This document shows, one piece after another, positions 1 to 36,221 of a stretch of 36,221 nucleotides of DNA; the first letter of the stretch is position 1; every line of letters starts with the position of its first letter. The notes beneath the pieces were generated by a model. The model saw nothing but the letters and a program-made list of their open reading frames with translations. It searched no databases and had not been told where the DNA came from. The position numbers and the translations under genes were made by a program. Source of the DNA: a virus; IMG/VR virus record IMGVR_UViG_3300029775_000009, positions 1 through 36,221 of that record; one strand, given 5' to 3'.

Positions 1-773
1 CTGGCTGGTTTGGCAATGTGTGGAATGCTATCCTAGACCATTTTAAGCCAGATATGATTTCAACTAGATTCGAGAACGCCTGGGGCGCAATAAAAAGCGC
101 ATGGGGCGGTGCGGCCGGTTGGTTCCAGGGCGTCTGGAATGGCATTAAGGGTGCATTTAAGCCGAACATGATTTCCAATGCGTTTAGCAACGCTTGGGGC
201 GCCGTAAAAAGAGCATGGAATGGAGCCGGTGCATGGTTCGACGGGATATGGAAATCCATTGAGAACGGATTTAAAAATCTTAATCCTATCCAGTGGGGCA
301 AAGATTTGATGAACGGCATGGCATATGGTATAAAATCAGCTGCGAATGCCGTAAAAACAGCCGTTGGGAATGTCGCGCAAAGCATCAGGTCATTTCTGCA
401 TTTCTCTGTGCCAGATGAGGGGCCATTGACAGATTATGAATCATGGATGCCGGATTTTATGGCGGGTTTGGCGCGCGGGATTGACGCTAATAAGTACAAG
501 GTCGTGCAATCTATGCGCAGCCTTGCCACCGATATGTCAATATCACCGGCAGTGCGGCCTGCTTATGCTGGAGGCTATGCAGCGCCGCAGATAGCCGTTG
601 CACCAACTATTGATAATGCGCCATTAGCAGTGGCAGTCAAATACCTTGCGGGTAAGATGGACAAAATAGCCAACCGAGATATCGTACTGTACACGGATAA
701 TATGAAACTCGCGGAATCCGCGAACCGTGGCAATGCGCAGATTGGCAAACGCTATCACAGGACGCAAGGCTAA
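1..773 (+). CDS. Tape measure protein, C-terminal part (continues 34438..36221 across the circular junction)
   Basis: The frame is open from base 1 (codon phase 3, 6 ... 18). Bases 1-79 equal 36143-36221, and position 18 corresponds to 36160, which is in frame with the ATG at 34438. Gly/Trp/Ala-rich internal repeats are present (AWGAIKSAWGGAAGWFQGVWNGIKGAF and AWGAVKRAWNGAGAWFDGIWKSIENGF). The gene lies directly upstream of the distal tail genes. Confidence 0.8.
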   Translation, partial: GWFGNVWNAILDHFKPDMISTRFENAWGAIKSAWGGAAGWFQGVWNGIKGAFKPNMISNAFSNAWGAVKRAWNGAGAWFDGIWKSIENGFKNLNPIQWGKDLMNGMAYGIKSAANAVKTAVGNVAQSIRSFLHFSVPDEGPLTDYESWMPDFMAGLARGIDANKYKVVQSMRSLATDMSISPAVRPAYAGGYAAPQIAVAPTIDNAPLAVAVKYLAGKMDKIANRDIVLYTDNMKLAESANRGNAQIGKRYHRTQG

Positions 774-785
774 GGAAGCGAGAAT

Positions 786-1145
786 ATGGACATTAAATCA
801 ATCCAAAATTTAATAATCGATGGCACTGAAATAGCAGAGCAAGCGTTTGTAACATGGGGCTTACAAAGTATTTTGAGTAAAAATTCAGGGTATACGTTAG
901 ATGGTGCATATCATGAAGACCGCGTGGCGCAGAAAGTCAAGCTTACGTATGAATGGCCACAAATTTCCATGCAGCAGAAAAGAAAAATCGTACAGGCATT
1001 AGCGTCTAAGTCCATACACGATATTACCTATTTCGATGTGCTAACAAATGCCCAGCGAACGTCAAAATTCAGAGTGTCCGACCCAGTTATACCTGTAATA
1101 TATGAATCGGCTTCCAATTTTTCTTTGACGTTTGACGAGAATTGA
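786..1145 (+). CDS. Small tail component in the position of the distal tail protein
   Basis: 119-aa ORF with RBS GGAAGCGAG, 13 nt after the tape-measure stop. The call is by position only; it is shorter than typical Dit proteins. Confidence 0.4.
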   Translation: MDIKSIQNLIIDGTEIAEQAFVTWGLQSILSKNSGYTLDGAYHEDRVAQKVKLTYEWPQISMQQKRKIVQALASKSIHDITYFDVLTNAQRTSKFRVSDPVIPVIYESASNFSLTFDEN

Positions 1146-1156
1146 GGTGAAAAACA

Positions 1157-4090
1157 TTGATTCAGACAAGCACGGCGTACCAGCGGAAAATAGCCCTTGA
1201 CGGGCGCAGGCAGAAAGTCAGCCTGCTTGTCACGCTGCGCAACAGCTATACTTATTCATTCTCGAATGAGGACGTCATGGAAAGCGGGATATCGCTTTCA
1301 GACGGCACAAGCGAGCAGAATTTGCTTAGTGTCGGTTCGTTCATAAGTAGATGCCTGACGGTCAAGCTGTATAACTTTGACGGCAGGCTCGCTGAAAGCC
1401 AGTTTGAGGGCTCAACTGTTTCCCTTAAAGTCGGGCTTGTTATGGAAGATGCAACAGAAGATTTCGCGGAAAAAGTTGAATGGGTGTACCCCGGCACTTT
1501 TTACACAGGCGAGCACGCGGAGAGCGGCGGCATCATAACGCTGACGGCGTATGACAAGTCGGTGAAATTTGACCGGAAATACGACAGCGCACTGCAGTAT
1601 CCGGCAACACTTTACCAGATACTGTGGGACGCCTGTAAAAGCTGCGGTGTTGAGCTTGCGAATGTGTACTTTGCCAACATGGATTATGTAGTGACGTCAA
1701 GACCTTCAGACAGTGCCACCACTTACGCGGACATTGTTTCTTATGCCGCGCAACTTGCCGGCTGCTGGGCGCGGATAAATAGCCAGGGACAGCTTGTGCT
1801 TGGCTGGTATGACACGGACGAATTCTATCCAGAATCTGGGAACACGGTGGACGGCGGCAGCTTTTCCAATTACTCGCAGGCAGACACCTTAGACGGCGGC
1901 AAGTTTTACCCGGAAGGCGAGGCTGTGGACGGCGGGACGCTGCTGGATTTCCCGGAGAGGGATTCTGCCGACGGCGGCAGCTTTAGCGATTACTCGCAGG
2001 CAGAGATGCTCAATGGCGGCGACTTTTTCGACTATGGACGTCAGACTGAGGACGCCGTAACCGGTGGTGTATTCCGCCAAGGATTGTCAACGCCGGTAAC
2101 AATTTCTTCCCTTGCCTCCTGCACGGTGCCTACAGAAGACGTGCGCATAACCGGCGTGGCGATAATTCCAAAAGATGACAAGGCAGCACCTGTAATGCAG
2201 GGCGCTGATGATTATGTCATATCCATAAAAGATAATCCCCTCGCGCAGGGCAGCCTTGGGTGGCTTCTCGACGGGATAGCAAAGCAGCTTGTCGATTTCC
2301 AGTTCCGGCCGATGGAAGTGTCGGCGTGGGATAATCCGAGCATTGAAGCAGGTGACGTCGCCTATTTGATTGACCCGAAAGGAAACCGCTACAAAACGAT
2401 TGTCAGCAACCTTACATATGAATTCGGCAATTATGAAAAGTTTTCAGCCGACGCAGAATCAAAAAGCGACAATCAGGCGTCGCTGCACAGCAATTCTGAA
2501 AAATCCACGGCAGCGCTCAGGGCAGACACGGGGAAAGCGATAGACGAAACGAATGGAAAAGTCGACAGCCTCGCATCAAACACGGCCGCTTCCGTATCAT
2601 CAATCAACGGTAATATAAACCTGTTGCAGGCAAATAAAGTCGATACGGACTTCCTGCAGGCAAATTACCTTACCGCAAAGGACATAAAGGCGGATTACGC
2701 AACGGTTAACAGCCTTACGGCAGCTACGGCACGCATATCGACGCTTGAAGCTAGCAGCGTTACGACAGATTACCTGAAAACAAATTACATGGCTGCCAAC
2801 GACATCGAGTCCACATACGCAACGGTTGAAAGCCTTAATGCGACAAACGCGCGGATAGACAGCATCACTGCTTCTGCGGTGACGGCAGAATACCTTAAAG
2901 CACATTATGCCGATATCGATTTAGCAAACATCGCGTCCGGCACAATAAAAACAGCAATGATTGATACTGGAGCTGTAGGCACGGCGCAGATAGCGGACGG
3001 CAGCATTACAGATGCTAAAATCGTTGAGCTGACGGCGGACAAAATCACAGCAGGCACGCTGAGTGTAGAGCGCCTTGTCATAACCGGCAGCGACAAATCA
3101 ATAGTGTACACCATAAACGACGCCAACGGTACGGCACAACTAAGCCAGACGACGGTTGACGGCGGGAGCCTGACCCAGCGGAGCATTACCGCCGACCGAA
3201 TCGTCGCCGGGGCGATTACCGCCGATGAGATCGCGGCTCACACGATCACCGCGAACGAACTCGCGGTCGGCACAATCACGGCGGAAAGCGGCATCATCCA
3301 GAGCATTGACGCGGGGACGATTACGACAGGTAAAATATCAGCCGACAGAATCGACACGGCAAATTTGCAAGCGCAAAGAATATATAACACAGACAATGAC
3401 ACATATGCAAAAATTGGCACTGTATCATTTGAAGATCAATCTGGAATCAGAAGCGCTCCCGGTATAGCTATTTATGGCGGGAGCAAATATCATGGCGGCG
3501 TGGCAGTAACGTACGACAGCAGCTATGGCTGGTATGACTGGATAACAATGTCTGACGCTTCCGGGGAAAACCGTATTAGTTTTGGGCAAGACGCAATTAC
3601 AACGGCTTCACCGTCCAATACACTCAATATATCAAGTGGAATTAATAACATTTTTATGACAGACAATGGCACAAGTGGTGACGGAATATCAATTGGGAGT
3701 TCTGGCCCCATTTTATCGATTCAACCAAACGGGATATACCGTGGTGCTGAAGACTGGGACGATGGCACTACAAACTTCCATTATCATAAATACGATGATG
3801 GTACGCTTATTTGGTGGGGATATTCCGGGGGTAACTACGCTAATGTATCAACCGCTTATGGTAGCATATTTTGGGAAAAAGGATGGACGCTCACCATGCC
3901 CACTACCTCACCAGCATTTGTTGGCAATAGATACGCTAACGTAGCAATTACTTCCAGTGGGCTTTTAACCACGCTTAATGAGAGAGTCGGTAGTGACGGC
4001 AAGACCTTGATATTCGACATCCAAAGCCCACTGAAAGTAACCAACCTAATATTTGGATTTTCTTATTTGATTGTGGGACGCTGGAAATAA
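1157..4090 (+). CDS. Tail-associated protein / tail fibre (Tal-like N-terminus, coiled-coil shaft, C-terminal tip domain)
   Basis: 977-aa ORF with a TTG start 6 nt after GAGGTGA. It occupies the post-Dit position. Repeats DGGSFS[ND]YSQA..L[DN]GG lie at nt 1849-2030. Heptad-like repeats (DYATVNSLTAATARISTLEAS and STYATVESLNATNARIDSITAS) and ITA/ITADxI repeats are typical of fibre shafts. Confidence 0.7.
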   Translation: MIQTSTAYQRKIALDGRRQKVSLLVTLRNSYTYSFSNEDVMESGISLSDGTSEQNLLSVGSFISRCLTVKLYNFDGRLAESQFEGSTVSLKVGLVMEDATEDFAEKVEWVYPGTFYTGEHAESGGIITLTAYDKSVKFDRKYDSALQYPATLYQILWDACKSCGVELANVYFANMDYVVTSRPSDSATTYADIVSYAAQLAGCWARINSQGQLVLGWYDTDEFYPESGNTVDGGSFSNYSQADTLDGGKFYPEGEAVDGGTLLDFPERDSADGGSFSDYSQAEMLNGGDFFDYGRQTEDAVTGGVFRQGLSTPVTISSLASCTVPTEDVRITGVAIIPKDDKAAPVMQGADDYVISIKDNPLAQGSLGWLLDGIAKQLVDFQFRPMEVSAWDNPSIEAGDVAYLIDPKGNRYKTIVSNLTYEFGNYEKFSADAESKSDNQASLHSNSEKSTAALRADTGKAIDETNGKVDSLASNTAASVSSINGNINLLQANKVDTDFLQANYLTAKDIKADYATVNSLTAATARISTLEASSVTTDYLKTNYMAANDIESTYATVESLNATNARIDSITASAVTAEYLKAHYADIDLANIASGTIKTAMIDTGAVGTAQIADGSITDAKIVELTADKITAGTLSVERLVITGSDKSIVYTINDANGTAQLSQTTVDGGSLTQRSITADRIVAGAITADEIAAHTITANELAVGTITAESGIIQSIDAGTITTGKISADRIDTANLQAQRIYNTDNDTYAKIGTVSFEDQSGIRSAPGIAIYGGSKYHGGVAVTYDSSYGWYDWITMSDASGENRISFGQDAITTASPSNTLNISSGINNIFMTDNGTSGDGISIGSSGPILSIQPNGIYRGAEDWDDGTTNFHYHKYDDGTLIWWGYSGGNYANVSTAYGSIFWEKGWTLTMPTTSPAFVGNRYANVAITSSGLLTTLNERVGSDGKTLIFDIQSPLKVTNLIFGFSYLIVGRWK

Positions 4091-4109
4091 TTAAGGGGGG
4101 GCTATTAAA

Positions 4110-4631
4110 ATGGCGGTTACACAGGAAAAGATACTTATCCGGAGAGGAAATAAAAGTGATTTGGTTGTTGGCAACTTGCAACCGGGCGAGCCGGTGCTGT
4201 GCCTCGATACTGACGAGGCGGGCATTAAAACGTCTGGCGGCAGTATGCTTTGGGCGCCGATGCTGGTTGCAAAGGACGACAGCATCGGAAATACGCATTA
4301 CGAAAAGTATGCCGATGGCCGTGTACATGAGTGGGGCACCTATAAAAAGGATATTGCCTACACAGTGAAATACGGTGAAACAATGTGGTTCCATTCGGAC
4401 ACGAACGACACGTCGGTTGTACTGCCGGTACAAATTGACACATCGAAATCTTACGCGCCAAATGTGTCATTCGCCACATCCGGGATTGTTTGGTGCGCAA
4501 ACACTACAGTGCAGAATACGTCTTCGGACGGCAATACTGTCTCGACACTATATTACCGCACTGTTTCCGGTTCACAGCAAACCGACTTGCCGGTAGAAAT
4601 TCACTGGGACATATGGGGCTTTTGGAAATAA
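4110..4631 (+). CDS. Second fibre/receptor-binding tip protein, paralogous to the C-terminus of 1157..4090
   Basis: 173 aa with RBS AAGGGGGGG. HYEKYADGRVHEWG matches HYHKYDDGTLIWWG in the upstream protein. Both proteins end in ..G[RF]WK. Confidence 0.55.
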   Translation: MAVTQEKILIRRGNKSDLVVGNLQPGEPVLCLDTDEAGIKTSGGSMLWAPMLVAKDDSIGNTHYEKYADGRVHEWGTYKKDIAYTVKYGETMWFHSDTNDTSVVLPVQIDTSKSYAPNVSFATSGIVWCANTTVQNTSSDGNTVSTLYYRTVSGSQQTDLPVEIHWDIWGFWK

Positions 4632-4650
4632 TTAAGGAGGGCATTACATA

Positions 4651-5040
4651 ATGGGAATCGCAAACCGCAGGCTTGTTGAAAACATCGGCATCATGCACCA
4701 GGTTGCGCAGAAGCAGCTGCCAGTGAAAGTATCTTACGCGCTTTCGTGCAATATCGATAAGGCCGAATCGGCACTGAAAATCTATGAGAAAGAGCGGAGG
4801 AAGCTCCTTGAAAAATACTGTGAGAAAGATAAGGGCGGAAACCTTGCAGTCGGAAGCGATGGACGGTCTGCAAAGTTTAAGGACGGAGACGCCAAGGAAA
4901 GCTTTAAAAAAGACATTGAACTGCTGCTTGACATTGAAGCGGACATAAGCATAAGGAAAATTAAGCTCACCGACCTTGCGGGGACTAACTTTTCCGCGGC
5001 GGAAATAAGTGCAATTAGTGATATGATTGATGAAAAATAG
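4651..5040 (+). CDS. Hypothetical protein at the tail/lysis junction
   Basis: 129-aa ORF with a strong RBS (AAGGAGG) 9 nt upstream. The protein is charged and helical. No motif recognised with certainty. Confidence 0.5.
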   Translation: MGIANRRLVENIGIMHQVAQKQLPVKVSYALSCNIDKAESALKIYEKERRKLLEKYCEKDKGGNLAVGSDGRSAKFKDGDAKESFKKDIELLLDIEADISIRKIKLTDLAGTNFSAAEISAISDMIDEK

Positions 5041-5135
5041 CCGCTCTTCAACAGGGTGGCTAAATTTATGCGAAAAATTAGCCGGTGAAGGCTGTTTTAA
5101 GCCTCTGTTGGCCTGATTTATGGAGGGTGATGTTT

Positions 5136-5255
5136 ATGAGCATCAAAGGAATTGATGTTAGTTACTGCAATGGCTGTGTGGACTGGAACAAAGCAAAAGC
5201 AGCCGGGCTGCAGTTTGCCATGCTGCGTGCGGGCTACGGCATAATCGGAGGTTAA
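5136..5255 (+). pseudogene. 39-codon remnant of a GH25 muramidase (N-terminal strand only)
   Basis: ATG follows RBS GGAGGGTGA. The translation MSIKGIDVSYCNGCVDWNKAKAAGLQFAMLRAGYGIIGG* matches the canonical GH25 N-terminus (GIDVS..G.IDW..VK..G..FAIIRAGYG). It stops just after RAGYG, and the stop region supplies the SD (GGAGG, 5248-5252) for the amidase gene. Confidence 0.75.
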
Positions 5256-5261
5256 TACATA

Positions 5262-6395
5262 ATGGTAAAAGTATATTTAGACCCTGGGCACGGTGGAATT
5301 GATCCCGGAGCGGAGGGCTGTGGAAAAAAAGAATCAGAATGTGCACTGGCAGTTGCACGAAAAGTAATGGAACTTTTGCCGGGCAGGTACTTTGAAGCTC
5401 GTATGAGCCGAAATAGCCAAAACATACCGGATAACAACCACCCAAATTCAGACCTAAATAGACGCGCAAGAGAAGCAAATGCATGGGGTGCTGACATCTA
5501 TGTAAGTATCCACCTTAACGCTTGCCCTGGCGGACATGGCATCGAAACGTTGCATAGCGTTGTAGGTGGTAAGTCTACCGTACTGGCACAGGATATCCAG
5601 GCTGCTGTACTAGCGGCTTGCCCCGGATATACCAATAGAGGGTTGAAAACACAGCTATCCAGCGACGGCGTTCATGACCGTGTGTGCGTTATCCGTGAAT
5701 CCGCCATGCCTGCGGCGCTTGTAGAATGCGGATTTATTGACAATCCGGCGGATATGAGCCACTGGAATGCGGACAAGTTTGCACAAGGCATTACGGCTGG
5801 TATCTGCAAATACTTTTGTGTTGCTTATAACGCACCTGTTTCTATAGTGCAGAGCAACGTATCTTCACTTGCTCTTGCGCCAGCCGGTGCGGCCTATAAG
5901 CTGGATACCACAGGGACATTTGCACTCTGCTATGATGGGACTTATCAGCTGGAGGCGACATGCGCCTCCGGACGGCCGATAATCTCCGCCGGAACTGCAG
6001 GTGTTGTTGATATTACATACACACATCATGGTGGAAGCAAATATTACTATACGCTGAAAGGTACGGGCACAGTGGGGCAGGCAACAGGGCTGTATGTCAA
6101 CAAATGCAAATATTCGGCATTGGTTGTCAAAATCGTAAGTGCCTGCAAAAGCGATACAACGCAGGACTTGCAGCGTGCAGTAGGGCAGTGCTATACGGTT
6201 GGGCTTACCAGCCCTACCAAGCCAAGCGTGACGGCTGGAACTGGTAATGTTGCGACAATTGCCGGAGTTTTCTCAAACGGTTCTGGAAAGTGGTTGTGCC
6301 CAATTGTGGCCGTGCGTCCGGGTGTTACTGGCATCTATACCGAGGTCCCGGGCGAGGGAAGTCCGGTGAAACGATTTGAATTTAAGGTGGTATGA
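5262..6395 (+). CDS. N-acetylmuramoyl-L-alanine amidase endolysin (Amidase_3 type) with a duplicated C-terminal domain of unknown type
   Basis: The N-terminus MVKVYLDPGHGGIDPGA...SIHLNA...LVECGFIDN is characteristic of the Amidase_3/CwlD family. The gene lies next to the holin. Confidence 0.85.
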   Translation: MVKVYLDPGHGGIDPGAEGCGKKESECALAVARKVMELLPGRYFEARMSRNSQNIPDNNHPNSDLNRRAREANAWGADIYVSIHLNACPGGHGIETLHSVVGGKSTVLAQDIQAAVLAACPGYTNRGLKTQLSSDGVHDRVCVIRESAMPAALVECGFIDNPADMSHWNADKFAQGITAGICKYFCVAYNAPVSIVQSNVSSLALAPAGAAYKLDTTGTFALCYDGTYQLEATCASGRPIISAGTAGVVDITYTHHGGSKYYYTLKGTGTVGQATGLYVNKCKYSALVVKIVSACKSDTTQDLQRAVGQCYTVGLTSPTKPSVTAGTGNVATIAGVFSNGSGKWLCPIVAVRPGVTGIYTEVPGEGSPVKRFEFKVV

Positions 6396-6398
6396 TGG

Positions 6399-6692
6399 AT
6401 GGGCGCGGTAGACATTGGGCTGCTGATTGCGGTCGTCGGCTGTTTTGTCGGTCTTGCAGGATGGCTGTCCGGCCGAGACAAAAAAATTCTTGGGGACGGC
6501 GAATGGAAAGGGACAGTAAATACAAAACTTGATGACATCAAGTCATCCGTAAGCGGTACAAATGCGCAACTGGATAAAATGGACGGCGCCATTTCCGCGC
6601 ATGAAACGCGGATTACAGAAGTTGAATCCAGCACAAAGCAGGCGCATAAACGCATTGACCGATTAGACAAAATTGTTGACGATAAAAATTAA
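6399..6692 (+). CDS. Membrane-anchored coiled-coil protein of the lysis cassette (holin-accessory candidate)
   Basis: 97 aa with an N-terminal TM segment (GLLIAVVGCFVGLAGWL) followed by a charged coiled coil. It sits between the endolysin and the holin. Confidence 0.45.
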   Translation: MGAVDIGLLIAVVGCFVGLAGWLSGRDKKILGDGEWKGTVNTKLDDIKSSVSGTNAQLDKMDGAISAHETRITEVESSTKQAHKRIDRLDKIVDDKN

Positions 6693-6707
6693 ACGGAGGT
6701 ACATATT

Positions 6708-7139
6708 ATGAGTATTATGACAGTTATTGTGATTGCTATTGTGGCAGTCGCTATTGTAGCTGTTTGCTATACCTGTATTTATCTTGCAAAGCACGGAATT
6801 AATGTACAGGGTGGACTGCAGACGGCAGATGCAGGGCTGACTATCGCTAATACCGTAACTGACACACTGAAAGCCGCTATGCCTAATAACAAGGCCATAA
6901 GCGTAATTGATAAGGTTGTCGATTACGCGCATACGGGAGTGCAGGCAGCCGAACAGATGGCAAAGTCCGGCCAGATTACAGCTGCACAGCGTAAGGAACA
7001 GGCAAACCAGTACATCACTACTGCGCTGAATTATGCAGGCATTGAAGTAACACCGGAAATTCAGACAGCAATTGACGGAGCGGTTGAGTGTGCTGTTGCG
7101 GCACTGCCAAAGTCTAATTTGCCCGTAAAGGTAGCCTAA
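6708..7139 (+). CDS. Holin, LL-H family-like
   Basis: 143 aa with an N-terminal TM segment (IMTVIVIAIVAVAIVAVCYTCIYL) and a long helical tail with a QRKEQA...GIEVTPE..IDGAVE pattern, as in Holin_LLH proteins. RBS GGAGG. It is the last gene before a bidirectional terminator. Confidence 0.65.
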   Translation: MSIMTVIVIAIVAVAIVAVCYTCIYLAKHGINVQGGLQTADAGLTIANTVTDTLKAAMPNNKAISVIDKVVDYAHTGVQAAEQMAKSGQITAAQRKEQANQYITTALNYAGIEVTPEIQTAIDGAVECAVAALPKSNLPVKVA

Positions 7140-7154
7140 ATCAAATGATTCTAT

Positions 7155-7196
7155 AAAAATCCCCCGGTTTCCTTAATTGGAGATCGGGGGATTTTT
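7155..7196. terminator. Bidirectional rho-independent terminator
   Basis: AAAAATCCCCCG (7155-7166) pairs with CGGGGGATTTTT (7185-7196). A-run and T-run flanks allow function on both strands. The stop of the minus-strand RHH gene lies in the loop. Confidence 0.7.
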
Positions 7197-7382
7197 TGTA
7201 AGTCGTTCTATTCTTTCACGAATTGAGGTAGTAATAAATTCATTTAGTGTTTCATTATTTTCAGCCGCTAAAGCTTTTATTTTGGCTTTATATCCTTTCG
7301 GCACATAAGGGTATAGCCTGTCATATGACTTATAATTATATTTTGTGTGCGCCTTTATAGCCGCCTTAGTTGCTTTTGGCAT
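7173..7382 (-). CDS. Ribbon-helix-helix (Arc/CopG-like) regulator, divergent from the Cas-like operon
   Basis: 69 aa. YPYVPKGYKAKIKALAAENNETLNEFITTSIRERIERL fits a beta-strand/helix/helix RHH pattern. It is divergent from, and shares its control region with, the 7486 operon. Confidence 0.6.
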   Translation of the reverse strand: MPKATKAAIKAHTKYNYKSYDRLYPYVPKGYKAKIKALAAENNETLNEFITTSIRERIERLTKNPPISN

Positions 7383-7434
7383 TTTTAATCACCCGATTAT
7401 TTATTATGCACTAAAAACATTATTAGCGCAAGTA

Positions 7435-7463
7435 TTGTATATGATAACGTTATCATATATAAT
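7435..7463 (+). promoter_or_regulatory. Sigma-70-type promoter with palindromic operator for the 7486-10709 operon
   Basis: TTGTAT (7435-7440), a 17-nt spacer, then TATAAT (7458-7463). The spacer holds the perfect 14-bp palindrome TGATAACGTTATCA (7442-7455). The ATG at 7486 follows RBS AAGGAAGTGG. Confidence 0.6.
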
Positions 7464-7485
7464 AGATATAAAGGAAGTGGCAATA

Positions 7486-8469
7486 ATGTATGAAAGTGAG
7501 ATAGCTTTTGCCAGACGCCTTATTTCAGGCAGGCTGGAATTTACAGGGGAGTGTGCAGCTTGTGGTGGCGTGCTTGTAGAACCATCAACAATAAAAAAAG
7601 CCTGTGGTTCAAAATTTACAGACTATTCAGGACTAATCAAGTTTGGTGGTAATGAAATTTGTGAATCATGCGTAAAGCTCATGGATAAGAAAAATCTGTC
7701 AAAAGTAATTTACTATCATGACGGAATCTGTGAGCGCGGCAGATTTGATATAGCTTGGTCGGTAATGACAACTCCACCGAAAGGCAAAAATTTCATTTTA
7801 TCAGTACCATATTCATTTAAAAAACATCATTTGCTTTCTGCCGGAATTAGTACATCTGAAAATATGCTGATTGGAACAGATGATGGAACAGTACATTATA
7901 TTTTCAAACGCGATAAAAAAGTGCTTGAAGCTGTAAAACAATCGTCTGTTGATGGTGTACCACGGGCGCAGGTAATGAACGGCAATTATACTGCTATGAC
8001 CATGTCAAAGTTTGGGGAAGACTATATAAGGAATTTGGAAAGCATTGTAAAGGATGCGCGCGAAAGCGGATTGCTTAAATTAGCGTTTCGCGCGCTTCCA
8101 AAGCAAGAAAAAATCAAATATTGCAAAGAGGTAATAGACATGCTTGATGCTTCAGATGTAAAAGCAAGTGAAATTCTTGCACAGGTTGCATATAATTCTG
8201 GGCTTCGTGTAACGCGTGGCTTGGATTTTTGGAATCAGATTTTTCCACACAGAGTGTACAGATTCAGAAAGTTTGCATTAAATGATATGGTAAACAGGCT
8301 ATGCGAACAATTTGCAATTCCACCACAATTTATGCAGGGCATTATTGCACAGCTTGAAAGCTTGACGGATAAAGAAAGTAAGCAAATACAAAAGTCAATT
8401 GAAAACCATACTCAACTTGTTCTTGGAATTGCGTATGAAAAAGTTAAGGAGATAAAGAAAAATGCTTAA
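7486..8469 (+). CDS. Zinc-ribbon protein, candidate Cas8-like/Csf1-like large subunit
   Basis: I start this gene at ATG 7486 (RBS AAGGAAG at 7471-7477), not at the track's 7345, which would read through the promoter. It is 327 aa with C23-x2-C26 ... C40 ... C59-x2-C62 (nt 7552-7671), then an alpha-helical C-terminal half. It is the first gene of an operon whose next two genes carry RAMP hallmarks. Confidence 0.4.
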   Translation: MYESEIAFARRLISGRLEFTGECAACGGVLVEPSTIKKACGSKFTDYSGLIKFGGNEICESCVKLMDKKNLSKVIYYHDGICERGRFDIAWSVMTTPPKGKNFILSVPYSFKKHHLLSAGISTSENMLIGTDDGTVHYIFKRDKKVLEAVKQSSVDGVPRAQVMNGNYTAMTMSKFGEDYIRNLESIVKDARESGLLKLAFRALPKQEKIKYCKEVIDMLDASDVKASEILAQVAYNSGLRVTRGLDFWNQIFPHRVYRFRKFALNDMVNRLCEQFAIPPQFMQGIIAQLESLTDKESKQIQKSIENHTQLVLGIAYEKVKEIKKNA

Positions 8470-9340
8470 TGTAAATGAAAGAAAGATTACCGCTACAATT
8501 ACTGCTGTATCGCCAATTTCTCATGCTGGATTTTCAGAAGTCAGTACAGGAAATTCTATGATGTTTCGGCGTGTGCCATGCGTATCGCTCCCGGGGTTTC
8601 CGGAAATTCCGGTTGTTTCCGGAAATGCACTGCGCGGAATTATGCGCCGCAGGCTTATGACAGAAGTATATAACAAAGTAGGATTTACATTTGAAAAGTT
8701 TAAAGATGTGTTTTCATCTGAACAGACAGCAAAGCGAGCATGGGATAAACTCTATGCGGCATTATTTTGCGGCGGTACACTTAATGGAAAATTAGAGGAT
8801 ACAACAGACCCTATTGAATTGCGAAAAATAAGAGAACAGTTTCCGGCGCTTTCATTGCTTGGTTCAGCGCTTTATACAAAGATGTTGCCCGGTATGGCAC
8901 AAATTGGCTTTGCTTGGCTGATTTGTGACGAATCAATACGAGGCGAACTTGTAACCAAAACAGATGATACACTTGTGATTAAAGCAGAAGATGCAATCAC
9001 TGAAATTGGTCAGGTAAGGCACATTGACCGTGAAAATGCTGACCCGGAGATAACAGGTGTTACGCCAATGCCGATCACAATTGAATGTCTTGCACCCGGT
9101 GCTTCATTACAATCAAATATTTCGCTTTTGCCGCAGACGACAAGTATAGAAAAATCATGTCTCATTCATGGCTTAAAGCTAATTGACCATATTGGTGGAA
9201 AACTTAGTAGCGGATATGGCGCAGTTAAAATGCATATAACTGAAAACGATGACGACGAATATACAAGCTGGATTAAAGACAGTTCAAACAATGAAACGTT
9301 TGAAAACTTTCTTATTGAGATGGCGAAGGGAATGATTTAA
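8462..9340 (+). CDS. RAMP protein, Cas7-like (Csf2/Csm3-type backbone subunit candidate)
   Basis: 292 aa. Motifs in order: ITATITAVSPISHAG; IPVVSGNALRGIMRRRL (nt 8606-8656), resembling the P-G-S-[SA]-L-[KR]-G-x-[LM]-R motif of Csm3/Cmr4/Csf2; LFCGGTL; FPALSLLGSA; and a C-terminal glycine-rich loop IGGKLSSGYGAV (nt 9191-9226). The gene starts 8 nt inside the upstream gene. Confidence 0.55.
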   Translation: MLNVNERKITATITAVSPISHAGFSEVSTGNSMMFRRVPCVSLPGFPEIPVVSGNALRGIMRRRLMTEVYNKVGFTFEKFKDVFSSEQTAKRAWDKLYAALFCGGTLNGKLEDTTDPIELRKIREQFPALSLLGSALYTKMLPGMAQIGFAWLICDESIRGELVTKTDDTLVIKAEDAITEIGQVRHIDRENADPEITGVTPMPITIECLAPGASLQSNISLLPQTTSIEKSCLIHGLKLIDHIGGKLSSGYGAVKMHITENDDDEYTSWIKDSSNNETFENFLIEMAKGMI

Positions 9341-10044
9341 TGGTATACAAAATCATTTTTCAGATGTTAGCACCTACATGTTTGCGCGGGCATATTCATC
9401 TTGATGCATTACTTTCAGCAGTGAATCCAGCGATGCACAAAAAGCAAACTATTGTAAATTGTATGAGTGCAAAAAATGATAATTTGTTTTCCGCGCCATT
9501 GCCATTGGCTAAAGTAAAAATTCATGACAAGTGGATATGGTGCTGCAGTTCAGAAATTTTGCCTCCGGAAGCAAAAATGTCAACAGAAACATATACAAAG
9601 CGTCGTACACCTGAAGATGTAATGATGTTACAGCGCCGGTTTGTCCGCGGCTCAACAGCCATGCGTGATAGAATGATTAAAAATTCTGTTATACTTACCC
9701 CAACAATCAACTTTTTATGCGCTGCGGATGAAAGGTCAAAGCCATGGCTTGAAAAGCTGGTCAATGACGTATTTGAAATTGGAAGCTTAAGAAAGCAGGG
9801 ATACGGGGAAGTGAAAAGTGTTTCTGTTTGGGAAACAAACTTCGACTGGAAAGACTGTTTACTTTCGCCAAAAGGGAAAGCATTACGCAGAATACCGATA
9901 GAAATGTTGAAATCAGCGTCTTCATGCTCACTTAACACAATAAAACCACCATATTGGATGCACGCGTATGATGAATTTTCAATTGATGTTGGACAAGAGA
10001 TGGAACTGAATCCGGAGGTGGAGTGTACTTGCCACAGTATGTAA
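9340..10044 (+). CDS. RAMP protein, Cas5-like (Csf3-type candidate)
   Basis: 234 aa. It has an N-terminal HIHLDALLSAV (nt 9391-9423) and a glycine-rich loop IGSLRKQGYGEV (nt 9778-9813). Its ATG overlaps the upstream TAA by 1 nt. Confidence 0.45.
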   Translation: MVYKIIFQMLAPTCLRGHIHLDALLSAVNPAMHKKQTIVNCMSAKNDNLFSAPLPLAKVKIHDKWIWCCSSEILPPEAKMSTETYTKRRTPEDVMMLQRRFVRGSTAMRDRMIKNSVILTPTINFLCAADERSKPWLEKLVNDVFEIGSLRKQGYGEVKSVSVWETNFDWKDCLLSPKGKALRRIPIEMLKSASSCSLNTIKPPYWMHAYDEFSIDVGQEMELNPEVECTCHSM

Positions 10045-10709
10045 TTCCGAGGTGTCCGGACAAAAAGAACGAAACTGATATTGAAAATTTGATACCACTT
10101 AACAGGCTTTTTGCTTACCCGTCGGAGCCGTTTCTTCAAAATGGAGGGTACACAATACTTGATAGCGGCGCTTATGGACTATACCAGCGTGGTAGCAGCA
10201 TCAACTTGAACTATATGAAAAAATTAAGTGCACATTATGAAAAATATGCAACTGAAAATGTGTTTTGCGTTGCACCTGATGAATATTTAAATCCAATTGC
10301 TTCCCTGAGTAATTTCATAAGCTGGAAAAATTCAAAACTATTTCAGTCAGTTTGTCCGGTTATACAAAGCTGGCATGAAAAACAAATCGATGAAAATTGT
10401 ATAATGAAGCAAGTAAAATTTTATCGAAAAAATACGAATCAAGATAGAATATTCTTTTCAAATAATGCCCTTACTGCCAGTGAGGCAAGCTTCTTTGGAC
10501 TGAATGAGATATTCAGAAAGATTCATCAAGCAGGGTTTAAGTGGATTCATGATCTTGGCGCAGGGTGGAGTCTTAAAGACATTAAGGAATGGAAAAAATT
10601 CGAGCAGCTGGACAGCATGGACAGTATTGCTTATTACAGCACAAAAAATATAAACGAGTTTGGTTCACTCAATCCATTTGAAAACGTAAAATCAATCTGT
10701 CGATTGTAA
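10023..10709 (+). CDS. tRNA-guanine transglycosylase / DpdA-like (TGT superfamily) enzyme candidate
   Basis: 228 aa. Four motifs occur in the order found in TGT enzymes (DSGGFQ ... FDEC ... [LM]GVG ... DxFD). They are ILDSGAYGL (D47, nt 10161), VAPDEY (D86), IHDLGAGW (aa 175-182) and LDSMDS (aa 196-201). The GTG start at 10023 (GGAGG at 10014-10018) overlaps the upstream gene by 22 nt; TTG 10029 is an alternative start. Confidence 0.5.
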   Translation: MYLPQYVIPRCPDKKNETDIENLIPLNRLFAYPSEPFLQNGGYTILDSGAYGLYQRGSSINLNYMKKLSAHYEKYATENVFCVAPDEYLNPIASLSNFISWKNSKLFQSVCPVIQSWHEKQIDENCIMKQVKFYRKNTNQDRIFFSNNALTASEASFFGLNEIFRKIHQAGFKWIHDLGAGWSLKDIKEWKKFEQLDSMDSIAYYSTKNINEFGSLNPFENVKSICRL

Positions 10710-10742
10710 AAGTCAAAGCCATAGACAACTGTATGTAACATC

Positions 10743-10782
10743 AAAAAAAAGCCCAACGGAAATTAATTCGTTGGGCTTTTTT
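10743..10782. terminator. Bidirectional rho-independent terminator
   Basis: An A8 run, GCCCAACG (10751-10758), a loop, CGTTGGGC (10769-10776), then a T6 run. It closes the + operon and the convergent minus-strand operon. Confidence 0.8.
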
Positions 10783-10832
10783 ATTTTCCAGAATGGAGAG
10801 ATTAAAAATACAATATTATTATACTATCTGTG

Positions 10833-11246
10833 TCAAGCTTCAGCGCCGTTTGTCAGTCCCATCAAAAACGCAGTACGTGCCGTATCAATGTCTTTTGAGC
10901 CTTTGCAAATTTCTAGCGGGGCATCGGATTTACTGATTAGGCGTTTTAAAAGTAACGACTCAAATTCGCTTGAATCTTTATGCTGCACGTCAATGAGCTG
11001 ATTGAAAAACGCATGTTCACTTTTTTTCAATCCTGCTGCCTTTGCTGCCGCTATTCCAGCGTTATACATTTCTTCTTTCATTTGTAGCTCTCCTTTTTTC
11101 GCTTTAATATATGGTTCTTCCGAGTCAATGACCCAGTTTCGCCCAATTTTTTTGGCGGTTTTGAACCCGCCACGGCAAGCCTTTTGCCGGACGGAAATTG
11201 CTGCTTTACCGTGTGCAGCTGCGTATTTAGATAGACTAATTAGCAT
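10833..11246 (-). CDS. HTH DNA-binding protein (Aca-like position)
   Basis: 137 aa. The N-terminus ISLSKYAAAHGKAAISVRQKACRGGFKTAKKIGRNWVI resembles excisionase/MerR-type HTH domains. It is the second gene of a two-gene minus-strand operon. Confidence 0.5.
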   Translation of the reverse strand: MLISLSKYAAAHGKAAISVRQKACRGGFKTAKKIGRNWVIDSEEPYIKAKKGELQMKEEMYNAGIAAAKAAGLKKSEHAFFNQLIDVQHKDSSEFESLLLKRLISKSDAPLEICKGSKDIDTARTAFLMGLTNGAEA

Positions 11247-11650
11247 TTTAAGTCCTCCAACTCATCAACTTTTTCAAGCTCTACTTCGTAAAATCCCATT
11301 TCCTCAAAATCTTCGTCGGAAGAAACAGAGATTATTTTTAGCTTAGTTTCTGCTGGAAGCAGACATTCTCCTTCGGACTCGCAGCCACCCGCATCCAGCA
11401 CGTCACATTCTTCGTCATTATCATAGTCTACTTTGTGACATTCGATGTCATCAACGTACAAAACATATTCTACAGAATTTTTAAGTTCTGGGTAAAAGTC
11501 TTCCGTACCGTCTGGGCCCATCCAGCTTTCTGCTTTTCCGCGATTATCATAAATATCTCCAGCTTTGAAAGCGCCTTTATAATTAAGCGTTATAATTCTC
11601 GCAAGGTCCGCTTTACAGTTAATTTTATTTGCAATTTCATTCTTTGTCAT
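11240..11650 (-). CDS. Acidic, Cys-containing hypothetical protein (anti-defence candidate)
   Basis: 136 aa with RBS AAGGAAGGAAG. The C-terminal half is very rich in D/E. It is the first gene after a consensus promoter. Confidence 0.5.
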   Translation of the reverse strand: MTKNEIANKINCKADLARIITLNYKGAFKAGDIYDNRGKAESWMGPDGTEDFYPELKNSVEYVLYVDDIECHKVDYDNDEECDVLDAGGCESEGECLLPAETKLKIISVSSDEDFEEMGFYEVELEKVDELEDLKC

Positions 11651-11682
11651 TTTGATTACTTCCTTCCTTAATTTCTATATTT

Positions 11683-11711
11683 ATTATACATCTATATCGA
11701 TGTATTGTCAA
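11683..11711 (-). promoter_or_regulatory. Consensus sigma-70 promoter with an inverted repeat in the spacer
   Basis: The minus strand reads TTGACA (11711-11706), a 17-nt spacer, then TATAAT (11688-11683). The spacer contains TACATC-N6-GATGTA. Confidence 0.7.
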
Positions 11712-11858
11712 TACTTTTTTGAAAATATTTTAAAAAAAATCCGCTCTGACCTCCCCGGCGGTGTCAAAGCAGAATTCGAGTCGCATTTGATGTTTAAAAC
11801 GGTGTATTCGTGGTATTGACGCGAGTACTAAAGTACAGCATTCTGTACTCAAAAAGGC

Positions 11859-11898
11859 AGAAAAAATGCGGCCTCACGGGAAAATCCCATGAAACCGC
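11859..11898 (-). terminator. Rho-independent terminator of the RHH operon
   Basis: Minus-strand RNA GCGGUUUCAUGGG-AUUUUC-CCGUGAGGCCGC forms a 13-bp stem with G-U pairs, followed by AUUUUUUCU. Confidence 0.7.
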
Positions 11899-12024
11899 AC
11901 TTTCTAATTCTTTCCGCATTTGTGAACAGTCCATCATTGTATATAGATTTCAGATTCAGTAAAATTCTGCTCTCTTAACCTTTCTTTCGCCGGAAGGCAT
12001 ACGATGTCTGTAAGCAGCATATCG

Positions 12025-12204
12025 TTACTTCTCCCGGATATACTTTTCTGCGAACTCTCTAATAAGAGTATTCACGGTTGTTCCGTTTTCGTATGCTTTC
12101 CAGCGAAACGCTTCCGCAATATCGGCCCGCATTGAAGCACTTATGTGCCCCATATGTTTTGCATCCCAGCGCTGAGACGCCCTCTTTTGTGCTTCACTTT
12201 TCAT
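12025..12204 (-). CDS. Ribbon-helix-helix protein (59 aa, not in the ORF track), paralogue-like of 7173..7382
   Basis: My translation of the minus strand gives MKSEAQKRASQRWDAKHMGHISASMRADIAEAFRWKAYENGTTVNTLIREFAEKYIREK*. RBS AAAGGAGGTG. The layout matches the 7173 protein (K-rich N-terminus, beta-strand, ..A...G.T.N.[LF]I...I.E). Confidence 0.6.
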   Translation of the reverse strand: MKSEAQKRASQRWDAKHMGHISASMRADIAEAFRWKAYENGTTVNTLIREFAEKYIREK

Positions 12205-12347
12205 TTAAGCACCTCCTTTATAACCCTGCAATTCCACGACAGCTGCAATTCTTCCATGCTCGTTCCACACTGCATTGGCAGGAATGGATACACCGCTCCT
12301 GCCGGTGCTGCCGGCTTTTTAATTTTGTACTTTTGCTCTGCCATCAT
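12201..12347 (-). CDS. Possible 48-aa ORF coupled by an ATGA overlap to the RHH gene
   Basis: MMAEQKYKIKKPAAPAGAVYPFLPMQCGTSMEELQLSWNCRVIKEVLK*. Its stop overlaps the RHH ATG. There is no convincing RBS. Confidence 0.25.
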   Translation of the reverse strand: MMAEQKYKIKKPAAPAGAVYPFLPMQCGTSMEELQLSWNCRVIKEVLK

Positions 12348-12405
12348 CGGTGCTGGTGGAGCGGTTCCAGCAGACGCCCTTACGGGCGTTTCGGCTTGTA
12401 CTCCA

Positions 12406-12696
12406 TTATCCCATCTCGTCCTCTTCGACCTTCCGAATCACGTTCCTGTTTTCGTCTACCCATACCGGCGTAAAGTCTTGCAGGTGGTCCTCGTTGAAAT
12501 AGTCCTCCTCAGTTTCCTTTTCTGCTTCTTCGAGTGTCATACCCTCGTCCATAAGGCCCTCAATTTCATACCATAGCGTCCCGTTTTCACCTAGCGCAAA
12601 CTGTTCTTTCAAGTATTTTTTGTCGCTCTCGATGATTTCATCTTGACTAAAAATAACACCAGTATAATTGTTTTCGTACATGATTTCCTTTTTCAT
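12406..12696 (-). CDS. Highly acidic small protein (anti-defence / DNA-mimic candidate)
   Basis: I start it at ATG 12696 (GGAGG at 12709-12705, 8-nt spacing) rather than 12711. It is 96 aa and very rich in E/D (..EEAEKETEEDYFNEDHLQDF..EEDEMG). Confidence 0.55.
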   Translation of the reverse strand: MKKEIMYENNYTGVIFSQDEIIESDKKYLKEQFALGENGTLWYEIEGLMDEGMTLEEAEKETEEDYFNEDHLQDFTPVWVDENRNVIRKVEEDEMG

Positions 12697-12739
12697 TTTT
12701 GTTTCCTCCATTTTTTGTTTATCTCTTGACTACTCTTAT

Positions 12740-12768
12740 ATTATATACTGTATACAGTATAAAGTCAA
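12740..12768 (-). promoter_or_regulatory. Consensus sigma-70 promoter with an 18-bp perfect palindrome
   Basis: The minus strand reads TTGACT (12768-12763), a 17-nt spacer, then TATAAT (12745-12740). The palindrome TATACTGTATACAGTATA (12744-12761) fills the spacer and overlaps the -10. Confidence 0.7.
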
Positions 12769-12897
12769 GCGTTTTTACAAAAAAGATGAATTATTTTTGT
12801 AATCAAAAAGTAGTCAAAAGGTAGTCAAAGACCAAAAAGAGTAAAAAGAAACCGCACAGCCAAACCTAAAAAACGGCTTAACCATGCGGTTTTTCTT

Positions 12898-12947
12898 TGG
12901 AGCTGCTGGGCGGGCTCGAACCGCTGACCTCTTGACTGCCAGTCAGG
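12898..12947 (-). other. tRNA 3'-terminal fragment (T-arm, acceptor 3' strand, CCA): candidate attP core
   Basis: The minus strand reads ..AGCGG-TTCGAGC-CCGCC-CAGCAGC-T-CCA, i.e. a GTTCGAGCC T-loop context and a CCA end at 12898. No matching 5' acceptor strand (GCTGCTG) or D-arm lies upstream. A hairpin plus T-run follows downstream (12842-12897, minus strand). Confidence 0.5.
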
Positions 12948-12990
12948 TCGTCAATCTCCAGAAAATCCGCATTGCAAAGCCATTTTTCAA

Positions 12991-13209
12991 CTATGAATTT
13001 TGTTTTGACTGACTGCTTGACTGACTAGCAAATAATTTTTGTATTTTTTCATCTGCCATTTCTTCTATTTTATTTGATGGGATATTATTTATTATGCCAC
13101 CTTCATATTTTTGAACAGTTTGTTTACTAACACCGATTTTTTTGAGCTACTTCTGCCAGGGTTAACCCAGCAGAAGATCTATACTTTTTAATATTATCTT
13201 TGAGCGACA
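12991..13209 (-). pseudogene. XRE-family HTH gene disrupted by two compensating frameshifts
   Basis: The ATG frame (start 13209) gives MSLKIILKSIDLLLG*. The next frame reads ..DNIKKYRSSAGLTLAEVAQKNRC*. After a T7 run (13137-13143, A7 on the minus strand) the first frame resumes with IGVSKQTVQKYEGGIINNIPSNKIEEMADEKIQKLFASQSSSQSKQNS*. Joined, these read as a canonical XRE HTH. Confidence 0.6.
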
Positions 13210-13298
13210 TGTTCTTTCCCCTTTATTTAATGCTGATTGTATTACACCACATTTAGCGTATTAAGCAACATTTTTTTAGAAAAAAGCTAAAAAGTCTA

Positions 13299-13327
13299 TT
13301 GATAAGCGAAAGCACAAGCGATATAAT
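13299..13327 (+). promoter_or_regulatory. Consensus early promoter with AAGCGA repeats
   Basis: TTGATA (13299-13304), a 17-nt spacer, then TATAAT (13322-13327). The spacer is AGCGAAAGCACAAGCGA, and a further AAGCGA lies at 13339-13344. Confidence 0.65.
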
Positions 13328-13366
13328 AGTAGCGTAATAAGCGATTCACAGAAAGAAGGTGAAAAA

Positions 13367-13576
13367 ATGATTGCAGTAAATGAACTAAAAGGCAAAATTG
13401 TTGCAAAAGGTTTTACGCAAGAACAAGTAGCTAAAATGTTAGGGATTAGTGCAAATACTTTTCGCAAGCGGCTTTCTCGTGGGGTGTTAGGGTCAGACGA
13501 AATCGAAAAGCTAATCAAAATTCTTGATATTGAAGATCCAATGGCTATATTTTTTTGTGAAAAAGCCGCCTGTTAA
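13367..13576 (+). CDS. Small HTH regulator (Cro-like)
   Basis: 69 aa with RBS AAGAAGGTG. The HTH is GFTQEQVAKMLGISANTFRKRLSRG. Confidence 0.6.
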   Translation: MIAVNELKGKIVAKGFTQEQVAKMLGISANTFRKRLSRGVLGSDEIEKLIKILDIEDPMAIFFCEKAAC

Positions 13577-13641
13577 GTGACTAATCTCCGCACCAAATCC
13601 GCTTAAAAAAAGAAAGGAAAAATTTACAAGGAGGCACCATA

Positions 13642-14367
13642 ATGAACGATTTAACAGTATTCAACCGTGGCGGTCAGCTTTACACTGACAGCCGCGACGT
13701 TGCAAAAATGGTTGGAAAAGACCATGCGCACCTTATGCGTGACATCAAAAAATACGTTGGTGTTTTAACTCGATCCAAAATTGGTTTCAGTGATTTCTTT
13801 ATAGAATCCACTTATAAAGACCCTACTGGACGTACTCTTCCCTGTTACCTTATCACAAAAAAGGGCTGTGAATTTGTTGCGAATAAGCTGACTGGCGAAA
13901 AAGGAATTTTGTTCACGGCTACATATATAAATGCCTTTCACAAGATGGAAGATACCATCAAGCAGCTGCCAGCCGCTCAGCCAGAGGATTACAAGCTTAT
14001 CCGTGCTAAAGCCATGGGTCTCAATGCAAAAACAAAAGCTTTCAAGGCTATTATGACCGCCGCAAAAGACAAGCAGCTGTCTGCAGTAGCTGCACAGGTG
14101 TATGGCATCAAGGGCATGGAAAACCTGGCCGGGGAGGGAATTGGCGCACTGCCAGAAACCGGCCCGCTGTACACCGCAACGGAGATTGCAAATGCGCTGC
14201 ATACAACTGCCGCAAAAGTTGGGAAAGTTGCTAATGCAAATAATCTCAAAACAGATGAATATGGTATCTGGGCGCTAGACAAATCCAGATACAGCGGCAA
14301 ACAGGTAAACAGCTTTCGCTATAATCAGCACGGCAAAGACAAGCTGAAAGAGCTTTTCGACGCTTAG
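13642..14367 (+). CDS. Rha-family phage regulatory protein / antirepressor
   Basis: The N-terminus MNDLTVFNRGGQLYTDSRDVAKMVGKDHAHLMRDIKKY is typical of Phage_pRha. RBS AAGGAGG. Confidence 0.75.
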   Translation: MNDLTVFNRGGQLYTDSRDVAKMVGKDHAHLMRDIKKYVGVLTRSKIGFSDFFIESTYKDPTGRTLPCYLITKKGCEFVANKLTGEKGILFTATYINAFHKMEDTIKQLPAAQPEDYKLIRAKAMGLNAKTKAFKAIMTAAKDKQLSAVAAQVYGIKGMENLAGEGIGALPETGPLYTATEIANALHTTAAKVGKVANANNLKTDEYGIWALDKSRYSGKQVNSFRYNQHGKDKLKELFDA

Positions 14368-14470
14368 AGAAAGGACTGGTATAAATGCTTGTTCACTATT
14401 ATACGTTTTGTGAAACGTGCGCGGCTTTAAAAAAATCTTCCAGTGGATTAAAGAAGATGCTTGCAGAGGG

Positions 14471-14497
14471 AAAAAAGTCGCTCCCTACACGGGAGCG
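14471..14497 (-). terminator. Rho-independent terminator downstream of the repressor gene
   Basis: Minus-strand CGCUCCC-GUGUA-GGGAGCG (14497-14479) followed by ACUUUUUU. Confidence 0.7.
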
Positions 14498-14573
14498 TGG
14501 ATTGAAATCTTTGTAGCTCCCTTGCTAACTGAAAAAAGCATTTTCATCTCAGGATTTTTCCGCAGACTATCAA

Positions 14574-14846
14574 TCAAATCGCGCGTTTCATCGTCAAGAA
14601 CAACAATATTATCATGCTCATCTCGGACCTGCACGTTATGTGTGGGTTCTTTTTTTGCTCGTTTCCAAGAAGATAATCAAGCGTCACTCCGAGATAGTTG
14701 GCTATCTTCTGTAGCTTTTCTGTTTTGGGAACGCTACGCCCTCTTTTCCAGTCGCTTAAAGTGCTTTGTGGAACCCCAGTTTCTTTGGATACTCGGTAGG
14801 GAGTAATTTTTCTTTTTTTTAAAAGTTGCTCAAATATTTCATACAT
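14574..14846 (-). CDS. XRE-family CI-like repressor (as read: 90 aa; apparently frameshifted at an A7 run, see findings)
   Basis: I start it at ATG 14846 (MYEIFEQLLKKRKITPYRVSKETGVPQSTLSDWKRGRSVPKTEKLQKIANYLGVTLDYLLGNEQKK..). It has a classic XRE HTH and is divergent from the early promoter at 14892. Confidence 0.7.
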   Translation of the reverse strand: MYEIFEQLLKKRKITPYRVSKETGVPQSTLSDWKRGRSVPKTEKLQKIANYLGVTLDYLLGNEQKKNPHITCRSEMSMIILLFLTMKRAI

Positions 14847-14891
14847 TTTTAGTACACCTTTCACGAATCGGAAAATACTTAGCAAATGCTA

Positions 14892-14920
14892 TTGACTATT
14901 AAGCAAAAGCGAAGTATAGT
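14892..14920 (+). promoter_or_regulatory. Early rightward promoter
   Basis: TTGACT (14892-14897), a 17-nt spacer, then TATAGT (14915-14920). The spacer ATTAAGCAAAAGCGAAG resembles the spacer of the 13299 promoter. Confidence 0.6.
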
Positions 14921-15060
14921 ATATGCATACACAACAAATGCGAGTCAATCCGCATTTGGTATGCTCCGGCTTTCCTATTTATTTTACTCAACAAATGAAT
15001 TACATAGCAAAACCGAAGTAAACACAAGTATAACAATATACAAAGAAAGGAGCTGACATC

Positions 15061-15225
15061 ATGTCAGAATTGTATACTTGCGCCCAAGTTGCCGACAGAT
15101 ACCACGTTAAAACGTTAACCGTGTGGGATTGGATTCGCAAGCACAAGCTTCACGCCAAGAAGATTGGCAAGCAGTACCTTATCAGCAACGAGGACATAAA
15201 GGACTTTGAAAAGGAGGCTACATAA
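15061..15225 (+). CDS. Excisionase/MerR-type HTH protein (54 aa, not in the ORF track), Cro position
   Basis: My translation is MSELYTCAQVADRYHVKTLTVWDWIRKHKLHAKKIGKQYLISNEDIKDFEKEAT*. RBS AAGGAG at 15047-15052. Confidence 0.65.
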   Translation: MSELYTCAQVADRYHVKTLTVWDWIRKHKLHAKKIGKQYLISNEDIKDFEKEAT

Positions 15226-15402
15226 TGAGCAACGTCAAAATTAATGGCCTTGTCACAGTCACCAATATGCAGTTTTATGGCATTGAGGGCGGATTTGGCA
15301 AGGGGGGGAACTAACTTGTCTATCGTATCAGTAGGAGGCATCGCAATACTCCTGGTAATGGTGATTTACACATTTTGGGTGTGGGGAGATGATAACAAAT
15401 GA
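15225..15402 (+). pseudogene. Small ORF interrupted at a G7 run; restored frame encodes a 58-aa single-TM protein
   Basis: As read: MSNVKINGLVTVTNMQFYGIEGGFGKGGN* (stop at 15312-15314). With one G fewer at 15302-15308 the frame continues TNLSIVSVGGIAILLVMVIYTFWVWGDDNK*. That stop (15400-15402) overlaps the ATG of the next gene (ATGA). Confidence 0.35.
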
Positions 15403-15680
15403 TATTTACACATGATGACGTTAAGCAATTTCTTAACAGCTTAACAGACGATGACCTGCTAGCCTTACGTAGCAGATTTAAAGAAATTTTGTCACCACCA
15501 CCTGCAAACACCTACACGGTAGATGACCTGGCAACCAGCCTGCACTTTTCACGTGATACAATAATCAATCGTATCCGCAAAGGAGACTTTGGGGATGTCA
15601 TCCGTGACGGAAGGCGCTATCGGGTGACTGAGAAGGGCCTACAGCAGTACATAAGCAAGTACAATAGGCCTAGCCTTTAG
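15399..15680 (+). CDS. Excisionase-type HTH DNA-binding protein
   Basis: 93 aa. YTVDDLATSLHFSRDTIINRIRKGDFGDVIRDGRRYRV fits the excisionase-family HTH. Confidence 0.55.
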   Translation: MIFTHDDVKQFLNSLTDDDLLALRSRFKEILSPPPANTYTVDDLATSLHFSRDTIINRIRKGDFGDVIRDGRRYRVTEKGLQQYISKYNRPSL

Positions 15681-15749
15681 CAAAAAGCAGCCGACACAGC
15701 GGCACCGGGCGCATACGAATCCTGGGAGAATCTGAGAGGAGATAATACA

Positions 15750-15929
15750 ATGCTAGTCTTTTGGGGCCATGTTTACGCGGCTGTATTGGCCGGTATGGCG
15801 ACCGTTGCTGCGGCAGAGGAATCTGCAAGCAAGCATGCACATCAGCGCAAAGCACAGGCAGTGGCAGCGCGACAGGAACGAATAGAGCGCAATCGGGAAG
15901 ATATGAAGTTTGGCAGGTGGTATGAATGA
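15750..15929 (+). CDS. Small hypothetical protein (59 aa, not in the ORF track)
   Basis: RBS GAGAGGAG. MLVFWGHVYAAVLAGMATVAAAEESASKHAHQRKAQAVAARQERIERNREDMKFGRWYE*. The stop overlaps the next ATG. Confidence 0.45.
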   Translation: MLVFWGHVYAAVLAGMATVAAAEESASKHAHQRKAQAVAARQERIERNREDMKFGRWYE

Positions 15930-16090
15930 AAATCGCAGTAGTAGCGGTGATATCAATAGCAGCAATGTACATAATCATTCGGCTGTCGGTAGGGGCATAC
16001 ATTATCGGAAACCGCAAGCGGCATCCGGTCCGGCACGGTGTCAGCAGTAAACAGTCCGTGATTGAAACTATGGAGGAGGAAAACACATGA
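15926..16090 (+). CDS. Small membrane protein (54 aa, not in the ORF track)
   Basis: MKIAVVAVISIAAMYIIIRLSVGAYIIGNRKRHPVRHGVSSKQSVIETMEEENT*. It has ATGA overlaps at both ends (15926-15929 and 16087-16090). Confidence 0.45.
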   Translation: MKIAVVAVISIAAMYIIIRLSVGAYIIGNRKRHPVRHGVSSKQSVIETMEEENT

Positions 16091-16530
16091 TAGACGAATC
16101 AGCTCATAAAGTATTTGATTACGGTATGGAGGATTGGCATGATTTCAGTACACATAAATGCTCGCACTGCAGCAGACAGCTTGATATATATTACTGCGAA
16201 AGCAGACTGTATCTTGTGCGTTGTAAGCACTGCAAAATTGTTTCACTCGTAGAAGCTGGAAACCCAAATGAAGCAGCCGAAAAAGTAAGCCGCCGCTCCG
16301 CCCCGGAAAACAAGCCGCTGACGCTGAAAGAACTACCGTGTTTCGAGCCAATATATGTTGTCCCACTTGGATCGTCGGTTGGTGAATGGTCAGCACACTG
16401 GTGCATTTATCAAATCGACAACGCAACGGCTAAATCTGATACGCATAAAGGCAGAATGTGGTTCTTGTACGATACCGATTACAGCAAAACGTGGCTTGCC
16501 TATCGCCGCCCGCCGGAAGGGGGAAAATAA
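16087..16530 (+). CDS. Hypothetical protein with a CxxC...CxxC zinc ribbon
   Basis: 147-aa ORF with CSHCSRQLDIYYCESRLYLVRCKHCK. It is translationally coupled to the upstream gene. Confidence 0.55.
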   Translation: MIDESAHKVFDYGMEDWHDFSTHKCSHCSRQLDIYYCESRLYLVRCKHCKIVSLVEAGNPNEAAEKVSRRSAPENKPLTLKELPCFEPIYVVPLGSSVGEWSAHWCIYQIDNATAKSDTHKGRMWFLYDTDYSKTWLAYRRPPEGGK

Positions 16531-16594
16531 TGACCGCGCCGGACATCTGTTACATTTGTCACGGCTTTCAACAAATGAATAGGAGGAAAAGAAA

Positions 16595-16939
16595 ATGATT
16601 AATTTTATCAAGAAATCAAGTTCTGGAGGGCACAATACCGCAGATGTAGTACTTACGCAGGTGAATCATAAAGGGCATGCGGTCGCACTTGGGGTTAATA
16701 TATCCTGCAAAGTACTTACAGCGTTAGACAATCCCACACATATCAGCATTGCGTTTTGTGATAACCGCTTGTACATTGCTCCAATGCCGCCAAAAGACGG
16801 ATTTAAACTTGAAAAGGGAAAGTATAGGTCAGCATGTAAGATTTCGGTTAGGGACCACAAAAGCATTAGCAACTGGATTGGAGACTACAATCTCAAATAC
16901 GATCCTCGGCAGAGACTGTATTATGTTGAACGTCATTGA
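16595..16939 (+). CDS. Hypothetical protein
   Basis: 114-aa ORF with RBS AGGAGGAAAAG. Confidence 0.5.
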   Translation: MINFIKKSSSGGHNTADVVLTQVNHKGHAVALGVNISCKVLTALDNPTHISIAFCDNRLYIAPMPPKDGFKLEKGKYRSACKISVRDHKSISNWIGDYNLKYDPRQRLYYVERH

Positions 16940-16974
16940 ACGTCATTGAACATCAGTAAAGAAGGGATAAAATA

Positions 16975-17607
16975 ATGACCGCACCTGATAACAGTGGCAA
17001 GATAATCCTTGACCTTTGCGGCGGGACAGGGTCATGGAGCCGCCCATACAAAGAAGCCGGATATGACGTGCGGCTGATTACGCTACCGGATTATGACGTC
17101 CTTACATATGAGCCGCCGAAAAATGTGTATGGAATTTTAGCTGCACCACCATGCACAGAATTTAGTGTATTAAACTGCAAGGCAGAAAATAGAGAGCGGA
17201 ATTTTGACATAGGCTTATCTATTGTAGTGCCATGCCTGCGGATTATCGCAATGTGCCATCCCAAATGGTGGGCGCTCGAAAACCCGGTGGGGCATTTGAT
17301 GGACTATATGGGAAAACCACAATTAATTTTTCAGCCTTGGGAATATGGCGACCCGTGGACGAAACGCACGGCTCTATGGGGCAGGTTTGTACCACCCAAA
17401 AAGCTATACAGCAGCTGGGATGACGTACCAAACAAACTGCCGCTGTACACGCGGCCCGGACGTGGCAAGCCCAATTTTGCATATCTGCACAAATCCGCAC
17501 AAGCACTTATCCCACAGCTTGCATGGGCACATCCACAGACCGATGCAGATTTCAGAGCCATTACCCCGCCCAGTTTTGCAGAAGCATTTTGGAGGGCTAA
17601 CAAATGA
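16975..17607 (+). CDS. Short DNA (cytosine-5)-methyltransferase-like protein
   Basis: Motif I-like ILDLCGGTGSWS, motif IV-like AAPPCTEFS (catalytic PC) and motif VI-like WALENPVG. It is only 210 aa, and no cognate restriction gene is present. Confidence 0.6.
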   Translation: MTAPDNSGKIILDLCGGTGSWSRPYKEAGYDVRLITLPDYDVLTYEPPKNVYGILAAPPCTEFSVLNCKAENRERNFDIGLSIVVPCLRIIAMCHPKWWALENPVGHLMDYMGKPQLIFQPWEYGDPWTKRTALWGRFVPPKKLYSSWDDVPNKLPLYTRPGRGKPNFAYLHKSAQALIPQLAWAHPQTDADFRAITPPSFAEAFWRANK

Positions 17608-17789
17608 TTATATCGGACAGTCCCTGTCACCTCTGCCAGCAGCGCACACTTGGCTGCCACAGCAAGTGCGCGCAGTACATAGCATTTGCGCGGTACCGGC
17701 AGGCAGAGGCGGCAGAGAGGCACCATGCAGTAATGCAAAAAGTGTACGACCATGACAGATACTACAGAATTTTAAGGAGATGTAGATAA
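17604..17789 (+). CDS. Small Cys-rich hypothetical protein
   Basis: 61 aa with CHLCQQRTLGCHSKC. ATGA overlap with the methyltransferase gene. Confidence 0.45.
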   Translation: MIISDSPCHLCQQRTLGCHSKCAQYIAFARYRQAEAAERHHAVMQKVYDHDRYYRILRRCR

Positions 17790-18037
17790 TGGAAAACATT
17801 AAGTTTGTCGACAGTTCGCTGAATCATGAGCAGGAGACATTCCGCCGCATTATGCTGCTCCACCCGTGCGACACCTGCACGCGGGTATCTGCTTATTCAC
17901 CGTCCCATCGGTACCATTGCTATGAGTACTGCCCCGCATTTAAATCCTGGGCGCGCACGTCATGGTACTGGATATCCCGGCGCATAAAAAAATCCGCTGC
18001 AGAGGGCACAACCTCCACAGCGGCAGAAACAAAATAA
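17789..18037 (+). CDS. Small Cys-rich hypothetical protein
   Basis: 82 aa, coupled to the upstream stop (TAATG). Confidence 0.45.
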   Translation: MENIKFVDSSLNHEQETFRRIMLLHPCDTCTRVSAYSPSHRYHCYEYCPAFKSWARTSWYWISRRIKKSAAEGTTSTAAETK

Positions 18038-18076
18038 ATCTATCTACATATTACCCACTTAGGAGGTAAATGTCAA

Positions 18077-18265
18077 ATGAACTACGTAAATGAACTGTGC
18101 AATCTGCACGATTATATCGAGGGACGCTTTGAAAACGCTGAATTTATCAGTGCAGAAACACCTGAAGATTATTTCAGCGAAAAAGTTTCTATTCACTTTA
18201 AATCAAACGGCCGCCAGTACAAATATGCTCTGACAGACGAAACCCAGGAGGAAGAAACGAAATGA
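18077..18265 (+). CDS. Hypothetical protein
   Basis: 62 aa with RBS AGGAGG. ATGA overlap with the next gene. Confidence 0.45.
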   Translation: MNYVNELCNLHDYIEGRFENAEFISAETPEDYFSEKVSIHFKSNGRQYKYALTDETQEEETK

Positions 18266-18768
18266 ATACATTATATGAGTTGACCGGGCAATACATAGAG
18301 CTGCTCTCTGCTATTGAATCCGGGGACATTCCAGAGGAAGCCATTTCTGATACTCTCGAGGGCATGACCGGGGAAATTACCGAAAAAATAGACAACTGCG
18401 CCTGCATTGTAAAACAGCTAGATAGCGAAGCTGCGGCAATCAAGGTGGAAAAAGATGCACTGGCGGAACGTCAAAAGGTTAAAGAGCACCAGCGTGACCG
18501 GTTGAAAGATTATATAAGGCAGGCTATGCAGCTAGCTGGAAAGAAAAAAGTTGAGACATCCAGAAACTGCGTAAGCGTTGGAAAAGCACAACCCAAAGCA
18601 GTCATTACAAACCTTGATGCGCTGAAAAGCCGCAATGACATTTGGAAGCCATATGATTACAGAGAAACGAATGTGGACAAGACTAGCCTTAAAACACTGC
18701 TACAAGCCGGTGAACAGATTCCGGGCGCTACTTTGCAGGATGGAGCGCCGCGGCTGATGATTAGGTGA
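18262..18768 (+). CDS. Siphovirus Gp157-like protein
   Basis: The N-terminus MNTLYELTGQYIELLSAIESGDIPEEAISDTLEG and a central coiled coil are typical of Sipho_Gp157. It sits upstream of a Sak4-like ATPase and a DUF669 gene, the usual three-gene module. Confidence 0.65.
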   Translation: MNTLYELTGQYIELLSAIESGDIPEEAISDTLEGMTGEITEKIDNCACIVKQLDSEAAAIKVEKDALAERQKVKEHQRDRLKDYIRQAMQLAGKKKVETSRNCVSVGKAQPKAVITNLDALKSRNDIWKPYDYRETNVDKTSLKTLLQAGEQIPGATLQDGAPRLMIR

Positions 18769-18781
18769 GGAGGAAAAATAA

Positions 18782-19423
18782 ATGGGCATATCCGTTTTAA
18801 TTCTCGGAGATTCCGGCAGTGGAAAGACCACTTCCCTGCGAAACTTTCAGCCGGGCGAAGTTGCAATTATCAACGTTGCTAAAAAGCCACTGCCTTTCCG
18901 TACACAGCTTAAATCATACAATACAAATGATTATAATGCTGCAAAAAGCGCCATTTCCGCGGCGTCAAAGCACGGAATCAAGTCTATTGTGTTGGACGAT
19001 ATACAGTACCTTATGACAGATGAATTTATGCGCCGGTCGTCAGAAATTGGGTACGGAAAATTCACAGACATGGCAGCCAACTATAGCAGCCTATTTGACC
19101 TTGCGCCACAGCTCCCAGAAGATTGCATTTTGTATCTGATGAGTCATATTGAGCGCGATGAGTCAGGACATGAAACGCCTCGCACGGTTGGCAAACTGGT
19201 ACACGAAAAACTATGTGTCGAAGGTAAGACGTCAATCACGCTACATACCTATGTGGAATCGGGCAAGTATTATTTTCGCACGCACAGCAGCGGCGAGGGA
19301 GACATCACAAAGTCGCCGCTGGAAATGTTTGAAAGTGATTTGATTGACAACGATTTGAAAGCCGTGGATGCAGTAATCCGCGAATATTACAATTTTGGAG
19401 GTACTAATAATGCAGAAGTATAA
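18782..19423 (+). CDS. AAA/RecA-like ATPase (Sak4-like recombination protein)
   Basis: Walker A ILGDSGSGKT and Walker B SIVLDD, in the expected module context. Confidence 0.7.
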   Translation: MGISVLILGDSGSGKTTSLRNFQPGEVAIINVAKKPLPFRTQLKSYNTNDYNAAKSAISAASKHGIKSIVLDDIQYLMTDEFMRRSSEIGYGKFTDMAANYSSLFDLAPQLPEDCILYLMSHIERDESGHETPRTVGKLVHEKLCVEGKTSITLHTYVESGKYYFRTHSSGEGDITKSPLEMFESDLIDNDLKAVDAVIREYYNFGGTNNAEV

Positions 19424-19997
19424 CGATTGGGACAAAATACAGGCGGCATCCGGAGAAACGCAGGCGCTCCCGGCAGGCAACTACATTTGCAAAATTAAGG
19501 GTGCAAAAATAGTTACATATGATGGGAAAAATGGAAAGTTTGACAAGCTGGAAATCAGTGTTGATATTGATGAGGGTGAATTTAAGGGCTTTTATGCTAA
19601 TGATTATCGTAGTCAAGCACAATGGGGGGACCAAAAGTGGAAAGGCTGCCTGCGCCCCTACTGCCCAACCAACGAGGATTCTGACCAAGCACGCCGCACA
19701 GCCGCTATCTTTAAAGGAATTATTGAAGCTATTGAATCTAGTAATCCAGGTTACAAATGGAACTGGGATGAAGGAACATTAAAAGGAAAGAAAGTTGGTG
19801 TGCGGTTCCGCAATACAGAATGGGCATACAACGGCCGCACAGGCTGGAAATCACAGCCTTACAGGTTCGTTCCGGTAAAAGGCATTGAAGAGTTAGACAT
19901 CCCGAAGGACAAGCCTCTGGCAGTTAATGACAAGCCACAGACGCAGCAGCAGGAAGATTTTCAGACGCTCCCTGACGAGGGCGACCTACCGTTCTAA
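19410..19997 (+). CDS. DUF669-like protein (ssDNA-binding candidate)
   Basis: I start it at ATG 19410 (GGAGG at 19397-19401, 8-nt spacing). MQKYNDWDKIQAASGETQALPAGNYICKIKGAKIV resembles DUF669 N-termini, and the C-terminus is acidic. Confidence 0.6.
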   Translation: MQKYNDWDKIQAASGETQALPAGNYICKIKGAKIVTYDGKNGKFDKLEISVDIDEGEFKGFYANDYRSQAQWGDQKWKGCLRPYCPTNEDSDQARRTAAIFKGIIEAIESSNPGYKWNWDEGTLKGKKVGVRFRNTEWAYNGRTGWKSQPYRFVPVKGIEELDIPKDKPLAVNDKPQTQQQEDFQTLPDEGDLPF

Positions 19998-20053
19998 GCA
20001 GCAATTTTGAGCCGGGTGGGTGGGTTGGTACAGGCTTAAAAATGAGGTAGAAT

Positions 20054-21913
20054 ATGGAATTCAACTATAAAGCAGAAGACTTTGACACCCCAGCACCTTA
20101 TGAAAAAGTTTTGAGTATCGATTCTGACTTTGAACGAAGTATAGCATATAACAAACTTGCTAAAAATGCCAATGCAGTTGGAGTAAAAAGATTCAATAAA
20201 CTTTGGAATTCGTTTGTTAAGGAATCAAAGCCCAAAAACCAATCAAAAGTAATTGATATGTGTGAAAAAACAAATTTCTCCGGGCAGCCAATAGAATTGC
20301 GCTCTGGAGTTTGGAAAGCAACAGATGATGGAATATATAAAGACGGTCAAAACGGCGAATCAATTGTAGCTTCTGCCTGCCCTATTACGATTACAAAAAT
20401 AGTCACCGATATTGATACCGGGGAGCAGAAAGTCGAACTTGCTTATTCAAAATGTCACAGATGGCAACGCAGGATAGTTCCAAAATCAGTAATTGCAAAC
20501 GCACGAAAGATAGTTGATTTAGTTGCATTTGGAATTTCTGTCACATCTGAAACAGCAAAAAATCTAGTAGACTATTTGTTTAATCTGGAAAACTTAAACA
20601 TGGACTTAATACCAGAAGTTGAGTCTGTTAGTCGGCTTGGGATGATACCTGATGTAGGCTTCTCGCCTTACATACCGGACGTAGTTTTTGGCGGTGACGA
20701 CGCCTACAAAGGCGCTTATAGTGCCGTTGAAACTCACGGAAACCCTGATAACTGGATAAAACTGATGCAAGGACTGCGCGGCACAAACGTAGAGTTGCGC
20801 ATTACAATTGCAGCGGCGTTTGCTAGCGTACTGGTATCTCCCTTACATATCAATCCATTTTTTGTGCACATTTGGTCAGGCGAGTCCGGCAGTGGTAAGA
20901 CGGTTGCACTCATGTGTGCAGCGTCGGTTTGGGGCAATCCGGATTGGCAAGGCCACGCTTACATACAAACGTTCAATGCTACTCAGGTAGGCTTGGAACG
21001 TTCAGCGGCGTTTTTTAACCACTGCCCCTACATGATTGACGAGTTGCAATTACTCAAAGACTCCCACGGACGCAACAAATTTGACATCGTATATCTGCTA
21101 TCAGAGGGGCGCGGCCGGACGCGGGGGAACAAATTGGGTGGCATTGACATTACGCCAACCTGGGCAAATTGCATTATCACGACTGGTGAGACTCCGCTCA
21201 CAACGTCCAGCAGCGGCGCAGGCGCGATTAACCGCGTTATCAGCATCGAGTGTTCGCCCGACCATCCGATTATTATAAATGGCAATGAACTGGTAAATCT
21301 GCTGCATAAAAGTTATGGACACGCTGGCAAGATGTTTGTTGACAGGCTGTACAGCGGCATTAATATTGACGTTGCACAGCGCGTATACGGAGACTTTTTT
21401 AAGCAGCTGTCAGAGGGCGAATCAACGGAAAAACAGGCCATGGCGGCTGCCTGCGTGCTTACAGCGGATAAGCTGGCTACGGACTGGATTTTTCAGGACG
21501 GGCAAGCGTTGACCGCGGCTGAAATCGCTCAATTTCTGGCAACAAAGGATGAAGTGAATGTTGGTAAGCGCGGATATGAATACATTTGCGATTGGGTAGC
21601 GCAGAATGCAAACAAAATGCGCATGCATCCAGATGGAGATTATAACGACGTTTACGGCGTTATTGAGGGCGACACAGCGTATATCATTTCATCCATTTTT
21701 GATAAAATATGCAGAAATGAGGGGTATGACCCGAAGCCGATTAAGGCGTGGATGAAGAAAAATGGCAAGATGAAGTTGCAAGAAAACGACGCTTCTCGTC
21801 GCTACACGGTTCAAAAGAAAGTAAATGGCTTGTCAAAAGTCAGATGTGTGGCAGTTATCATGGACAGCTTTGACGATGATTTAGCAAAAGAGGACTTGCC
21901 TTTTGATAACTAA
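20054..21913 (+). CDS. Replication initiator/helicase candidate (SF3-type P-loop ATPase, DUF927/primase-helicase-like)
   Basis: 619 aa with Walker A WSGESGSGKT and Walker B YMIDELQ. It lies immediately upstream of the iteron/AT-rich region. Confidence 0.5.
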   Translation: MEFNYKAEDFDTPAPYEKVLSIDSDFERSIAYNKLAKNANAVGVKRFNKLWNSFVKESKPKNQSKVIDMCEKTNFSGQPIELRSGVWKATDDGIYKDGQNGESIVASACPITITKIVTDIDTGEQKVELAYSKCHRWQRRIVPKSVIANARKIVDLVAFGISVTSETAKNLVDYLFNLENLNMDLIPEVESVSRLGMIPDVGFSPYIPDVVFGGDDAYKGAYSAVETHGNPDNWIKLMQGLRGTNVELRITIAAAFASVLVSPLHINPFFVHIWSGESGSGKTVALMCAASVWGNPDWQGHAYIQTFNATQVGLERSAAFFNHCPYMIDELQLLKDSHGRNKFDIVYLLSEGRGRTRGNKLGGIDITPTWANCIITTGETPLTTSSSGAGAINRVISIECSPDHPIIINGNELVNLLHKSYGHAGKMFVDRLYSGINIDVAQRVYGDFFKQLSEGESTEKQAMAAACVLTADKLATDWIFQDGQALTAAEIAQFLATKDEVNVGKRGYEYICDWVAQNANKMRMHPDGDYNDVYGVIEGDTAYIISSIFDKICRNEGYDPKPIKAWMKKNGKMKLQENDASRRYTVQKKVNGLSKVRCVAVIMDSFDDDLAKEDLPFDN

Positions 21914-21932
21914 AATTTCTTATTAGAATTAT

Positions 21933-22083
21933 AATCCCCACAATCCCCACAATCCCCACTGTTTCCGCAATACATACGTGCTATTTATAAGAGATATTTT
22001 TCTAAAATATTTTTCTAAAATATTTCAAAAAATATTTTTCCCTTATAGAGTTTTGGGGAGATTATGTGGGGATTGTGGGGATT
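21933..22083. repeat. Iteron cluster flanking an AT-rich repeat block: candidate replication origin
   Basis: AATCCCCAC occurs three times in perfect tandem (21933-21959). The inverted GTGGGGATT occurs twice in tandem (22066-22083), with degenerate copies at about 22053 and 22151. Between them lies ATATTTTTCTAAA twice (21994-22019) plus more A/T tracts. Confidence 0.6.
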
Positions 22084-22178
22084 TGGCTAAAAAGTCGCAT
22101 AGTAGTGCGGGTTTCAGCGTCCCCACCTATGTGGGTATGCAGTGGAAACAGTGGGGATACACGAAGGAGGTTTATATT

Positions 22179-23690
22179 TTGCATGAATATACATTGCGTG
22201 AATATCAAAAAGAATGTGTTGATTCGATTGTTCGCTCTGGTCCTGGGAAGTGGCTAGTAGTCATGGCAACCGGACTCGGTAAGACAGTAACGTTTGCAAA
22301 CATTCCACGGGATGGACGTACACTTATTCTTTCACACAGACGTGAATTAGTGACACAGCCTAAAAAATATTATGACTGTGATTATGGAATTGAGTTAGGT
22401 TCGCAGCACAGTCACGGTGAACCGGTTGTGTCCGCAAGCGTACAAACCATGGCACACCGCATGGACAAGTTTAGGCCAGATGACTTTGAACGGATTATTG
22501 TTGATGAAGCACATCATTCCGCTGCAAAAAGTTACAAACAGATTTTGAATTATTTTCAGCCAGAACAAATAGTCGGATTTACAGCAACACCTAATCGTTC
22601 CGACTCCGTCCGATTGGATGACGTGTTTCAAGGCATCATATTTGAGCGTGACTTGAAATGGGGAATTCAACAAGGATATTTATCTGATATTTATTGCCGC
22701 CGTGCTGAAATCGGATATGACTTGAGCCACGTAAAAGTTTCCGGAGATGATTATGCCCCTGGAGAACTGGCGGAAGCAATGGACGGCACCGCAGACGCAA
22801 TAGCACAAGCGTACAAGGACATGGCGGTTGGCGCCACACTTATATTTTCCGTGTCTGTTAAGCAGGCAAATGAAATTGCAAAACGGATACCAGGCGCGGC
22901 CGTTGTAAGCGGGAAAACGCCTCCAGTAGAACGTCAAGCGCTTATTGATAAACTAACGAATGGAACCATTCCCTGCCTTGTTAACTGCATGGTTTTTACC
23001 GAGGGCACAGACATTCCACGAGTCGAGACGGTTATTATTGCCAGGCCTACCAAGTCGGATGCATTGTATACACAGATGGTTGGACGCGGGCTGCGGCTGG
23101 CACCTGGTAAGGACAAGCTAAATCTGATTGACTGCGTGGGTGTAACGGGCTCTAGGAGCCTCTGTACGGCTCCGTCTTTATTGGGCATAGATTTATCGCC
23201 CGTGCCAGAAAAGAAGCAGCAGGCGCTCGAAGGGCTATTGTTTGACCTACCAGACAAGGCATCCGAATTGAGCGACTGTCCTGAAAGCTGGATAAGAAAT
23301 GTTGAAATTGTTGATTTATGGGCAAAGACACAGTCATACAACATTCACGGAGTGAATTGGTTTAAGCAGCCTAATGGAGATTTTACATTATCGCTTCCCG
23401 GCGCTACCTATTGCATACCAGCACCAGATGCTTGTGGACAAGTACATTTTCGCAATGGCGGGCCTGTTGTGCCGATGCAGCAGGCGCTTGACCGTGCATT
23501 TCAGCAGCTATGCCGCGACCATATGAGCGAAAAGTACATCTGGGATATATCATCTGCGAAACGCTGGGGAAAACAGCCTGCCAGCGAAAAGCAAATACAA
23601 CTTGTCAGCCGAATGTGTAAAAATTTCGATTGCAGTACTTTAACTAAATTACAAGCAAGTCAGATTTTAAACAGGAGGTTAGCAGGATGA
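22179..23690 (+). CDS. SF2 DEAD/DEAH-box helicase
   Basis: The probable start is TTG 22179, 8 nt after GGAGG (22166-22170). The track's 21978 start would read through the iterons, and ATG 22183 is out of frame. Motif I VVMATGLGKT, motif II VDEAHH and motif III FTATP are present. Confidence 0.75.
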   Translation: MHEYTLREYQKECVDSIVRSGPGKWLVVMATGLGKTVTFANIPRDGRTLILSHRRELVTQPKKYYDCDYGIELGSQHSHGEPVVSASVQTMAHRMDKFRPDDFERIIVDEAHHSAAKSYKQILNYFQPEQIVGFTATPNRSDSVRLDDVFQGIIFERDLKWGIQQGYLSDIYCRRAEIGYDLSHVKVSGDDYAPGELAEAMDGTADAIAQAYKDMAVGATLIFSVSVKQANEIAKRIPGAAVVSGKTPPVERQALIDKLTNGTIPCLVNCMVFTEGTDIPRVETVIIARPTKSDALYTQMVGRGLRLAPGKDKLNLIDCVGVTGSRSLCTAPSLLGIDLSPVPEKKQQALEGLLFDLPDKASELSDCPESWIRNVEIVDLWAKTQSYNIHGVNWFKQPNGDFTLSLPGATYCIPAPDACGQVHFRNGGPVVPMQQALDRAFQQLCRDHMSEKYIWDISSAKRWGKQPASEKQIQLVSRMCKNFDCSTLTKLQASQILNRRLAG

Positions 23691-24112
23691 ACCGTGTGTT
23701 CAAACTCAACCCTATGCAGGAATCATCAATACAGCATGCGATTTTTCTTTGGAGTGAGCAGCCATCAATTCGCAGTCAGTTTCCTGAATTAGCTTTATTG
23801 CATCACATCAAAAACGAAACTGCCTATGCAGGCGCAAAACAGATTGCGATTGATAAAGCGTCCGGAGTTAAAAAAGGTGTACCGGATTTGTCGCTCCCTT
23901 GCCCGCATGGAAATTTTCACGGTTTGTATATAGAGCTTAAAACGCCAAAAGGCAAACCGTCAAAAGAACAACTTTGGTGGATTAACAAATTATCAGAACA
24001 CGGATATTGTGCTTGCATCTGCTATGGATACCAGGAGGCGATAAAATGCGTCGCAAAATATCTAAGCCTGCCGAACCCAAACACGGTCCCAACCAACGGG
24101 CAAAAGAACTGA
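23687..24112 (+). CDS. VRR-NUC domain nuclease
   Basis: GVPDLSL...GLYIELKTPKGKPSKEQLWWINKL fits the PD-(D/E)xK pattern of VRR-NUC. ATGA overlap with the helicase gene. Confidence 0.7.
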   Translation: MNRVFKLNPMQESSIQHAIFLWSEQPSIRSQFPELALLHHIKNETAYAGAKQIAIDKASGVKKGVPDLSLPCPHGNFHGLYIELKTPKGKPSKEQLWWINKLSEHGYCACICYGYQEAIKCVAKYLSLPNPNTVPTNGQKN

Positions 24113-24273
24113 ATCACATTGCCTGTCAGAAAGAATTGCCCGATTTGCCGGAGAACGAATTAAAATACGTCAATGGAATCCGCTGGACGCTCAGGCGGTA
24201 TCAGCGACACGAAATCTGTGCCAATCAGGCACGGGCAGAACAACGATTATGGCAAGTGAGGTATTTACAATGA
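24046..24273 (+). CDS. Possible 75-aa ORF overlapping the 3' end of the VRR-NUC gene out of frame
   Basis: ATG 24046 lies 7 nt after GGAGG (24034-24038). Its stop overlaps the next ATG (ATGA at 24270-24273). Confidence 0.35.
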   Translation: MRRKISKPAEPKHGPNQRAKELNHIACQKELPDLPENELKYVNGIRWTLRRYQRHEICANQARAEQRLWQVRYLQ

Positions 24274-24407
24274 CGTCAGAACGCAGAAAAGAAATTGAGT
24301 GCCGTGCGATTCTCACATATGGCGCTCAAATGCGGCGCGACATGGAAACGGCATCACATCAACTCATTGTCCGGTTAAAGCAAATCATGGGAGGCGAATC
24401 GGAATGA
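24270..24407 (+). CDS. Possible 45-aa ORF
   Basis: MTSERRKEIECRAILTYGAQMRRDMETASHQLIVRLKQIMGGESE*. ATGA overlaps at both ends. Confidence 0.35.
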   Translation: MTSERRKEIECRAILTYGAQMRRDMETASHQLIVRLKQIMGGESE

Positions 24408-24763
24408 ATGCGGATTTTGAGAAGCTTCGGAAATACCGCGACATCAAAATGCGGTTACATACATTGCAAACGGAAATTGTTGGAGATACAGCAAAAGATT
24501 ATTCTTCCGGTTATCCGCACTCTATTATGCTCCGTGGAGTCGCCTGTGACGATAGAACGCGGAATGAAGTGACTTTACTGCAAAGTGAGTTAAACGTCTT
24601 AGACGGCCTTGTAGACAGTGTTAAGGATATACGTGCGCGTGACTTGTTAGACAGGCACTATCGCCGTGGAGAACCATGGAAAACAATTTCCGAAAGCACG
24701 GGACGTTCAGAAGAAGCAAACAAGAAATATTTACAAAGATATTTTAAAAATGTATCTGCCTAG
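24404..24763 (+). CDS. Late-gene transcriptional activator candidate (sigma-70 region-4-like HTH; ArpU/RinA/DUF1492-like)
   Basis: I start it at ATG 24404 (GGGAGG at 24388-24393). The C-terminus DLLDRHYRRGEPWKTISESTGRSEEANKKYLQRY looks like a sigma region-4 HTH. It is the last gene before the packaging module. Confidence 0.5.
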   Translation: MNADFEKLRKYRDIKMRLHTLQTEIVGDTAKDYSSGYPHSIMLRGVACDDRTRNEVTLLQSELNVLDGLVDSVKDIRARDLLDRHYRRGEPWKTISESTGRSEEANKKYLQRYFKNVSA

Positions 24764-25447
24764 GTCTTTTTGTCCCTTATGGTATCGTGATACACTAACA
24801 ATAGAGAACATCTAATATCAGAAGTATAAATTTATCTAGTTTACAATTATACTTCTACAAATTCAAGGCTACAAGCTTCTAATAATTCAAGATTACAAGA
24901 GTTAATTTTTCCTCCTTTCATTTTTGGACCGGCTGAAATATGCCGGTTTTATATGCCCGGAATCCGGGTATGTTCATTTTTGCAATCCTCCTTTCACCCG
25001 CCGCGTCCGAACGGCGGGTCTTTATATCCGGGCGGTACGCGCGTGAGCTGGCTGCACCGGTGGATATTTCCTCCTATATATTTTTTGGCAGCCGGAAACA
25101 GACGGCAATGGGTGGTGATGAGCCGCCCACCACATGAGATATGGCATAAGAGTATGCAGCTATACGCGCTGGTGCAATTCCGGTATATCTCTCCAAGGCC
25201 CACGCACAGGGCCTCAAAATAAAAACGGCTGTGAAGAGTCGTTGTGTTGTAATATCTGGGCAGGCAGAGAAATCATAAGTCCTGTCGTTTGACTATTAGG
25301 CCGGTTAAGGGTGACCGGTTTAATATAAAATTTAATTCGCTGGTTTAAAAAAGCCAGAATGCAAAGCAGACTACTGCTCTTGCCGTTTTTTGTCGCTTGC
25401 AGACACCCACTTTTGTCGGGCGTCTGTTTGCGTTATGGGGGCATAAC

Positions 25448-25663
25448 ATGGATGTTGTAAAAGAGCGTGCACAGTTGTACATACGCATATCTGACTTGCT
25501 GGCAAAGCCACGGCGTGACAACAATGACGAGGCAGAACTTGACCGGCTGCAGCGGAAGCTGCGGGACAACCTGATGCGCGTCGGGCGGCCGCCGGGCGGT
25601 GACACTAACCAGCCGGGAGAGACCGGCAAACTTAATCATTCGAGCGTATCGCTTCGGCGGTGA
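25448..25663 (+). CDS. Possible small charged protein upstream of HNH
   Basis: ATG 25448 lies 7 nt after GGGGG. The 71-aa product is MDVVKERAQLYIRISDLLAKPRRDNNDEAELDRLQRKLRDNL... Confidence 0.35.
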   Translation: MDVVKERAQLYIRISDLLAKPRRDNNDEAELDRLQRKLRDNLMRVGRPPGGDTNQPGETGKLNHSSVSLRR

Positions 25664-26001
25664 GCTCTTATTTTGGGGTGATGGATGTGCAGGATTATGC
25701 CAGGAGTTTTTACAAGTCCAGTGCATGGCAGCTATGCCGGGCATCGTATATAGCCGAGCGGCAGAGCGTGGATGGCGGGTTGTGTGAGCGATGCCATCAT
25801 ACTCTCGGGTATATCGTCCATCACAAGGTGGCAATCACTCCAAACAACATCAACGATCCGATGATTACTCTTAATCATGATAATCTGGAGTATCTCTGCA
25901 AGGCTTGCCACGATGAGATACACGGGTACTGTGGAAATCAGAAAGAAAAACCAAGATGCGAGTTCGATGAAAAAGGAAATCCAGTTCCTCGGAGCCGATA
26001 G
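25660..26001 (+). CDS. HNH endonuclease (terminase-associated type)
   Basis: CERCHHTLGYIVHHKVAITPNN...NLEYLCKACHDEIHG is an HNH/zinc motif. It is adjacent to a P27-type TerS. The start is uncertain (GTG 25660 or ATG 25681). Confidence 0.8.
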   Translation: MSSYFGVMDVQDYARSFYKSSAWQLCRASYIAERQSVDGGLCERCHHTLGYIVHHKVAITPNNINDPMITLNHDNLEYLCKACHDEIHGYCGNQKEKPRCEFDEKGNPVPRSR

Positions 26002-26115
26002 CCCCCCTAAAATTTTCCGTGAAAACGCTGCGTGGGGACCGGCGCTGGGGCTCCAAAAAATACGCGCCCTGTTCGCGTGTCCGGTGTAGTTCTTTAGTGG
26101 AAATAAGGTGATTTT

Positions 26116-26493
26116 ATGAAAACATATGCGGATATGGCGAAAGAAGAAATCATTGCCGCCGAGAAACGGAAACTTTCCGGGATTTACTCTCGGCTGGAAT
26201 CCAAAACGAAAAAGTCTGTAAGCTCGCTGATTGACAATGCTGCTTTTATGGCCGCAAGTCTGTGGGAGCTTCAGCGGGACATCAACACGGAAGGCTACAC
26301 CGAGGAATACCACAATGGCGCGAATCAGTCCGGGGTGAAGCGGAGCGCAAAGGTCGATATTTATATCCAGCTTGAAAAAAACTACGCCTCCGTCATCAAA
26401 CAGCTTACCGACCTGCTCCCAAAAGAAGATAAGCTCAAAGAAAAAAAGGATGATGGGTTCGATGGATTTGTCAACGGTCGTGAGGAAACATGA
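26116..26493 (+). CDS. terS: Terminase small subunit (P27 family-like)
   Basis: 125 aa, sitting between HNH and TerL. The motif ..DNAAFMAASLWELQRDINTEGYT..NGANQSGVKRSAKVDIY.. is typical of P27-family small terminases. Confidence 0.7.
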   Translation: MKTYADMAKEEIIAAEKRKLSGIYSRLESKTKKSVSSLIDNAAFMAASLWELQRDINTEGYTEEYHNGANQSGVKRSAKVDIYIQLEKNYASVIKQLTDLLPKEDKLKEKKDDGFDGFVNGREET

Positions 26494-28220
26494 TTCGCTA
26501 TGCCGACAATTACAATCCAATCCGCGAGTATTGGGATAAAATTCAGTCCGGTGAAGAAACCGTCGGTGCAAAAATCCGAAAAGTTTACAAGAAGCTCGCT
26601 TGGGACTTAGACCATCCCGGCGAGTATTTTTATAGCCCGAAGCGGGCGAACCACATCCTTGAGTTTGCCGAAAACTACTGTCACAACTATCAGGGCAAAG
26701 ACGGCGGCAAGCTCGTCCGGCTGGAGCTGTGGGAGAAGGCCATGCTCGCGGCGATATTTGGATTTGTGGATGTTGAAGGTATCCGTAAATACCGCGAAGC
26801 GCTTTTAATCGTCGGCAAGAAAAACGGGAAGTCGCTGCTTGCGTCTGTCGTCGGGGATTATCTTTTGACTGCCGACGGAGAAGCGGGGCCGGAAGTCTAC
26901 GCCGTCGCGACGAAAATGGACCAGGCTAAAAAGATCTGGCTCGCGTCGAAACTGATGGTCAAAAAGTCGCCGGCTCTCCGCAAGCGGGTAAAGGCGCTTG
27001 TCTCCGAACTGTACTGCACCGCGAATGAGGGGATTTTTCGACCGCTCGCGTCGGACAGCAACACGCTCGACGGGCTGAATGTCCATGGGTGCCTGATGGA
27101 TGAAATCCACCAGTGGAAGCAGGGCCGGGCGCTCTATGACATCATGGCGGACGGCACGACGGCCCGCGAGCAACCGCTGATTTTTATTACATCGACAGCA
27201 GGCGTTATCAGGGAGGATATTTACGATGAAAAATATGATGAAGCCACCCGGGTAATAAACGGGTACTTCGACCCGGTCGGGTATCACGACGAACATTTCC
27301 TGCCGTTTATCTACGAGCTGGACAGCCGGAAGGAATGGGTCGACCCGAAATGCTGGAAGAAAGCGAATCCCGGCCTCGGGACGATTAAAAGCCTTGAGCA
27401 GCTCACAGATAAAGTAAACAAGGCGAAAGCGAACCCGGCGCTCGTCAAGAATCTGGTCTGCAAGGAATTTAATATACGCGAGACGTCGTCCGAAGCGTGG
27501 TTGACTTTTGAGCAGCTCAACAATCCCGATACGTTCCGGATTGACCGGAAGGCCGAAAAGCTGCTGTGGACGCACGACGGAAGCACCCGGGCTCTCCCTC
27601 TCCCGAAGTATGGAATCGGCGGCGCCGACCTGTCCAGCACCACGGACCTGACTGCCGCAAAGGTGATTTTTATGGTTCCTGGGTGTCCGAATGTTTTTGT
27701 GCTCCAGATGTACTGGCTTCCGGAGGAACTGCTGGAACAGCGGACCAAAGAGGATAAAATCCCCTATGACCTATGGGCAGAACAGGGCTTGCTCCGCACG
27801 ACGCCCGGGAACAAGGTCCACGCGAAGTACGTCACGCAATGGTTTTTGGAAGTCCAGAACAAGCTCGACGTGTACATTCCGTGGGTCGGATATGACGCCT
27901 GGTCCGCGACATACTGGGTCGAGGAGATGAAGGGCGAGTTTGGCAAGGAGAGCATGATAGCGGTCCACCAGGGCAAGCAGACGCTTTCCGCGCCGATGAA
28001 GCAGCTCGGCGCTGATTTGAGCAGCAAACTTGTGATTTACAATAATAACCCGATCGACAAGTGGTGCCTCGCAAACACCGCGATTGACATCGACAAAAAC
28101 GACAATATCCAGCCAATCAAAACGAGCAGTCCGCGAAAAAGAATTGACGGGCTTGCTTGTTTACTTGATGCGTACACGGTGCTGCAGGATAAACTCGGCG
28201 AGTACCAGACGATGATTTGA
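26490..28220 (+). CDS. terL: Terminase large subunit
   Basis: 576 aa with Walker A-like VGKKNGKS and Walker B-like CLMDEIH. The gene order is HK97-like. Confidence 0.85.
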   Translation: MIRYADNYNPIREYWDKIQSGEETVGAKIRKVYKKLAWDLDHPGEYFYSPKRANHILEFAENYCHNYQGKDGGKLVRLELWEKAMLAAIFGFVDVEGIRKYREALLIVGKKNGKSLLASVVGDYLLTADGEAGPEVYAVATKMDQAKKIWLASKLMVKKSPALRKRVKALVSELYCTANEGIFRPLASDSNTLDGLNVHGCLMDEIHQWKQGRALYDIMADGTTAREQPLIFITSTAGVIREDIYDEKYDEATRVINGYFDPVGYHDEHFLPFIYELDSRKEWVDPKCWKKANPGLGTIKSLEQLTDKVNKAKANPALVKNLVCKEFNIRETSSEAWLTFEQLNNPDTFRIDRKAEKLLWTHDGSTRALPLPKYGIGGADLSSTTDLTAAKVIFMVPGCPNVFVLQMYWLPEELLEQRTKEDKIPYDLWAEQGLLRTTPGNKVHAKYVTQWFLEVQNKLDVYIPWVGYDAWSATYWVEEMKGEFGKESMIAVHQGKQTLSAPMKQLGADLSSKLVIYNNNPIDKWCLANTAIDIDKNDNIQPIKTSSPRKRIDGLACLLDAYTVLQDKLGEYQTMI

Positions 28221-28221
28221 G

Positions 28222-29427
28222 GTGATTCTAACGGGATGGATTAGAAATTTTACAAGCCGGCTTCGGAATCGTTCCCCGACCGCCGTCCGGTTCCAGATGA
28301 TGACGGACCGCGGGAACGGCTTTTACGCATGGGATGGGAAGCTGTTCCACAGCGATATTATCCGCGCCTGCATCCGGCCGAAGGCGAAGGCGGTCGGAAA
28401 ACTGGTCGGTAAGCACATCCGGGAGACGGTAACCGCGCAGGGGAAGAATCTGACTGTTAATCCGGACGCTTACATACGGTTTTTGCTTGAGGAGCCTAAC
28501 CCGTATATGACGGGACAGATTATGCAGGAAAAACTTGAAACGCAGCTCTGCCTCAACAACAACGCTTTTGCCGTCATCGTCCGGGACGACCGCGGCTACC
28601 CTGTGGAGATTTACCCGGTTCCCGCGGCGCAGGTTGATGCGATTTATGATGCCGGAATGAACCTGTATCTCAAATTTTACTTTCCAAACGGCAGGCAGGC
28701 GACGTTTCCCTATTCCGATGTCATTCACCTTCGGCATGACGTCTATGAAAACGATATCTTTGGCGAAAGCCCGGCCCCAGCTCTCTCCGGCCTGATGGAT
28801 GTAGTCAACACGACAGACCAGGGGATTATCCGGGCAATCAAAAATTCGTCGATTATCCAGTGGCTTTTGAAGTTTACGAACTCCCTCCGGCCGGAAGACT
28901 TGCAGAAACAGGCGACGGATTTTGCGAACAACTACCTGTCCATCAACAGCGCGTCGGTCGGCGTAGCCGCTGTGGACAGCAAGGCCGAGGCGGTGCGGGT
29001 CGAGCCGAAGGATTACGTCCCGAACGCTGCGCAGATGGACCGAACGACAAAACGGATTTACTCGTTTTTTAACACAAACGAAAAAATCGTGCAGTCCGCT
29101 TACGACGAAGATGAATGGCAGGCGTACTTCGAGGCGGAAATCGAACCGGATGAAATCCAGCTCAGCAATGAATTTACGCGGAAGATTTTCACCCGCCGCG
29201 AGCGCGGGCATGGAAACCGCATTTATTTTGAGGCGGCTAATTTGCAGTACGCGAGTATGCAGACAAAGCTTGGCTTGCAGGCAATGGTCGATAGAGGTGC
29301 TATGAGCGCAAATGAGTGGAGGTCTGTCCTTAATCTTGCGCCAGTTCCGGGTGGAGATGTTATAGTGCGTCGTTTGGACACTCAACCAACAAACGGGAAC
29401 GACGGGGATGGAGGTGATGAAGATTGA
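28222..29427 (+). CDS. Portal protein (HK97 family-like)
   Basis: 401 aa, immediately after TerL and before the ClpP-like protease. GTG start. Confidence 0.8.
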   Translation: MILTGWIRNFTSRLRNRSPTAVRFQMMTDRGNGFYAWDGKLFHSDIIRACIRPKAKAVGKLVGKHIRETVTAQGKNLTVNPDAYIRFLLEEPNPYMTGQIMQEKLETQLCLNNNAFAVIVRDDRGYPVEIYPVPAAQVDAIYDAGMNLYLKFYFPNGRQATFPYSDVIHLRHDVYENDIFGESPAPALSGLMDVVNTTDQGIIRAIKNSSIIQWLLKFTNSLRPEDLQKQATDFANNYLSINSASVGVAAVDSKAEAVRVEPKDYVPNAAQMDRTTKRIYSFFNTNEKIVQSAYDEDEWQAYFEAEIEPDEIQLSNEFTRKIFTRRERGHGNRIYFEAANLQYASMQTKLGLQAMVDRGAMSANEWRSVLNLAPVPGGDVIVRRLDTQPTNGNDGDGGDED

Positions 29428-30071
29428 AGGTTGAAATCAAGGGTGAAATCGTCCCGAATGATTACAAGGAAATCTACGATTATATCGGATGGTCTGCCAC
29501 CTGCCCGCGGGATGTTTCCGACGCCATCCAAAAGGCAAACGGTGAAGTGCTGGATGTGGAAATCAATTCCCCGGGCGGGGACGTCGATTCCGCATCGGAA
29601 ATTTATGCGGCGCTCAAGGGCTATTCCGGCACTCGCATCCATATCGTCGGATTCTGTGCTTCGGCCGCGTCCATGATTGCGATGGCCGGCTGGTCGGAGA
29701 TGGTTTCGACGGCGCGGATGATGGTGCATCGCGTCTCAGGCATGGCCGAAGGCAATTACCACGAAATGGACGGCGCGTCCGAGGCTTTTCAAAAGGCCGA
29801 CCGGTCCGTCGCATCCGCCTATGTGGCAAAGTCAGGGATGAGCGAAAAAGACGTGCTGAACATGATGGACAAAACCACCTATCTTACCGCGGATGAGGCG
29901 GTCAAGCTCAAGCTGGTGGACCGCGTGATGTTTCAGACGGAATCGCCTCAGCAGCTCGCGGCGTCCGCTTCCGGTCTGCTCCCGCAGACCGTGGTTGATA
30001 AAATCCGGTCACTGCTCAATGAAAAGAAAATTCAAACTGAACTTAATTTTTTGAAAGAAAAGGTGATTTGA
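29424..30071 (+). CDS. Head maturation protease (ClpP/S14 family)
   Basis: INSPGGDVDSASEIYAAL...GFCASAASMIAMAG...MVHRVSG are ClpP-type Ser/His motifs. The TTG start lies 7 nt after GGAGGTGA. Confidence 0.85.
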   Translation: MKVEIKGEIVPNDYKEIYDYIGWSATCPRDVSDAIQKANGEVLDVEINSPGGDVDSASEIYAALKGYSGTRIHIVGFCASAASMIAMAGWSEMVSTARMMVHRVSGMAEGNYHEMDGASEAFQKADRSVASAYVAKSGMSEKDVLNMMDKTTYLTADEAVKLKLVDRVMFQTESPQQLAASASGLLPQTVVDKIRSLLNEKKIQTELNFLKEKVI

Positions 30072-30072
30072 C

Positions 30073-31287
30073 ATGACTAAAGAAAAATACATGGAAAAGC
30101 GCAAGGGCCTTGTCAATGAGGCGCAGGCGCTTATTGACGGCGGCAAACTGAAAGAAGCCGCCGACAAGACCAAAGAAATCAAGGCGCTGGACGACAAGTA
30201 CGACGCCGAATCTAAGGCGCAGGCAAATCTTAATGCGCTGTCCGGCACGCCGAAAATCGTTGACATCTCCACCGCTGGGAAGCCCGTTGCCGGCACGACC
30301 GTAGCTTCCACCGCCGCGCCGCAGGGTCCGGTCGACGTCTACGATTCCGACGAATATCGCAAGGCATTTATGGATTATACCCTTCGCGGCAAAGCATTCC
30401 CGGCCAATCTTCGCGATGCGGCCGAGAGCACCAAGACCCCGGATGTGGGCGCCGTGATTCCGACAACGATTGCCCAGCGCATCGTCGAAAAGATGGAATC
30501 CATCGGAATGATTCTCCCGCTGGTCACCCACACGGCGTACCAGGGCGGCGTCTCCATCCCGACCAGTACCGTGAAGCCCGTCGCGACGTGGGTCGCCGAG
30601 GGCTCCGGGAGCGACACGCAGAAAAAGACCACGGGCAATATCACGTTCGGGTATTATAAGCTCCGCTGCGCGATTTCGCTGTCGCTGGAAGCCTCCGTCG
30701 TGACGCTCGGATTTTTCGAGACCACGTTTGTCCGGGAGGTTTCCGAAGCGATGGTCAAGGCACAGGAGCAGGCAATCGTCAGCGGGTCCGGTTCCGGGCA
30801 GCCGAAGGGCATCCTCGCCGAAACCGCGCCGGATGGACAGAATGTTGACGTCACAGCGACCGGGAAAATTGACTACAGCACCCTTGTGGATGCCGAGGCC
30901 GCGCTCCCTCTGGCTTACGAGAGCGGTGCGGTATGGTTTATGACGAAAAAGACCTTTATGAAATTTGTCGGCATGGTGGACAGCGCGAAACAGCCGATTG
31001 CGCGTGTGAACTACGGTATTAATGGCGCGCCTGAAAGGACTCTGCTGGGCCGCCGGGTTGTCCTCAATGACTATATGCCCAGCTACGCTGATACGGTCAC
31101 GTCGGACACGGTTGTCGCGTTCCTATTCCGTCCGGAGGATTACGTCCTTAACACCAATTATGCCGTGACCATCAAACGGTACGAAGACAATGAAACCGAT
31201 GACCAGGTGACCAAAGCGATTATGCTGGTCGACGGCAAGGCTGTGGACAAAAACAGCCTGGTTACCGTCACCAAGAAAACTACCTAA
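30073..31287 (+). CDS. Major capsid protein (HK97 fold) with an N-terminal coiled-coil delta domain
   Basis: 404 aa, after the protease. The N-terminal roughly 100 aa are a charged coiled coil. Confidence 0.85.
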   Translation: MTKEKYMEKRKGLVNEAQALIDGGKLKEAADKTKEIKALDDKYDAESKAQANLNALSGTPKIVDISTAGKPVAGTTVASTAAPQGPVDVYDSDEYRKAFMDYTLRGKAFPANLRDAAESTKTPDVGAVIPTTIAQRIVEKMESIGMILPLVTHTAYQGGVSIPTSTVKPVATWVAEGSGSDTQKKTTGNITFGYYKLRCAISLSLEASVVTLGFFETTFVREVSEAMVKAQEQAIVSGSGSGQPKGILAETAPDGQNVDVTATGKIDYSTLVDAEAALPLAYESGAVWFMTKKTFMKFVGMVDSAKQPIARVNYGINGAPERTLLGRRVVLNDYMPSYADTVTSDTVVAFLFRPEDYVLNTNYAVTIKRYEDNETDDQVTKAIMLVDGKAVDKNSLVTVTKKTT

Positions 31288-31299
31288 GAGGTGATTTGA

Positions 31300-31590
31300 A
31301 TGGCCTGGACATCCGAAAGCCTGCTCGCGCCGGTGAAGCTCTGGCTCCGCATTTCGTCCGGTAAAATGGACGACGAGTTGACACAGACCATCGACGCCTG
31401 CAAGCTCGACCTGCAAAATTCCGGCGTAAAAAATCTGGATTCCAGCGACCCGCTCATCCGGCAGGCCGTCAAGCTCTACTGCAAGGCGCAGTTCGGGTAC
31501 GACGATTCCGCCGGGAAGTTTGCGGAAGCCTACGAGCATCTCAAGGCAGCGCTGTCGCTTTCCGGAGATTATAACGTTGAGGGGGCTTAG
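31300..31590 (+). CDS. Head-tail connector (gp6-like)
   Basis: 96 aa; the call rests on position and size. Confidence 0.6.
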   Translation: MAWTSESLLAPVKLWLRISSGKMDDELTQTIDACKLDLQNSGVKNLDSSDPLIRQAVKLYCKAQFGYDDSAGKFAEAYEHLKAALSLSGDYNVEGA

Positions 31591-31592
31591 GC

Positions 31593-31928
31593 ATGTATTT
31601 TACCGACGAAATCACGCTGATTACCTATGAGGAGCATCAGGACGAAATCGGAAACTGGATTAAAACGCCGGTGAAAACGGAGGCGTTTTGCTCGATTTCC
31701 AGCATTACCCGCGCCGAGTTTTTCGACGCCGGCCGGAACGGCATGAAGCCCGGCTGTGTGGCTACTATGCGAAAATGCGATTATGACGGGCAGACCGAAG
31801 TAGAGTTAAACGGAAAGTGCCTGCACGTTTATCGAACCTATTTGCAAATCGCCCGCGCACAGCATCAGGCGTCCAGCAATCCCGATATGATTGAACTGCA
31901 TTTGGAGGAGATTGCGAATGGCAATTAA
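31593..31928 (+). CDS. Head closure / head-tail adaptor protein
   Basis: 111 aa. The pattern ITLITYEEHQDEIGNWIKTPVKTEAFCSISSITRAEFFDAGRNG is typical of head-tail joining proteins. Confidence 0.6.
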   Translation: MYFTDEITLITYEEHQDEIGNWIKTPVKTEAFCSISSITRAEFFDAGRNGMKPGCVATMRKCDYDGQTEVELNGKCLHVYRTYLQIARAQHQASSNPDMIELHLEEIANGN

Positions 31929-32301
31929 AGTAAGCGCAAACAATCTGTCCGTCGTCCTTGAAAAAATGCTCGGCGAATACGCGGAAAGCGTGCGGCAGGG
32001 TGTCAAAAAAGATGTCCATGATGTGGCTGTCGAATGCCGGGACGAAATTAAGAAAAAGTCCCCGGTAGATACCGGAAAATACCGGGCCGGCTGGTCGACG
32101 AGAACGGCATTTGAATCGTTTGACGATATCCGCATGGAAGTTTACAATCGCTCAAAACCGTACCTTACGCATCTGCTTGAAAATGGCCACGCAAAAGTCA
32201 ATGGGGGCCGTGTTGAGGGCCGTCCGCATATCCGGCCAGCGGATGAACATGCCGAGGAAGAGCTTGACCGCCGGGTGAAAGCGACGGTGAAAAAAGGATG
32301 A
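31918..32301 (+). CDS. HK97 gp10-family tail/neck protein
   Basis: ATG 31918 follows GGAGGAG. SPVDTGKYRAGWS is the gp10-family signature. Confidence 0.65.
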   Translation: MAIKVSANNLSVVLEKMLGEYAESVRQGVKKDVHDVAVECRDEIKKKSPVDTGKYRAGWSTRTAFESFDDIRMEVYNRSKPYLTHLLENGHAKVNGGRVEGRPHIRPADEHAEEELDRRVKATVKKG

Positions 32302-32630
32302 AACTATCATCGCTGAAAACGATTTTGGAAGGCACCGGAATCCCGTTTGTCTATCATTCGTGGCCGGTCGGGAAGGCCCCGCTTCTCCCCTGGGGCTGCT
32401 ATCTTGAAGCCTATGGGAACTCTTTCGGCGCGGACAACGTGGCTTATTCCTCCGCCAGGCACATGCAGGTGGAACTCTACACTGCAAAAAAAGACCCGGC
32501 ATCCGAAAAAAAGATTGAGGACGCGTTGACAGCGGCAAGCATTTTTTATGAAAAAACAGAAGAAACATATCTCGAAACAGAGCACTGCTTTGAGACATTA
32601 TATGAATTAGAGGTGTTGAACGATGGATAA
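32298..32630 (+). CDS. Tail completion / terminator-position protein
   Basis: 110 aa, called by position between gp10-like and the major tail protein. ATGA overlap. Confidence 0.4.
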   Translation: MKLSSLKTILEGTGIPFVYHSWPVGKAPLLPWGCYLEAYGNSFGADNVAYSSARHMQVELYTAKKDPASEKKIEDALTAASIFYEKTEETYLETEHCFETLYELEVLNDG

Positions 32631-33243
32631 AAACAAGGTCAAGTTTGGCCTGCGGAACGTTCACTACGCCAAAATGACCATCGGCGTGGATGGCACTCCG
32701 ACCTATGCTGCGCCCGTCTCATGGCCGGGGGCTGTGTCTCTGGGCCTTGACGCTGAGGGGGACACAACGCCGTTTTACGCGGACGATACGGCCTATTATG
32801 TGTCGGTCGCGAATAACGGCTATTCCGGCGATTTTGAGTCCACTCTGGTCCCGGACGAATTCCGGGAGGAAATTATGGGTGACGTCAAGGATGCGGACGG
32901 GGTACAGATTGAGGATGCGTCGGTCCAGCCGGAAGCGTTTGCGCTGCTTTTTGAGTTTGAGGGCGACAAAAACGCGATTCGGCACGTCCTGTATAACTGC
33001 AAGATGACGCGGCCGTCCGTTGAGAGCGAAACCACGGAGGATTCCGTGGAGCCGAAAACAGAGACGGGCACCATCACTGCGTCCCCGCTCGTGCTGCCGG
33101 AGCCCATTACTATCGGCACTGGGGAAACTGCGAAGACCATTTCCACTATCGTCAAGGGCAAGACCACGGCGGACACCACGACGGGCGTCTATCAGGGCTG
33201 GTACAATGCGGTACATCTGCCGGGTGCGGCGGCAACGCCGTAA
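32623..33243 (+). CDS. Major tail protein
   Basis: 206 aa. The N-terminus KVKFGLRNVHYAKMT..GTPTYAAPVSWPGAVSLGLDAEGDTTPFYADD is typical of phi13/TP901-type major tail proteins. Confidence 0.75.
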   Translation: MDKNKVKFGLRNVHYAKMTIGVDGTPTYAAPVSWPGAVSLGLDAEGDTTPFYADDTAYYVSVANNGYSGDFESTLVPDEFREEIMGDVKDADGVQIEDASVQPEAFALLFEFEGDKNAIRHVLYNCKMTRPSVESETTEDSVEPKTETGTITASPLVLPEPITIGTGETAKTISTIVKGKTTADTTTGVYQGWYNAVHLPGAAATP

Positions 33244-33249
33244 ACAGAG

Positions 33250-33278
33250 TTGACGCGCTCCCTCCGCGGGAGTATAAT
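33250..33278 (+). promoter_or_regulatory. Consensus promoter internal to the tail module (moron promoter)
   Basis: TTGACG (33250-33255), a 17-nt spacer, then TATAAT (33273-33278). The spacer holds CTCCC-TCCGC-GGGAG. Confidence 0.6.
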
Positions 33279-33306
33279 TTTGGTAAACGAAGGGAGTGCG
33301 TGAACC

Positions 33307-33807
33307 ATGTTTGATAAAAAGGTTCCGGAAGCCGGGGAAGTTTTTCACATTAAGAGTTCCAGCGGGTCAGTTTTGAAAGTTTTCGATGATAGGGCTGTAA
33401 TTACGCAGGAAGGCGTCCGCGGCGTTATCGCACGCGGACTTTCCGGAGAAAAGACAATTTATTACTCGGATATCAGCTCGGTGCAATTCCGCAAATGCGG
33501 GATTAATCCGGGATTCCTGGAGTTTACTTTTCCGGGTTCGAATGACCGCCCAGGCGGGGCAAATGCGGGTTCGGAAAATGAGAATCGATTTGAATTTGCC
33601 GCCCTGCATATTGGAAAGATGAATAAACAGATGGAGAAAGTCAATGAATTCATCCAGGGAAAAATCCGGGAAGCACACATGAAAAGCCCCACGACCACAG
33701 GCAGTGGCGGCGCCGATGAATTGATGAAATTAAAGTCTCTGCTGGATTCCGGAGCCCTGACAAAAGCGGAGTTTGAATTAGAAAAGCAAAAGGTCCTTGC
33801 AAAATAA
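33307..33807 (+). CDS. Moron: PH-like (DUF4429-like) N-terminal domain with a C-terminal SHOCT-like motif
   Basis: 166 aa. The C-terminus ELMKLKSLLDSGALTKAEFELEKQKVL fits the SHOCT pattern. The N-terminus (..RAVITQEG.....GEKTIYYSDISSVQFRK.G..PGFLEF) resembles bacterial PH/DUF4429. The gene interrupts the normally adjacent major tail protein and chaperone genes. Confidence 0.55.
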   Translation: MFDKKVPEAGEVFHIKSSSGSVLKVFDDRAVITQEGVRGVIARGLSGEKTIYYSDISSVQFRKCGINPGFLEFTFPGSNDRPGGANAGSENENRFEFAALHIGKMNKQMEKVNEFIQGKIREAHMKSPTTTGSGGADELMKLKSLLDSGALTKAEFELEKQKVLAK

Positions 33808-33825
33808 AATAAAAAAAAATAGCAG

Positions 33826-33852
33826 GCATCCTCCTCGGAGGGTGCTTCTCTT
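33826..33852 (+). terminator. Terminator-like hairpin after the moron
   Basis: GCATCCT..AGGGTGC stem (one G-U pair) followed by TTCTCTT. Confidence 0.45.
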
Positions 33853-33882
33853 ATATGAAAAAATAAGAAAGGTGGATGGAAA

Positions 33883-34272
33883 ATGATTAAAACAATCACC
33901 GTAAAAGGCGCCGATGGGAATGACGTGCAGGTAAAAATGAAGGCCGACGCCTCCATCCCGCGCCTATATCGCATCAAATTCAAGCGGGACATTTTTAAGG
34001 ACCTCGGTGCTCTCCAGTCTCGCCTCGAAAAGACAAAGACCGAGGGTGAGCAGCTCGGCGCGCTGGACCTTGAAATGTTTGAGAATGTGGCCTATCTGCT
34101 CGCAAAACACGCCGACCCGGATAACGTTCCGTCGGACCCGGACGAATGGCTGGAGCAGTTTTCCATGTTTTCGATTACGGAAATCTTGCCGCAGATTTTG
34201 GAACTCTGGGGCTTTAATATGCAGACCACCAGCGTCCCAAAAAAAAAGAGCGGCCCACAGAGCGGGAAGTAA
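33883..34272 (+). CDS. Tail assembly chaperone (G)
   Basis: 129 aa, immediately upstream of the tape measure, ending just after a slippery A-run. Confidence 0.75.
   Translation: MIKTITVKGADGNDVQVKMKADASIPRLYRIKFKRDIFKDLGALQSRLEKTKTEGEQLGALDLEMFENVAYLLAKHADPDNVPSDPDEWLEQFSMFSITEILPQILELWGFNMQTTSVPKKKSGPQSGK
34239..34248 (+). promoter_or_regulatory. Programmed -1 ribosomal frameshift site (A AAA AAG)
   Basis: An A9 run followed by G, read as CCA AAA AAA AAG in the zero frame. Confidence 0.65.
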
Positions 34273-34433
34273 ACACCCCGCTTTTTTTGTTGCGCTGCGT
34301 GGAACTCGGATTGAGCATATCAGACCTTGACCTGCTGACTGTGGGGATGGTGCTGGATATGCTGACCGAGCAAAAAAACGATGAGTACAAATATCCGAGG
34401 CTTGCGTCGCAAGCCGATTTTGATAGGTGGTGA
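34239..34433 (+). CDS. T extension of the tail assembly chaperone (GT product via -1 frameshift)
   Basis: The -1 frame is open from the slippery site to TGA 34431-34433, 4 nt before the tape-measure ATG. It reads ..KKKERPTEREVNTPLFLLRCVELGLSISDLDLLTVGMVLDMLTEQKNDEYKYPRLASQADFDRW*. Confidence 0.6.
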   Translation, partial: KKKERPTEREVNTPLFLLRCVELGLSISDLDLLTVGMVLDMLTEQKNDEYKYPRLASQADFDRW

Positions 34434-34437
34434 TTTT

Positions 34438-36221
34438 ATGGCTTCAGGTGGTCGTATCAAAGGAATTACGGTTGAGATTGGTGGCGATACCGGACCGCTG
34501 TCGTCTGCTCTGAAGGGCGTCAACGGTACAATCCGTGAGACTGGGTCGCAACTCAAGGACGTAAACCGTTTGCTAAAGCTCGACCCGACAAACGTCACGC
34601 TGCTCGGTCAAAAAGCTGGAGCTGCGCAAAAAGAACTGCTTGCTTTGCAGGAGAAAGAGAAAACCCTTAAAGCCGCAGACAGCGATTTGAAAAAGCAACT
34701 GTCCGAAGGCAAAATTTCCACGGAGCAATATCAGGCCTATCAGCGCGAACTTATCGCTACGCAGGAAAAAATCAAAGGATTGAAAAAGGAATCCACAACG
34801 GTGGGCAATGTGCTGGAAGCTTTCGGGGAAAAAGCCAAAACTTCCGGGCAGAAAATTGCAAGTGCCGGCGAAAAGATGCTCCCCGCTACTGCAGCAATCG
34901 GTGCGGTTGGCGGTGCCGCAGTCAAAACTGCATCTAATTTTGAGACATCCATGTCGCAGACGGCTGGGGCGCTCGATATCCCCATGAGCAAAATGGGCGG
35001 CCTGCGCGACCTTGCCATGAAAATGGGCGCCGATACGCAGTTTTCCGCTACCGAGGCGGGCAATGCCATGACGGAGCTTGCCAAAGGCGGCCTGACTGAG
35101 GCGGAAATCCAAAGTGGCGCGCTGAAATCCACAATGGATTTAGCGGCATCGTCCGGGATGGAGCTGGGTGACGCGGCAAATACTGTTGTACAGGCGATGG
35201 GCGGATTCGGGCTTTCGGCAAAGGATTCCGCGCAGGCTGTCAACGCTCTGGCAGGCGCGGCGGCGGCATCATCCACGGACGTTGGTCCGCTTGCGGATGC
35301 CCTCTCGCAGTGCGCCGCTCAGGCACATACTGCCGGCTGGAGCATACAGGACACGACGGCAGTGCTGGGCGCTTTTGCGGATGCCGGGATTGCCGGGTCC
35401 GATGCCGGTACATCGCTTAAAACGATGCTACAAAGGCTCGGCGCGCCGACGAATGCCGCCGCGAAGGAAATGAAATCCCTCGGAATCAATGTGTGGGATA
35501 GCAGCGGCCACATGAAAGATGCGGGCGGCATCGCGGATGAATTAAAAACGCACCTTGGCGGGCTATCCGACCAACAGAAGCAGCAGGCGCTGGCTACGAT
35601 TTTCGGCAGCGATGCGACCCGCGCGGCAACGGTGCTGATGGGCGAAGGGTCCATAGGATTATCGAAATACACCAAGGCAACCAACGACCAGACTGCGGCT
35701 TCTCGGCTTGCAAATTCGCAGATGGGCCCGACCGAAAAAGCGCTGGAGCAACTGAAAGGGTCACTTGAAACCGCGGCCATATCCATCGGCACTATGTTGC
35801 TGCCGATGATACAAAAACTGACCGGCTTTATTAAGGGCCTTGCTGACAAGTTCGCCGCGTTGAATCCGCAGCAGCAGCAGATTATCATTACAATTTTAGG
35901 CATTGTGGCGGTCCTAGGGCCGCTATTAATCCTTATAGGAAAATTAAAAGAAGGCATTGGCGGACTAATAGGCGGGATAGCCTTTTTTATAAGACACCCG
36001 ATTGTTGCGGGCATCCTGGTTGCTATTGCCGCGATTGCCGCACTGGTAATCGCGATAAAGCATCTGTGGGATACCAGCGAGGGCTTCCGCAACGGATTAA
36101 TATCCGGGTGGAATAAGATAAAGTCTATATGGTCTGGTGCTCCTGGCTGGTTTGGCAATGTGTGGAATGCTATCCTAGACCATTTTAAGCCAGATATGAT
36201 TTCAACTAGATTCGAGAACGC
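34438..36221 (+). CDS. Tape measure protein, N-terminal part (runs off the window end and continues at base 1)
   Basis: The ATG at 34438 is followed by MASGGRIKGITVEIGGDTGPLSSALKGVNGTIRETGSQLKDVNRLLKLDPTNVTLL, a canonical TMP N-terminus. The frame is open to 36221. The combined length with 1..773 is 825 aa. This ORF is not listed in the track because it has no stop within the window. Confidence 0.85.
   Translation, partial: MASGGRIKGITVEIGGDTGPLSSALKGVNGTIRETGSQLKDVNRLLKLDPTNVTLLGQKAGAAQKELLALQEKEKTLKAADSDLKKQLSEGKISTEQYQAYQRELIATQEKIKGLKKESTTVGNVLEAFGEKAKTSGQKIASAGEKMLPATAAIGAVGGAAVKTASNFETSMSQTAGALDIPMSKMGGLRDLAMKMGADTQFSATEAGNAMTELAKGGLTEAEIQSGALKSTMDLAASSGMELGDAANTVVQAMGGFGLSAKDSAQAVNALAGAAAASSTDVGPLADALSQCAAQAHTAGWSIQDTTAVLGAFADAGIAGSDAGTSLKTMLQRLGAPTNAAAKEMKSLGINVWDSSGHMKDAGGIADELKTHLGGLSDQQKQQALATIFGSDATRAATVLMGEGSIGLSKYTKATNDQTAASRLANSQMGPTEKALEQLKGSLETAAISIGTMLLPMIQKLTGFIKGLADKFAALNPQQQQIIITILGIVAVLGPLLILIGKLKEGIGGLIGGIAFFIRHPIVAGILVAIAAIAALVIAIKHLWDTSEGFRNGLISGWNKIKSIWSGAPGWFGNVWNAILDHFKPDMISTRFEN
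36143..36221. repeat. 79-bp terminal duplicate of bases 1-79 (circular closure signature)
   Basis: Base-for-base identity checked by eye. Confidence 0.95.

Follow-up and report, generated by a model that had tools for sequence, protein, structure and literature searches.

The window analyzed here, the whole 36,221-nucleotide stretch of IMG/VR virus record IMGVR_UViG_3300029775_000009, is a circular assembly in which positions 1-79 are identical to 36143-36221, giving a genome of 36,142 bp in agreement with the closed ~36.1-kb genome of an earlier, sequence-only reading. Four intact plus-strand open reading frames (ORFs; 7486-8469, 8462-9340, 9340-10044, and 10023-10709) follow one another with coupled overlaps of 8, 1, and 22 nt; all four were found as that reading had claimed, and every motif it quoted from them is present. 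The features of the locus are these:

7173-7382, minus strand: Arc/RHH-like small regulator of 69 aa, divergent from the operon, with weak profile matches
7438-7463, no strand assigned: palindrome (candidate operator) and putative TATAAT -10 box, read from the sequence
7486-8139, plus strand: Csf1, type IV large subunit (PADLOC, TIGR03114, PF27781), with a CxxC...CxxC zinc ribbon
8140-8469, plus strand: Cas11 small-subunit domain, a C-terminal fusion to Csf1 (hhalign to separate type IV Cas11)
8462-9340, plus strand: Csf2, type IV Cas7 backbone subunit (PADLOC and PDB profile matches)
9340-10044, plus strand: Csf3, type IV Cas5 (PADLOC, TIGR03116, PDB profile match)
10023-10709, plus strand: X, a minimal DpdA/TGT-superfamily transglycosylase-like TIM barrel (AF2, Foldseek, hhalign, ArcTGT profile match)
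10743-10787, no strand assigned: bidirectional intrinsic terminator at the operon end (A run, 9-bp G+C-rich stem, 10-nt loop, T run)

Operon boundaries and genome context

A candidate for the single promoter/operator proposed earlier for the operon, and its single terminator, can both be read from the letters. A perfect 22-nt palindrome, TATATGATAACGTTATCATATA, occupies 7438-7459 of the 103-nt divergent intergenic region and overlaps a TATAAT at 7458-7463, while a ribosome-binding site, AAAGGAAG, lies at 7470-7477 upstream of the ATG at 7486. At the far end, the hairpin AGCCCAACG-N10-CGTTGGGCT, followed by a T run, spans 10750-10787; with a loop of more than 8 nt, it escaped a consensus terminator scanner. 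The divergent gene, thought earlier to encode an RHH protein, does give Arc/RHH-type matches (Arc-like phrog_582, E 0.005; YlcI/YnfO, E 2e-4) and a match to phrog_13890 (E 1e-11), all of them weak. Present in near-identical contigs bearing the window's own operon and with no homologue among the 28 related loci searched first, this regulator is particular to this phage lineage and lies outside the conserved module.

Pfam and PADLOC scans of the 34 other ORFs recovered phage structural, lysis, and replication genes and detected no Cas1/2/6, DinG/RecD-type Cas helicase, CysH, QueC/D/E, or FolE; searches of the window as a whole turned up neither a CRISPR-like array nor a tRNA nor any Rfam CRISPR family. 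The closed genome thus contains no adaptation genes, no deazaguanine synthesis genes, and no nuclease for the Csf module, and the absences listed in the sequence-only reading (array, cas6, cas1/cas2, Cas helicase, deazaguanine biosynthesis) hold for it. That of Cas6 does not extend to all relatives, some of which have Cas6 or Cas6f, and an array or guide source is visible neither here nor in 31 related loci.

A subtype IV-B core with a fused Cas11

Profile searches bear out the proposed type IV-like Csf1/Cas7/Cas5 core, matching Csf1, Csf2, and Csf3 models as well as solved type IV structures. Gene 1 matches PADLOC Csf1_0_IV (E 2e-21, residues 10-210) and TIGR03114 cas8u_csf1 (E 2e-6), carries the precomputed Pfam assignment PF27781 Csf1, and has a CAAC...CESC zinc ribbon whose C23, C26, C59, and C62 are invariant among relatives; its AF2 model was too low in quality for use. 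Gene 2, with motifs IPVVSGNALRGIMRRR and GGKLSSGYG, matches PADLOC Csf2_0_IV (E 3e-42), and its family profile finds in the PDB 11fs "Cas7c" (7e-40), the IV-B Csf2 7jhy (1e-31), and IV-A Csf2 (1e-11 to 5e-15). Gene 3, with motifs HLDALLSAV and GSLRKQGYGEV, matches PADLOC Csf3_0_IV (E 2e-25) and TIGR03116 (E 3e-14), and its family profile matches the PDB Csf3 7xfz_B (4e-18). By these matches, genes 1-3 (7486-10044) are type IV Csf1, Csf2/Cas7, and Csf3/Cas5.

The earlier view of gene 1 as a Csf1-like zinc-ribbon subunit was correct as far as it went, but it overlooked a second domain. Residues 227-325, in a query combining the window's protein with P0179 and P0180, align with type IV Cas11 proteins that relatives encode as separate genes (hhalign probability 92.5%, E 5e-7), and those stand-alone proteins match PADLOC Cas11_IV models with E values of 1e-16 to 5e-37. 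By this alignment, Csf1 ends in a fused Cas11 of ~100 residues, which gives the module a complete subtype IV-B core. At Met219, an internal AAAGAGG-8 nt-ATG, matched by a Shine-Dalgarno sequence and start codon at the same position in locus L033, may allow Cas11 to be translated separately as well.

X, a minimal DpdA/TGT-like enzyme

Alone, X falls below every Pfam, NCBIfam, PADLOC, and PHROG threshold, and its assignment rests on structure prediction and profile alignment, which agree with the TGT/DpdA-like enzyme recognized earlier from the motifs DSGAY, PDEY, HDLGAG, and DSMDS. The model is a TIM barrel (AF2 pLDDT 97.3) whose top Foldseek match in the PDB is Z. mobilis TGT (E about 1e-4, TM about 0.5), at scores just marginally above those against other TIM barrels; its top viral matches are phage models of queuine tRNA-ribosyltransferase/DpdA type (E 7e-7, TM about 0.6). 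Alignment with the experimentally studied DpdA of phage 9g (hhalign probability 96.7%, E 4e-10) places DSGAF, (P)D, HxxG, and xDS in register, so that D47 and D200 of X correspond to D72 and D215 of the 9g enzyme. For phiSM DpdA the hhalign probability is 83%, and the X profile matches ArcTGT 1iq8 (E 0.011) with D95 and the FDS nucleophile motif of ArcTGT aligned.

The DpdA/TGT active site is defined by three aspartates, a +4 aromatic residue, and a Gly-rich loop (PMC10164549), and these are invariant or nearly so across the X family (D47, Y51, D86, H176-x-L-G-x-G181, D200), where median identity is 36%. X itself has no zinc subdomain, while distant family members keep the TGT zinc motif CxCxxC...H and give weak Pfam DpdA matches. 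Taken together, model and alignments place X in the TGT/DpdA superfamily, as a compact TIM barrel that keeps the three active-site aspartates.

Linkage to csf genes and exchange with CysH-like proteins

Homologues of X form a small family found almost entirely on viral metagenome contigs, with no member in 50,697 GenBank phages or 72,556 plasmids. Wherever X was found, csf genes lie on the same strand (28/28 viral loci and 3/3 genome loci), nearly always as a csf operon; the sole exception, L030 from a Brachyspira MAG, reads csf3-DpdM-X without csf1 or csf2, and the full Csf complex may therefore not be obligatory. The four genes occur together in nearly all related genomes, in line with the earlier reading, and the recurrence of the set on dozens of independent contigs places the arrangement far outside what chance would give. 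At least 24 contigs, drawn from different samples, carry an identical X protein, by which the module is under selection and circulating, and its architecture is kept across Bacillota phages and Bacteroidota, Spirochaetota, and Chloroflexota MAGs.

Viral Csf2 proteins, dereplicated to 78 groups, have a CysH-like gene nearby in 34 cases, X in 27, neither in 17, and both in none, so the earlier comparison with array-less, CysH-linked IV-B modules was exactly right. The common operon is csf1-cas11-csf2-[CysH|X]-csf3, X often lying between csf2 and csf3 with translational overlaps. The Csf backbone that accompanies X is sometimes 70-81% identical to a CysH-type one; between L031 (X) and L096 (CysH), identity is 81% for Csf2, 71% for Csf3, and 64% for Csf1. 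X and CysH-like proteins are mutually exclusive occupants of one operon slot and have been swapped. Distances for X correlate weakly with those for Csf proteins (rho 0.32-0.39, versus 0.61-0.67 among Csf proteins), which fits cassette swapping and lends tight co-evolving contacts no support.

Clues to the substrate

Several X-type lineages carry 7-deazaguanine genes: QueT inside the operon in two (E 9e-29 and 1e-27), YhhQ/Vut_1 in two (E 2e-37; precomputed Pfam), and in two a DpdM-like protein with 36% identity to phiSM CEPG_00054 (E 7e-33), DpdM being a phage preQ1 methyltransferase (PMC10516641). These genes are restricted to X-type loci (5/28 versus 0/51, Fisher p = 0.004), and their presence in the operons points to salvaged 7-deazaguanine as the substrate of X. 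The deazaguanine genes reported missing from this genome are indeed missing as regards synthesis, although relatives have salvage and tailoring genes; since the window has no transporter, DpdM, or synthesis gene, substrate supply here would depend on the host. Guanine exchange or excision had both been suggested for gene 4, and the salvage and tailoring genes of relatives favor exchange.

Interpretation and alternatives

We lean, with modest confidence, toward a phage-borne subtype IV-B variant in which an array-less Csf ribonucleoprotein presents nucleic acid to X, which exchanges guanine for 7-deazaguanine. The Csf1-Cas11 fusion, Csf2/Cas7 filament, and Csf3/Cas5 would assemble without a crRNA array, with or without a guide RNA from elsewhere, and hold or open the nucleic acid, in contact with X, and would provide both substrate binding and presentation of the base to an enzyme that lacks the zinc-pinned insertion. 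In a Cas7 filament, every sixth nucleotide of the target is flipped out. X would most likely take out guanine and put in a preQ0/preQ1-type base. That base would be supplied by the host's queuosine pathway or, among relatives, by QueT/YhhQ import with DpdM-like tailoring. The most likely purpose would be to mark DNA, chiefly the genome of the phage itself, as a protection against host restriction or CRISPR; the DNA of a competitor or host might also be marked.

First among the alternatives, and unlikely, is that X modifies guanines in Csf-bound RNA, tRNA, or host RNAs, altering translation or disabling captured host crRNAs as an anti-CRISPR that combines decoy and inactivation. The sole IV-B complex to have been studied forms on RNA that is heterogeneous and not of CRISPR origin (PMC7937560); tRNA enzymes are the ancestral members of the TGT superfamily, the PDB profile match is ArcTGT, and a IV-B crRNA sponge has been suggested, although a multi-subunit decoy is regarded as unlikely in the same literature (PMC7038947). 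Against RNA, all known viruses and phages with 7-deazaguanine DNA encode a DpdA-family enzyme inserting the base into DNA (PMC10516641), DpdM-like partners belong to known pathways of DNA modification, and the characterized enzyme nearest to X by hhalign modifies DNA.

Next, and likewise improbable, are two independent functions in one operon, a stand-alone DpdA hypermodifying phage DNA beside an unrelated Csf complex (RNA binding, regulation). Phage DpdAs normally act alone, without a Cas partner (PMC10516641), and why X should need a Csf complex is left unexplained by them, which counts against the exchange reading; the weak distance correlation and the csf3-only L030 locus also suit independence. 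Yet X stands beside csf genes in every locus examined, is absent from the phage and plasmid collections, fills precisely the CysH slot, never co-occurs with CysH-like proteins, and no longer has the zinc and insertion elements found in autonomous DpdAs.

Doubtful too, and third in order, is targeted excision, in which Csf with host or other small RNAs binds competitor or host DNA and X, as a glycosylase, takes out guanine or a modified guanine, puts no new base in, and leaves abasic sites as a nuclease-less interference output. Type IV systems act in mobile-element conflicts, mostly without nucleases (PMC7038947; PMC12669027), TGT/DpdA enzymes first remove a base by way of a covalent intermediate on an Asp (PMC10164549) that X retains, loss of the zinc subdomain may alter its properties, and Cas6/Cas6f in some relatives suggests processed guides; QueT, YhhQ, and DpdM-like proteins, however, indicate an incoming 7-deazaguanine supply with tailoring, and no guide source appeared in the loci surveyed. 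A decaying type IV remnant beside an inactive TIM barrel would suit the missing array, adaptation genes, and nuclease but is very improbable given intact, coupled ORFs, invariant catalytic residues in a divergent family, the widely shared identical protein, and an architecture kept over distant hosts.

Comparison with known systems

Recruitment of an accessory by a IV-B Csf complex to modify nucleic acid has been proposed before (PMC8175902), and the combination of Csf with a DpdA-like enzyme, not recognized as a described subtype in the sequence-only reading, has no description in the literature searched. An array-less IV-B operon with such an enzyme offers a concrete chemical clue to the function of these long-enigmatic complexes. 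The canonical IV-B accessory is a CysH-like protein, whereas here X holds the slot; full-length DpdA/TGT enzymes carry a zinc-pinned insertion, which X has lost; and the closest characterized relative of X by hhalign is a DNA-modifying DpdA, that of phage 9g.

An effector operon on a tailed phage

Four plus-strand genes of the window, overlapping by 8, 1 and 22 nt, make up a csf operon between a small divergent gene and a terminator-like hairpin, the latter passed over by a simple scanner because its loop is 10 nt long:

7173-7382, minus strand: divergent 69-aa gene with weak matches to Arc/RHH-type profiles
7486-8469, plus strand: gene 1, csf1 with a predicted Cas11-like domain
8462-9340, plus strand: gene 2, csf2
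9340-10044, plus strand: gene 3, csf3
10023-10709, plus strand: gene 4, encoding the accessory protein called X here
10750-10787: terminator-like hairpin, with a 9-bp G+C-rich stem, a 10-nt loop and then a T run

A 22-nt palindrome without mismatch (7438-7459) shares bases with a TATAAT box in the 103-nt intergenic region upstream of the operon, where the ATG at 7486 also has a good ribosome-binding site ahead of it. The sequence-only reading had described these four coupled frames; their coordinates and overlaps were reproduced on the plus strand, and every motif it quoted from genes 1 to 4 was found in the window proteins.

The carrier was assembled as a circle whose ends overlap by 79 nt, so that the genome measures 36,142 bp, and its Pfam content (portal, HK97-type capsid, ClpP protease, large terminase, amidase and holin) identifies it as a tailed phage. 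The terminase is closest to those of siphophages of Bacillota of about 35-37 kb. Further Pfam matches include Rha, DUF927, VRR-NUC and an SNF2/DEAD helicase, which lies in the replication module outside the csf operon.

G+C content is 37-44% over the csf operon and early region (7001-16000) versus 46-57% in the structural genes, a contrast that suggests a mosaic origin, and contigs with an identical operon carry differing downstream genes. The early region also has a second small RHH-like ORF (12025-12204, minus strand) and, between two small minus-strand ORFs, an Rfam match to the type II hammerhead ribozyme (12332-12396, minus strand; 39 bits against a gathering threshold of 37, E 1e-4). A 210-aa ORF at 16975-17607 (plus strand) weakly matches C5 cytosine methylases (E 0.0025).

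The Csf core and a fused Cas11

Gene 1 matches the PADLOC model Csf1_0_IV for the zinc-finger large subunit (E 2e-21, residues 10-210), gene 2 the model Csf2_0_IV for the type IV-specific Cas7 (E 3e-42, residues 8-287) and gene 3 the Cas5 model Csf3_0_IV (E 2e-25), while the matches to TIGR03116 (gene 3, E 3e-14) and TIGR03114 (gene 1, E 2e-6) attain neither curated equivalog cut-off. Comparisons with the PDB used family profiles built from relatives of the window proteins: the Csf2 profile reached the "Cas7c" chain of 11fs at 7e-40, the IV-B Csf2 of 7JHY at 1e-31 and IV-A Csf2 at 1e-11 to 5e-15, and the Csf3 profile reached IV-A Csf3 at 4e-18. Genes 1 to 3 are identified by this similarity as type IV CRISPR-Cas effector subunits, and the type IV-like Csf1/Csf2/Csf3 core proposed earlier holds up against both the PADLOC models and solved chains. 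For Csf2 (7e-40) and Cas11 (4e-8), the entries 11fs, 11hc and 11hd (chains Cas7c, Cas5c and Cas11c) outscore 7JHY; the system they represent is possibly type IV-C.

The earlier inventory had omitted Cas11, and a Cas11-like domain is present within gene 1. In most relatives a separate gene of 113-160 aa stands between csf1 and csf2 and matches Cas11_IV models (E 1e-16 to 5e-37); the window has no separate cas11 gene, and its Csf1 exceeds the usual length by about 100 residues. Csf1 residues 227-325, taken as a three-sequence profile, align with the relatives' type IV Cas11 profile (hhalign 92.5%, E 5e-7), and the Cas11 profile finds the PDB Cas11 chains of 11fs and 7JHY, the latter at 2e-7. A phmmer search from the Csf1 C-terminus gave no Cas11 match, single-sequence hhalign of the same region against Cas11 was weak (59%), and an AF2 model of Csf1 from 3 sequences was poor (pLDDT 55). 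The extra residues and the profile alignment together identify gene 1 as a Csf1-Cas11 fusion. In other lineages without a separate cas11 gene, Csf2 is 414-477 aa long, and in one of these (L016) Cas7 models match residues 201-433 only; Cas11 is probably fused to the Csf2 N-terminus there. Within the window csf1 (8125-8154), a Shine-Dalgarno-like AAAGAGG lies 8 nt ahead of an internal ATG (Met219), and at the equivalent site (about residue 220) in L033, the closest relative of the window operon, AAGGAGG lies 8 nt ahead of a TTG. Both internal starts lie where the Cas11-like domain begins, which suggests that free Cas11 may additionally be translated from within csf1.

X as a predicted TGT/DpdA-superfamily enzyme

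X matched nothing in Pfam, NCBIfam, PADLOC, PHROGs or a phmmer search of the PDB, and comparison with Pfam TGT (PF01702) and DpdA (PF23859), the models of the TGT/DpdA transglycosylase superfamily, gave nothing at E <= 1 and did not reach the curated threshold. The X family is small: a word-indexed search gave 72 clusters, and among 1.84 billion proteins 114 representatives scored E <= 0.001. A first family profile returned noise from the PDB; a broader one matched ArcTGT (1IQ8), aligning its catalytic Asp95 and FDS nucleophile motif.

The TGT/DpdA-like identity first suggested for gene 4 is upheld by structure prediction and by profile comparison. An AF2 model from a 37-sequence alignment (pLDDT 97.3) has the alternating strands and helices of a TIM barrel. 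Foldseek ranks the Z. mobilis tRNA-guanine transglycosylase first in the PDB (E ~1e-4, TM 0.5-0.57), marginally above other TIM barrels, and among predicted viral structures (BFVD) the best matches are dominated by phage queuine tRNA-ribosyltransferases of the DpdA type (E 7e-7, TM ~0.6). Profile-profile alignment with the DpdA of phage 9g (hhalign 96.7%, E 4e-10, 156 columns) places the motifs DSGAF, (P)D, HxxG and xDS in register; for the DpdA of phage phiSM the hhalign value is 83%. The TGT zinc motif CxCxxC...H survives in two distant family members (P0139 and P0165), and Pfam DpdA matches below threshold (E 4e-4 and 0.016) come from two others.

In the DpdA/TGT active site one Asp acts as general acid/base, with an aromatic residue at +4, a second Asp recognises the base and a third is the nucleophile, and there is a Gly-rich loop; a structural study of Salmonella DpdA found the three Asp residues to be invariant across TGTs and DpdAs (PMC10164549). 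The corresponding positions in X (D47, Y/F51, D86, H176-x-L-G-x-G181 and D200) vary little or not at all within its family; D86 is assigned by strand position, the HMMER alignment putting it 6 residues from ArcTGT D130. The structural zinc site CxCx2C...H is absent from the window X and from most of the family. With this site and the zinc-pinned insertion missing, X is best described, on sequence and model, as a minimal superfamily member outside every described DpdA subfamily.

A CysH-like or PP-loop enzyme is excluded by fold and motifs. A generic aldolase or TrpA-like TIM barrel obtains comparable PDB Foldseek scores, yet was rejected because of the DpdA motif match, the zinc-motif-bearing relatives and the gene context.

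Alternation with the CysH-like accessory

The association of IV-B with a CysH-like protein has been called "nearly invariant" and "strictly conserved" and is held to be key to IV-B function (PMC7038947, PMC8175902). A Csf2 search of IMG/VR gave 99 confirmed stretches, 80 of them kept and some being re-hits of contigs already found with X. Labelling of ORFs and clustering of unlabelled neighbours brought out a dominant accessory of 223-441 aa with an SGGKDS PP-loop and a Pfam PAPS_reduct match, identified by these features as the CysH-like protein of IV-B. After dereplication of Csf2 at 90% identity, the 78 groups divided into 34 with the CysH-like protein, 27 with X, 17 with neither and none with both. 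The two occupy equivalent slots: 22 loci read csf1-cas11-csf2-CysH-csf3 and 21 read csf1-cas11-csf2-X(-QueT)-csf3. The window has no PAPS_reduct protein, X holding the CysH-like slot.

X-type and CysH-type loci are interleaved in a rough neighbour-joining tree of Csf2, and the backbones can be close. Between the X-type locus L031 and the CysH-type locus L096, identity is 81% for Csf2, 71% for Csf3 and 64% for Csf1, and another X-type locus (L004) has 70-73% Csf2 identity with two CysH-type loci (L065 and L071). Pairwise distances of X and the Csf proteins are modestly correlated (rho 0.32-0.39, against 0.61-0.67 among the Csf proteins), which fits repeated cassette exchange. Mutual exclusivity, the common slot and the close Csf backbones argue that X is a functional alternative to the CysH-like protein on the same machine. 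The window module is thus very likely a IV-B-type core whose DpdA/TGT-superfamily accessory substitutes for the CysH-like protein.

The usual description of IV-B places it on plasmids, mainly those of Actinobacteria (PMC7038947). Canonical CysH-type operons are common on viral contigs, with 34 dereplicated groups found through Csf2 (L039-L116). Eight csf operons (L047-L049, L068, L070, L109, L110 and L112) are flanked by a ParB-looking protein of 173-221 aa with a weak HTH_23 Pfam match; most lack both X and CysH, while L068, L110 and L112 have the CysH-like protein. Some of them also adjoin a 218-aa protein weakly matching N6/N4 DNA methylases. Such flanking proteins may be further alternative modification accessories.

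Guides, targets and a possible mechanism

We infer that X is physically recruited to the Csf complex: an IV-B-type ribonucleoprotein would bind nucleic acid and present it to X, which would swap guanine for a host-derived or salvaged 7-deazaguanine, with DNA marking against restriction or CRISPR as the most plausible purpose. We put this mechanism, taken whole, at slightly better than even. Cas7 filaments inherently flip bases, as is established for class 1 complexes, and with the zinc-pinned insertion lost it is plausible that X would depend on the Csf complex.

The closed window genome contains no CRISPR-like array, tRNA or CRISPR RNA family, and no CRISPR-like repeats were found within ±6-10 kb in 31 related loci. 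Cas1/2/6 and CysH are absent from 34 other window ORFs, and Csf5, a DinG/RecD helicase and Cas10-HD from the csf locus. The claim made from sequence alone that an array, cas6, cas1/cas2 and deazaguanine synthesis are lacking is confirmed, for the array over the whole genome and for the genes among these 34 ORFs. A Cas6-family gene is present in three X-type lineages (L033, L004/L076 and L026, the last of Cas6f type), in L033 with the order X-cas6-sigma-like-csf1/cas11-csf2-csf3, so that some members may make use of processed RNAs.

A stronger version, which we regard as unlikely, makes the Csf complex an RNA-guided or RNA-templated writer, forming an R-loop or hybrid on DNA and offering X the guanines flipped out at every sixth position of the Cas7 filament, which X would replace with a 7-deazaguanine. 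If this is true, a programmable system that replaces bases at sequence-addressed sites would exist in nature, and CysH-type IV-B would be the same kind of guided modification machine with different chemistry.

RNA itself might instead be the target of X. TGT-superfamily enzymes acted ancestrally on tRNA, the PDB profile match is to ArcTGT, and the one IV-B complex studied bound heterogeneous RNA (PMC7937560); the phage 9g alignment points to a DNA-modifying DpdA, and we hold an RNA target to be distinctly improbable, keeping DNA as the substrate in the proposed mechanism.

Linkage of X with csf genes

An X alignment searched against IMG/VR found 28 loci, 27 of which have csf2, csf3 and X on one strand and 26 of which have csf1. 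One locus (L005) is truncated by a contig end, and another (L017) is apparently frameshifted, so that its csf3 was detected only by tblastn and an earlier HMM pass. The commonest order is csf1-cas11-csf2-X-csf3; in the window it is csf1/cas11-csf2-csf3-X. Among 185,579 species genomes a strict-pattern scan found 3 X loci, all in MAGs (Brachyspira, Massilibacteroides and Phototrophicaceae), a lower bound given narrow alignments with strict patterns and wide alignments without conserved stretches. The Brachyspira locus (L030:6729-8675) reads csf3-DpdM-like-X, with no csf1 or csf2 upstream, and is the sole X locus seen to lack the full Csf set. No X homologue was found in GenBank phages or PLSDB plasmids and no Csf2 homologue in GenBank phages, which also gave no megablast match to the first 25 kb of the window. 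At least 24 contigs, drawn from different samples that include fermentation metagenomes, encode the exact X protein of the window, and one of these contigs has about 4,400-fold coverage.

Two unrelated functions might merely share one operon; the Brachyspira locus and the modest distance correlation can be set beside this idea, the near-constant linkage and the exclusion of CysH against it, and we consider it quite doubtful in comparison with a joint function of X and the Csf complex.

A conserved 306-316-aa protein stands beside X in five loci (L014:5039-5959, L026:5057-5983, L028:944-1894, L031:8796-9740 and L037:7825-8754), preceded in at least L014, L028, L031 and L037 by a protein of 66-70 aa. 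It has no Pfam or PADLOC match, and jumbo phages of Cronobacter and Citrobacter have distant homologues annotated "hypothetical"; the protein may be another enzyme that tailors the base or partners X.

Deazaguanine context

QueT and YhhQ (COG1738) are the two known transporter families for queuosine precursors (PMC11130926). A QueT gene (PF06177) separates X from csf3 in the L002 group (E 9e-29) and csf1 from cas11 in L019 (E 1e-27); a YhhQ/Vut_1 gene (PF02592) separates csf1 from cas11/csf2 in L022/L023 (E 2e-37) and comes immediately after X in L036. A YkgJ-type cysteine-cluster protein adjoins X in L022 and L030, with 38% (tblastn E 2e-29) and 36% identity (E 7e-33), respectively, to CEPG_00054 of Cellulophaga phage phiSM, which adjoins the phiSM DpdA and is the preQ1 methyltransferase DpdM (PMC10516641). 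Genes of these three kinds occur in 5 of 28 dereplicated X-type loci and in 0 of 51 others (Fisher p = 0.004). By homology, they are three independent pointers to 7-deazaguanines as the base handled by X.

None of the three, and no deazaguanine synthesis gene, is present in the window, nor are FolE and QueC/D/E among its 34 other ORFs; the window phage would need host queuosine precursors. Exchange of guanine for a 7-deazaguanine is, from this context and the predicted active site, the rather likely chemistry of X. Targeted base excision would do without a replacement base; the transporters and the DpdM-like protein of relatives point to exchange, and we rate excision as very doubtful. A decayed, non-functional remnant, set against the conserved active site, is hardly credible.

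Implications

IV-B is the least understood CRISPR-Cas subtype. It lacks both array and nuclease, the activity of its CysH-like partner is unknown, and reviews say the same of the function of the subtype (PMC7038947, PMC8175902). The CysH-like partner has repeatedly been swapped, on closely related Csf backbones, for a family with well-understood guanine-to-7-deazaguanine chemistry, sometimes accompanied by matching base transporters and a preQ1 tailoring enzyme. The vague idea of nucleic-acid modification by IV-B thereby gains defined products to look for, and interest in X is high because IV-B function becomes experimentally approachable. The modules are also common in tailed phages, judging from the 99 confirmed Csf2 stretches of IMG/VR (the 80 kept include X-contig re-hits). 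Confirmation would give all of IV-B a function class, nucleic-acid modification, extend phage DNA hypermodification by a branch that depends on Cas proteins and possibly provide a compact natural scaffold for targeted base replacement.

In the literature searched, mostly outside subscription papers (a 2020 type IV survey, a 2021 type IV review, the 2025 classification update and DpdA papers of 2019-2023), type IV systems are nowhere connected with a transglycosylase, DpdA or 7-deazaguanine. The sequence-only interpretation as a whole is supported, and its combination is undescribed within that literature.

Comparison with known systems

Canonical IV-B (e.g., Mycobacterium sp. JS623, PDB 7JHY) has the same four core proteins, Cas11 being fused to Csf1 in the window. 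Both lack an array, adaptation module, helicase and nuclease, both travel on mobile elements, and each devotes the same slot of its operon to one accessory enzyme. They differ in that enzyme, which has a PAPS-reductase/ATP alpha-hydrolase fold in IV-B and a predicted TGT/DpdA TIM barrel in the window, and in the carrier, an actinobacterial plasmid versus a tailed phage.

Phage DpdA1-4 (9g, phiSM) share with X the TIM-barrel TGT fold, the phage origin and the motif order DSGAF...D...GxG...xDS, and the phiSM enzyme has a DpdM neighbour, as X has a DpdM-like one in some relatives. Unlike them, X falls below Pfam DpdA/TGT thresholds, has no FolE/QueD/QueE/QueC nearby and lacks the CxCx2C...H zinc site, which is described as a conserved feature of DpdA proteins (PMC10164549); it also sits among csf genes, where no described DpdA is placed (PMC10516641).

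In the bacterial Dpd restriction-modification system, DpdA with the DpdB ATPase inserts preQ0 into DNA and DpdC converts it to ADG (PMC10164549). The proposed likeness is a DpdA-type enzyme relying on a partner and on a base from the host queuosine pathway (PMC10164549); the partner is an ATPase in one case and would be an RNA-binding Cas complex in the other, the window has no DpdB-K genes, and the Dpd system resides on a genomic island rather than a phage.

IV-A (CasDinG) and CRISPR-associated transposons offer a proposed parallel in which a Cas5/7/8(/11) complex is a nucleic-acid-binding platform for a recruited non-nuclease enzyme, although these have arrays, Cas6 and defined crRNAs, and their effectors are helicases or transposases rather than base-modifying enzymes (PMC7038947, PMC12669027). 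Among these systems the window module is placed as subtype IV-B with a different accessory enzyme, and not as a new type.

Follow-up and report, generated by a model that had tools for sequence, protein, structure and literature searches.

What is a predicted enzyme of the guanine transglycosylase type doing among the CRISPR-Cas genes of a phage? The question is raised by a short ORF in a viral DNA stretch of 36,221 nucleotides (IMG/VR record IMGVR_UViG_3300029775_000009; "the window" refers to this whole stretch), whose product was likened in an earlier note to tRNA-guanine transglycosylases (TGT) and DpdA. Phage DpdA proteins form the subfamilies DpdA1-DpdA4, with gp03 of Enterobacteria phage 9g as an example, and bacterial DpdA belongs to the Dpd system. 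Of the CRISPR-Cas subtypes, type IV-B is to our knowledge the one least understood: array and nuclease are absent, the complex binds heterogeneous RNA, and a CysH-like enzyme whose role is not known is strictly associated with it.

The reading favoured here, to which we assign a probability of about 0.6, is that the DpdA-like protein exchanges guanine for 7-deazaguanine as the enzyme dedicated to a type IV-B-like effector, which is carried by a phage and has no array. The effector would consist of a Csf1-Cas11 fusion, Csf2/Cas7 and Csf3/Cas5, with the enzyme in the slot that the CysH-like protein holds in canonical type IV-B, and the 228-aa protein would be a minimal, catalytically competent member of the DpdA/TGT superfamily.

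A pared-down csf cassette and its type IV-B relatives

The window comes from a temperate phage that carries a pared-down, array-less type IV CRISPR-Cas effector, in which the DpdA-like gene is the fourth gene (Table 1).

Table 1. Features of the csf cassette and its flanks in the window
Feature	Position	Strand	Basis
GC-rich hairpin with A/T-run flanks	7155..7196	.	inverted repeat, 18-nt arms, 89% complementary
69-aa ribbon-helix-helix-like small protein, divergent from csf1	7173..7382	-	weak NCBIfam YlcI_YnfO_N match, E 1.9e-4, sub-cut-off
32-nt near-perfect palindrome in the AT-rich spacer directly 5' of the csf1 start	7433..7464	.	16-nt arms, no gap, 94% complementary
Csf1 (Cas8-like large subunit of type IV, with CxxC...CxxC), extended at the C-terminus by a fused Cas11-like small-subunit domain	7486..8469	+	PADLOC, family HMM
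Csf2 (type IV Cas7 backbone subunit)	8462..9340	+	PADLOC typeIV_Cas7 Csf2_0_IV, E 2.6e-42; PHROG 22746, E 3.6e-19
Csf3 (type IV Cas5)	9340..10044	+	PADLOC typeIV_Cas5 Csf3_0_IV, E 2.1e-25; NCBIfam cas5_csf3, E 2.5e-14, sub-cut-off
Minimal DpdA/TGT-superfamily (beta/alpha)8 transglycosylase-like enzyme (predicted)	10023..10709	+	AF2, BFVD, hhalign, conservation, csf linkage
Perfect 14-bp hairpin with A-run and T-run flanks	10745..10782	.	inverted repeat, 100% complementary, 10-nt loop

The likely start of csf1 is the ATG at 7486, which follows AAGGAAG; the longest ORF, from the GTG at 7345, overlaps the divergent small gene. In the 374-aa ORF, the PADLOC model typeIV_Cas8 Csf1_0_IV covers residues 55-257 (E 2.8e-21) and the Cas11 HMM built from the family covers 276-372 (E 1e-17), and stand-alone homologues of this fused Cas11 domain are themselves recognised by PADLOC typeIV_Cas11 (1e-10 to 8e-16). 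The csf2 gene overlaps csf1 by 8 nt, and the csf3 start codon and the csf2 stop codon share one base. The Csf proteins of the window score far below the NCBIfam equivalog cut-offs. On the left, the GC-rich hairpin is probably a bidirectional terminator, at which the lysis block ends from one side and the divergent small gene from the other, and it marks the boundary of the cassette. The 69-aa protein is possibly a cassette regulator, and the palindrome in front of csf1 may be operator-like. On the right, the perfect hairpin is predicted to be a bidirectional intrinsic terminator that bounds the cassette.

No CRISPR array or repeat-spacer structure was found in the window, and neither PADLOC nor the best 25 of the 31 Pfam families matched by its 41 ORFs contained a Cas6, helicase, nuclease or adaptation gene. 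Similarly, arrays, mini-arrays and conserved guide RNAs were not found within 10 kb of the cassette in 39 related loci, where the sole array candidate (L033/L034) turned out to be a collagen-like coding repeat. The absence of an array or guide RNA from the window and its relatives counts against the favoured reading.

Csf2 of the window is 39-45% identical to the Csf2 proteins of cassettes with a CysH-like gene, whereas its identity to most of the other Csf2 proteins linked to DpdA is just 22-32%. The CysH-like gene lies directly after csf3 in two of the CysH-type cassettes (L045, L046); in a third (L047), a few genes come in between. In the window, no cysH-like gene was found among the best 25 of the 31 Pfam families, and the slot after csf3 is taken by the DpdA-like gene. 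Since the nearest relatives of this Csf2 outside the DpdA group belong to canonical type IV-B cassettes, where a CysH-like gene follows csf3, the DpdA-like and CysH-like enzymes look like alternative accessories, the DpdA-like protein replacing the CysH-like one on a closely related effector backbone. The window shares with type IV-B the four effector components csf1, cas11, csf2 and csf3, the lack of a CRISPR array, Cas6, helicase, nuclease and adaptation module, the residence on mobile elements including prophages, and an accessory enzyme gene directly 3' of csf3. It differs from type IV-B in that the defining cysH-like gene gives way to the DpdA-like gene and in that Cas11 is fused to Csf1; some DpdA-type relatives also add QueT or YhhQ, a 306-316-aa protein, or Cas6/Cas6f. 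Type IV-A effectors, too, have no nuclease, reside on mobile elements and work together with an accessory enzyme that was recruited; crosstalk with host arrays and Cas6 is also seen in type IV-A. However, type IV-A (a Csf complex with the DinG helicase) comes with an array and a Cas6, is without Cas11, and works by helicase-assisted transcriptional interference, whereas the accessory in the window is a predicted base-exchange enzyme and no array accompanies it.

Fold, homology and active site of the DpdA-like protein

The DpdA-like ORF runs from a GTG start, located 6 bases 3' of a GGAGG Shine-Dalgarno sequence, to a TAA stop. It was reported earlier to begin 22 nt inside a Cas5-like gene; the measured overlap with the ORF at 9340..10044 is exactly this, and PADLOC identifies that ORF as a type IV Csf3/Cas5 gene. 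The four motifs proposed for the protein are also found at the claimed residues, namely, L-D47-S-G-A-Y, A-P-D86-E-Y, H176-D-L-G-A-G-W and D197-S-M-D200-S. They are not chance resemblances, as the ORF has many homologues (72 clusters at 90% identity; 114 representatives at 50% identity) and the residues are conserved among its full-length relatives.

Curated libraries do not recognise the protein. In Pfam (including PF01702 TGT and PF23859 DpdA), NCBIfam, PADLOC and PHROGs, the only match at E<=1 was the sub-threshold Pfam family DUF4437 (E 0.1). For Pfam TGT and DpdA this test is insensitive, because the validated 9g DpdA likewise gives no Pfam match. A single relative matches Pfam TGT (E 0.09), and the Pfam scan of 40 relatives yielded scattered noise only. 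PDB sequence searches, with the single 228-aa protein and with the family profile, gave no meaningful match, and blastn and tblastn searches against 50,697 phage records matched neither the cassette nor the DpdA-like protein. The absence of a curated-model match is counted against the favoured reading.

The AF2 model of the protein is a (beta/alpha)8 TIM barrel with eight strand/helix units (pLDDT 97.5), which is the fold expected from the earlier assignment, and its closest viral matches are, with few exceptions, DpdA/TGT-like phage proteins (best matches in BFVD: E 7.5e-7, TM 0.60-0.68). Nine of the 26 BFVD matches at E<=0.001 are annotated as queuine tRNA-ribosyltransferases, which make up nearly all of the annotated ones, while the remainder are mostly unannotated phage proteins, including one of phage nt-1, which is known to have a DpdA2. 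In PDB Foldseek, TGT is among the top matches (E 3.5e-4, TM 0.5-0.58), interleaved with TrpA, DHDPS and other barrels; by itself this search does not separate TGT from other TIM barrels, which counts against the favoured reading. A Cas6/Csf5 identity for the fourth gene was rejected, given the TIM barrel fold and the presence of real Cas6 homologues as separate genes in two related loci (L021, L037).

Profile comparisons lead from this family to a validated enzyme. In hhalign, the DpdA-like family aligns with an intermediate family at 99.8% (E 1e-27), and the intermediates align with the phage 9g DpdA family at 98.9% (E 1e-17); the direct comparison of the DpdA-like and 9g DpdA families reaches 53% (E 1.4e-4) across 151 columns, all motifs being in register and their spacings resembling those of 9g DpdA. 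Family alignments and the intermediate family were needed because the comparison with the single 9g DpdA sequence is weak (29%). Judged from these profiles, homology to the experimentally validated DpdA of phage 9g is transitive, via the intermediate family. The parallels drawn earlier to the TGT motifs DSGGF, xDEC, LMGVG and DxFD agree with this register. Two intermediates weakly match Pfam PF23859 DpdA. The gene of one intermediate adjoins Mom, a DNA methylase and a 2OG-oxygenase, and that of another adjoins a UvrD helicase and a PD-(D/E)xK protein, to which a second contig adds an N6/N4 methylase.

These results bear on the alternative that the protein is a generic TIM barrel (hydrolase, aldolase or structural subunit) with a function unrelated to TGT/DpdA and a convergent motif resemblance. 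Such a protein would explain why curated families give no match and why PDB Foldseek matches spread over many barrel families at a TM of about 0.5. Nevertheless, the strong profile chain to 9g DpdA, the identical order and spacing of the motifs, the annotation of the BFVD matches, the TGT-type CxCxxC...H kept in four family members, and the linkage of the cassette to transporters (both described below) make this alternative very improbable.

Conservation was counted in 135 full-length relatives. D47 (130/135), D86 (133/135) and D200 (134/135) are near-invariant, as expected of the Asp residues proposed earlier, and so are H176 (135/135) and G181 (134/135); position 51 is aromatic in 134/135. 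Position 115, with Q in 122 and H in 9 (Q/H 131/135), is a fifth conserved position beyond the motifs noted earlier and matches TGT Q203 and DpdA H181. Of the two Asp residues in the D197-S-M-D200-S motif, D197 is less conserved (104/135), which leaves D200 and not D197 as the candidate nucleophile. The alignments suggest candidate roles as acid/base for D47, base sandwich for Y51 and L178, base recognition for D86 and Q115, and nucleophile for D200.

In register with 9g DpdA, D47 in I-L-D-S-G-A-[FY] aligns to LDSGAF (compare D102 of Z. mobilis and D95 of S. Montevideo DpdA), D86 and position 115 align to D114 and H141 (compare D156/D130 and Q203/H181), and D200 in D-S-x-D-S aligns to the Asp of C-D-S-S (compare D280/D256, at the end of beta8). 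The conserved residues of the family map onto those that are essential in S. Montevideo DpdA, i.e., D95, D130, H181 and D256 (PMC10164549). The active site of the DpdA-like family is under purifying selection.

The Gly-rich beta6 loop of TGT/DpdA, which contacts the base and its 7-substituent (GGL; G229-G230 / G206-G207), is replaced by F-S-N-N in the window protein and by the consensus [FI]-S-N-[PN] in the family, and this counts against the favoured reading. The protein had been described as a minimal or divergent member without the canonical zinc Cys cluster; indeed, the C-terminal Zn site CxCxxC...H is missing from the 228-aa protein and from 132/135 relatives. It is kept in three divergent members (P0136, P0138 and P0139) and in P0165. 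Taken together, the protein resembles DpdA in its (beta/alpha)8 barrel, in the ordered LDSGAF, xD, PxxQ/H, HxxG and xDS motifs with spacing near-identical to that of 9g DpdA, and in the conserved catalytic Asp pair and base-recognition Asp; like phage DpdA, it is also phage-borne, and both frequently lack accompanying preQ0 synthesis genes and in some cases have YhhQ alongside. It differs from 9g DpdA in being approximately 90 residues shorter, in lacking the Zn site and in the change of the beta6 GGL to SN[PN], and from DpdA in general in not being recognised by the Pfam DpdA/TGT models.

The missing Zn subdomain recalls the protein-directed Cap10 of type IV CBASS, and this is also counted against the favoured reading. 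In both cases, a TGT-fold enzyme of the queuosine pathway has been recruited to a mobile immune or conflict system and has lost the Zn subdomain. However, Cap10 binds the deazaguanylated N-terminus of a CD-NTase and requires the QueC-like Cap9, whereas this cassette has neither a QueC-like gene nor a CD-NTase, and its partners are RNA-guided Cas proteins. By analogy, the DpdA-like protein might have lost nucleic-acid binding and might bind or transfer a 7-deazaguanine moiety on a protein, e.g., a Csf subunit, to regulate the complex. Its minimal size without the subdomain that stabilises nucleic-acid binding is in line with this, as is the nature of the alternative accessory, since CysH-like proteins are PP-loop enzymes and share that superfamily with the QueC-like Cap9. 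Even so, we consider it improbable: neither the window (best 25 of the 31 Pfam families) nor any DpdA-type cassette of the relatives showed a QueC-like or nucleotidyltransferase gene, the nearest relatives in sequence beyond the family itself are surrounded by DNA-modification genes, the proteins of the family are mildly basic (median pI 8.6), and the Zn motif persists in some divergent members.

Linkage to the csf genes and possible supply of the base

The DpdA-like gene lies within the csf1/cas11/csf2/csf3 cassette, on the same strand, in 39/39 loci (28/28 lineages at 80% identity). Among the 39 loci the gene order takes at least five arrangements, and the DpdA-like gene is found between csf genes in most of the 28 lineages, so that its position varies and the linkage is kept. 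Up to 39/60 cassette junctions in the relatives overlap; the true number may be lower, as the earliest start codon was used for each ORF. P0165, the most divergent family member, is also csf-linked. The earlier note had proposed a functional link to the Cas5-like gene; its place in the csf cassette in 28/28 lineages greatly strengthens this claim, with the amendment that the partner is the whole type IV-B-like effector and not only Cas5. Some cassettes of the relatives contain in addition Cas6/Cas6f or the 306-316-aa protein, which weakly matches Glyco_trans_1_2 (E 0.006) and has no match in PDB, NCBIfam or PADLOC. Unlike the Dpd system, the cassette contains no DpdB-like ParB-like ATPase, DpdC or DpdD-K that we could find.

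As stated earlier, preQ0 pathway genes are lacking in the window: FolE, QueC, QueD, QueE and transporter genes were found neither among the best 25 of the 31 Pfam families in the 41-ORF scan nor by phmmer with phage 9g pathway seeds. Queuosine-precursor transporters do occur inside the cassette in 4/28 lineages, with QueT in two (Pfam 9e-29 and 1.4e-27) and YhhQ in a further two (TIGR00697, 95-102 bits, where the cut-off is 51). That only 4/28 lineages have one, and the window none, is counted against the favoured reading. Searches near the cassette and transporter genes found no preQ1 riboswitches or other RNAs.

The transporters weigh on a further alternative, according to which the protein is an RNA-guided glycosylase only, which stops after the first half-reaction, excises guanine or a modified guanine from the nucleic acid that the Csf complex binds, and leaves an abasic site that blocks or destroys a competitor, with no 7-deazaguanine inserted. 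The lack of preQ0 synthesis or uptake genes in the window and the remodelled base-binding beta6 loop agree with this; moreover, type IV systems have no nuclease and require an effector activity of some kind (PMC12669027), and glycosylases are established antiviral effectors (10.1101/2025.10.29.685425). However, two unrelated transporter families have been recruited independently to the cassette in four lineages, which is hard to square with excision alone because no base would be consumed, and D86, Q115 and the aromatic/Leu sandwich are conserved as well as the nucleophile. Excision alone is therefore held to be unlikely, although it is the strongest of the alternatives weighed in these sections.

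It is also conceivable that the protein acts autonomously as a phage DpdA, modifying the whole phage genome to counter restriction as happens in 9g or CAjan, with a separate or merely regulatory role for the csf genes. DpdA phages without preQ0 genes are common and use host precursors, some with YhhQ (PMC6884629), and several cassettes of the relatives lie among DNA-metabolism and packaging genes. On the other hand, the gene is invariably part of a type IV csf operon and never stands alone as DpdA does (0/28 lineages with the gene outside the cassette), it keeps its linkage between csf genes in overlapping frames despite the shuffled position, and it replaces the CysH-like gene in an otherwise type IV-B operon. 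We regard an autonomous DpdA as less probable than excision alone and slightly more probable than the Cap10-like role.

A proposed guided base exchange and its implications

Under the favoured reading of a guanine-exchanging Csf subunit, the enzyme would associate physically with the Csf complex. The Csf proteins would assemble on RNA, which might be a crRNA supplied by a co-resident array or a small RNA of another kind, and the complex would bind complementary nucleic acid, either DNA or RNA, and present an unpaired guanine to the barrel enzyme. D200 would then displace the guanine to form a covalent ribosyl-enzyme intermediate, and D47 would activate an incoming 7-deazaguanine base, presumably of the preQ0/preQ1 type, which would take the place of guanine. 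This base would be drawn from the host queuosine pool and, in some relatives, imported by the cassette-encoded QueT or YhhQ. The outcome may be interference with competitors, marking or self-protection.

A more far-reaching proposal, which we advance tentatively and hold to be considerably less likely than the favoured reading, is that the cassette is a natural RNA-guided base writer. Here the Csf ribonucleoprotein, possibly loaded with crRNAs from host or co-resident arrays, would direct the DpdA-like enzyme to swap guanines for 7-deazaguanine at sequence-specified sites. If so, competing elements would be silenced or marked; alternatively, protospacers of the phage genome that are targeted by host CRISPR would be protected.

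The literature searched contained nothing relevant that links type IV CRISPR, Cas7/Cas5 or crRNA with a transglycosylase, DpdA or deazaguanine. The above results suggest a CRISPR variant not described before, which writes or removes bases instead of cutting. The replacement of the CysH-like protein by a recognisable guanine-exchange enzyme, sometimes accompanied by 7-deazaguanine importers, yields the testable idea that the Csf complex guides nucleic-acid modification. If this is true, the system would be the first CRISPR effector to act through the replacement of a base, and not through cleavage, signalling or steric blocking. With four genes and approximately 1,080 aa, it would offer a compact natural scaffold for programmable base exchange. 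The chemistry of 7-deazaguanine, known from tRNA, phage genomes, Dpd restriction-modification and CBASS protein conjugation, would thereby gain a fifth context. Finally, if the cassette is a base writer, the CysH-like enzyme of canonical type IV-B would perform an analogous guided modification of nucleic acids.

The DpdA-like protein and its predicted active site

The DpdA-like gene of the window encodes 228 aa from a GTG start with GGAGG six bases before it, and its overlap of 22 nt with the preceding Cas5-like gene, like its position, is as the earlier note had described. The protein has no meaningful match in Pfam, NCBIfam, PADLOC or PHROGs, and PDB sequence searches with it were empty. Its homologues fall into 72 clusters at 90% identity, all of them unnamed and lacking a Pfam domain, and only 114 matches came up when 1.84 billion representatives were searched exhaustively by HMM. 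The four motifs that the earlier note likened to those of tRNA-guanine transglycosylases (TGT) are present at the residues it assigned. In an alignment of 135 sequences, D47, D86, H176, G181 and D200 are each kept in 130-135, and Q or H occupies position 115 in 131; of the Asp residues proposed in the note, D47, D86 and D200 thus stand in at least 130 sequences, and D197, weaker than D200, stands in 104. On these sequence grounds, the gene is real and under selection.

AlphaFold2, supplied with a 40-sequence alignment, predicted a (beta/alpha)8 barrel (pLDDT 97.5, pTM 0.93). Fold comparison with the PDB was generic, with TGT structures from rank 2 (E 3.5e-4, TM 0.5-0.58) interspersed with TrpA, DHDPS and other barrels. 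Comparison with predicted viral structures was specific: the top match reached E 7.5e-7, the leading matches had TM 0.60-0.68, and 9 of the 26 matches at E<=0.001 are annotated as queuine tRNA-ribosyltransferase, the others being mostly unannotated phage proteins, including those of Vibrio phage nt-1 and Cellulophaga phage phiST. The fold is DpdA/TGT-like among predicted viral structures.

The same motif series recurs in the tail of the exhaustive search (E 1e-5 to 6e-4) in seven intermediates, P0169-P0174 and P0177, two of which weakly match Pfam PF23859 DpdA; these align with phage 9g DpdA at every catalytic column. In profile-profile comparison, the 228-aa family matches the intermediates at 99.8% (E 1e-27), the intermediates match the 9g DpdA family at 98.9% (E 1e-17), and the direct comparison of the two ends gives 53% (E 1.4e-4, 151 columns). 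The direct alignment places D47 with LDSGAF, D86 with D114, Q115 with H141, H176-x-L-G with VHGFG and D200 with CDSS, the motif spacings being 39/29/31/53 in the 228-aa family and 42/27/22/52 in 9g DpdA. In S. Montevideo DpdA the corresponding residues serve as acid/base (D95), in base recognition (D130 and H181), in the base sandwich (F99 and L236) and as nucleophile (D256), and either D95A or D256A abolishes exchange (PMC10164549). One intermediate adjoins Mom, a DNA methylase and a 2OG oxygenase, and another adjoins a UvrD helicase and a PD-(D/E)xK protein, with an N6/N4 methylase in a second contig; these are DNA-modification neighbourhoods.

Two superfamily features are missing: [FI]-S-N-[PN] stands in place of the Gly-rich beta6 loop, and the Zn subdomain is absent, no Zn-type Cys cluster being found in the window protein, as had been noted. 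Four divergent members of the family retain CxCxxC...H, which suggests secondary loss of this subdomain. From the profile chain, the catalytic columns in register and the viral structure matches, we conclude that the protein is a divergent, minimal member of the DpdA/TGT superfamily whose active site is predicted to be catalytically intact, in support of the earlier reading.

The cassette and its phage

By PADLOC, the three genes upstream encode type IV CRISPR-Cas effector subunits, as judged from Csf1/Cas8 (E 2.8e-21), Csf2/Cas7 (E 2.6e-42) and Csf3/Cas5 (E 2.1e-25). An HMM made from small ORFs located between csf1 and csf2 in relatives, ORFs that match PADLOC typeIV_Cas11, identifies the C-terminal 100 residues of Csf1 as a Cas11 domain (E 1e-17). 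All four cassette genes overlap each other. The 69-aa ORF and the palindrome listed in the table resemble a repressor gene and its operator controlling the cassette. G+C is 37-40% in the cassette (window 7001-11000) versus 47-57% elsewhere in the window, which fits a moron recently gained by horizontal transfer.

Features of the window and of compared loci (L numbers)
Feature	Sequence	Position	Strand	Remark
Hairpin terminator	window	7155-7196		cassette boundary
69-aa RHH/YlcI_YnfO-like ORF	window	7173-7382	-	divergent; immediately upstream of csf1
32-nt near-perfect palindrome	window	7433-7464		immediately upstream of csf1
csf1 start, ATG	window	7486		probable true start
csf3 (Cas5-like) ORF	window	9340-10044		
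DpdA-like ORF	window	10023-10709	+	
Hairpin terminator	window	10745-10782		cassette boundary
Type II hammerhead ribozyme match	window	12332-12396	-	39 bits vs gathering score 37; spans full-length model; within minus-strand lysogeny-side block
Iteron-like repeats	window	21933-22083		between two replication-module ORFs
Cas6f/Csy4-like or Cas6 endoribonuclease	L037	8849-9331		in cassette
Cas6f/Csy4-like or Cas6 endoribonuclease	L021	10681-11328		in cassette
306-316-aa conserved protein	L001	8825-9754		adjoins DpdA-like gene; also in L006, L010, L037, L039
PhdYeFM-PIN toxin-antitoxin pair	L043	2239-2861		inserted; separates cas11 from csf2 in a divergent cassette
Reduced cassette	L009	8729-10675		Brachyspira MAG
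PAPS-reductase-family gene	L014	3850-4719		Pfam 1.9e-21
PAPS-reductase-family gene	L018	4154-5023		Pfam 1.9e-21

The window represents a temperate Bacillota siphovirus, nearly complete, encoding portal, HK97 capsid, ClpP, TerL, Amidase_3, Rha and DUF927, its TerL being 67% identical to that of a 37-kb Terrisporobacter phage; the cassette lies between the lysis and lysogeny modules. The iteron-like repeats comprise AATCCCCAC three times, an AT-rich 13-mer 3.7 times and inverted TGTGGGGAT twice, and they probably mark the origin.

Relatives, accessory genes and type IV-B

Homologues were compared in 39 loci (28 IMG/VR viral contigs, seven metagenome contigs, the window and three GTDB MAGs of Brachyspira, Massilibacteroides and Phototrophicaceae), with csf genes detected by iterated HMMs built from the window's proteins. 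The functional link to the Cas5-like gene proposed in the earlier note gains strong support from them: same-strand csf genes stand beside the DpdA-like gene in 39/39 loci, representing 28 lineages at 80% identity, and the most divergent member (P0165) also lies within a csf cassette. The csf1-csf3 set is full everywhere except in L009, with csf3 only, and L016, cut by the contig end. Gene order is shuffled; the most frequent arrangement is Csf1-Cas11-Csf2-X-Csf3, where X is the DpdA-like gene, alongside X-first, X-last and further ones. Overlaps occur at up to 39 of the 60 X/csf junctions, an upper bound since ORFs were taken from the earliest start codon. Cas11 has a gene of its own or occurs as a fusion, either to the N-terminus of Csf2 or, in the window and L044, to the C-terminus of Csf1. 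An autonomous DpdA acting genome-wide is a less likely rival explanation of the enzyme found in these cassettes.

QueT lies inside the cassette in two lineages (Pfam 9e-29 and 1.4e-27) and YhhQ in two others (NCBIfam 'queuosine precursor transporter', 95-102 bits; cut-off 51). That importers of 7-deazaguanine precursors were recruited independently from two unrelated families is the strongest argument from context that the barrel enzyme consumes such a base. The window carries no preQ0 synthesis gene, as the earlier note had observed, and no uptake gene (phage 9g pathway seeds; best 25 of 31 Pfam families); this is ordinary, since preQ0 genes are also missing from many DpdA phages (PMC6884629).

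Cas6f lies inside the cassette in one lineage and Cas6 in another, neither with an array within 10 kb, which hints that these two use crRNAs from arrays elsewhere. No locus has a CRISPR array within 10 kb, and the window itself lacks arrays, mini-arrays and genes for Cas6, a helicase or adaptation. The 306-316-aa protein, unassigned and inside the cassette in five lineages, has a weak Glyco_trans_1_2 match (E 0.006) and none in PDB, NCBIfam or PADLOC; it is possibly a further base-modifying or base-salvage enzyme. In two homologues, P0064 (331 aa) and P0149 (298 aa), the DpdA-like domain follows an N-terminal segment from the zinc-finger part of Csf1; they may be real fusions or deletion products of decayed loci. 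The order in L009 is Csf3, a 215-aa CxxCxxCC-domain protein and the DpdA-like gene, with no Csf1 or Csf2 detected.

Type IV-B is defined by csf1, cas11, csf2, csf3 and a cysH-like gene of function not established, without an array (PMC8175902, PMC7038947), whereas the window has the DpdA-like gene after csf3. Close relatives of the window's Csf2 are few. The closest among those looked up (56% identity) is in L044, a phage with the window's layout and the DpdA-like gene after csf3. Next come L046 (45%), L045 (41%) and L047 (39%), which share the Csf1-Cas11 fusion and carry a CysH/PAPS-reductase-like gene directly 3' of csf3 (L045, L046) or a few genes downstream (L047), assigned by its PP-loop motif, precomputed PF01507 matches, a BrxP match (3.7e-6) and hhalign (95.4% to PAPS-reductase proteins). 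With the remaining DpdA-linked Csf2 proteins the window's shares only 22-32% identity, and it is nearer to the CysH-type Csf2 than to most DpdA-linked ones; the CysH-like gene and the DpdA-like gene therefore appear to be exchangeable accessories of one effector backbone. The lineage of L014 and L018 has a bona fide PAPS-reductase-family gene some 3 kb upstream of its DpdA-type cassette, so enzymes of both types can share one phage.

Putative guided base exchange

The best-supported reading is Csf-guided guanine exchange by the barrel enzyme. The Csf ribonucleoprotein would recognize the target and open the strands, and the barrel enzyme would carry out TGT-type double displacement at the exposed guanine, with D200 as nucleophile and D47 as acid/base; the inserted 7-deazaguanine base would be drawn from the queuosine pool of the host, or QueT or YhhQ would bring it in, as in some relatives. 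On the other hand, the enzyme might only excise the base, or it might have a Cap10-like role directed at protein. For guided exchange, we infer a complex between the Csf proteins and the barrel enzyme, and likewise the base used, the target (DNA or RNA) and the source of the guide RNA; it may serve, from a prophage moron, to interfere with competitors, or else to protect the phage itself in a guided manner.

The 2025 CRISPR classification makes no mention of TGT or DpdA (PMC12669027), the literature searched on type IV and CRISPR-linked genes describes no link between type IV CRISPR and TGT/DpdA, and full-text searches linking Cas7/Cas5, crRNA or type IV to transglycosylase, DpdA or deazaguanine gave nothing relevant. 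The observation in the earlier note is confirmed, with residue conservation, fold and profile homology in favour of its interpretation, and the DpdA-like gene is the signature gene of a type IV-B-like CRISPR-Cas variant, apparently undescribed and mainly on phages. What type IV-B systems do is a long-standing question, and this DpdA-type variant offers a concrete hypothesis on it.

Follow-up and report, generated by a model that had tools for sequence, protein, structure and literature searches.

A hybrid tRNA-derived core marks a probable orphaned attachment site in a siphovirus of anaerobic fermentation communities

Introduction

Among dairy phages, spontaneous deletions of the lysogeny module are said to occur in phage Sfi21, and the virulent Lactobacillus phage LL-H reportedly carries defective remnants of int and attP when compared with mv4. 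Passages of PMC5601072 that cite Lucchini et al. (1999) refer to a lysogeny replacement module in virulent Streptococcus thermophilus phages, and TP-J34L has been described as a clear-plaque deletion derivative of TP-J34 (PMC3952083). In the elements treated by Islander, integration splits a tRNA gene, which is then regenerated by the copy of its 3′ part that the element brings along (PMC4383910). Mycobacteriophage Ms6 recombines in the T loop at the 3′ end of a tRNA gene, and changes in its tRNA-derived attP core shift or broaden the tRNA genes used (PMC1762012).

In this work we analyze a tRNA-derived attachment site in a complete IMG/VR virus record (IMGVR_UViG_3300029775_000009). The window, that is, the whole stretch of DNA that was analyzed, comprises the full 36,221 nt of this record and has a terminal repeat of 79 nt. 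The phage originates from anaerobic fermentation communities and is most likely a siphovirus that was formerly temperate. Our results make it very probable that the locus is an orphaned attP, left behind when a once-temperate phage was deprived of its integrase by a 2.5-kb deletion. An earlier note, made from inspection of the window, had put forward the same outline, an attP-like footprint in an ex-temperate phage with a deleted integrase. The intact relatives reported here, and the 2,476-nt deletion mapped against them, bear this out; for the satellite-dependent element that the note had offered as another option, support is lacking. The kind of phage, made ex-temperate by deletion of its lysogeny module, is already known, and what is unusual is the Ala/Thr hybrid core and an unusually complete natural record of the event.

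Materials and methods

All coordinates refer to the window unless a contig is named. The scan for tRNA-Thr genes left two variable T-loop bases open and matched at least 120 loci, nearly all of them in Oscillospiraceae; the tRNA-Thr(GGU) identity of these loci was assigned with ARAGORN and by inspection. The sequencing runs with contigs on the stretch 11800-14200 were mostly fermentation metagenomes and came from nine studies. These run contigs are short unitigs, and the gaps among them (e.g. 12873-12915 in run X1) carry no information.

Results

The tRNA-like fragment lies in an orphan island of 444 nt (12777-13220) set between two mosaic junctions. To the left of the island, the promoter at 12688-12776 is 98% identical to contig L250; to its right, the stretch 13221-13490 is 99% identical to L231, in which a different leftward module follows. 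Proteins encoded by neighboring genes (Rha, a 101-aa ORF, cro and an acidic protein) led only to the mosaic relatives L122, L231, L250 and L251, and the att region is absent from these relatives. Megablast of 12400-13600 against the phage collection returned zero matches, and a distant-mode search of this region yielded only short chance-level matches and one tRNA-Thr-type fragment. The early genes are the usual siphovirus replication set; a search among them found no partition or telomere-resolving genes, and maintenance as a plasmid prophage was rejected on these grounds. The window also keeps a second CI-like gene (14574-14885) and two HTH_17 genes, the domains being found in the very genes at 15061 and 15399 that the earlier note had listed as helix-turn-helix genes. 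Given the identity of the tRNA parts and the habitat, the host likely belongs to the Oscillospiraceae.

Several observations concern these surroundings. L231:1-5850 has the cro gene and the operator region in common with the window (99% over 13221-13490), and the place of the XRE-integrase module is taken there by genes for a PAPS-reductase/DUF3440 protein and an SNF2-type helicase, in an arrangement that resembles defence-type cargo. The promoter segment 12713-12776, which includes an 18-bp palindrome, is duplicated in sister contigs: an extra cassette of ~0.9 kb lies between two copies of this 64-nt promoter in L270:434-1323, and a joint stepping back 64 nt at the same segment occurs in runs X1 and X5. 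It seems that acr-like operons are shuffled through recombination at this promoter. Further to the left, a 66-nt stretch between two small minus-strand ORFs (12331-12399) has matches of 78-85% in some Oscillospiraceae genomes; three copies of it are present on one contig of genome G363, and it may be a small repeated element or RNA.

On the minus strand, positions 12947-12898 carry a variable loop, a T arm, the 7-nt 3′ strand of an acceptor stem, a discriminator T and CCA, and inspection thereby confirmed the T arm, acceptor strand and CCA that had been read there before. The tRNA 3′ piece extends left to 12945, which gives a core of 48 nt (12945-12898, minus strand). ARAGORN called no tRNA genes in the whole window, Rfam reported no tRNA-like match in 12500-13400 at E <= 10, and both a D arm and an acceptor 5′ strand are absent upstream of 12945. 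The negative ARAGORN and Rfam results indicate that no tRNA 5′ half is present, as had been claimed, and the fragment has neither the complete cloverleaf nor the paired acceptor stem of a functional tRNA gene.

The two ends of this core match different tRNAs. A tRNA-Thr(GGU)-type part (12898-12924, minus strand), comprising the T stem, T loop, acceptor 3′ strand, discriminator T and CCA, is identical (27/27) to the clostridial tRNA-Thr(GGU) gene L113/L206, and more than 117 other Oscillospiraceae tRNA-Thr genes match it at 25/27. A DNA search of five genomes matched by the scan found the left part of the fragment to be closer to tRNA-Ala(GGC). This tRNA-Ala(GGC)-type part (12916-12945, minus strand) takes in the anticodon stem and loop (GGC), the variable loop, the 5′ strand of the T stem with A49 and the start of the T loop, and it is identical over 30/30 nt to the tRNA-Ala(GGC) of L210, L213, L216 and L224-L229. 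The identical variant came from the viral scan and is also present in several sampled Oscillospiraceae genomes. Extended to 36 nt (12910-12945), the match to tRNA-Ala(GGC) genes is 35/36, and the tRNA-Ala identity starts at a tRNA position common to other Ala-type phage att sites (L211, L212 and L277). The Ala-type and Thr-type parts overlap in the 9-nt segment 12924-12916, which is common to both tRNAs; the switch from one to the other falls in the T loop, where 9-15 nt are common to both.

Taken together, the 35/36 match to tRNA-Ala(GGC) and the 27/27 match to tRNA-Thr(GGU) exclude a chance match. The matching bacterial tRNA predicted by the earlier note was found in so far as near-identical tRNA 3′ parts exist, but no single tRNA in the searched collections covers all 48 nt of the core. 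The 28-mer that spans the T arm and acceptor end has no exact match in the genome, viral or metagenome collections, and a G49 variant of the fragment found no match in the viral collection. The core is a chimera in which the 3′ parts of two tRNAs are joined, a combination absent from the cellular tRNAs of the searched collections. The 3′ end of a tmRNA, with its Ala-like acceptor, was also considered and rejected, since its geometry needs a 3-nt insertion and the tRNA-Thr reading is exact.

The tRNA-Thr(GGU) gene of Oscillospiraceae is a heavily used integration site in the bacterial loci surveyed (L002-L121). About 50 of the 123 tRNA-Thr(GGU) matches are 3′ fragments that lack a 5′ half and start in the anticodon loop; these fragments show several recurrent upstream arm families, and some contigs hold a full tRNA-Thr(GGU) gene and a fragment 1-10 kb apart. 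A survey of the integrase side at tRNA-Thr prophage junctions gave a heterogeneous picture.

A profile search of the six frames of the window for PF00589, PF00239 and PF07508 returned nothing at E <= 10, with positive results in control genomes, and upheld the earlier statement that no recombinase is encoded; the PF00589 catalytic domain with its tyrosine, which defines a tyrosine recombinase, is lacking. What is left is a 3′ remnant of a tyrosine integrase gene (12991-13062, minus strand), made up of codons 377-399 and the stop codon (12993-12991). The tail encoded by its 23 codons (12994-13062) agrees residue for residue with the C-terminus of the 399-aa integrases P0004/P0003, the DNA of the remnant is 100% identical to L258, L262 and L275, and the catalytic tyrosine motif just upstream of it is deleted in the window and kept in the relatives. 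Protein searches with the 51-aa frame at 13146-12994 matched its N-terminal part to 121-aa XRE regulators and its tail to 399-aa integrases. Some run contigs match the window over 12910-13062 and then diverge on both sides, continuing below 12910 into a true tRNA-Ala 3′ end and above 13062 into an in-frame tyrosine-integrase motif, IYTHI.

Upstream of the remnant lies the 5′ part of an XRE-type repressor gene (13063-13210, minus strand), which holds codons 1-49, codons 50-52 being supplied by the junction segment. The gene has a weak HTH_3 match and intact 121-aa homologues (P0001 and P0027). A decayed XRE gene had been said to abut the tRNA fragment directly; the gene is there, but the 23-codon integrase remnant fused to it lies between the two. 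The deletion junction is a 9-nt microhomology, GAAATGGCA (13054-13062, minus strand), which occurs in both the XRE and the integrase genes of the intact form and at which the integrase codons are fused in frame to XRE codon 52. An extra A in the run 13137-13143 (A7) shifts the XRE frame, the X5 and X6 contigs and L275 having A6 at this place; because run X1 agrees with the window, the frameshift is taken to be a real population variant and not a read error. In the 401 Oscillospiraceae genomes, neither the XRE fragment nor the integrase has a close homologue.

The whole module is found on two single contigs, L275 and L262. L275 (2,856 nt, from a fermentation metagenome) carries, all in one direction, XRE (121 aa), orf92, orf207, the integrase (399 aa, at 1602-2801 of the contig, with domains PF14659 and PF00589) and the same spacer as the window, and it stops within the start of the same core. 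L262 (3,174 nt) has the same gene order beside a cro-like gene. In the relatives L275, L262 and L265, the gene for the 399-aa integrase ends 45 nt upstream of the same core. In BLAST comparisons, the window corresponds to L275 1-262 (98.9%, with one extra A) followed by L275 2730-2856 (100%), with a 9-nt overlap. Missing from it are 2,476 nt, which hold XRE codons 53-121, the two small ORFs and codons 1-376 of the integrase. In run X1, both the junction and the frameshift are spanned with zero differences by a unitig of 414 nt (12916-13329). The window has in L275, then, a close relative with an intact lysogeny module from which it is set apart by a discrete deletion, as expected of an ex-temperate phage.

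Other contigs carry further deletions of the same module (in L275 coordinates). Deletion 332/2785, of 2,460 nt, is present in L259, L271, L272 and L273, and its fusion protein falls in a 19-member protein cluster; deletion 314/2802, of ~2,487 nt, has taken the whole integrase gene from L276; and deletion 1271/2633, of 1,371 nt, has left L270 with the last ~53 integrase codons. Each of the four deletions, that of the window included, has a short microhomology different from the others, and in every case the integrase is lost wholly or for the most part. Intact and deleted forms were found in runs of the same study, that of SRR1561989 to SRR1562000.

The hybrid core recurs among these deleted forms. 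Three independent ENA contigs (L259, L270 and L271) run from the P arm through a hybrid core into the same P′ arm as the window, and the variants of the core in the window and these contigs differ at position 49 (A/G), at one T-loop base (C/T) and at one acceptor base (C/T). All the contigs in which the core is followed by the Thr-type end, the terminator and the TTTGACTAC repeats, namely the window and the same three contigs, are integrase-deleted free-phage forms. At the level of sequence, these contigs show the hybrid core to be the normal attP of the lineage, carried by three deletion types. Since three independent deletions share it, the intact ancestor would already have had the hybrid core. 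No contig was found in which an integrase gene of full length is linked to the hybrid core and P′ arm, and we infer the integrase-plus parent with a hybrid core from the core common to the three deletion types.

Two other sequences break off inside the core. L272:1150-5467, which carries the second type of deletion, agrees with the window as far as the first bases of the T loop (12918). Beyond this point it enters a different element, which encodes an XRE regulator and a primase-polymerase/AAA_25 protein and whose sequence at the junction does not resemble a tRNA; this junction could be a product of secondary recombination or a satellite-like element beside the att site. L273:2011-2257 and L274 (proteins P0010 and P0020) leave the window sequence at 12933, in the 3′ strand of the anticodon stem, and continue into unrelated sequence, which makes a second and different break point within the core.

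Integrase-bearing contigs identify a target gene. In L265, the spacer and the shared 30 nt are followed by a genuine tRNA-Ala 3′ end, the same as in L226, with a different terminator after it, and run X13 has the same integrase-core-tRNA-Ala junction. The closest other integrase (67% identity) lies 45 nt before a tRNA-Ala(GGC) fragment with the same tRNA start position. Read as an integrase-proximal prophage junction, L265 makes tRNA-Ala(GGC) the attB; alternatively, it could come from a sister phage whose attP has a pure Ala core. These junctions show tRNA-Ala(GGC) as the predicted target of the integrase family of the intact form, in place of the tRNA whose acceptor end and CCA the earlier note had recognized. 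The crossover must fall in the 30-nt block, because this block is common to attP and the tRNA-Ala(GGC) gene.

The search for the host tRNA and for prophages integrated in it recovered matching tRNA genes and the L265 junction, but no lysogen among the 401 sampled Oscillospiraceae genomes. The reciprocal junction, a tRNA-Ala 5′ half joined to the Thr-type end, was not found in the metagenome or viral collections, and both hybrid-core contigs of the metagenome collection (n = 2) have the P arm upstream. When the tRNA-Ala 5′ part is joined to the 3′ part of the window, only 3/7 acceptor pairs form in the predicted junction and ARAGORN does not recognize it as a tRNA; the native tRNA-Ala gene has 7/7 pairs and is called. 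With 3/7 pairs and no call, integration is predicted to inactivate its tRNA-Ala target rather than to regenerate it, and the hybrid core, to judge from this predicted junction, would not rebuild the target tRNA.

Directly after CCA, the hairpin and T run pointed out earlier proved to be an intrinsic terminator with an 18-pair hairpin (12849-12892, minus strand) and a T run that reaches ~12840. It is the only terminator-like site in 12600-13450, and the fold of 12835-12955 has an energy of -43.9 kcal/mol with z = -3.1. The first 11-12 nt of the terminator and its T-run side resemble the terminators 3′ of tRNA-Thr in L202/L203. No host DNA was found 3′ of the terminator in comparisons with the 401 Oscillospiraceae genomes.

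Between the integrase stop codon and the opposite end of the core lies the P-arm spacer (12946-12990, minus strand). This spacer is identical in all the integrase-bearing contigs that reach it (L261-L265, L267 and L269); L258, L266 and L268 end inside it, and within L275 2730-2856 it is 100% identical. A hairpin in the spacer region (12960-12992) is ~85% identical over 34 nt to L265:1504-1537, the terminator after the true tRNA-Ala 3′ end. There are hints that the P arm may derive from the region downstream of a tRNA-Ala gene.

The P′ arm, which in the same form is present in L259, L270 and L271, bears repeats (12803-12833, minus strand) in the form of two copies of TTTGACTAC and one copy of TTTGATTAC, and these are candidate binding sites that may have served the lost integrase or a repressor. 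The hexamers TTGACT/AGTCAA number 8 in 12643-13017 (375 nt) as against 25 genome-wide, and copies flank the core to the left and right, oppositely oriented. These hexamers may represent integrase or repressor sites, or a stack of -35 boxes.

Discussion

In the intact form of this phage, leftward transcription runs through the XRE repressor, two small ORFs and the integrase, with the core and the terminator following. The deletion of 2,476 nt occurred between the two 9-nt microhomology copies and left a dead in-frame fusion, and this XRE-integrase fusion later gained its +1 frameshift. Deprived of both integrase and XRE repressor, the phage would no longer lysogenize by itself and would presumably propagate lytically. 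The second CI-like gene and the two HTH_17 genes that the window has kept speak against a lytic lifestyle. The depth of the deleted form in run X1, ~6,000-7,000 per unitig, is compatible with lytic growth and is no proof of it. The core and terminator would persist as a passive relic whose only likely role is to end leftward transcription. As for the hybrid core, a speculative origin is an older swap in which an Ala-type att site and a Thr-type one exchanged integration modules, and which would have taken place within the 9-15 nt of the T arm common to both.

One alternative is that attP still works, with the integrase provided in trans by a resident integrase-plus relative in a helper-dependent lysogeny. 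Core, P-arm spacer and P′ repeats have indeed been preserved and differ little or not at all from their counterparts in the sister contigs, one study has runs with integrase-plus forms as well as deleted ones, and the two excisionase-like HTH_17 genes have been kept. A recent deletion, however, predicts the preservation of the core equally well, and no junction between the deleted form and a tRNA gene turned up. The repressor has moreover lost its C-terminal half and its remnant is frameshifted, which makes the maintenance of lysogeny doubtful, and we regard helper-dependent lysogeny as improbable.

A second alternative would have the hybrid and the loss of the integrase arise together, by aberrant excision (lambda bio/gal style) from a secondary tRNA-Thr site, so that the DNA on the CCA side would be host DNA. 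Such an event would account for a core that begins as Ala-type and turns into Thr-type within the shared T arm, and for the 11-12 nt after CCA that resemble the tRNA-Thr terminators of L202/L203, and the integrase does lie on the CCA side in two unrelated Ala-type phages (G006 and G007). In this lineage, however, the integrase was on the opposite side of the core, where its 3′ end still stands. When 10700-13400 was compared with the 401 Oscillospiraceae genomes, only the tRNA part matched, and the DNA on the CCA side is phage cargo also present in the phage contigs L250 and L251. Three deletion types have the same hybrid core and P′ arm, from which it follows that the hybrid predates the deletions, and a joint origin by aberrant excision is very unlikely. 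A replacement of the P′ side, considered by analogy with G006/G007 and their integrase on the CCA side, is disproved for this lineage by the integrase remnant on the other side.

An assembly artefact, in which the fragment or the hybrid would result from a mis-join at the conserved T arm, is hardly credible: contigs L261-L264, L267 and L277 do end inside the core, a sign that assembly graphs branch there, but the segment common to both tRNAs (9-15 nt) is below any assembly word size, three independent ENA assemblies (L259, L270 and L271) span the region with the same architecture, and the X1 unitigs agree with the window on both sides.

Beyond the preferred reading of an orphaned attP left by deletion of the integrase, we put forward one joint claim, tentatively and with a confidence that falls somewhat short of even: the integrase would dock on the anticodon arm of tRNA-Ala(GGC) and the phage would bring the acceptor end of tRNA-Thr, such that lysogeny would kill one copy of tRNA-Ala(GGC); the shared T arm would act as the linker for swaps of integration modules among phages with different tRNA targets; and recurrent, microhomology-mediated loss of the integrase would yield lytic variants that dominate fermentation communities.

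A lysogeny-like switch and a tRNA fragment are insufficient to call a metagenomic phage temperate, and the ancestral state of a deleted phage can be recovered from public contigs. The presence of at least four different deletions of the same integrase looks like convergent selection for virulence, which matters for the dynamics of phages in industrial anaerobic fermentations. If prophage junctions confirm the predicted integration, the Ala/Thr core would be a rare exception to the target-restoring rule, and it would provide a concrete example of att cores as module-exchange points.

Like the cases covered by Islander, this locus in its intact form combines a tyrosine integrase that has an N-terminal SAM-like domain with an adjacent tRNA 3′ fragment in the same orientation, and the junction in L265 is of the displaced-fragment type, with an identity block that begins in the anticodon stem. 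It departs from the Islander rule in that the 3′ part borne by the phage switches to the acceptor strand of another tRNA and the target is predicted to be inactivated. A tRNA-Ala target is shared with Ms6, but here the tRNA-Ala identity starts in the anticodon arm and stops in the T loop, at the point where that of Ms6 sets in, and the hosts and integrases are unrelated. The likeness to the deletion derivatives of dairy phages extends to a temperate siphovirus backbone, a fermentation habitat, a deletion of a few kb that is limited to the lysogeny module and leaves the rest of the genome intact, and remnants of lysogeny genes between the lysis and early genes. Unlike those derivatives, the phage described here has a host in an uncultured clostridial lineage and is known from sequence alone, its deletion has been mapped to the base against intact metagenome relatives, and the four independent pairs of deletion end points arose in nature and not in the laboratory.

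Follow-up and report, generated by a model that had tools for sequence, protein, structure and literature searches.

The stretch between positions 24764 and 25447 of the window (the window being the whole 36,221-nt viral DNA that was analysed) is a patchwork of small terminator-type hairpins, placed between a late-regulator-like gene and the packaging genes, and not one large RNA. With a probability of roughly 55%, it represents an expanded modular control region leading from a late regulator of the sigma-region-4-like (Ltr) type to the late operon of a temperate Bacillota siphovirus. The initial annotation had offered four explanations. The best supported of them is a row of intrinsic terminators that precedes the late genes and is crossed by antitermination, given the + strand specificity of the hairpins, their U-rich tails, the compensated stems with free loops and the position downstream of a repeat-adjacent promoter. 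The terminator-like array on the + strand stands as observed, and the read-through is what we infer.

Gene content and hairpins of the region

The region contains no credible gene. Its mechanically called open reading frames (ORF) are 40-94 aa long, overlap one another and have no Pfam or PHROG match, and the homologous stretches of related contigs are left empty by the gene callers, which bears out the earlier description of the region as ORF-free. The seven hairpins and the three TCCTCCT motifs listed at the outset were all found again within 1-2 nt, and three further hairpins are present, namely an AU hairpin (24820-24856), one at 25340-25357 and T5 (25361-25383).

Hairpins of at least 6 bp with at least four GC pairs number six in the region, compared with 0.88±0.87 in 500 dinucleotide shuffles, none of which (0/500) reaches six; the densest 684-nt stretch of the whole 36-kb window is 24764-25447 itself. 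Terminator-like sites, defined as a hairpin followed by at least five U in 9 nt, occur five times on the + strand (T1, T2, T3, T4 and a weak hairpin at 25225-25242) and once on the - strand; the shuffles give 0.59±0.75, and 0/500 reach five. A stricter terminator scan passes only T2 and T3 inside the region, and over 24300-25900 its three sites are not clearly above the shuffles (1.5±1.4). The U tracts behind the hairpins are short or interrupted (e.g. UUUAUAU).

The minimum free energy (MFE) of the region has a z-score of -6.9 on the + strand and -3.5 on the - strand, and the excess of + strand stability is accounted for on folding by local hairpins. The G.U pairs conserved in T1, T2 and the last hairpin would be A.C mismatches on the - strand, and therefore favour the + strand as the functional RNA strand. 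Comparison with about 25 related phage contigs (L numbers below) restricts base-pair covariation to individual hairpins, with compensatory changes in T1 (two pairs), T2, the hairpin at 25340-25357 and the last hairpin of the relatives. Between relatives the hairpin loops flip orientation and single hairpins are gained or lost, so that only stem and tail appear constrained, as expected for terminators. The homologues of 25086-25447 used here are near-identical copies only (at least 94% identity).

Features of the region and its flanks, with positions in the window
Feature	Position	Strand	Sequence or character
Late-regulator-like gene	24404..24763	+	119 aa; C-terminal half sigma-70 region-4-like
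Putative regulator-binding segment and -10 element	24766..24796	+	GTCTTTTT/GTCCCTT; palindrome GTATC-GT-GATAC
Extended -10-like element	24788-24796	+	TGATACACT (from sequence)
Conserved initially transcribed region	24800..24830	+	AATAGAGAAC-N4-AATATCAGAAG; (near-)invariant in seven aligned relatives
AU hairpin	24820..24856	+	10 bp (from folding), in otherwise unstructured leader
Tandem 24-nt direct repeat	24852..24899	+	CTTCTAcAAATTCAAGgcTACAAG twice
Pyrimidine (CU) tract 1	24906..24926	+	contains UCCUCCUUUCA (from sequence)
T1, terminator-like hairpin	24926..24956	+	stem 24926-24949, loop UGAAAUAU, then UUUAUAU
T2, terminator-like hairpin	24951..24982	+	stem 24951-24973, then UCAUUUUUG
CU box 2 and T3	24986..25027	+	8-bp GC-rich hairpin 24996-25019, then CUUUAUAU; z = -3.5
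CU box 3, conserved box and hairpin	25067..25133	+	box GGCAGCCGGAAACAGACGGCAA (25087-25108), hairpin 25109-25133
Candidate degenerate tRNA-derived minihelix	25136..25195	+	7-8 bp acceptor-like stem, encoded U-CCA
Hairpin	25196..25214	+	AGGCCC-N7-GGGCCU; no U tail
Conserved box	25253..25289	+	GGGCAGGC...AUAAGUCCUGUC; small hairpin with conserved G.U pair
T4, 14-bp hairpin	25294..25335	+	stem 25294-25325, AU-rich tail; z = -4.3
Hairpin	25340..25357	+	CUGGUUU-AAAA-AAGCCAG (from folding)
T5, bulged 9-bp hairpin	25361..25392	+	stem 25361-25383, then CGUUUUUUG; U6 tract
T6, hairpin with flanking pairs	25394..25432	+	CAGACACCC...GGGCGUCUG, then UUUGCGUUAU
First late ORF	25448..25663	+	71 aa; 3' boundary of the leader

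Regulator, promoter segment and cassettes

The assignment of the upstream gene was approached through its homologues, of which 15 were found. Two of the 15 carry a precomputed PF05263; two DUF1492 and two Sigma70_r4_2 matches were obtained, all weak, and Sigma-70/ECF NCBIfam models match 14 of the 15 members (best E 8e-5), all far below the cut-offs. The window protein itself has no match in Pfam and reaches PHROG 36 ('transcriptional regulator') at E = 0.003. In a fold search its top matches are sigma region 4, none of them significant, and the Q-engaged complex 6jnx appears only at E = 4.3; Pfam, NCBIfam and PHROG gave no Q-family match. Neither the regulator (tblastn) nor the region (blastn) has a match among 50,697 isolated phage genomes. 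These weak matches suggest a sigma-region-4-like regulator, possibly of the Ltr type.

The putative promoter segment follows directly. In the window its direct repeats are degenerate and unclear, and so is the -10 (TACACT). At the same position in the relatives, three direct repeats are followed by TGATATAAT or TATGAT, the former being the consensus extended -10 in most of them. Repeat sets such as ATGTAAC, ATGTGCTACT and GTCCGTTTT, each present three times, go with their own regulator variant; altogether four distinct three-repeat sets, one per regulator variant, abut the -10 and the conserved AATAGAGA start region. The initially transcribed region is also kept behind three other repeat/regulator types, and exact matches to its pattern in L012 and L013 were discarded as chance occurrences inside coding DNA. 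No further promoter-like site was found on the + strand up to the first late ORF.

The leader (24800-24930) is rich in AU and lacks significant structure (z = -0.5). Most pairs of its AU hairpin do not vary, although L049, L001 and L062 have some mismatches, and the same three contigs hold only one copy of the 24-nt repeat. A -10-like pause element, TAATAT, is placed at 24813-24818 and is not conserved in all relatives.

Putative late promoter, AU-rich leader and two tandem terminator-like hairpins make up a first cassette (24788-24985). T1 and T2 are located 125-180 nt past the window -10 element, and they are found downstream of the promoter in at least ten distinct relatives. T1 shows two covarying pairs (A-U to G-C and C-G to A-U) in L049 and L001 and keeps one G.U pair. 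The T2 stem is rebuilt in L001 from GCCCGG/CCGGGU to GCCCAU/AUGGGU, with a 4-nt indel, and L155 has a different hairpin ahead of the same T2 tail. The CU tract in front of T1 is degenerate (CUUCCUUUCUUUCA) in L049 and L001, and conservation thus extends to the CU richness of the tract and not to an exact CCUCC.

The second cassette (24986-25447) recurs at 96% identity in another phage, behind a different regulator gene. The loop of T3 is inverted in L064 and the entire hairpin is missing in L067; mimicry of a CRISPR repeat by T3 was considered and dropped, its sole support being a CRISPR-DR8 match of 17 bits (E = 1.7). The box GGCAGCCGGAAACAGACGGCAA, followed by a hairpin whose sequence differs, is kept in L001, L047, L049, L055, L060, L061, L062 and L151, always ahead of a tRNA-like element. 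The hairpin at 25196-25214 gives no covariation information because it is identical in L064 and L067. The box at 25253-25289 is present in L022, L054, L056, L057, L061, L066, L067 and L068, immediately ahead of the last hairpin, and its pairs are invariant and thus silent for or against structure; matches to the GGGCAGGC pattern in L156, L159, L160 and L162 proved unrelated.

At the T4 position, relatives carry a different hairpin (CAGCAGYC...GRCUGCU followed by AUUUUUAUA), with three covarying pairs and a flipped loop. Three contigs, L064, L065 and L069, inform the remaining hairpins: a compensatory U-A to C-G change occurs in the hairpin at 25340-25357, T5 is conserved, and the 3' arm of T6 differs with one mismatch retained, so that these last changes are not compensatory.

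The first late ORF is conserved whatever the terminase type. In the short-gap relatives L054 and L002 the last hairpin is placed ~20 nt before this ORF, and late transcripts must therefore cross it. A conserved TGnTATTTT overlaps the last hairpin in relatives and could be a second promoter near the first late ORF, by analogy with phi11. For the window this second promoter was rejected, the element being missing there.

Cargo and alternative readings

Built as a mosaic, the region consists of cassettes that assort independently; its parts are found apart from one another in other phages and are shared among phages with different regulators. The same gap in relatives holds an odd tRNA, truncated tRNA-like elements, and Tad2-like and DUF6275 genes. 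Given that the gap is a cargo hotspot in the relatives, some of the window hairpins may be terminators that belong to small RNA cargo or were left behind by it.

One segment of the window, 25136-25195, may itself be a degenerate tRNA-derived minihelix, although this assignment is weak. It sits at the position of the relatives' tRNA-like element and has a possible 5-bp T-stem with a 7-nt loop, which is fitted by a G.U to A-U change in L067. The arrangement of acceptor and T-arm with NCCA occurs once in the region and in 0.9% of the shuffles. The MFE fold of the segment keeps the outer stem only (z = -1.5). ARAGORN predicts 0 genes in the window, RF00005 has no match at E<=10 in 24500-25700, and R1, a custom model of the relatives' tRNA-like element, detects nothing at 25136-25195 at E<=10. 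The R1 model is dominated by near-invariant sequence, and its null result consequently weakens the homology of the minihelix but does not refute it.

It is unlikely that the region carries one or more independent small non-coding RNA genes as cargo, the other hairpins being the terminators of such cassettes. The main candidate would be an RNA of ~150-180 nt that extends from the extended -10 (~24801) to the double terminator T1/T2. Its tract UCCUCCUUUCA, identical to the anti-Shine-Dalgarno tail of 16S rRNA, would pair with ribosome-binding sites, and 25136-25195 would supply the minihelix as a further cargo RNA. The layout is that of a typical sRNA gene (unstructured body, terminator-adjacent seed and double terminator), and the consensus extended -10 (TGATATAAT) of most relatives could fire without an activator; however, the window -10 is degenerate, and regulator-specific repeats adjoin the promoter, which would be expected of the late promoter itself. 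CCTCC is enriched, with three copies within 160 nt against 20 in 36 kb, but the CCUCC core is lost in L049 and L001, and a bare anti-Shine-Dalgarno seed is unspecific, with no extended target found in the window. The tRNA, tRNA-like, Tad2-like and DUF6275 cargo of the relatives, and the travel of cassettes between phages with different regulators, agree with this reading, whereas the minihelix went undetected by any covariance model used.

The minus strand was also considered, since the initial annotation had raised, as its least likely option, tiny peptides at 24982-24926 (MNIPGFRAYKTGIFQPVQK) and 24928-24854 behind minus-strand AGGAGG sites. Were these sites real ribosome-binding sites, the hairpins would be part of the peptide coding sequence or of attenuation. 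There are three perfect Firmicute-type Shine-Dalgarno sequences (GAAAGGAGG) on this strand, with ATGAAC 4-10 nt after each in the window or in relatives, GTTCATTTTTG is invariant in seven relatives, and + strand CCTCC elsewhere in the window marks minus-strand genes. Between relatives the mini-ORFs are nevertheless not conserved, whereas their hairpins are. The 4-nt indel of L001 breaks the frame and cuts the first peptide down to MNNTHVWMGI, but compensatory changes restore the hairpin; in T1 of L049 four changes make two perfect compensatory pairs, yet three of the four are non-synonymous. The second peptide starts with ATT instead of ATG in the window, varies only non-synonymously (L055 compared with L060) and is lost in L001 and L062. 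With the G.U pairs favouring the + strand and no convincing minus-strand promoter found, the peptides are very unlikely.

A single large ornate RNA of the ROOL, GOLLD, HEARO or raiA class across most of 24764-25447, the first suggestion made for this DNA, falls to the refuting conditions that the initial annotation itself had set and is now scarcely credible, although the + strand folds far better than shuffles (z = -6.9) and the stretch is long and gene-free. The Rfam search proposed for these classes was run and gave no match in the region, either at gathering score or at E<=10. At gathering score the whole window yields only a hammerhead, elsewhere in the window; at E<=10 the segment 24500-25700 yields only sub-threshold terminator-like sRNA matches (<=22 bits); and for 12 related loci nothing is returned in the region, the relatives giving tRNA only. 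Consensus folding produces local hairpins plus one 5-bp long-range helix, and a second fold is local only, so that no long-range pair is conserved. The mosaic parts occur separately in other phages, and homologous phages carry protein genes and tRNA inserted in the gap. Two long-range candidates were examined and rejected: the closing helix GAACA/UGUUC from RNAalifold (24806-24810 with 24972-24976), which is mostly invariant and breaks in two of seven sequences, and a pairing of 25087-25108 with 25380-25400/25421-25432, which is window-specific and conserved in no relative.

A place within the cos/pac recognition site for the terminase, also proposed at the outset, is just as hard to sustain: the region directly precedes the packaging module, abounds in repeats and hairpins, and two related viral contigs (L065 and L069) begin at window-equivalent 25310, but this point falls in the loop of a palindromic hairpin, where an assembly break is no less likely than a genome end, no related IMG/VR contig ends inside 24764-25300, and the same leader cassettes stand before four different terminase types and so cannot be terminase-specific. 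Three related viral contigs (L071, L073 and L075) end at ~26040, within GC-rich DNA that separates HNH from TerS, which is the usual cos position in HNH-dependent phages; the cos site is probably near 26040, outside 24764-25447.

Proposed late control and known systems

In the preferred reading, the expanded control region, a regulator-specific repeat segment and -10 element (24766-24796) directly after the regulator gene would set the transcription start, predicted at ~24801-24803. The transcript would open with an AU-rich unstructured leader of ~125 nt, followed by ~520 nt of + strand hairpins (~645 nt in total). Subsequently T1-T6, five or six hairpins of intrinsic-terminator form, some flanked by pyrimidine tracts, would stop both the read-through from the early operon and any late-promoter transcripts that are unmodified, which would keep the packaging and lysis genes silent. 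Productive late expression (packaging, head, tail and lysis) would then need read-through of the terminators, in analogy to the action of lambda Q at PR'-tR'. Some of the related phages (L002, L054 and L067) are without T1/T2 and T3, so that late regulation as such can do without these hairpins. The RinA-dependent start of phi11 and 80alpha is 23 bp upstream of terS and >155 bp from the RinA binding site (PMC3152322), and hence most hairpins here could precede the real late start.

If this model is right, late control in one widespread group of Gram-positive temperate phages would consist of an activator-dependent promoter plus a terminator stack, with an unrecognised read-through step analogous to lambda Q, beyond simple promoter activation. 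The gap between regulator and terminase would be a recombination-prone cargo site, useful for mining small RNA, tRNA derivatives and anti-defence genes. If the hairpins are mere leaky insulators, the region is ordinary, and it cautions that hairpin-dense, gene-free phage DNA is not necessarily a large ornate RNA.

A bolder proposal, which we consider improbable, is that the Ltr-type 'late activators' act like lambda Q and that the protected leader is an RNA cargo bay, with minihelices as decoys. The activator would load the RNA polymerase at the repeat-adjacent promoter and the polymerase would then resist the terminator array, which would explain why late transcription in phi11 is >155 bp away from the RinA binding site. 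The CCA-encoding acceptor/T-arm minihelices, found in relatives and possibly at 25136-25195, may decoy defence toxins that attack the tRNA 3' end, and would be carried beside protein anti-defence genes, e.g. the Tad2-like ones.

Like ROOL, GOLLD, HEARO and raiA, the region is long, gene-free and full of GC-rich hairpins and belongs to a Bacillota phage, and as with GOLLD there are tRNA genes nearby (here in relatives). It differs from these classes in having no covariance-model match, no conserved multi-helix architecture and separable cassettes. The HK022 put and EAR elements are cis-acting antiterminator RNA with a compact structure. A conserved transcribed segment directly downstream of the promoter and upstream of terminators is common to these elements and to the region, but the conserved 5' leader is here AU-rich (z = -0.5) and without Rfam match.

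Lambdoid late control comprises the Q gene, PR' and tR' (6S RNA), and in Stx phages the interval from PR' to the late genes holds tRNA genes and morons. The similarity to the lambda Q module includes a promoter directly after the regulator gene and a terminator within ~200 nt; terminators 150-200 nt downstream would yield a short abortive RNA. The tRNA or tRNA-like and accessory genes between promoter and late genes are matched in the relatives, and by this analogy late expression would logically need processive read-through. On the other hand, the regulator here is sigma-region-4-like and is not a Q protein. To our knowledge, antitermination has been demonstrated for no Ltr protein, and a literature search on antitermination or tRNA-like minihelices in the late leaders of Gram-positive phages found nothing relevant.

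The Ltr control regions (RinA, ArpU, LtrA/Sigma70_r4, LtrB/DUF1492 and LtrC) are compared last. Ltr activators have direct repeats that adjoin the regulator gene, and the repeat sequence changes with the regulator (PMC3753634). In phi11 a terminator between rinA and terS is documented (PMC3152322). The region agrees with this organization in several respects: the regulator gene is directly upstream of the packaging genes, regulator-dependent direct repeats are immediately distal to it (clear in relatives), a factor-independent terminator is placed within the gap, a single late operon follows, and phages with different regulators can exchange the part downstream of the repeats. In contrast to the Ltr control region, the gap is here ~685 nt long and has 9-10 hairpins in place of a single terminator, the repeats adjoin a consensus -10 (in relatives) with the terminators downstream of it, and relatives also carry RNA and protein cargo in the gap.

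Hairpin form and conservation in the leader

The window looks like the genome of a temperate Bacillota siphovirus: tail and lysis genes are followed by a minus-strand block, replication genes, a 119-aa regulator-like gene, the leader and the packaging genes. Terrisporobacter, Caldibacillus and Bacillus phages encode large terminases 60-67% identical to that of the window. The minus-strand block also holds a full-length match to the type II hammerhead ribozyme model (39 bits, gathering score 37; E = 1e-4); a 101-aa minus-strand ORF (12406-12711) lies on one side of it and a small one, also on the minus strand and starting near 12203, on the other.

The best-supported reading of the leader is an expanded late control region of the Ltr type (late transcriptional regulators of Gram-positive temperate phages: RinA, ArpU, LtrA-C), composed of exchangeable cassettes of intrinsic-terminator-type hairpins. 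The initial annotation's description of a gene-free, hairpin-dense stretch is confirmed. Its hairpins and TCCTCCT motifs are all present, displaced by at most 1-2 nt; the mechanical ORFs overlap one another and have no Pfam or PHROG match, and gene callers place no genes in the homologous stretches of related contigs.

Six hairpins have stems of 6 bp or more that include four or more GC pairs, compared with 0.88±0.87 in 500 dinucleotide shuffles of the region, none of which reaches six, and the region is the densest stretch for such hairpins within the whole window. Hairpins with a U-rich tail number five on the plus strand versus one on the minus strand (shuffles 0.59±0.75; 0/500 reach five), and the folding z is -6.9 versus -3.5, respectively. 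A stricter terminator scan passed T2 and T3 only, a count not above that of its own shuffles. The term terminator-like therefore judges the form of hairpins T1-T6, whose activity is putative.

Features of the window and of related loci (L-numbers: related phage contigs or loci)
Feature	Locus	Coordinates	Strand	Remark
Hammerhead match	window	12332-12396	-	type II
Helicase	window	21978-23690		replication genes
VRR-NUC	window	23687-24112		replication genes
119-aa regulator-like gene	window	24404-24763		directly upstream of leader
Leader	window	24764-25447		between 119-aa gene and 71-aa ORF
AU hairpin	window	24820-24856	+	additional to initial annotation
T1	window	24926-24949	+	folding
T2	window	24951-24973	+	folding
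T3	window	24996-25019	+	folding
Hairpin	window	25109-25133	+	folding
Hairpin	window	25196-25214	+	folding
T4	window	25294-25325	+	folding
Hairpin	window	25340-25357	+	additional to initial annotation
T5	window	25361-25383	+	then U6 tract; additional to initial annotation
T6	window	25394-25432	+	folding
71-aa ORF	window	25448-25663		first after leader
HNH endonuclease	window	25681-26001
Small terminase-like gene	window	26116-26493
Large terminase	window	26490-28220
Direct repeats	L057; L022; L001; L151	about 690-740; about 670-715; about 1655-1690; about 800-840
Unusual tRNA	L022; L056	940-1019; 4483-4562
Truncated tRNA derivatives	L001; L049; L062; L047	1918-1987; 4113-4181; 1179-1247; 3823-3881
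Truncated tRNA derivatives	L060; L061; L151	958-1016; 831-903; about 1020-1090
Tad2-like gene	L060	1264-1686		PF11195
DUF6275 gene	L044	4411-4692		= L001 2212-2493

Comparison with related contigs shows that the conserved unit is each single stem, on the plus strand. In T1 two pairs covary (A-U to G-C, C-G to A-U) with the loop unchanged. In L001 a 4-nt indel accompanies the rebuilding of the T2 stem, the hairpin at 25340-25357 changes U-A to C-G in L064, L065 and L069, and three pairs covary in the last hairpin of the relatives, a different hairpin at the T4 position. The G.U pairs conserved in T1, T2 and this last hairpin would be A.C mismatches on the opposite strand. The loops of T3 (window versus L064 2043-2066) and of the last hairpin (L054 versus L068 and L056) are reverse-complemented with the stem unchanged. 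These flips are small inversions within palindromes, and since they separate close relatives, the loop sequence is unconstrained.

Proposed late promoter and exchange of cassettes

In the relatives, three direct repeats with a phase of ~10 nt lie directly 3' of the regulator gene, and their sequence tracks the regulator variant (ATGTAAC, ATGTGCTACT, ATGTYAC, GTCCGTTTT). They are followed by a -10 element (TGATATAAT or TATGAT) and a conserved start segment (ATGAATAATAGAGA), both unchanged while the repeats vary. This layout agrees with the one described for Ltr activators (PMC3753634). Some homologues of the 119-aa protein match DUF1492 and Sigma70_r4_2 weakly. Sigma-70/ECF models match 14 of 15 homologues, all below cut-offs, and the top matches of a fold search are to sigma region 4, at non-significant scores; the protein is weakly sigma-region-4-like. 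On the basis of this layout and regulator, the late promoter is placed at 24788-24796, with a probable start near 24801-24803. This would put T1/T2 at 125-180 nt of the transcript and the first late ORF 645 nt downstream. The -10 of the window, TACACT, is degenerate, its direct repeats are not clear, and no other promoter-like site was found on the plus strand.

For phi11 and 80alpha, mapping put the RinA-dependent start only 23 bp from terS, on its upstream side (PMC3152322); by analogy, most hairpins could lie upstream of the true late start. The motif TGnTATTTT, which overlaps the last hairpin, is conserved in the relatives and absent from the window, and could be such a terS-near promoter.

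The relatives were gathered via the 119-aa protein, via the 71-aa ORF and HNH, and via two conserved DNA boxes, giving about 25 distinct related gaps. Identity to window 24788-24985 is 88-94% for L055, L057-L060 and L062, and ~70% for L001, L047 and L049. The cassette at 24986-25447 is 96% identical to L064, where another regulator gene (175 aa), with its own TATAAT, precedes it. L067 has 25026-25289 without the T3 hairpin, followed by the last hairpin that is standard among other relatives; L155 has the same cassette fused to yet another upstream sequence, and in L151-L153 T1/T2 are fused to a divergent regulator of 121 aa whose direct repeats differ. The junctions coincide with pyrimidine tracts (CCTCCTTT). 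T1/T2 are missing in L002 and L054 and T3 in L067, so the array is not obligatory. The 71-aa ORF, which begins MDVVKERAQLYIRISDLLAKPRR and matches no family, is the conserved first late ORF of relatives with four different terminase types, although L002 and L022 have it in shortened or decayed form.

Cargo in the gap and alternative readings

To judge from the relatives' sequences, the regulator-to-packaging gap is a hotspot for accessory genes and cargo. It holds a DUF6275 gene and a Tad2-like gene, whose family (PF11195) bears the name of an anti-Thoeris protein. Truncated derivatives of the unusual tRNA of L022 and L056 share its acceptor stem (GCACAGU/ACUGUGC) and its T arm (GCAGG-UUCGAGU-CCUGC) and keep nothing else. 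The anticodon arm is missing, CCA is often encoded, and a short hairpin always precedes them together with the box GGCAGCCGGAAWUAGACGGCAA. They suggest selection for an acceptor/T-arm minihelix. The unusual tRNA of L022 and L056 (Rfam tRNA, 53.5 and 46.4 bits) has a ~12-nt variable region and, according to ARAGORN, a four-base anticodon 'acac', read as an 8-nt anticodon loop; it could be quadruplet-decoding or non-decoding. At about 1090-1180, L022 has a second tRNA- or tmRNA-like terminus (GGGGAAUGAAAAGGUUUCGA...ACGAGUUCGAUUCUCGUAUUCUCCACC), called by neither ARAGORN nor Rfam.

Parts of the array may be the ends of small RNA cargo: a tRNA-derived minihelix, or an RNA of ~150-180 nt that stops at T1/T2. 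A weak minihelix candidate lies at 25136-25195, the site of the relatives' minihelices. Its outer stem has 7-8 bp, a T arm is possible, and U-CCA is encoded; 0.9% of shuffles give such an arrangement. ARAGORN, Rfam and a custom model give no match to the candidate, and its predicted fold retains the outer stem only.

The single large ornate RNA of the initial annotation is refuted by that annotation's own criteria, since the relatives show a mosaic of cassettes with RNA and protein cargo in the gap. Rfam gives no match within the region at gathering score and, at E<=10, only weak ones (<=22 bits) to short sRNA models made of hairpins plus terminator; a tRNA search of the region found none. The putative transcript is unstructured over its initial ~130 nt (z = -0.5), z for the hairpin blocks ranges from -3.5 to -4.3, and local hairpins account for the excess folding energy. 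Consensus folds of the relatives gave no convincing long-range pair, and the one striking long-range complementarity of the window is missing from all relatives. The region is no new class of RNA.

A cos or packaging site inside the region is not supported. Three related IMG/VR viral contigs (L071, L073, L075) end at about 26040, in the GC-rich segment GCGTGGGGACCGGCGCTGGGGCTCC, which lies after HNH and before the small terminase-like gene, and the leader cassettes precede at least four different terminase types. In HNH-dependent phages cos usually lies at such a position, and here it is probably at about 26030-26050. L065 and L069, viral contigs of different samples, both start exactly at the equivalent of 25310, in the T4 loop; the assembly may have broken at this palindrome, with its loop flipping in the population.

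Minus-strand peptides behind the AGGAGG motifs, good Shine-Dalgarno sequences each followed by ATGAAC in the window or relatives, are unconserved while hairpin pairing is preserved: an indel that keeps the hairpin cuts the first to 10 unrelated residues in L001, the four T1 changes of L049 form two perfect compensatory pairs, yet three-quarters are non-synonymous, and the second has, in the window, ATT instead of ATG, and L001 and L062 have lost it. The CCUCC core also degenerates to CUUCCUUUCUUUCA in L049 and L001, so that the conserved feature is a pyrimidine tract and no ribosome-binding site.

Proposed control of late transcription

The interpretation of the initial annotation receives partial support: its terminator array is the option that is favoured, and its large-RNA, cos and peptide options are unsupported. 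In an Ltr-type late control region, the terminator-type hairpins would shield the packaging and lysis genes from read-through out of the early operon and would also stop unmodified late-promoter transcripts. Observed features are the promoter layout and the form, strand polarity and conservation of the hairpins; the start site, termination and antitermination are inferred. The region is of moderate interest, for the implied read-through step and the cargo hotspot. A terminator is present in the regulator-terS gap described previously (PMC3753634; PMC3152322). The leader is a known kind of phage control region, new as an expanded variant, and its late expression would need read-through, a step that we infer here by likeness to lambda Q at PR'-tR'.
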